From positions 1-34,481 of the forward strand of contig NEEC01000090.1 of NCBI GenBank assembly GCA_002189035.1: a stretch of DNA of 34,481 nucleotides, in the 5' to 3' direction. Every line of letters begins with the position of its first letter. Positions within the stretch are counted from its first letter, which is position 1. Below the pieces are notes generated by a model. It was not told where the DNA came from. It saw only the letters and a program-made list of their open reading frames with translations, and ran no database searches. The translations under genes and the position numbers were made by a program. This document shows positions 1-34,481 of this stretch, piece by piece. The stretch is from Utricularia gibba (Eukaryota > Plantae > Magnoliophyta).

Positions 1-794
1 TTTTCAAACCTGCAATAAAAATAAAATGTTTCATTTATTCTCATTTTATGCAATATATAATATGGATAATTATAATTCTAATTATTCATAATTAATTTTG
101 AAATGTTGATACACAAAAATGAGGATGTTAGACTCATTCTCCATTCTATTTTATTTGCAGATTTATTAACCTCCAGAGAAAAAATGTAAATGAAATAAAT
201 AAATAAAAAAATGAGCGAACATTGATGAGGCGGGGACCAGCCTTGTGAAAAGATTAATGGAGGGCTGAAGGCGACACTTGCTTCTTCCCTGCGATGTCCA
301 TTTCATTTTTTCAAGGAGCCAGCGGTCACCACCCACCCGTGGTAAAAACTGTCGGTTAAATCTTCTTCAGTGGGCTGTTAATTCTCTGGAGAGGCACATC
401 GGACGCCTCTCTCAGGGAACATATTGCCGAAAGCTACGGTTTATGACATACGAGGATGGTACCACGGCTGTTTGGGTAAGAATCCGACCGACCAACTTCC
501 ACTCGCCTTCTGAAACACACTGTTTTTTTTAATAATGTCTCTCGTGGTTATCCTCGTTTCATGCTTATCTCAGGAGACCATGAAGGTAATAAAAAGCTTC
601 TGCGAAATGGGTTCACTGATAATACTACTACTACTGCCAGAAGGGTTTTTTATTGACCTTTTAATGTTCTGTGCATTAGTTGCCAGCATCGCCAACCACA
701 CTAATAAATATTCACTGCAGTTCCCACAGGGAGACTCATCCAGACAGCAGCAGAGGTACGCATGGATGACGCCCCCTGCCCCGCACATATCCTT

Positions 795-2124
795 TCATGG
801 CCTACCCTTGGAAGAGGATGACGCCCTTTTGATGCTTCCCTCTGAGTAAAGAGGATTTGAGAATAATCCAGAGTGGCTCCTAGGAACCACCACTTGCTTC
901 TCGACGCTTGCCCTTGAGAGGTTGAGGATGAGTTTACATGGCTCCTTCAGTCTCTGGCTGAGAGAAAGGTGCTGATGTTCCTCTTTGGGGTATTTCAGCA
1001 AACGCTTCTTCATCACCTGATCATCATCCTGCGACGTGTGGCTGAGCTTTCTGGTGAGTATGGCTCCGATGGAAACCGCCCGGCTCTCCTTTTTCAACTC
1101 CGAACCGGTGTTCTGTCGACGCCCAGACCGGGAATTCCTGTATTGCTTGTGTTTATTGGGTTGGTGGTTTTCAGCTCGTGGACCATTCTCCCCATGTGTC
1201 CTTCTGCGATAGTAAATGCCCCTGTCTGGCTCTTGCAACCCTGGTTTTGCCTCGTGGCCTTTCACATATCCATTCCCATGAACTTCTTGAGTTCGCCCAA
1301 TGATGGTTTTGTCAATGAACTTGATTACCCCATCCGGGTTCTGAAGTGGGTCACTTGTGTTGTCAGGGGCGAACGCACATTTTCTCTCCGCTACAGCTAT
1401 GGCTTCAACAGCTTTTGCGGCTTCTTCCATCTTCTTAGCTGCATTCAGTCTCATCTCTGCTATAATGATGCTGTTTTTGGTCCTTTCGATCTCTCTAATC
1501 GCCTTGCTCACTTCATATCTGGAAGCATCTTTCATCTTCTTCAACTGCTCTGAATCCACATTCGTAACCACCAGTTCTCTGTCTTCCACTTGCTGCTGCT
1601 GCTGCTGAAGCTCATCTATTCTCATTTTCTTGTTCAGCGATTCTAATGACGATTGAATTATCGAAAGAGCAAGTGAAGCCCTATTGAAACTGGACTGCGT
1701 ACGCATCAGTTCTGCAAGCATGGCTCCAGTGCAAAATGCAGGATGATGATCCACCAGAGAAGATGATGAGGCCGCCATGAAATCAGCTTTCAATCCTTGA
1801 ACAAATTTCTTTGTTGCCTCAAGTTGGTTCAAGACATTCATTGTCTCCTGTTCTTTTCTTACGAGATCTCTCTCCAACTGCTCCACTTGCTCCAGCATTT
1901 TCCCCACATCAAAGCTCTCCCTTTCGCGCTGCAAAAATGTTTCTCTCAATGCAGAAAAACCAGAGAAATGCAGTAGCATGAAAGAAAAAACTCACATGCC
2001 GTAAATGCATCATGTTGCTGCCTAATTGATCCATGGGCTTCTCTGATACAATTTCCAGTCCATAATCCAGCAGTGTCTTGGTTTCTGTAACTGTTGAGAA
2101 AGAATCCGTAGGTTCATCAGCCAT
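795..2124 (-). CDS. WEB-family (DUF827) coiled-coil protein; exons 2124-1996 and 1928-795
   Basis: The 394-aa ORF has WEB-type motifs (NVLNQLEATKKFVQGLK, SLESLNKK, AEMRLNAAKKMEEAAKAVEAIA, AVSIGAILTRKL). A 67-nt GT..AG intron (1995-1929, CAT|GTGAG ... TTGCAG|CGC) joins an in-frame 43-codon first exon. The first exon is less certain than the second. Confidence 0.8.
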
Positions 2125-2279
2125 GAAAGGCTATGCTGATCTCAAAGCTTGCACAGGTGAAAGATGGGATTCCGAAAACAGAATGTGGGATGATGATATA
2201 GTAACAAAGATAAGAAATCAGACTCATAGGGACCCTAGGGACTGGACCAAAGTGAAAGGCACACTATAGAGTATCCTCC

Positions 2280-4500
2280 TAGCATCAGAATCAAAACAAT
2301 AAATAATAACAGTAAACAAATGTCAAGCAAATGAGATGGAATCTGCTCAACGGTTAGTTGAAGTAGCAATCAGTCTGCTGGAGAAGGAAAAGGAGACTCG
2401 CGGAACCCAGAGACATTGAGATCTTGCAATCAAACCAACCCCTTATACCGTAACATGCAAAGGGTCCCCCCTCATTTATTTTAGTCCCCATCGCAGGTTG
2501 GCATACAGACCATGGTAAATTTTAAACCCAAAGATACGGAGAAGAAGTTATTCAAGAAAAAGCAAATTGAGACAGTGAATCTTTTGCATTTTTACCACGT
2601 TGGGGAATATCATATCACCTCAAAAAAGCCATGCTGCAATGCTCTAGGTGTTGAAACACACCAGAGTCCATTATTCGTCTCAAGAGAGCTGCAATGTACA
2701 TGCGTAGATGGTAATGTACCGGCCATGGAGCTAGACAGAGTATCAGTTGAAAACCGTATAGTTGAATCACAGTTGAATCCCCATGGACTTGGAATAGAAG
2801 GCCAATCTGGTCCCTATTTCATAAAGAGTGAGATATTTGAATGAAAAGTACCAACGAACTCAGCCACATTCTGATCTTTAATCTTCGTTCAAATATGCAC
2901 TGTTTCTGCTGTTGAACAAAATCTCAAGGCAATCAATGGTGCTTTCCATTTTGGCGTAACTCTTCTGCAAAAGTTACCACTATGTTCATAGTATCACACA
3001 AGAAAATCAAAAGGTTGGATGTTTAAGACTCCGTTGCTTGTAGTGTTTTTTGCTTGAACTTCCATCATTCACTAAAAAAACTGGTAAATAAATCAGAAAG
3101 CACTTGCAGTTTGCAGACACCATGTGCATCACCAGCTACCAGTATATAATGAAAACAAATCCAAGTTGGAATACCACATTCATGTGAGATGCACACAATA
3201 AAAACCAACACTTTCGAATGTATTATCTTATTCGTACCTCTCCTTGATTATCGAGAAAAAACTAGAAAAACACCAAATAAACGACAGAAAGCACTCCTAC
3301 ACCCACAGTTCTTGAAGTACATAGAGCATGCTGGCTTTTGAACTTGTAGAATTTTATGGAAGATTTAATTGCAGATCAACTTCATCATTCATGAAGGACA
3401 AGAAGCATTAAATGAATATAAACACAAATCAAGACTAGTTGCAAACGAACAGGGGACATTACGGTGGCTTATGCTATAAGAATGTTGGTGCTATTTCTGA
3501 AAGATAAACTAGAAGCCAATGGAATATTAGTAAATGTGAGAGCTACTTGCGGAGGAAAAAAAAGGAATATGGCACCACACATTGGCTCATGAGAATATTT
3601 TGAAACTGGACCAACATTTATGAACACTAACTCTGAGACATCTGTAAAAGAATTATTCAACTACACTTGAATTCTTGGTCCTCATCACAGTGCGACCATT
3701 TCAAGATCCAATGGCGCCGTTCCTCTTCTTCCTATAATAATTGCTTTTCTTGCAGATCTGGGCCATGCATAAACTCCTAGGAATTCGAAAAGAATTTAAA
3801 GGGAAGCACAAGTAACGAGAGAAAAAACGGTTCTTTTCAAGAGCAATCAAGAACAGCCCAAGTAATAGCCAAAGCATTGAATGAAGATCAGAAATAACTC
3901 CAGACCATCCGGTGCCCCGCATGCTGATCGATCAAAGCGGCTCATCCGATATGGTAACGCGTGGAGCCGCAGAAGGGAGTAAACAATGGAAGTATGGGAG
4001 CACAAACAATTAAGTTATCAGATGAATGATACAGAAGCGGTTGCCTGAAATTATTAGTCACATCTGGCGAGACTTTCCGCATATCCATGTCATCAAAATC
4101 ATGTCTAATCAACCTCGATTCCAGCACCCGACCTTGGACTCGATCTGAGACATAGGCAACGAAAAATATACACAATCCTGACCGGCCACCAAATATCCCA
4201 AGATTATTGCCCACTGTACACCCTCCATAAGAACATGCACTGAAACGCCTAAATACTGAACGAAGAGAAATGAAGAAACAATGTAGATGACACTCATTTC
4301 ATAAATCAGAACACAACTTCCATTATCGGGAACGACGACGGCCGTCTCGTAGATTCAAATTATTCATCATCACATCTGGCAAGGGTTTCCACATTGCATT
4401 GCATCCTCTCAACAAATCCAGGTCTAATCAACCTAGATTCCAGGATCGGATCCTCAACTCGATCCCAGACTCACGCTTAGTTCCAAGTTACCTCCATATT
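2280..4500 (-). other. Probable spliced non-coding leader or degenerate gene upstream of the WEB CDS
   Basis: Several canonical minus-strand splice signals (GTGAGT near 4470; pyrimidine-tract AG acceptors near 3780, 2965, 2380 and 2282). The exon-like blocks have stops in every frame checked and no recognisable protein. Confidence 0.3.
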
Positions 4501-4899
4501 CGCAACAAATGTAGGTCTAGTTTGGTAGCCAGCCGTACTTAAGTAGTGTTTAAATGTATTTGTTATTAAATAAAAGCATATAATAATAATATGTGATATA
4601 GGAACATGTGTTTGGTGGAAAGGTATTTTTGTTTAACAAAAAACATGTGTTAAAATTTTATAAATAAATAACATAAAATATCAATTTGATTTACAAATCT
4701 TGAATTTTTTTTATTTTTAATTTGAAGCACCACAAAGATAGATTTGTAGTAAGTAATCTTTTTATTTTTAATTTCAAGCACTGGAAAAATGTAGATATAT
4801 GGTATCTTGAATTTTGAAATTTTTTCTCCCTAGCATTTCTTCTAAAAACTATGGATTTTATTCTATAAATCAGTTAGCAAACACGAAACACCTATGTTG

Positions 4900-5860
4900 A
4901 ATATAAATCTAATTCAAGTTAGATCAACTCGGCCCACTTTAAGGCCCACTGTGCCAAACGAAAATCGAAATGCAAAGGCCCAACTCACACTACGTCTTAA
5001 CAAATGGGCCACATCAGGTGAGAGCCCATATTTCAACGCCAGGCGGCAGCCCATGCGCAACTTGGTCGTGAGGAATTATGTAAGAATTAAGACGAAATAT
5101 TATTTTAACAATTATATTTGCGTTTGACTCTTGTACATATAAAATATTATAAGTGTTTTTCATATATTAATTATTACATGTATAATTTATGAAGTATATT
5201 TAAAAATGAAAACAAAGCGAAGTAAAAATTCAAACGGGTATTTATGAGTATATGCTATTTTTCGATGATTTAGAAAATCTGATTATTTGTATTTTCGCTC
5301 TCACACATTAATACAAAAAAATTGTACTAAAATCATCATTTTCTCACATATATTTAACAGATGGTCAGATTTATAAATTACTCATTCTTTTATTATTATA
5401 TTCTTTCTCATATATTATATCAATAATTATTATTTTTGTCTTTTGCTTTTAGTATTTATATTTAGCAATCTTGTATTCTCTCAATTATTTGTCATTAATT
5501 AAAATTAAAAGAAAATCAATTTACCAAATTCTGATAATAATATTATCGAAAGCAACATTCATCCACTTATTTAAGCGACTTGACTCAAAGAATGATTAAA
5601 ATTACCAATGCTCCAAAGCATATTGGAACTAATCGAATTACTCTGTTCCTCTTGTAGTAGCAATACAAGTGTAGATTATTCTCAAGTCCTTTGGACTCGG
5701 ATGGAAGCATCAAAAAGGCATCATCATCCTCTTCTTAGGATGGATGATGGTCGACCTTCACATCATCTACAATTAGTTTATCAAATTCGATATTATTATG
5801 ACGAAATAATTTCAATTATCTCAATTTTTTTCAGGTATCCAGGAAACATTATTTGAGAAT
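4900..5860. repeat. About 0.95-kb intergenic module (GGCCCA-rich head plus AT-rich body), copy 1
   Basis: Aligns by eye in direct orientation to 8460-9350 and 10310-10975. The head alone recurs at 7077-7250. Shared strings include GCCCATATTTCAACGC and CATTAATTAAAATTAAAA. Confidence 0.85.
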
Positions 5861-5899
5861 TGTTGTATATATTGTGCTTGTTGGGCTCTTGTTGGTCTT

Positions 5900-6150
5900 T
5901 ATGAGGTGCTTGGTGGTAGCTGTTTCAACATAATATTTTGTCTGAGCAATCCTCACAAATATTTTCAAAAAAGAATTTTCTTAAATGCAAAACAAAACAA
6001 AATTATAGTACCGAAATTATTGGAGCCCTATGGGGCAATTGAACACCTCCATATTCACCCATTTGTATTCAGTCATTTTTATGATGTAAGTTTTTTATTT
6101 CATCATCCATCTTCTTATATAGCGTTGGAGGAGCAGAATCTATGTGTTTT
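5900..6150 (-). pseudogene. SINA-like RING gene copy 1a (promoter, exon 1 at 6076-6012, intron remnant)
   Basis: The minus strand reads MTEYKWVNMEVFNCPI, then a deletion, then RAPIIS|GT. The family TATA module (CTATATAAGAAG) is upstream. Exon 2 is not recognisable. Confidence 0.75.
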
Positions 6151-6799
6151 TAATGTTATGGATAAATATTATATTTTAGATTTATATTTTATGATAATAT
6201 TTGTGTAGAATTTTGGTATTCTAAAAAAAATCATTAAAGTTCATGGTCCAAGTCCCAAAATGAGTGAAACCCATTTTCCAAATATAGATCTTACGTAATT
6301 TGTATCTCTTTTGTGTGTGTGTGTTTTTTTTTTTTGTTAAATTCCCTTCTTTGGGGTGAGGAAGATTAAAATTCAAATATGGGATATCTAGGGATGAAAA
6401 CTAAGCCCAAGTTCATGGGCCGGTCCGAGCCGGTTCTAGGAAGTATTGGGCTTAGACCTGATCCAAATTTCATTGGGCTTTTGGCCGAGACCGGCCCAAA
6501 TTCCATCCATAGTGATATCATTCCGTACCCATCCCTTCACTGCCTTCCTTGCCCTTGAATATTCAAAATTGATATTGCAATATTTTTCTAAATTTTTGTG
6601 CTATGTGGCAGTAAATTTTGTAATGTACACAATATTGATATTCATTTTTCAAAAATTGTTAGCACATCATAGTGAATTTTGTAATATGCCTGTTTAAAGT
6701 GTAATTACATGAATTTTTATAGAATTATTATCATATGACGGTGCATTTTGTATGTGCTGGAATTAAAGTGTAGCGTTGTTTGCAAATCACACCTTTTGG

Positions 6800-7076
6800 T
6801 AGTATAGATTTTGCTCCTCCACCACTATATAAGTTGGTGATGAAATCAAAACTTACATATTAAAAATGCCCGAATACAAGTGGGTGAATATGGATGTCTT
6901 CAGCTGCCCTATCTGCTGAACGGCCCAATGAGGGCTCCTATCTTTACGGTAGTATTCTTTTTTTTTTTTTTTTTTGAAAAATTCTTATTAAAAAACATGG
7001 ATACTCATGCCCAGTGCAGCGAAGGCCACGTCGTCTGCAACGTGTGCGCATCAAAACTACATCGAAGACCACATCA
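6800..7076 (+). pseudogene. SINA-like RING gene copy 1b (ATG 6866; exon 1 to 6948; intron 6949-7014; partial exon 2)
   Basis: Reads MPEYKWVNMDVFSCPIC, then TGA at 6917 from a 1-nt loss, then NGPMRAPIFT|GT..CCAG|CSEGHVVCNVCASKL. The last CxxC pair is replaced by the intergenic module head. Confidence 0.8.
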
Positions 7077-8459
7077 AATCCAATTTCGGGTCAGGCTGGC
7101 CCATGCCACCTCCCGGATGCCACGTCAGATGAAACGAATGTTCAGTTAAATGCAAAGGCCCAGCCCGGTTCATAGAGATCGTAACAAATGGGCCAGGCCG
7201 TACGCACACCCAAATTCCAAAGCCAGATCCAATTCCATATTGCAGTCAACCAATAGGGATGAAAGTTGGGTCCTTACTCGCCACTTTGACCCTAATTCAA
7301 AAGACTTTCACCAAGTTTCGGGTTTGGATCCGGCTGAAACCGAATTATATATAATAATGATTAATATGTTCTTAATTTGATTATACAATGAGTTGGACTG
7401 GCCCAACGACATAAATTAATAAAACATTTTATAAAATTATTAAAACTAATATACAAATTAATATTATTTAAATAATTTATAGAAACTAATTTAACATTAT
7501 TATATGATTCATTAATACGGTGCAAAACACTAACCAAATTTGGCCACACAAATCATTAGTGTTTCACGTATCTTAATTATTACATGATATTACATGTATT
7601 ATTTCACCTATATATTTAAATTCTTAAATAAAGAAGAGTAAAATTGCAAACAAGGGAATGCATCATTACTACGACACAATATCTCTTATGTTACTTTCAT
7701 CACAAATTAAATAGTTGGAGTTTGACGATGACATCTCAAGTTATAATCAACATAAAAAATTTAATTTTCAAGTTTCAAAATTGCATTACACTTACTTTAA
7801 CTCTTTTTTTTTTCAAACAGTTTGTCCATGAACATATAAAATTACGTATTTGACCTTCCATATTTCCAAAAGTTTGACCTCTAATATTATTATAACGGTA
7901 TATCATTATAAATAATATCTACAAATATCATGATTATTACCCTTATGCTTTTACTCTTGTCAAACTTAAAAAATGACAATACGCGAATGTGATATAATCC
8001 TAACAATGGATTTTTATTTGTCGAATTTCATATGTGAAAAACCTTATTATGAATTTTTTTAGATGTAAATCAAAAGGGGCTCATGCTTGGGTATTCTCTG
8101 AATTATTTTGAAAAATTAAAGTGTGTTTTTCGAAATTGTGAAACTTGGGGATTCCAATATTTATATTGATTGAAATTTAAAGTGTTGCTTTTGCACTTTT
8201 CACTAAATTTAAAATAAAGAAGATTATATGCTTTTGCTTATGTTATATGCATGACTCTATAACAGTGAAATCCCAAATTGCAATGCTAGATCCAGTTCCA
8301 ACTCGGCCCAGCTCATGCCCAACTCAATCGTGAGATGAAAATCATAGTACCAAATACTATTGTAACCATTCTAGAATTTATGCAACACAATAACGCCATC
8401 CTTTAAATCAGTTAATAAACACGGAACACCTTAGTCGAATACAAATCCAATTCAAGTTT

Positions 8460-9350
8460 GATCAACCCAGCCCAATTTAAACTCTATAACACGTTGCCCC
8501 TGCTTTGTATCAAATGAGACCCAAATACAATGGCCCAACTCACACTATACATCTTAAAAATGGGCTAACTCAGTTGCGAGCCCATATTTCAACGCAAGAT
8601 CCAGTTCCAACTCGGCCCAGCTCATGCCCAACTCAGTCGTGAGGAATTACATAAGACCAAATATTATTTTAACGATTTTATTTTCGTTTGACTGCTTTAC
8701 ATATAAAATATTATAAGTATTTCTCATATGTTAATTATTACATGTATAATTTATGAAATATATTTAAAAATTTAAAACAAAGCAGAGTAAAAATTCCAAC
8801 GAGTATTTTATGATTACACATTATTTTTTCGGTGTTTTAGAAATATGATTATTTGGATTTTATTTCTCACACATGAATAAAAAAAAATTACATTAAATGT
8901 CCAATTTTCGCACACATATTATAGTTGGTCAGATTTATAAACATCTCATTCTTTTAATATTATATTTTTAATTCTTTTTTTTTTTTGTACTTTTGCTTCT
9001 GGTAGTTATATTTCGCAATCATATATTCTCTCAATTATATTTCATTAATTAAAATTAAAAAAAAATCAATTTACAAACTTCTAATAATAATATTATCGAA
9101 AGAAACATTCATCCGCTTATTTAAGGGACTTGAGTGATAGGATGATTAAAATCACTCATGTTCCAAAGCACATTGGAACTAATTGAATTACTTTGTTACT
9201 CTTGTAGTAGCAATGCAACGTCCTTTGGACCCAGAGGGAAGCAGAAAAATGCATCATCTATAATCAATTTATATTGATATTATTATGATGAATTAATTTC
9301 AATTATCTCAATTTATGTGAGAAATGAATTTTCAGGTATATTATTATTAT
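8460..9350. repeat. Intergenic module copy 2
   Basis: Direct repeat of 4900-5860. A ~46-bp segment (AGATCCAGTTCCAACTCGGCCCAGCTCATGCCCAACTC) occurs at both ~8287 and ~8597. Confidence 0.85.
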
Positions 9351-9449
9351 GCAATCCTGGAACAATCAATGTTATGGATAAATATTCATAGTTTACGGTT
9401 TCAGTCACATGCTCCAGGTTCCAGGTCGCACCAGAGTCGTGTCGACAAA

Positions 9450-9837
9450 GTGGGCACCTCAGAAATTTGTGTGAGCATACAACGTGTCCTTCGTACACTG
9501 GGCACGAGTATCCATATTTTTAAATAAGAATTGGTGTTTAATACAAAACAAAACAAAAATATAGTAGCGAAATTAATTCTTGTACTTCTTGTGAGGCCCT
9601 GGCAGCAGCAAAGGGGACAGTTGAATACCTTTGTATCGCAACAGAGATTGATGAATACAGAGGTGTTCAACTGCCCTATTTGCTGCTGCCAGGGCCTTAC
9701 AAGAAGTACAAGAATTGATTTCGCAACTGTATAGTTTATTTTGGGTTTAACAAAATTCTTATTTAAAAATACGGATACTTGTGTCCACTGTACGGAGGAT
9801 CATGTTGTCTGTACACAAAAATTATTGAGATGCCAAC
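9450..9837. repeat. Inverted repeat of SINA-like exon 1/intron/exon 2 (arms 9450-9636 and 9655-9837, 18-nt loop)
   Basis: Both arms encode VFNCP(L/I)CCCQGLTRSTRI, the intron, and C-x-x-x-HVVC in opposite orientations. Confidence 0.9.
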
Positions 9838-9864
9838 ACAAATTAAATTAGATTAATATCTGTT

Positions 9865-10300
9865 GTTTATTCAAAAAAATGAATGCTACATATTATATAT
9901 ATCTTTATCACCTCCCCCACTCTCTCTCTTACTTTTATCAAATATTGATAAAAATCTATTAATTAAATAATATGTAAAAAAGTAATACCTTCATATCAAG
10001 TTCAAATAAATTAAATTTATTTTATCATAATCTCATTAGCTAAAAACTCTTGGAACTTAAATATGTATTGTAAGTGTGGGATTGGCCAGGCCAGCCTGAC
10101 CTGAAATTGGATTTGAATCCAAGAGTTTTTAGTTAATGACATTGAACTTAAATAAAATTAATGTGAAGGTATTAATTGTTTACGTATTCTTTAATTAATA
10201 GAATTTTTATCAATATTTGATGAAGTAAGAGAGAGAGATAGAGAGAGTAGGGGAGATGATAAAAATATATATAATATTTAGTATTCAATTTTGTAATAAA
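9865..10300. repeat. AT-rich fold-back, possibly a MITE (arms ~9865-10057 and ~10118-10300)
   Basis: TCAAATATTGATAAAAAT, the CT/GA tracts and TAAAAACTCTTGGA are mirrored. No target-site duplication (TSD) was identified. Confidence 0.65.
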
Positions 10301-10309
10301 AGACCAGTT

Positions 10310-10975
10310 GGGCTTTAAACTCTACAACGCCATCCCCCTGGACTGTGCCCAATGAAAATAATCCCCCGTTATATATGAAGGCCGGACTCAACACATAAGC
10401 ATCTTGACAAACGGGGCGGGTCAGTGCAAACCCAAATTGCAGCGCCAGATCCAGTTAACTCGGCCCAGCCCATGCCCGAGTTCGACTGTTGCACAAATAA
10501 AATACCTTTAGAATTTATGCAAAATAATTACATCCATAATGCTGATATATTATAAATATTTTTCATATATTAATTAATTATGAAATATATTTACGGATTT
10601 ATAAAAAATAAAAATAAAAAGTCAACTGGATATTTACGATTAGCTATGCTTTTGCATTTAGTGATTACAATTCGTAACTCTATATTCTTTCTATTACATA
10701 TGTTTTTTTCATTAATTAAAATTAAAAGAAAATCAATTACCAAATTTGATAATAATATTATTGAAAGAGATATTCATCCATTTATTTAAACGAATTTGTT
10801 CCTCTTGTAAATTCACAATCCTTTTGTACTCGGTGGGCAGCACCAAGGGCATCATCGTCGTTTCTACCATGGCATCATCTGCAGTCACTTTATAGAGTTT
10901 GATATTATTATGGTGAAGTAATTTCAATTATCTCAATTTATAATAGAAATGAATTTCCAGGTATATTATTATCAT
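10310..10975. repeat. Intergenic module copy 3 (internally deleted)
   Basis: Shares head and tail strings with 8460-9350 and is likewise followed by a minus-strand SINA exon 2. Confidence 0.75.
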
Positions 10976-11007
10976 CATTTGAACATTATGAGTGTTAATC
11001 AGGTGAA

Positions 11008-11404
11008 TACTTTTTGTGAGCACTGCATACAGACTACCCGTCCTTCGATACACGTCCACGAGTATAGATATTTCTCAATGAGAATCTTAATTAATACGAA
11101 ACAAAATAAATGATACTTTTTACGGAAATGATGGTGGCCAACCATTTGTGTAATATATTTTTGTTTTGTATATAATAAATTCTCATATAAAAATATCAAT
11201 ACTTGTTGGGGTGTATCGTGGGACGCGTAGTATGTATGCAATGCTTGCTCACAAAAGGTAATATATTTTTGTTTTGTATATAATAAATTCTCATATAAAA
11301 ATATCAATACTTTTGGGTGTATACGCGTAGTATGTATGCAATGCTTGCTCACAAAAGGTAATATATTTTTTTTGTATATAATAAATTCTCATATAAAAAT
11401 ATCA
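11008..11404. repeat. Inverted SINA-like intron/exon 2 pair with a tandemly amplified right arm (units 11150-11256, 11258-11356, 11358-11404)
   Basis: The minus arm encodes CIEGRVVCMQCSQK and the first plus unit encodes CIVGRVVCMQCLLTK. The ~100-bp direct repeats are nearly exact. Confidence 0.85.
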
Positions 11405-12654
11405 TTACACACTATTTTTTATTTAATACACACAAAAATTAAAATATTTAGAGTTATAAATGACCAAATGACGATGTAGTATTTGGGGTGTGAAAAATTG
11501 ATTTAATGTGCAAGATCGAAAAATACGATTATCTGATATGTAAATGATTTGATTTATCTTAATTTTAATTTTTTCATTTAAATAAATTGAATAGATTCTT
11601 TACATCAAACTAACTTGTTAATATTTATATATATTATCTGAAAACTATTTTCATTAATTAATAAAATTTAGAATATGATATTTGATTTTAATTAAATCTT
11701 TATCCTATCTACATATATATTATTTAGACTATCATATCTAAAATATGCCCCCAATATGGTTTTAGTTCAATAAATGTGATATATATTACTTATTCTAGAG
11801 TTTGTATTATCACAAAGAAAGTCCACTCTTGGCCTCCTGAATAACAATTCAATTCTATCCGATAACATTGAAAGAGATGAAGCCATGTTTATATATGGGG
11901 TACAAAAAGGGGGTCATGGTCTGTGAGATCTGTTCGCTCAAATTATCAAGATCCCCAACCTAATTGTCTATCATTATTGATACTAAGATCGGACGTGTAT
12001 TGCCCATTATACCCTTTATTGCATCAAAACCCTAAGGCAATTTTATTTATTTAATCGAAGTAGAAGGATTTTTTTGTCTTATTATTATAAACAGAGATTA
12101 ATGTTACATTATCTTAGTGGGGTTCTTCTTCCAGTGTAGATTGAGGGCATAGTGGGCATCTTCTGTGTAAATTAATATCTTTATTCTAAATATATAAGTT
12201 TAGATAATTATTTTACTTTTTATAAATAGGTTCAACCCAAAACAAAATTGAATCAAACAACCAACTGAGCCGGTTTTAAAGACACCGCCGTAGGTCTACT
12301 TTAAAATTGCATAGAGTCGTTCCCCATAGCACACGCAAAGCCCACATTAATACCCATCTTAAAATTCAAATGCAGAATGGTATCTCCTAATATGTTAGAT
12401 TTTTATAATCAACGAACAACTCTTTTTATTTACTGTCATAAAGTTGCACATATAAAATAAAGTATAAATTACATCAATAATGTATATATATTATCATTGT
12501 TTGTAATGCATAATAATTATTATGCTGAATTAAAGTAAAATTACAAAGTACGTATTACAATTTTTTCTAGAATTATTAGCACAACATTATGAGTTCTGTA
12601 ATATGAATGATTAAATTGTAATGTTGTTCAAAAAGCATTAACTTTTCATAATAT

Positions 12655-12930
12655 AGATTTTGCAACTCCAACACTATATAAGAAGCTAGGGTGATGCGAA
12701 TTGCAATTAAACCTTGTATCATAAATGGCGGAAAATGAAAGCTATATCATGACGGGAGAATTATTCAACTGCCCGATTTGATGCGAGGGCCCCATGAGGG
12801 AGGCCATCTTCTCGTTAAGAGATTTATATTTTTTATTTAGCACAATTATGAACTAATAATTTTTATTTTGAAAGTGTGGCGAGAGCTACATACTATGTGA
12901 TGCCTCCTCACTCTCGCAGTTAGACCTCAA
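12655..12930 (+). pseudogene. SINA-like RING gene copy 4a (ATG 12725)
   Basis: Reads MAENESYIMTGELFNCPI*CEGPMREAIFS with an in-frame TGA at 12779-12781. The donor is mutated to TTAAG. Exon 2 from 12875 reads CGESYILCDAS. The family TATA module is at 12675-12681. Confidence 0.85.
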
Positions 12931-12970
12931 AGTAATAATGTATGGATATTATTGAAATCTTAGAGAACAA

Positions 12971-13309
12971 AATCACGGAATTCAAGACAACGGCAGTGAT
13001 GAGGTGGCCCTAGGACAACAACATGGTACAATGGAAACCTATTTTAAAGTGATGCAGGGTAGAACTAACTTAGGTGGAGAGTATTCTGTAGGCTACGGTA
13101 CACAACCACTTGGAAGGTCCAAGCATCCGAATCAATACCAGGTAAGGCGGCGTTTTGAGGACCTTCCAGGTGCTCGTATTCCGTACCCTACAGAATACTC
13201 TCCAGCTCAGTTTGTTCGACCTCACATAACTTCAAAATAGGTTTCCATTGTACTAGGTTGTTGTTGCTATGGCCACCTCACCAGTGCCGTCGTCTTGAAT
13301 TCCATGATT
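12971..13309. repeat. Non-SINA inverted repeat (arms 12971-13120 and 13159-13309, 38-nt loop)
   Basis: Hand alignment gives about 24 differences over ~150 nt. Examples: GTACAATGGAAACCTATTTT and TGGAGAGTATTCTGTAGG are mirrored. Confidence 0.9.
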
Positions 13310-13311
13310 CT

Positions 13312-16300
13312 TGATGAGATCATGGATGCTACTGATTATTCCAATGAAGACAAAGGACACAAGATCAATAATTTTCCATTGATTTCAGTAGGGCCAATCA
13401 CTAGATCAAGAGCAAGAATGAATCAAGAATTGCTTAAGACCTTATGGGCCAATCACCCAAGCTATGAGATGTTTGGGATGGAATTCAACATTATCAAAGT
13501 GGATCAACTTGATTAGAGAAGGCCTATTACGACCAAATACATTATTATGACTACTTTGCCTCCAATAAGGCCCAATCCTTCAACTATATAAGAAGGGCCT
13601 TACTCTTGTTTTGGACAACTTTAATTGTAATCACTTTTGAGAGCAAATTCTCCTTCCTTGAGTTCTTGTACAACTTAGACTTATCAAGCTTTGCTTGTGG
13701 TGTCTAGTGTGTGGTTTATCACTCCCAATTTCTTCATTAATTCTGTGAGTGTGGTACCATTTCATAGTTTGGGTTGCAAGGATCTTTCAATCCTTGAGGG
13801 CCAACTTCTTTTTCTTGACGGATTGTTTCTTTTCAACCAAGATCTGGTTTGCCAATCATTTGTTGATTGGAGGGTCGTATCAGGTGGTATCAGAGCCAAT
13901 CTTTCTCTTCTTCATCTCTTATTTATCTTGTTTTTGTTTCGTTCTTAGAAAGAAAAAAAAAAACCAGAAACTAGTCCAGATCTATATTGATTTGGTTATC
14001 TTGTCTTTTGCTCATCTCTTCTTCTGAAAAGAAGAACCAAGGGGGGTTTCTTATCTTTGTTTCTTCCATCCTTTTCTTCTGGATTGCTGCAAAAAAAAAA
14101 AAAAAACGTGTTGAAGGGAGAAAGAAAGTTAGTAGCTGAATTTTCAACTTTTCACACATAAGAAAAGTCAAAAAAAGAAGTTAGTCATTTGAATCCATTG
14201 AATCTTCTCTTTACCAAAAAAAAGAAAAGTCAATATTGTACAACTTTGTCTATTGTCCTACTTCTATTTCATTTTAACTCTTTTCAATTGTCTACCTACC
14301 TCTTTTGGTGTTAATCACAAAAAGTTACACTCTATCTTTCCATTCCTACTCTTACTTAACCATTATTACTATTACCATCACCAAGTCTTATATTGTTCGC
14401 TTTCTTTATCCCACTCATTACTCTAGCCACCCTTATCTCTTTAAACCACACTTAGATGGATTTTTTAAGGTTTATTGAGTCTTAAAGTTAAAGAGGACTT
14501 GAGGTTTGGAAATTCTTTCTTTCTTCATTTACTTCTATCTTTCTGTCGTTGTACTCTTTCCTTCTTTTTGTCTACACTTTTCTCTTGTAGTAGGATGTCG
14601 AGCTCTAATAACCCTGCAGAAGAATCAAATGTTATGGATGTTCGTTTTGTACTTAATGCAATGCAAAGTGAGTTCAGGAGATTACAAAGATGCATGGAAC
14701 AAATCCACGTCAAACTAGAGGACCATGATGAATCTCTCAAGAACATCAAAAAGCAAGAAGAGGACAGTGTCTTCCATGGAAGAACAAGAGTTCCAACACA
14801 CCATAGCAGAAGGAATTCTCAACAAGAAAAAGATTTGGAATCTGAGGCTCAAGAGGCAAAGCATGGTGAACAAAGGAGAAACAATGACAACATCCCTGAT
14901 GAGTATGATTCATCTAGTGGTGATGATACAGAACGAAGATGTCAAAGAAATTGGAGGCCAATTCGTGGTGTGAGATATGATGAAAGACCCAGGGGTAGAC
15001 ACACACGTGAATACAAGGAATTTGATAACATCAAGATGAAAATCCCTTCTTTTCAAGGGAAAAACGATCCAAATGCCTACTTGGAATGGGAGACTCGTGT
15101 GGAGCATGTGTTTGATTGTCACAACTATTCTGCAGTCAAGAAGATCAAGCTTGTTGTTGTTGAGTTTACAGATTATGCCATAACTTGGTGGGATAAAGTA
15201 GTACTCAACAGAAGACGAAATGATGAAGAACCAATTCGCACTTGGGCTGAAATGAAGAGGATCATGAGAAAAAGGTTCATTCCCAGCCATTACCAAAGAG
15301 ATCAACACCAAAACTTGCAGAAGCTCACCCAAGGGAGCAAAACCGTGGAAGAATATTGGCAAGAAATGGAGGTGTTAATGATTCGAGCCAATATAATAGA
15401 TGATAGGGAAGCTACAATAGCAAGATTCCTCTATGGTTTAAACAAGAAAATCTCTCAAGTGGTCCAGTTGCAACACTATGTGGAGATTGAAGACATGTTG
15501 CATGTTGCAATAAAGATTGAAAAGCAACTAAAGTCTAAGGGACAACATAGAGACCATCCAAAACCTTCTACCTCGTGGAATGTTGCTGGAAGTAAGGAGA
15601 AGAAACCAAATTATCCTTCATTTGGGAAATCAACCAAGTTTGGACCGATGAAAGAGGGCACTTCAGATACTCGAAACCAGGAAAGAGTATTTAAGTCTTC
15701 TGGACCAACACGAAATATCAAGTGTTTCAAATGTCTTGGCCATGGTCATATTGCTTCGGAATGCCCAAACAAGAGGACCATGATTCTAAGGGACTCTGGA
15801 GACGTTGAATCTGATGTTGAGTGTGAAAGTAGAAGTGAAGTACAGGAGATAGATGATGGGGAACAACAACCTGTCATTGGTGAAAGTTTGGTAACAAGAA
15901 GGACTTTAGCCATGGATGCTAAGTCAATGGAGGAGCAACGAGAAAACTTATTCCATACACGTTGCTTTGTGAATGGGAAAGTTTGTAGCCTAATAATCGA
16001 TGGAGGCAGTTGCGCAAGCGTTGCTAGTGTTCTCATGGTGGATAAACTTCATCTTCCTACTCTTAAACATCCAAATCCCTACAGGCTTCAATGGTTGAAC
16101 GAAGGGAGCGAAATAAAGATCACTAAACAAGTTCTTGTTGCTTTCCAAATTGGAAAGTATCAGGATGAGGTTCTTTGTGATGTAGTGCCCATGCATGCTG
16201 GACACATACTCTTGGAAGGCCGTGGCAATACGATAGGAAGGTGATCCATGATGGCTATACTAACAAGTATTCCTTTTCTATGAAAAGAAAACAAAATCAC

Positions 16301-16360
16301 ATTGGTGCCTTTATCTCCAAAATCACATTGATCCATGATGGCTATACTAACAAGTATTTG
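13312..16360 (+). mobile_element. Truncated Ty3/gypsy chromovirus, CRM-like: 5' LTR ~13312-13882, PBS 13885-13896, gag-protease from ATG 14595; no RT/RH/IN or 3' LTR
   Basis: LTR TGATG...TATCA followed by the tRNA-iMet PBS TGGTATCAGAGC. Gag (KIPSFQGKNDPNAYLEWE), zinc knuckle (CFKCLGHGHIASEC) and protease (LIIDGGS) are present. The LTR carries the GPITRSRAR motif typical of the CRM integrase tail. Confidence 0.9.
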
Positions 16361-17329
16361 ATTATATGTCCATGCACATTTATGTAAGCTAACAATATCT
16401 TTTTTTAGAGCCATTTTTGGGTTTAAAATAAAATTAGTTTTATATAAAACTCTTTACTAAACAAAAACTTATTAAAGTCATTTAAAACTTCTATGAAACA
16501 TACCCTAATGTCAATTCTTTTAAATCAAATTGATTTTTTAGTTTTTTTCCAAGCACCCGAAAAAAGGACAGAAACATCGCAAATTATTGGCACACATAAA
16601 CCCACCGTTCCTCTGACACCACGCGTAAATAATCTTGATGAATGTTTACAAATTCACGTATTTAAGAAAACGTGTGGATCAAATATCTATTCTTTTTAAA
16701 GTTGGGGATTTAACCTTTTAAGTGCAGCTACTAAGCCCAGACCAGGTAACGCAAGCCCAACCCACCTAAACACCCACTTTGAATTAGTGTTCTGATCGGT
16801 TTGAAATAAATACTTCATAAACCACAGTTCGATTTTAAATTCAATTTTGATTTTAATTTGAAACTGAAATTATAAATCTTGAATCGAACCCAAAGCAAAA
16901 TCGCAACCGAAACGCATGTTTTCGTTTCGAACCCCAATTTTAAATATTAATAATTAATTTAAAAATAAAAGTTATATTTTTCATAAATTTTTTTATGGAT
17001 GTCTAGAAACATTTCCAAAAATATCAAATTTTTTTTCAATGATTATTATGAATGCTTGAAAACACTATATTTTTTTAAAAAAATTTCAATCACCCAAAAT
17101 GACTTGTTTTGATGTCTGTAAATATCTCAAAAATATCTACTATGTTTCATGTATCCATAATATGTGGGTGTCTAAAAAACAATATTTTTTTATCCTTTTT
17201 TTCAGGCATCCATAGCTGTTCATAGGGTGACTTAAACCTTTATTGCTTCCAAAAATGATGAGCCGACATGAAACGGACAATTCTGATTTGTACAAAAAAA
17301 GTCAAAAAAGTCAGAATGCTTGAAAGATG

Positions 17330-17720
17330 CCCTAATTACCATCTTTGGCCATTGCACTGATACAAGGTTTAATTTCATCACCCCAGCTTCTTATATAGTG
17401 TTGGAGGAGCAAAATATATATTATGAAAAGTTAATATCTTTTGAACAACATTACAAAATTCACTATGATATGTTAATAATCTTGTAATATATACTTTGCA
17501 ATTACAATTTAACTAGGTACGTTACAAAACTCATATTGTTGTGCTAATAATTCTAGAAAAAGTTGTAATCTGTGTTTTGCAATTATAATTTAATTCAACG
17601 TATCACACAATTTCCATGATTGTTTAAAAATTACTATTTAATTCGTTTTACATGAGGAATTGTTCATGGTAAAAGTTATATTAAATTTTATTACTACACA
17701 ACATAAAATCATTAGATACA
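17330..17720 (-). pseudogene. SINA-like copy 4b: promoter and start codon (ATG 17352) only
   Basis: The reverse complement matches 12450-12730 (GCTCCTCCAACACTATATAAGAAGCTGGGGTGATG...AAACCTTGTATC). Coding homology stops after a few codons at a TAG. Confidence 0.7.
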
Positions 17721-18340
17721 ATTTATTTGTTCTTCATTTTCTCATACAGTAAGTACTACATAATATGGTTGGTTAACGTAAAATGAACCAAAATCATCTG
17801 AAACATAGCTAGCATTGAGATGTAAATATAAAGTATTAACTATAATTTATAATAATATACAGCATACATTATGTCTGAAATGTACAAAAGTTCGTCATAT
17901 ATTAACTATTACATGAAATGATTTATCGTATATAATTACAAATTTTAAATCAATGATGATTGAAAATTCAAACACGTATGTACGCAATATTATGCACTGC
18001 TTTTTTCTTATATTATGTCCTTTAGTGTTATCAAAATAATTTTTGGATATTTTTACTGATATCAGTTATTATTTATAGTCAAATATTCTCATATTTTCCC
18101 CCATGAATTGATTGCAAAAAATGATTCATTGAAAGAATTTTGAGAATATTATTTTAGAAAGAATAATTCATCTACTTATTTAAGAGACTCGTTACATAAC
18201 ACAAGCCAATATATTAAATCTCTTTGCTTCTCCAGGGTATATCATTATTATACATGATGTTGCCATATACTTTACATTTTATTATGATAAATTCTTGGTT
18301 TAACTAAATGATTCTTATAACACAATAAAATACATAGAGT

Positions 18341-18802
18341 AATTAATCTAATGATATGTTATTCAACACGCCTGGAGGAGGAGGACGACGAAGAGGGTCT
18401 TCCTCGAAAGTGGGCGACTGGATGAGCTGCCGAGACCTACAGCAAATCGGGCCTCCGCAGAAGGGACATAGTGACAATCGTTTTTTTTTTCAAATACAAT
18501 TCATGCAAGTAAAAAAAACAAAAAACTACTGAATAAATTAGACCCGTCATGGACCCATTGTAGATGATAATAGTGCCCTTGTATGCTACTATGGGTCTCG
18601 AATTTATTCAGAAAGTATTTTTTTTTTTACGTAATATGAATTTTATTTGGAAAGTCCTGTGTACTGTCACTATGCCCGGTTCTGGCGAGGCCGCCCGATT
18701 TACTTGGACACGGAGCGGGTCATCCAACGTCAACCGCTTTGGAGGAAGACCTCCTCGTCGTTCCCCTCCTCCAGACGTGTTGAATAAACAATTAGATTAA
18801 TT
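18341..18802. repeat. Inverted SINA-like intron/exon 2/3' end pair (arms ~18341-18545 and ~18591-18802)
   Basis: The minus arm encodes LCPFCGGPICCRSRQL. GAGGAAGACC...CCTCCAG(G/A)CGTGTTGAATAA and CTGAATAAATT..GACCC are mirrored. Confidence 0.85.
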
Positions 18803-18959
18803 CTTGTATGATTACTATATGTATTTTATCTGACCGCGTAAGTTAAACACAATAATTTTCAATTTCTTTTTCTTTCATCAATTAGTATTATAAAATTATA
18901 ATAATTTCCATGTAATATTTATTAATCTTGTTTTTGTTTATTAGGACGGCCCCGAGGCG

Positions 18960-19205
18960 CCTTTGTCTGTCCTCTATGATGTGCTCCATGTCACGGCACC
19001 TACAAGACAGTGGCCCACAACATTGTGGGCATCTTTCAAGTTTGTGGCCTTCCGCACACTTCCACAAACATACATATTCTTTCTGGAAGTGTCCGGAAGC
19101 CCACATTGTGTGTGACGCCACAAACTGGAAAGATACCCACACTGTTGTGGGCTACTGTACTGCACGTGCCGCCACGTAGAGCACCTCATACAGGACAGGC
19201 AGACG
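18960..19205. repeat. Inverted SINA-like exon 2 pair (arms ~18960-19062 and ~19083-19205)
   Basis: Minus arm: CAEGHKLERCPQCCGPLSCRCRDMEHII. Plus arm: CPEAHIVC, then a frameshift, then HKLERYPHCCGLLYCTCRHVEHLI. About 15 mismatches in 85 nt by hand. Confidence 0.9.
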
Positions 19206-20224
19206 GGTCATTTAGAAAAATGGACATCTTTCCCACCTATATTATAACATTTTTGAAATCTATTTTTATTTTTCAAAATTACTTTTAAAAAGTAGAAATA
19301 AAAAGTAAAATTAACTAACTCCTTACTTTTCCAAAAATAATTTTTGTAGTTATAATTTTAAAAGTGTTTTTGATAAAATTACTTTTCGAATTAAAAGTAT
19401 TCTAGAACAAAAATATTTTTATTTTTGAAAAATATAAATAAATTTTAAAAATTTTACAGAACACTGTTTAATTCAAAATTTTTACACATAAGTTTACCAC
19501 TTTTCTACAGTGACTACTTTTCTAAATCACTCCACGACAGACACGCTGCGGCAAAATGCGCCTCGCGACCCTCCTAATAAACAAAAACAAGACTGATAGT
19601 TTTATATTTATTATATTAAATTAACATATTTTGCAAGGCACCCCCGGCCCATCGACCTAGTGTTTGTTTAAAAGAATATTTTATAAAATAAATTATTTAA
19701 TTTTTAAATATTGATTTTAATCAACTAATTAATATAAATAAATAAATTAGTATAATTCTCATTGTCTATAAAACATGTAATGTGATTAATCAAAAATTAA
19801 TTAAAATCATCCAAAGACAAAAAGTATAAAAAATATTTATAGATAAATATTTAATTTTTTTATTTAAAAAATATGAAAACAAGACTGGTCAATTTTCTAC
19901 ATTGCATTTTATGGTCCTAAGCCCAATCAATACTGAGCATATGGGTGTCGGGCCGAAAAGCCCTATAGATTCTAGAATCGGGCCAGATCAGCCCATAGAT
20001 TCGACCTAAACTTTCATTTATACTAGCCATCCATCGTATTTGAAATCAGATGTATTGACCGTTGTACTCTTTATCAAAACCCTAGTGCAATCCTTATCTC
20101 AGTTGAAGGATTTTTTTGTCCATCCTCAACAGGTATTTAAACCGACCTAATCAGTAAAATTAATGTTTATGATTATTTATATACTACCTTTTCTGATATT
20201 GTTCCTTTTGTATTATAAAAATAT

Positions 20225-20950
20225 TTTTTTGATATTTTTACAGTCAAATATTCTCTGGATTTTCAATTGAATGCAAAAGATGATTCATTTACCTAACTTT
20301 GAGAATAGTATTTTAGAAAGAAGAATTCATCTACTTATTTAAGATATTCGTTTCATAATATAATGCATGTCAATCTATCAAATGTCCTTGCGGATCATCC
20401 TCTTTCAAGGGTTGGCATCATCTTCTTTCAATTAGCTGAATTTCTGGTGGAGATTAACGGTTATTATGCAAGAATGTGCCATTATTGTGCATTTTATTAT
20501 GATAATTTCTTGATTCAACTAAATGACTCTAATAACATGATAAAATGCAAACAGTAATTAATCTAATAAATAGGTTATTCAAATCGGGCGGGCCCGGGAG
20601 AAGGGGCATGGAGCGGGGTTTTTTTTAAAAAAAATATCCACTATGTTTTGATTATATTAGAAATTTAACTATTCTACGTGTATTTTTTTGTGCTTAATGT
20701 ATGAAAGAAATGAACAGTGAGTATTTTTTAAAAACACCCATGGAGCGGGTCATCCCAGTCAACCCCTTCCCAGGAAGACTTTTCTCATATTCCTCCTCCT
20801 CCATCAGATTAATTTTTGCATAATTAATTACTCAATTAGTATAAAAAATGATCACACAAATATTAACCTTACCGCCTAAGTTAAAACATAATTTTCAATT
20901 TCTTTTTCTTTCTTCAATTAGTATTTTAAAATTATAAGAATTTCCATAAT
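20225..20950. repeat. Direct, degenerate duplicate of ~18060-18915, including a decayed fold-back at ~20560-20810
   Basis: Shared strings AGTCAAATATTCTC, TTCATCTACTTATTTAAG, GTAATTAATCTAAT and AATTTTCAATTTCTTTTTCTTTC.TCAATTAGTATT. Confidence 0.8.
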
Positions 20951-21150
20951 CCCTCACACAATCCAATCAAAAATGATACTTTATACCATCCTATTTGTTG
21001 CCCATTCTACCCTCCATGAAAACCCTATTGCATCATATCTGAATGGGTATCATTCTCATCCGGTTTATACGGATTTATGTTATGATAATTAACTAATTTT
21101 ATTTACCACTGAAAATTAAATTCTCAGGTATATTATTTTACAAATACGAC

Positions 21151-21512
21151 TTAATCATTCTTTTGTTTGTCGGTGTCGGGGACTGGGGGAGGAGCCGGAT
21201 CTCCATCTCCATCTCCCTCGAGAATAGACCGAAATATCTTTTCCAGGTCTGAACACCTGCAACAGATTGGTCCCTTACAGATTGGGCATTTTACAATTTG
21301 TGGAAGCATGGCTCACACACAATAATCTCTCCTTCTCCGCACTGCATTCAATTTATTTTTTTTCTTAAAAATAAATATTGGTAATTAAAACAACAAATAA
21401 AATAAAACCAAAAAAAGGTTACCGAGAAGATGGGCCCTCTGATGGGGCCGACACCGCACGCCGAGCAATTAAAGAGGTGGGCAGGGACATAACATAGCTT
21501 CTTTTTCTCCAT
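21151..21512 (-). pseudogene. SINA-like RING copy 8 (exons 21512-21423 and 21341-21151) with one frameshift
   Basis: Reads MEKKKLCYVPAHLFNCSACGVGPIRGPIFS|CGEGEIIVCEPCFHKL, then TAA at 21293-21291. The shifted frame continues KCPICKGPICCRCSDLEKIF...KND*. The family promoter module is at ~21535-21580. Confidence 0.75.
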
Positions 21513-22959
21513 CTTGTTCATACGAGTTTTCATTTCACCAACAACTTATTATATATCGATGGAGGACCAAAATCTATGTTACGAAAATATGTGATTTACG
21601 GACAGGATTACGCTTTAATTAAGAACGCGCTATCATATTATAATAATTCTCGAAAATGACATTGCGATATTAACGGTGCGTATTGTAAAGTCAGGGGTCT
21701 GATTATGATATACTACATTAATTACAGATGAAGGAATTGATGTGGTTAAATAGAGAGATATTTTGAATCTTTTACTAAGGACTTTTTCTTAAAAAATAAT
21801 AACGTACAACTATAAAGATTTGATTTTTGAATTAAATAATATCATATAAAATAAGTATGAATCATTATGTTGATATCAGACTAAAATCTGGGTGTGTATC
21901 AATAGTGGGACAACAGAGAGAATTAAGTCTATGAGTATATTTCAATTATCACACATTGATTATAGATCGGTACGTGATTAATGAGTAAAAATTTTACTAA
22001 TCTTATATGAGACATTTTCTAAAAAAGATAAAAAAAAAACGTAAAATCATGAGGGTTGAATGGTCAATACACATAATATTGTGAAAAGTAATTGTAGTTG
22101 GTGACATGCATGGTGCAATATGTATCAATTTTGATTATTGGAGGGCAAAGACCCCCACCCCCTATTCCTTACCTCGGGCGAAGGCCCATAAAGAGGAGCC
22201 GGTCCAGGAAACGTATGGGCTTGTTCCATGGTGAACCCATTCCCCGGCCCAAAGCTTGAGATGAGACACCTCTTTGTAGAATAGAATGCATGATAATTTT
22301 TTTTATAATTTTTTAGAAATGTATTTAAAATTATAACATGGAAAGAGAATTAATGCAGCTCATGTCCCGATTATGCAATTTAAACAACAACCATTTTTAT
22401 GTATTAAAAAATAATCATTATTGATTTTTCAGAATTGTACAAAAGGTAGTCCTAACTGCCACGAACAAATCCGTACGGGTAAAAACCTAAAACAGCGGCC
22501 TGTCGCCCCCCGGATTCGCATTCTGGGGGATGGACGAAGATGCCACCCCACCCACCCAAGAAACGACACCGTTTCTGGAAGCATCGATGGCGGAGGACGA
22601 CGACACTGTTGGTTACAGTTCATTTACCCATGATATGATGATTCTTCGGCAAATGGTTTGGCGTATTTGTGTAATTAAGAAGATGTTGGGAGGGTAATTC
22701 CTTGAGGAAGTTCCGAATTCCCCTGCAACTTGCGCACCCCACTTGCTCGAAACCGCCTGACAATGGAAAAGCGAGGGCGAGAAACGCAGAAAAATCTTCA
22801 TGATGTTTGCTCTGCAACTATTCGGAGATATTTTCTCTTCTGCCGGTTCGTATACTTTGTCTGTTCTTCGTGAATCGCTCATAGGATTCATCGACTGTTT
22901 TCTTGTAGACGCTTTTCCCCAGGTTCCTCGGCCACAAATAAAGAAGAAGAAGCATAAGA

Positions 22960-23633
22960 ATGCCGTCTTCTCTGCAGATTCAGAGGATTAGCTCCAGGAG
23001 CCCTCGCTTCACGGACCGCCTGGATCTCATGTGGGTTTCTCCGATTTCCCCTGAAATTCCCCTGCCGGATGATGTTCGCCGCCGTCACACTCACCTGGTA
23101 CTGTCTGATTTCGTTTTGATTGATTTCCGCCTCATACGGGTAACCCTTTCTTAATCATGTGCCGTTTCTAGGTAATGGAAAACCAGTGCTGCTCCGCGGT
23201 GGTGCAGGCGATCGATGCCCCTATCGAGATCGTGTGGTCCTTGGTGCGACGATTCGACAACCCACAAGCGTACAAGCATTTTCTCAAAAGTTGCCGAGTG
23301 GTTCACGGCGGCGGGGAGGTGGGTACTGTAAGGGAGGTGACGGTCGTCTCCGGGTTGCCGGCGGGGAGGAGCACGGAGAAGCTGGAGATTCTGGATGATG
23401 AGAAGCATGTGATGAGTTTCAGAGTCGTCGGCGGCGATCACCGTCTCCGGAACTACCGGTCCATCACGACACTCCATGCGGCGGGAGCGGCCGCGACGGT
23501 GGTGGTGGAGTCGTATGAGGTGGATGTGCCGGAAGGGAATACGGTAGAGGAGACTCGTGCCTTTGCGGATACGATCGTGAGATGCAATTTGCAGTCGCTT
23601 GCTCAGATCTCTAGAAGTTTGCTCACAAATTGA
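22960..23633 (+). CDS. PYL4: PYR/PYL/RCAR ABA receptor, subfamily II (PYL4/5/6-like); exons 22960-23097 and 23172-23633, 199 aa
   Basis: Gate SGLPA, latch [20 protein letters not shown] and CNLQSL are present. The N-terminal [10 protein letters not shown]...RRHTHL joins VMENQCCS in frame through a 74-nt GT..AG intron. Assignment to a specific paralogue is approximate. Confidence 0.9.
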
Positions 23634-24539
23634 ATTTTCAATATATATATATTTTTTTGCCAGGCTGTTTAATCCTCATTATCGCATTAAATAGCCGCTT
23701 AATACTTCAAAAACAAAAAAAACTAAAAGCATTTTCCTTTCTAATTAAAGGCATTATGTTAATAAAAAAAATTTTATTATCTAAATTCTTTCTTCAAAAT
23801 GAGAAGTATTTTTGTTGAGGAGGCAAATGCCCAACAGTCATCATAAAGCCTTCCATCAAAATGGACCAGGTCGCAAATTAGGGTAAAGCCCAGTTCGAAC
23901 AAGTACGAATATTTATACGTTTTTTATATTATATATAAAATAACCATTATCAGATCAAAATGGGCTGGGCCACCGATGAAAAAGAGTGATCAGCGTGGCC
24001 CAATACGCAAATTTTCAATTTCTGTTTTTTCGGTAAATTATTATTATAATTTGATATCAATTTGGATCGATTCCGGCAACAATACAATGAAAAAAGCATT
24101 AGTGCAACTTGTTTTAGTATGATTTTCTTGGTTAAATTCATGAATTTTTTTATAATGAATTAAAAAAATATAAATCTTATATTTAATTAATTTTTTTATA
24201 ATGAAATACAATTTGCTTCTCAACAATAAAAATGAAATAATGTTTGAGAAGAAACTTGTAGTAATGAGTTTCTGGTTTTCTTTAAAAAAAAAACTAAAAT
24301 ATTAATTATAATAATTCAAAAATAAAGAATAAATTGTGGTTTTTATTTATTTTGTAGGCAACCCTTGTGCTGGGCACAGAAAACACAACCTACCATCAAT
24401 GTTTTTTAAAGCAACTATGTAAATGGGGCCGTGAGAATCAAAAAATGCACCAAGTATTAACTATTGCCAATACCTAGCTGCCACTAACACGTACGTACGG
24501 GTAAAACACAGGTTCGGGTCGGGTCGGCCGACATCTCAG

Positions 24540-24917
24540 GTTCCGCCGCCGTGCGTTCTCGCAGGAGTGAGCAACCAGTCATGAGAATAAGCTCTAGAAC
24601 AAGGCGTCACCTTAAAAAAAAACATCGCTACCATAAATCTCATCAGGCAAAGATATATCAGGAGGATATTCTTTCTTCTTGCGTATTGCCATCTCTTTTC
24701 CTAGTTCCTCCTCCAATTCGAAATCTCCGGCGACCCCGTTCAACAGCATCTCCAACTTTCTCCTGCTCAACGATTGAGAAGACCAAGGAGCCATCAAATC
24801 TCCAGCTCTTTTCCCCTTCGAATACAAAACATCATCATTACCGACGATGACCATGAACCGCCGCCGTCGACGCAGTGAAGGGGGGTGGCGCCGCCGGAGC
24901 CGGAAGCTCTGTTGACA
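24540..24917 (-). pseudogene. Internal fragment duplicated from the ANK-CCCH gene (parent ~29630-30085)
   Basis: [27 protein letters not shown] and KKKEYPPDISLPD, plus DNA matching [10 protein letters not shown] and ENARRR, with several deletions and frameshifts. Confidence 0.9.
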
Positions 24918-25718
24918 TCAATAATATATATTAATTATTATTTATTTGTCATGTGTGGTTACAAATTCTGACTCAAAGTAGGTTGAAAATTCAAATGTGT
25001 ATTCATGACTACATATTATTATTATTTTTTACTTGTAGTCTATGAATTTGGAGACAGCAAAGTGGAAGCGATGTAACGTTCATTATAATTGATTCGATAT
25101 TCGAAAACGTAAAAAAAAATTAATATAATGATATGTATATTATTAGAATTAAATAAAAAAATTCATATTAGATTCAGGAAAAGAAATATATTATTTAATA
25201 GATAATATCACGCTTAGAAGCATTTTAAAGGAGACCAAAAGTGGAGACCATTATGGATTAAGAAGATTTGTAACATCATAATTATTTATTGCATGTATTT
25301 TCCATGCAAAAGAATCGATTTTATTGAAATTTGGATAATAATATTGTGGTGAGAAGGATTCATCCCCTTATTTAAGTGACTTAGCGCAAGGCATTATGGG
25401 AATTAAGAATGCACTAGAATACCATCCAGTTTGTGTCTTCTTGGGATTATTCTCAATTCTTCTTAACACCATCCTCCTTCCAAAGGCAGGCAAGTAGATG
25501 GAGGTTCATGACGGATGATCAATTTTCTAAATGACGCTATATCATTCTCACTCAATTTTACAAAGTAGTACTATTCATTCATTCATTTTTTCTTTATTGA
25601 TAAAAATATTAATTTTTTGTTGGTTTGGTGTTATTTGAAAAGCATAGGTTGGGTGTAGAAGCAATATTTGGTTCTTGTATATATTATCAAGTACACACAA
25701 ATATTTGTACAATTTTTA

Positions 25719-26070
25719 CTAATCTTGCTTCTCTTTGTGGGCAGCTGGAGGACGAGACCGCGACGTCGCCTTGGGTTCGAAGCGCGTCGTTTGGAAAAGC
25801 GCTTCGAAATGCCTGCATCTACAGCAGACGTCCTCTCCGCAGAAGGGGCATCTCCCTAACTTCTGCGAACACGGCCCACACAGAATGTGGCCGTTCATGC
25901 ACTGCCAAAAAAAAAAAAAAATTAAGAACACATACACTTGATTTAATAGAAACACAGCAAAACAAACCCAAAAAACTTACGGAAAAGATGGCCCCTCTGA
26001 TGGGGCCGTCACAGCAGATCGGGCAGTTGTACATCTTCATGTCAGCCTCGATTAATTTGTATTCAGCCAT
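25719..26070 (-). CDS. 90-aa SINA-like RING-HC-only protein, copy 9a (exons 26070-25981 and 25901-25719)
   Basis: Intact ORF across a 79-nt GTAAG..GCAG intron, identical to copy 9b. It lacks the upstream TATA module. Confidence 0.7.
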
Positions 26071-26187
26071 TTACTCTCTGGTACAGTGTTAAATTTCATC
26101 AATTACTTCATTTAATATTATTATACTTTAAATTGTTTCAAGTATGAAGAATTAGGCTACATGAAAATTAACGTGATTTGGAGGGAA

Positions 26188-26203
26188 TATGTATGTATGT
26201 ATG

Positions 26204-26239
<36 letters not shown>

Positions 26240-26275
26240 TGTATGTATGTATGTATGTATGTATGTATGTATGTA
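26188..26275. repeat. (TATG)n microsatellite, ~20 units
   Basis: Read directly; it lies in the spacer of the 382-bp inverted repeat. Confidence 0.95.
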
Positions 26276-26517
26276 CATGCACTTCTACACCCATCACATC
26301 ACCTCATTCATGATCCTCGAATAATCAAATCGCAAATTGCATGTTACATATTTTTCTTGAATTATTATCAGAATTTTGAAATTTCCAGAAAATTGATTTT
26401 GCAAATATTTCTAAGTCATTATCAATTTTTTCTAGAATTATTATAATCTCAGGTGAATTTTGTAATATGTGTAATTAAAGTGCAATGTTGTTAAAAAGCA
26501 CGACTTTTTCATACTAT

Positions 26518-26565
26518 AGATCTTACTTCTACAACTCTATATAATAAACAAGCTGGTGATGAAAT
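26518..26565 (+). promoter_or_regulatory. Family core promoter/TATA module of the SINA-like genes
   Basis: TAGAT(T/C)TT..TCC...CTATATAA...TGGTGATGAAAT lies 20-70 nt upstream of the ATG. Homologues occur at ~6110-6150(-), 6805-6845(+), 12655-12700(+), 17375-17420(-) and 21535-21580(-). Confidence 0.7.
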
Positions 26566-26587
26566 TTAACACTGTACCAGAGAGTAA

Positions 26588-26939
26588 ATGGCTGAATACA
26601 AATTAATCGAGGCTGACATGAAGATGTACAACTGCCCGATCTGCTGTGACGGCCCCATCAGAGGGGCCATCTTTTCCGTAAGTTTTTTGGGTTTGTTTTG
26701 CTGTGTTTCTATTAAATCAAGTGTATGTGTTCTTAATTTTTTTTTTTTTTTGGCAGTGCATGAACGGCCACATTCTGTGTGGGCCGTGTTCGCAGAAGTT
26801 AGGGAGATGCCCCTTCTGCGGAGAGGACGTCTGCTGTAGATGCAGGCATTTCGAAGCGCTTTTCCAAACGACGCGCTTCGAACCCAAGGCGACGTCGCGG
26901 TCTCGTCCTCCAGCTGCCCACAAAGAGAAGCAAGATTAA
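26588..26939 (+). CDS. 90-aa SINA-like RING-HC-only protein, copy 9b (exons 26588-26677 and 26757-26939)
   Basis: MAEYKLIEADMKMYNCPICCDGPIRGAIFS|CMNGHILCGPCSQKLGRCPFCGEDVCCRCRHFEALFQ...KQD*. The pattern is C-x2-C-x11-C-x3-H-x2-C-x2-C-x6-C-x2-C with the SINA-type CxxGH, and the intron sits at the IF(Q/S)|C position seen in plant SINA-like genes. Confidence 0.8.
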
Positions 26940-28681
26940 ATATTGTATAATTATACAAAATAATTTATTATACTTTATTGTAAAGAAGGTGAATTAGCGA
27001 TGGTGTTAAGAATTAAGGAGCCCCAGCCCATCACAATTTTCAATTTCTGTTTTATCGGGAAATTAATATTATAAATTGATATCAATTAAATCAATCCAAC
27101 GAAAACCAGAAAGATGAATAACACAATCCACTCAATCCTGGCCCTCCATTACCGCGAGATGTTTCCCTCAATGAAAATCCTAGTGCAACTATACCTACTT
27201 CATGTGAGTCCAAGGCCTCGACGAGTGTTTTAAAATAATGGGTTTTTTTTTATGAATTCAATTTAACAATTTTTATATAAATCGAAAAATTATTTAAAAA
27301 AATTAAAAATATTACATTTAATTAATCTTATAATTTGCTTCACCACAATTATTTCGTCTTGTTATGAAAATATGAAATATGAATAAAAGGAAATAGTTGG
27401 CGAAAAGAAAATTGTTCTAATCAGATTCTGTGAGCAATATTTTAAAAACGTGTTCAATTCATGATTTGAATTAGTGATCCCTACGGTTAAATTGGATTCC
27501 TTAATTTTTTATTATATACAATAAAAATAATTGTTTAGACAAACCGTTATTTTAAAATATGGACGGCTGTAGTCGTTAACTTTCTAGTCATAGAATGGTA
27601 GTGGATCATTGATACGAACCCAATTTCACGTTCGGCCCGATCCACCTAAAGAAGGCCCACCGTAAAATCCATAGAGCCGTTGGATGACGTAATTATGGGA
27701 TGAGCCCTTCCTTTGCATAAACCCCGTCTGCCACTTGAATACGGATTGATGTACGTGCATAGTCGATACTTGTGATTAGAACACGCAAAAACAAATTCAA
27801 AAATTTTGGTGAACTGAAAATCCCAAGGAAAATTGAGAATACTCAGATATGCCAAATAAATTGATCTAATTAAAAATGAATGAACAAATGTAACAAACAT
27901 CAATATAACAATATTATTCATTTTAGATATTTAATTTTCATTGTTTTATATTTGGTATTTTCAATTTTCATCCTCAAATTACTCTAGATTAAATATATTT
28001 AATTTTGAAATTCCTATCAATAACTTTTCACCATACTCAGAAAATAGATCTCTGCATAGTCATTTTATTCAATTTTATCATTTCTCATACATGAATTCAC
28101 TTAGACCATCCTTTCTCGTGCAGGGCATCGGATTCGAAGCATGAATGATTGAGGCCTAGTTCGATATTTCTATAAATAAGTTTAAACAATGTAGAACCAA
28201 AATTAGTTTTTTTATTAAATAATAAATCTCACATTCTAATAAATCATGGAGAGGAGGAAGCTTCCAACTGCCAATTCATGGGATAACCCTAATAATGTAC
28301 ACGTGTTTAGTATTAGGATGGCAGGCTGGACCCCACCTAAGTAAACATGTCGACACATTAGATGACATTAAAATCTAATTAAAAAGTGAGAATTAATTAG
28401 TATTTAAGTGTAATTATTATAGATGAGAAGATAATAGTGAGAAAATAAGGAATATGAATAAATGGAATAATTTTTTAAAAGAAGATTTTAGTAATCGAAT
28501 TTATATCGTGGCTGCTTTCTAAAACAATAATTCAATGAGAAAAAATAAATCAGCTTGGAGGTGGCGCGGCCGGTTAGTTCCCGGGATGACGGCGGAGGCC
28601 ATGATGATCTGCTTACGCGGCTGCTTCCGCCGCTCTATTTACATTTCTCGACGTGCCACCATGTTATCAAGGGGGTCTCCT

Positions 28682-30393
28682 TCACCAGTAGACTTCTGGG
28701 TCATCCATGTTCGGAGTCAGCATTGTGTTTCTGGCGTGAAATCCATTCTCGCTACGGATTCCGAAAGATGGAGATTTCTTGAGCTTAGTCGCATCGTCGC
28801 CATTGAATCGCCAGTCCAGCTTCCCATCCGGAGATCCCCACTCGGATGGAATTGAGTGCACGGGGGAATTGGCTGAGCATGAGAGGGAATAGCGGCCGGG
28901 ATCGATGAAGCTCTGACTTCGTTTGGACAGAGCTGAAGATCTTGAATTCAAGATGGCGGCCGCCATTGCTGAGGAAGAGTCGAAAGCATAGTTTCTTGGT
29001 TGTGCAGATGAGATGCTTGAGGGAAAGCTCGATCGGAGGTGGTTCATGTTCTGCCGGTATGCTGGAGATTGCACCTGAGGGGACGAGTTGGAGCTGAATT
29101 TTGGAGATAATCCCTGCATCTGTGAGATCAGAGACTGGTCATACGAACCAAAAAGTTCATCAAGATTGCCTTGCTTCAGCTCTCCCCCAGCTCCCATTCT
29201 GCTGTATGGAGAAGAGATGTTCCCCATTTCCTCGAATCCCAGAACTTTCATATCTAAATCCGCATCCCTTGCACTCAGGGTCGCCTTCAATCGGCTCCCC
29301 GGAAGCTGCAGAGCCGGAGGAGTGGTATTGATCTTGCTCTGCCAGAGCGAACCCCTACGATCGGAGACGAACCTGGTGAACCAAGAGGCAGTTGACTCAA
29401 ATCCAAACCAGTAGAGGCGTACGACTGCCGGAGCTCTTCGGGCTTGTGAGCGAAGAAGCAAACTTTCCTCGAGCAACCAGTTTCATCCTTACAGAGACGT
29501 GTTCTGTATTGAGCGGGATGAAGCCATGATTCGAAAACACCATGAGCATATTCACAGTTGTCTCCTTTCACGCAAGTTCCCTTCTTGAATTCAGGACAAG
29601 GAACACAACTATAATGATACTTCCTCAGATCCCGGCGCCGTGCGTTCTCGCCGGGGTGAACAAACGGACACTCCGTCCAGTCATGAGAATAAGCTCTAGA
29701 ACAAGGCTTCACCTTAAAACTGTACATTCTGAACTCATCAGTGCCATAAATCCCATCGTTTATATCAGGCAAGGATATGTCAAAAGGATATTCTTTCTTC
29801 TTCTGTATTGCTATTTCTTCTTCTGCTTCCTCCTCCTCGTCCAATTCGCAATCGCCGGCGACCCCATTCAACAGCATCTCCAACTTTTTCCTGCTCAACA
29901 ATTGAGAAGACCTTTTCACACAAGGAGCCATCAAATCTCCAGCTCTTTTCCCCTTCAAATCCAAAGCGTCAACATCACCCGCGGCGTTGATCAGAATATT
30001 AACGACCTCCAAGGATGACCACGAACCGCCTGCGGCGGCGCAATGAAGGGCGGTGGCGCCGTCGGAGCCGGAAGCTCTATTGACATCAACTTTGCCTGAT
30101 TCAACTAAATATTTGAGAATCGATAAGCTCCCATATAAAGACGCAACCATGAGAGGGGTTCTTTCTTCAAACCCCATCCTGTTTGAACCTAACCTTCTAC
30201 AGTACCAAAATCCCATTTCATCTAAAGAAGAACCCATCTCGATTTCATGGAGAAACCCTGACAGATCATCAAACGCAGCTAATTCAAGCAAAACAGTGCA
30301 ATATTTCCGAGCTTCTCCCCCTTGTTCAACTTGAAATTCAGCCTCCATCTCCGAATTATAACCGTTGCTTTCACTCTTCCCACCTCCACACAT
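28682..30393 (-). CDS. Ankyrin-repeat tandem CCCH zinc-finger (TZF; C3H29/C3H30/C3H66-like) protein, with a frameshift at ~29352-29355 in this sequence
   Basis: [86 protein letters not shown], then in the second frame [13 protein letters not shown] and [10 protein letters not shown]. The ATG at 30393 follows a 5'UTR intron acceptor at 30400. Confidence 0.9.
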
Positions 30394-31843
30394 GAGAATC
30401 TGGAACGGAAACAAGGAATCGAAAACTAATCACCGCCATATCTACAGCAAAACAAAAAAATCGAAAATTTCCATACAAAAGAAAATCCCAGTTGCCCAAA
30501 AAGGTCTACAGGATCAAAAATAAAAACCCAGATCACAAAAACAAGAATTGACGACAAGTCGCCGAGAAACAAACAGGGAAAACAAAACCCACCTCAACTA
30601 CCAACCAAACAACTACGCACAAAAAAACGGAATCTGAGAAACCAAAAGCTTCGCCCTTCTCACCTCTCACCAACGAAGACTAAAAGCTCTGAATCTACCA
30701 CGAAAAAAGCTTTGAACAGAGAATAAATGCCCCGATGTTCACACCTTCACAGTGCAGCCCAAGTTTGAGAAAAAAAAAAGCGAAGACTTTAGAGGTACGC
30801 GTGAGAGGGGAAGGGCGACTTTTCCTCTCCATTTCTTTATTTTAATGCCGGTTTCCTCCTTTTTTTTTAATAATATTTTTAATACCTTTCTATCCTAGAA
30901 AATTTTGAAAAGTCTTTCCTTCCTAGGAGTAAAATTTTATTTTATTTCATATGGCCCTTTGGATATTAATAAAAATTCAAAAACACTTCCTTTTCCATTC
31001 CACAAAGTACACGAGTTCCATTAATCCTTATCATTAATTACTAAATAAGATACTTTCTATAAAAATCTTGCACAAGATTCGGATAAACTTTTTGCATGTA
31101 TTGTTGATTCTGACGTCAGCATCATGTTTCTGTCCAAACTTGGCAAAGGGATAAGAATTGAACAATGGACCGACCATGTAGAGTTTGTAATTTTGGCTGT
31201 CGTGGCATTTTATTTCGTATTTTGAGAAGCAATAAATAAAGAAAATGATTTATTTAATTAAATTAAACACCTCCCAAAATGGGGTATAAATGATTATAGA
31301 TAAGATTTTCTAAAAATGAAATATTGGTTAAATGTAGTTATTAGAAAATGAAGTGCGTCGAAAATTACTAGACAAACACCATTTGGGTTTGACAACTTTA
31401 GTCAAAAATGGACGGCGAGGGAGACCACGAAATGGACGGCTGCAGATCGGGTCACTTTTGCTTAACGGATTCCATCGCACGCATGCATCTTCCATCATAA
31501 TAAAATTATTATCATCATGACCCCTCATCTCCCCCGACTTTTACTTTTCCTCCACACACGTTTTTAAATTTTATAATATAATTTACGTTACTTATTATTA
31601 GTAATTAAAAAATGATAAAAATGGAAGACATGGTGATTCGAAGAATGAATGATCAATAATTAGGTTGTAATAAGTTTTTAAAGTTTATATTAAAATTGTA
31701 TAACTAATTCCATAGGATTTGAATGAGAATGATTGTAATTTTAAAATAATAATAGAAATGGCTTTTAATTTTTTTAAATATAAACAATTTTTGTAAATTC
31801 CGGGTTCTAGAATGTACGCTCATCTCTTTGGTTAACAAGGAGG

Positions 31844-34439
31844 TTACTTTTCCTCAAAACTGGCATCGTATCGGGTCTCAAACCAGGGGTGGCGCAGCGC
31901 TTCCTCCGCCGTCGGCCTTTTCCGTGGATTGACCTCCAGCAAGCACCGCAGGAAATCAAGGAAACCGGCGTCTGAGATCTGGAGATGCTTCTCCAGAGAC
32001 GATGCCTCAGGGACGACGTATTCGAGCTCGTCTGTTTCCTGAGGGCATGATTAATTCTTTCAATCAGGAAGCTCTCACGAATGAAAGAGTTAAGGTTAGG
32101 TTTCGAAGATGTCACCTCGCTTAGGAAATAGAGATCGTAGTCATCTGTGAAGTACTTGTGTGTATATTGGCCGTTCTGCAGCATGTCTGGTTCCATAGGA
32201 CCAAGAATTCCGATCATCTGTGCGAGGATAACCGCAACCGCCTCGTTTGCGAAGAGCACCTGGAAGGCATACTAGTATTAATGATGAACCATATGGATTT
32301 CCCATATGAATGTGGATGTAGTAGCTACCTCGCCGGAATACAGCTCTGCTAAAATGCAGCCGATGGACCAAAGGTCGATCTTTTGGTCATAGGGGAGGCC
32401 TAAAATAATCTCTGGTGCTCTGTAAGAGCGGGATTGTATGTACATTGAAGGACTGTCTGTGAGAAAACAACTGCTTCCAAGATCAATAATTTTTATCTCA
32501 CATCTCCGGTAACTTTTGATGAGAATGTTTTCAGGCTTCAGATCACAATGGATGATGCCCAGACCATGAAGGTAGGTCAGTGCTTCTAGACATTGCCTGG
32601 TAATTGCCTGTACACAAGCACACGATAAACTCAAATTTTCTGACATTTGTATGGGATGTGATAAGTGAATTACCTGAAGCCTCTGCATGGTGAAATATGG
32701 CTCTCCACCTGATTCCTTGTTGAACTTCTGAAATTCGTATAGGTTTTCTCCCAGAAGCTCGGTGACAATAAACAGGTGTTCCTGCAAAAAGTAAAAGGAA
32801 ATTGAGAGGCTTTCGTACATGTCACTGATGTCTTGACTGAAATCCAGCAGTTTTCGCTACCTGAAAGTAGAAGTAATCGTAAAGACGCAGAACATGGTAT
32901 GCGTCATACGGATCATTCTTATTCACGAACTTGAGTAGTTTGATTTCATCCAAGCTCTGATCGAAGAAGTCCTTGTTATTTTTTATGATTTTCAGGCAAA
33001 CATCTAGCCCCAGATGAAGATCATGAGCTTGGACCACTTTGCTGAATGCTGCGGCGCCAAGGAATTCCATGACAAAATATCTACATGCTATAATGCTATT
33101 GATCACGATGGGGAAATCCTTGTTCTCCTCGAACCCGGTCCTGTGAATGAACAGCTCAAGTAACTAAAACATCACATACAGCCAACATGAGAGCATGAGC
33201 AGTGCCTTGCTTACCTATTTTTTCTGTGTATGATTCTTAAGTCAAATTCCTCATAATCATCATCATCATCATCATCATTTTTATTGTATATCAGAAGCTC
33301 GTCAGAAGAACAAACTCCCTCATCTTTTGGCTCTGTGTCAGGCTCATGCCGCTCTCTTCCATTCACCTCACTTGGTGGAGAGTCGGAGCCCTCATTCACA
33401 CTGGACCGCATCTCATTTAAACTTGCATCGACTACAAGAGAATTGACAACATTTCTGTTCGAATTACATCTATACAGATTCCCAGCTTCATGTTCTTCGG
33501 AATTACTCTGATAAACCAGTATCCCATCATTACAACAAGCACAAAGAGGGGATGAACACCTGTAGTCATCCAGATGTTCACCAAGCATCTCATCATTTTC
33601 TTGGAGCAGAAAATGTTCTTCCAAGTCAAAGTAATCAGTGAAAGCATGCTCCTTCAACTCCTTTCTCAAGTTTAATGGCAACGGATCTTGTACATCCTCT
33701 CTGGTTCTTTCGGGAAAGACAGTATTCCACAATGGGTCCTCACTCCCCTCCACTTTCATTGTCATAACAGACTTATCCTCACTTAGATCACCACCGATTT
33801 CTCTACCTACAAAGAGAGTTGGCATAGCATAGTCTTCATCCCTCTCTTTATACCAGAGATGATCATTTTGCATATCAAAATCAGGAATATCCCTTGCTGT
33901 TCCGAACTGAGACATCCCATCGGACGAAGCTTGAGACGGTTGGCAAGTATCATGAACCCCATATGGATTTATGAATTCTGGAAATTGCAGAGATGCAAGG
34001 GCAATTAGGATTTGGTAAAACTGGCAGAGAAACATCTCTTAAGTGGCTGTGTGAGATAAGCAGTTTCTATCATAAGGAATGGATCTCCAAAAAAACAGCT
34101 GGCGAATTAAAAACTAACAAACGAGAGTTATAGTGAAGGAAAACAAAATGAGTACCGGAAGAGCATAAACAGTAGCCGAAGAGCCCAAACTCAGAAACTC
34201 TTCCTCTGACGAACCATCTAAGTTCGAATTAAGTTCCCCCGGCGGCTGACCTTCCGTGACAATGGAATCCGGAGCGGGGAGGCGGTTTCGCTACAGGAAA
34301 ACTGAATCTCTCGGAAAAAGAAGCACTCGGATCAGATTTCTCCAAGACATCCACCATAAGCGCTGATTCGCTCTCAGATAAGCGATTCCTCCGCAAACTC
34401 CAATACCGCCTCCAACTCAATCTCGGCCGCTTGAGCCAT
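31844..34439 (-). CDS. DYRK-like (plant DYRKP-type) Ser/Thr kinase; exons 34439-34156, 33977-33215, 33140-32861, 32781-32674, 32607-32329, 32259-32116, 32038-31844
   Basis: RKNRTGFEENKDFPIV, LGAAAFSKVVQAHD, CLKIIKNNKDFFDQSLDEIKLL, HCDLKPENIL, DLGSSCF, YIQSRSYRAPE. All six introns are GT..AG. Exon 1 needs four homopolymer corrections to read through. Confidence 0.88.
33256..33279 (-). repeat. (GAT)n encoding a poly-Asp tract in kinase exon 2
   Basis: TCATCATCA... on the plus strand; DDDDDDD in the ORF. Confidence 0.9.
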
Positions 34440-34481
34440 GAGGAAAAGGCCTTCCTTCACCACAAAACAGACTCAAGTGAA

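Follow-up and report, generated by a model that had tools for sequence, protein, structure and literature searches.

Two copies of a two-exon mini-gene, each predicted to encode a small protein with a RING of the SINA type, stand head to head in the arms of an inverted repeat, and this structure, in which a truncated E3 paralogue occupies a small palindrome whose arms have been homogenised, is clearly delimited and stands confirmed. A working gene for a RING-only protein under purifying selection may survive in the right copy, and possibly in the left one too, housed in the surviving unit of a local array; we put the probability of this reading, which is built on sequence comparisons, at roughly 0.45. 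Coordinates refer throughout to the window, i.e. the whole stretch of 34,481 nt (34 kb) that was analysed, and the features are collected in Table 1.

Table 1. Coordinates of the mini-gene pair, its arms and spacer, the surrounding array and the neighbouring genes in the window
Feature	Coordinates	Strand	Remark
Left copy, exon 2	25719-25901	-	same 60 codons as right copy; TAG at 25719-25721
Left copy, intron	25902-25980	-	same as the right copy's
Left copy, exon 1	25981-26070	-	same translation as right copy
Left arm	25720-26101	-	from 31 nt of 5' leader to second base of stop codon
Spacer	26102-26556	.	455 nt, unique; separates the 5' ends of both genes
TATA-like TATAATAATA	26116-26125	-	14 nt upstream of left arm, outside family block
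(TGTA)n microsatellite	26180-26275	.	in spacer half expected to hold the left copy's family promoter
Family upstream block of right copy	26418-26556	+	67-74% identical to other copies
Right arm	26557-26938	+	perfect inverted repeat partner of left arm
Right copy, ATG	26588	+	start codon intact
Right copy, exon 1	26588-26677	+	30 codons (MAEYK...AIFS); RING ligands 1-2
Right copy, intron	26678-26756	+	79 nt, GTAAGT...T15GGCAG, 27% GC; GT 26678-9, AG 26755-6
Right copy, exon 2	26757-26939	+	60 codons (26757-26936) and TAA (26937-26939); ligands 3-8, 39-aa tail
Array pair	6030-6231 with 6644-7071	- with +	not intact
Array pair	9436-9637 with 9654-9833	- with +	not intact
Array copies/fragments	about 11.0-11.4 kb and 11.9 kb		not intact
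Array copy	12537-12834	+	not intact
Array copy	17357-17605	-	not intact
Array copy	18367-18483	-	not intact
Array pair	18972-19049 with 19119-19241	- with +	not intact
Array copy	21090-21656	-	not intact
Array element remnant left of pair	24926-25412	+	colinear with 5162-5611, 8726-9131, 17897-18189
53-nt array element right of pair	27035-27087	+	recurs at 24010-24062, 92% identity
Ty3-type gag	14475-16244		ORF
PYL4-like ABA receptor	23175-23633	+	ORF; at most 80% identical to collection proteins
Ankyrin/CCCH zinc-finger gene, C3H29-like	28682-30414	-	best match Genlisea aurea (75%), then other Lamiales
Kinase	31.8-34 kb		ORF

A two-exon gene for a predicted RING-only protein

The 30 and 60 codons of either copy would together give a predicted product of 90 aa with a single SINA-type RING. 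All eight zinc-binding positions of the RING are occupied (C16, C19, C31, H35, C38, C41, C48 and C51) in the SIAH-like spacing C-x2-C-x11-C-x3-H-x2-C-x2-C-x6-C-x2-C, and a C-R-x-x-E-x-hydrophobic stretch follows the RING, as in SINA proteins. The original prediction had credited both copies with intact splice sites and eight RING ligands, and had placed the stop about 40 aa past the RING. Both statements were borne out, as the two copies translate identically across a GT..AG intron and the stop falls 39 aa after the last ligand. In comparisons with Pfam the sole match of exon 2 was Sina_RING (PF21362; model positions 15-35 of 35, E 4.6e-5), and exon 2 alone scored 23.9 bits, under the gathering cut-off of 29.3 bits because only half of the RING domain sits in this exon; exon 1 alone gave no Pfam match. 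Over 21 aa, exon 2 moreover matches the RING of a full-length SINA protein with 67% identity, and since it is residues 61-81 of that protein that align, exon 1 would cover the first half of the RING. Taken together, these matches support a product that would be a RING-only derivative of the SINA-type RING, and they appear to be best explained if the mini-gene descends from the 5' portion of a gene for a SINA-type E3 ligase, where the RING is encoded.

The substrate-binding part of SINA ligases was looked for in stop-to-stop segments of at least 35 aa, taken on the gene's strand within 1.7 kb to the right of the right copy and within 2 kb to the left of the left copy. Comparison of these segments with Pfam revealed neither the SINA zinc fingers (PF21361) nor the TRAF-like substrate-binding/dimerisation domain (PF03145) downstream of either copy: all ten right-hand segments and the ten left-hand ones that were compared matched no SINA family, and the one real match was a CCCH-finger fragment. 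When a full-length SINA protein served as probe against the whole 34-kb window, the match was confined to residues 60-81 in its RING, with no better E value than 0.27 elsewhere. The absence of both domains, claimed earlier for the product itself, thus applies downstream of the copies and anywhere in the window, and no exon that could supply a SINA domain lies within reach of the pair, the next gene to the right being the CCCH gene on the opposite strand. With zinc fingers and TRAF-like domain absent, the predicted product has at most one of the three domains that define SINA proteins, and as two of the three fail, we class it as a RING-only derivative and not as a SINA family member.

Perfect arms around a unique spacer

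A repeat search and blastn both delimited an inverted repeat with arms of 382 nt that are 100% complementary, in keeping with the identity claimed for them, down to the T15 tract of the intron (26737-26751 in the right copy). Within these arms the two genes are divergent, with their 5' ends facing the spacer, and the identity between the copies begins 31 nt ahead of the ATG and runs up to the stop codon. The arm breaks off behind the second base of this codon, which leaves the left copy with TAG.

The upstream regions of the two copies differ. On the right, the family upstream block has counterparts in the copies at 6.7, 12.6, 17.4 and 21.6 kb (6704-6853, 12554-12689, 17364-17561 and 21525-21656) and ends in ...CTCCAAC.CTATATAA; the TATA box TATATAATAAA lies at 26538-26548 and the right arm begins 8 nt 3' of it, precisely the kind of breakpoint, just 3' of the TATA box, that the sequence had suggested at first reading. 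It had also been proposed that only the right copy retains the family promoter, and indeed 26418-26556 is common to these four other copies and the homology of the left copy goes no further than 26101. Nothing matches the next 190 nt upstream, (TGTA)n run included. Given the TATA-like TATAATAATA 14 nt from the left arm, the left copy need not be silent. Among the paralogues, conservation is highest in the upstream block (67-74% identity), ahead of the exons (50-70%) and the intron (49-55%), and copies with a dead coding part are no exception.

The pair lies in an array of broken copies

By tblastn and sensitive blastn we found no fewer than nine additional copies or fragments of the mini-gene in the 34-kb window, all of them broken. 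In the 21-kb copy the reading frame shifts and meets a premature stop within the RING, and a His has become Glu; the 12.7-kb copy suffers from an in-frame stop within C-P-I-*-C, and the 6.8-kb copy from a 1-nt deletion after C-P-I-C and the loss of its last Cys pair, and the remaining copies are partial fragments. The pair is therefore the sole unbroken unit of the array within the window. Older pairs, with arms 71-79% identical, are recognisable at 5959-6143 with 6998-6804 and at 9450-9837, 12971-13309 and 18333-18810, the latter three being reduced to tight hairpins. These copies are best explained as a lineage-specific tandem array of head-to-head pairs of the two-exon mini-gene.

Homology between the intact unit and the 21-kb copy extends over 26428-26996 (59% identity), and both end at the same aligned GATTAA. 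Since the stop position is common to the intact unit and to a pseudogene that has diverged this far, the RING-only design is ancestral to the array; judged from this alignment, the short form was already present in the common ancestor of the copies and is not a recent truncation.

Non-coding parts of the unit recur as well. In addition to its close match, the 53-nt element to the right of the pair has weaker copies at 9268-9312, 18854-18906 and 20887-20942, always in the same orientation. A repeat of about 900 nt (4860-5725 and 8398-9258, 77% identity) precedes two of the pairs and appears to be a non-genic part of the array unit. Another self-complementary palindrome at 9866-10300 (73% over 467 nt) adjoins the 9450-9837 hairpin.

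Origin of the arm identity

The arms of the intact pair are far more alike (100%) than those of the other pairs in the array (71-79%), around a spacer that is unique. The original prediction had tentatively explained their identity by gene conversion between the arms of an older palindrome or by a very recent copy. One of the two is indeed needed to account for the difference from the other pairs, and the comparison does not decide which. Its further claim that the flanks still share diverged homology is not supported: local alignments of the first 60-300 nt beyond the arms were matched or beaten by those of 4-50% of shuffled sequences. The 14-mer GATGGTGTTAAGAA is real (25460-25473 on the minus strand and 26999-27012 on the plus strand; E 0.01 in a comparison of 1 kb with 1 kb), isolated and at unequal distances from the arms.

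More telling is the remnant at 24926-25412, which is colinear with the element that borders the left member on its left in other units (5162-5611, 8726-9131 and 17897-18189), so that the ancestral unit had a left member in this position. On this sequence evidence, we consider it somewhat likelier that the right copy recently replaced an old left member, or vice versa, than that the inverted duplication arose de novo, and colinearity within the array suggests that the palindrome may be older than the identity of its arms. A recent de novo inverted duplication is nevertheless a real possibility, because the immediate flanks show no significant homology and the left copy is without the family promoter. 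In the replacement scheme, the arms would have been made identical recently, through arm-to-arm gene conversion or through replacement of the old left member. The substitution rate of Arabidopsis is about 7e-9 per site per generation; at this rate, the 0 differences over 2 x 382 = 764 nt would place the homogenisation within about 0.2-0.6 million generations.

Two other origins were rejected. A transposon (foldback element, MITE or Pack-MULE) does not fit because the bases flanking the arms, AATTTTTAC versus AATATTGTA, form no target-site duplication and because the units share colinear flanks like tandem duplicates. A retrocopy is ruled out by the retained intron.

Palindromes with gene conversion between their arms are known from primate sex chromosomes and from the W chromosome of Salix. 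As in those cases, the mini-gene pair combines over-similar arms with a unique spacer and genes within the arms, but its arms are tiny (382 nt) and the identical tract comprises the leader, coding sequence and intron of one gene. The locus offers a small, datable case of arm homogenisation in a plant palindrome, beside sister pairs at all stages of decay.

Selection, decay and other explanations

To gauge how long an unselected copy would stay open, neutral decay was simulated with substitutions only and for each exon separately, and the start, the frame, the splice dinucleotides and the eight ligands were scored. The probability of still being intact was 2.5% at 10% substitutions, 0.4% at 15% and 0.06% at 20%. 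In the non-coding upstream block the intact unit differs by 26-33% from its nearest paralogues, and survival of an intact gene by chance is unlikely. It is against this result that the pair has to be weighed as a non-functional relic, an untranscribed or useless fragment that is still open by chance and that, as the youngest product of the fold-back and duplication that gave the array its form, is due to decay. We regard such a relic as unlikely, though worth serious consideration: every other copy in the window is dead, no relatives turned up in the protein collections, the left copy has no family promoter, and the identity ends sharply at both arm ends without homology in the flanks, as in a fresh duplicate. 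The exons are, furthermore, not better kept across the paralogues (50-70% identical) than the non-coding upstream block (67-74%). Against the relic stands the fact that, despite a non-coding divergence of about 30% from its nearest paralogue in the window, the pair has acquired no disabling change, an outcome with a probability of about 0.4-2.5% under neutrality; if the genome had a closer, functional donor elsewhere, the relic could be upheld only by granting function somewhere. The CpG content of the pair also resembles that of live genes, with an observed/expected ratio of 1.10 in exon 2 compared to 1.17 in the PYL gene, 0.88 in the CCCH gene and 0.50-0.57 in the dead hairpins. Finally, pN is below pS in comparisons with the paralogues (pN/pS 0.26-0.56, for short segments picked by tblastn similarity and with pS saturated). 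We accordingly favour a working gene over a relic for the right copy, within the tentative bounds given at the outset.

A different use of the palindrome would be as a hairpin-RNA locus, where a read-through transcript folds and Dicer-like enzymes cut it into siRNAs that silence the mini-gene family or the parent SINA gene. Read-through RNA would indeed form a perfect 382-bp stem (minimum free energy -877 kcal/mol), the array holds pairs that have collapsed to tight hairpins (9450-9837, 12971-13309 and 18333-18810), and the inverted-duplication model for the birth of MIR and hpRNA loci is established in plants (PMC3237417), with partial inverted repeats of ARR17 yielding small RNAs in poplar (PMC9636151, PMC7465354). 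Like hpRNA/MIR progenitors and Populus ARR17, the mini-gene pair is an inverted duplicate of part of a gene and could give a long perfect hairpin, but its copies are arranged head to head with the promoter between them, and both ORFs are intact. As the sole recognisable promoter lies within the spacer and points outward, both transcripts would have sense polarity, with no pairing between them. Neither arm matches another copy in the window exactly over more than 16 nt, so that no target is visible there, the high CpG content argues against long-standing RNA-directed methylation, and a search of Rfam returned no known RNA family. All this makes a hairpin-RNA locus improbable. Least probable of all, in our estimation, is that the identity of the arms is an artefact of assembly or polishing, the arms being merely similar in reality or one of them being a chimeric fold-back. 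The exact identity does extend to the mutable T15 run, polishing could mask a few differences between the arms, and the frame switch near 29354-29407 in the neighbouring CCCH-ANK gene could be an assembly indel. Nevertheless, arms of 382 nt that lie in unique flanks around a unique 455-nt spacer with a microsatellite are unlike a fold-back read chimera, and the stop codons differ (TAG versus TAA), from which it follows that the arm boundaries are real sequence junctions.

What a RING-only SINA derivative might do

If the mini-gene is expressed, its product could dock an E2 via the RING and could neither bind SINA substrates nor join SINA dimers; it would then act as a competitor for the E2 of full-length SINA ligases, or as a minimal ligase in need of a partner. 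The dimer interface of SIAH/SINAT proteins lies in the C-terminal domain. Because this domain is missing, the microprotein route of dimer poisoning is an unlikely one for the mini-gene product, by analogy with these proteins. The plant SINAT/SINA-like RING E3 ligases (Sina_RING, Sina_ZnF and TRAF-like Sina) have a RING of the same sequence type and ligand spacing, but they measure about 300 aa and possess zinc fingers and a substrate/dimerisation domain, whereas the mini-gene product measures 90 aa and has neither. SINA families expand by local tandem duplication and decay to pseudogenes, as in the wheat 3B cluster (PMC10734943), and RING-less SINA proteins (Arabidopsis SINAT5/SINAT6, SINA2) compete with full-length ligases (PMC10734943, PMC6048857). 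These proteins are also truncated family members, but they have kept the SINA domain and lost the RING, and the mini-gene is the reverse: as it keeps only the RING, competition would be for the E2 and not for substrate.

Plant microProteins such as LITTLE ZIPPER, miP1a/b and OsPEL (PMC12696372) offer a second comparison. The mini-gene product is likewise small, single-domain and related to a larger multi-domain family, so that it agrees with microProteins in its single-domain size and relation; by contrast, microProteins retain an interaction domain that poisons their relatives, and the mini-gene product has no SINA dimerisation region. We found no paper on RING-only SINA derivatives in the literature, and surveys of SINA proteins would miss such forms because members are defined by the SINA domain. 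SINA ligases control hormone, stress, autophagy and symbiosis pathways in plants, and a RING-only form, if selected, would be the natural modulator opposite to the RING-less forms, one that meets the E2 and not the substrate. A bolder scheme, which we rate as a long shot, would turn the locus into a self-regulating module derived from one E3 fragment: in a birth-and-death array, the gene for a RING-only, E2-binding mini-protein would be kept in two copies by palindrome conversion, and small RNAs from the hairpins of dead pairs would tune the survivor or the parent SINA ligases.

Database relatives and neighbouring genes

A word-based search among 5.8 billion clustered proteins, run with exon 2, gave no match at all, and phmmer found no plant relative of about 90 aa among 1.84 billion representative proteins (ten matches with E<1e-3, nine of them examined). 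Most of the nine were long or repetitive proteins of animal appearance with generic RINGs of the SINA type; three were unrelated repeat proteins. Four database proteins (P0002, P0006, P0007 and P0008), animal-looking as well, contain two to three tandem SINA-type RING modules and no SINA domain; elsewhere, therefore, RING-only SINA modules do occur as repeats. Neither the unspliced ORFs nor neighbouring ORFs retrieved a record in exact look-ups, and a PDB sequence search gave no significant match. In a metagenome scan, only two marine contigs had SINA-type matches. On one of these (L001, ORXF01000198) an intronless gene at 2821-3774 encodes the full-length SINA/SIAH-like protein of 317 aa, with Sina_RING and Sina_ZnF, whose RING was aligned with exon 2, and its RING motif CMNGHILC is identical to that of the mini-gene; on the other (L002) the same 21 residues were matched at 67%.

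The ORFs of the window are those of a flowering plant, and the matches of the CCCH protein, to Genlisea aurea first and then to other Lamiales, place it in the mint order, probably near Lentibulariaceae, with no closely related genome represented in the protein collections. Neighbouring genes were used as anchors for an orthologous locus, and none was found: their best relatives are 75-80% identical (Genlisea, Lamiales, Solanaceae), and with relatives this distant and a Genlisea contig of 2 kb, no synteny could be read. The PYL4-like ORF has just 152 aa, and its homologues of 200-225 aa align from residue 54, so that about 50 N-terminal residues are, by this alignment, missing or unrecognisable. 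The CCCH-ANK gene reads in two frames, which correspond to residues 1-362 and 380-608 of its homologue, and the switch between them, near 29354-29407, reflects either a short intron or a frameshift, which may be genuine or an indel of the assembly. The stretch 24515-24934 on the minus strand is a degenerate and frame-broken fragment of this gene, with 74% nucleotide identity to 29624-30089; it lies to the left of the palindrome and is oriented like the full gene to the right of it.
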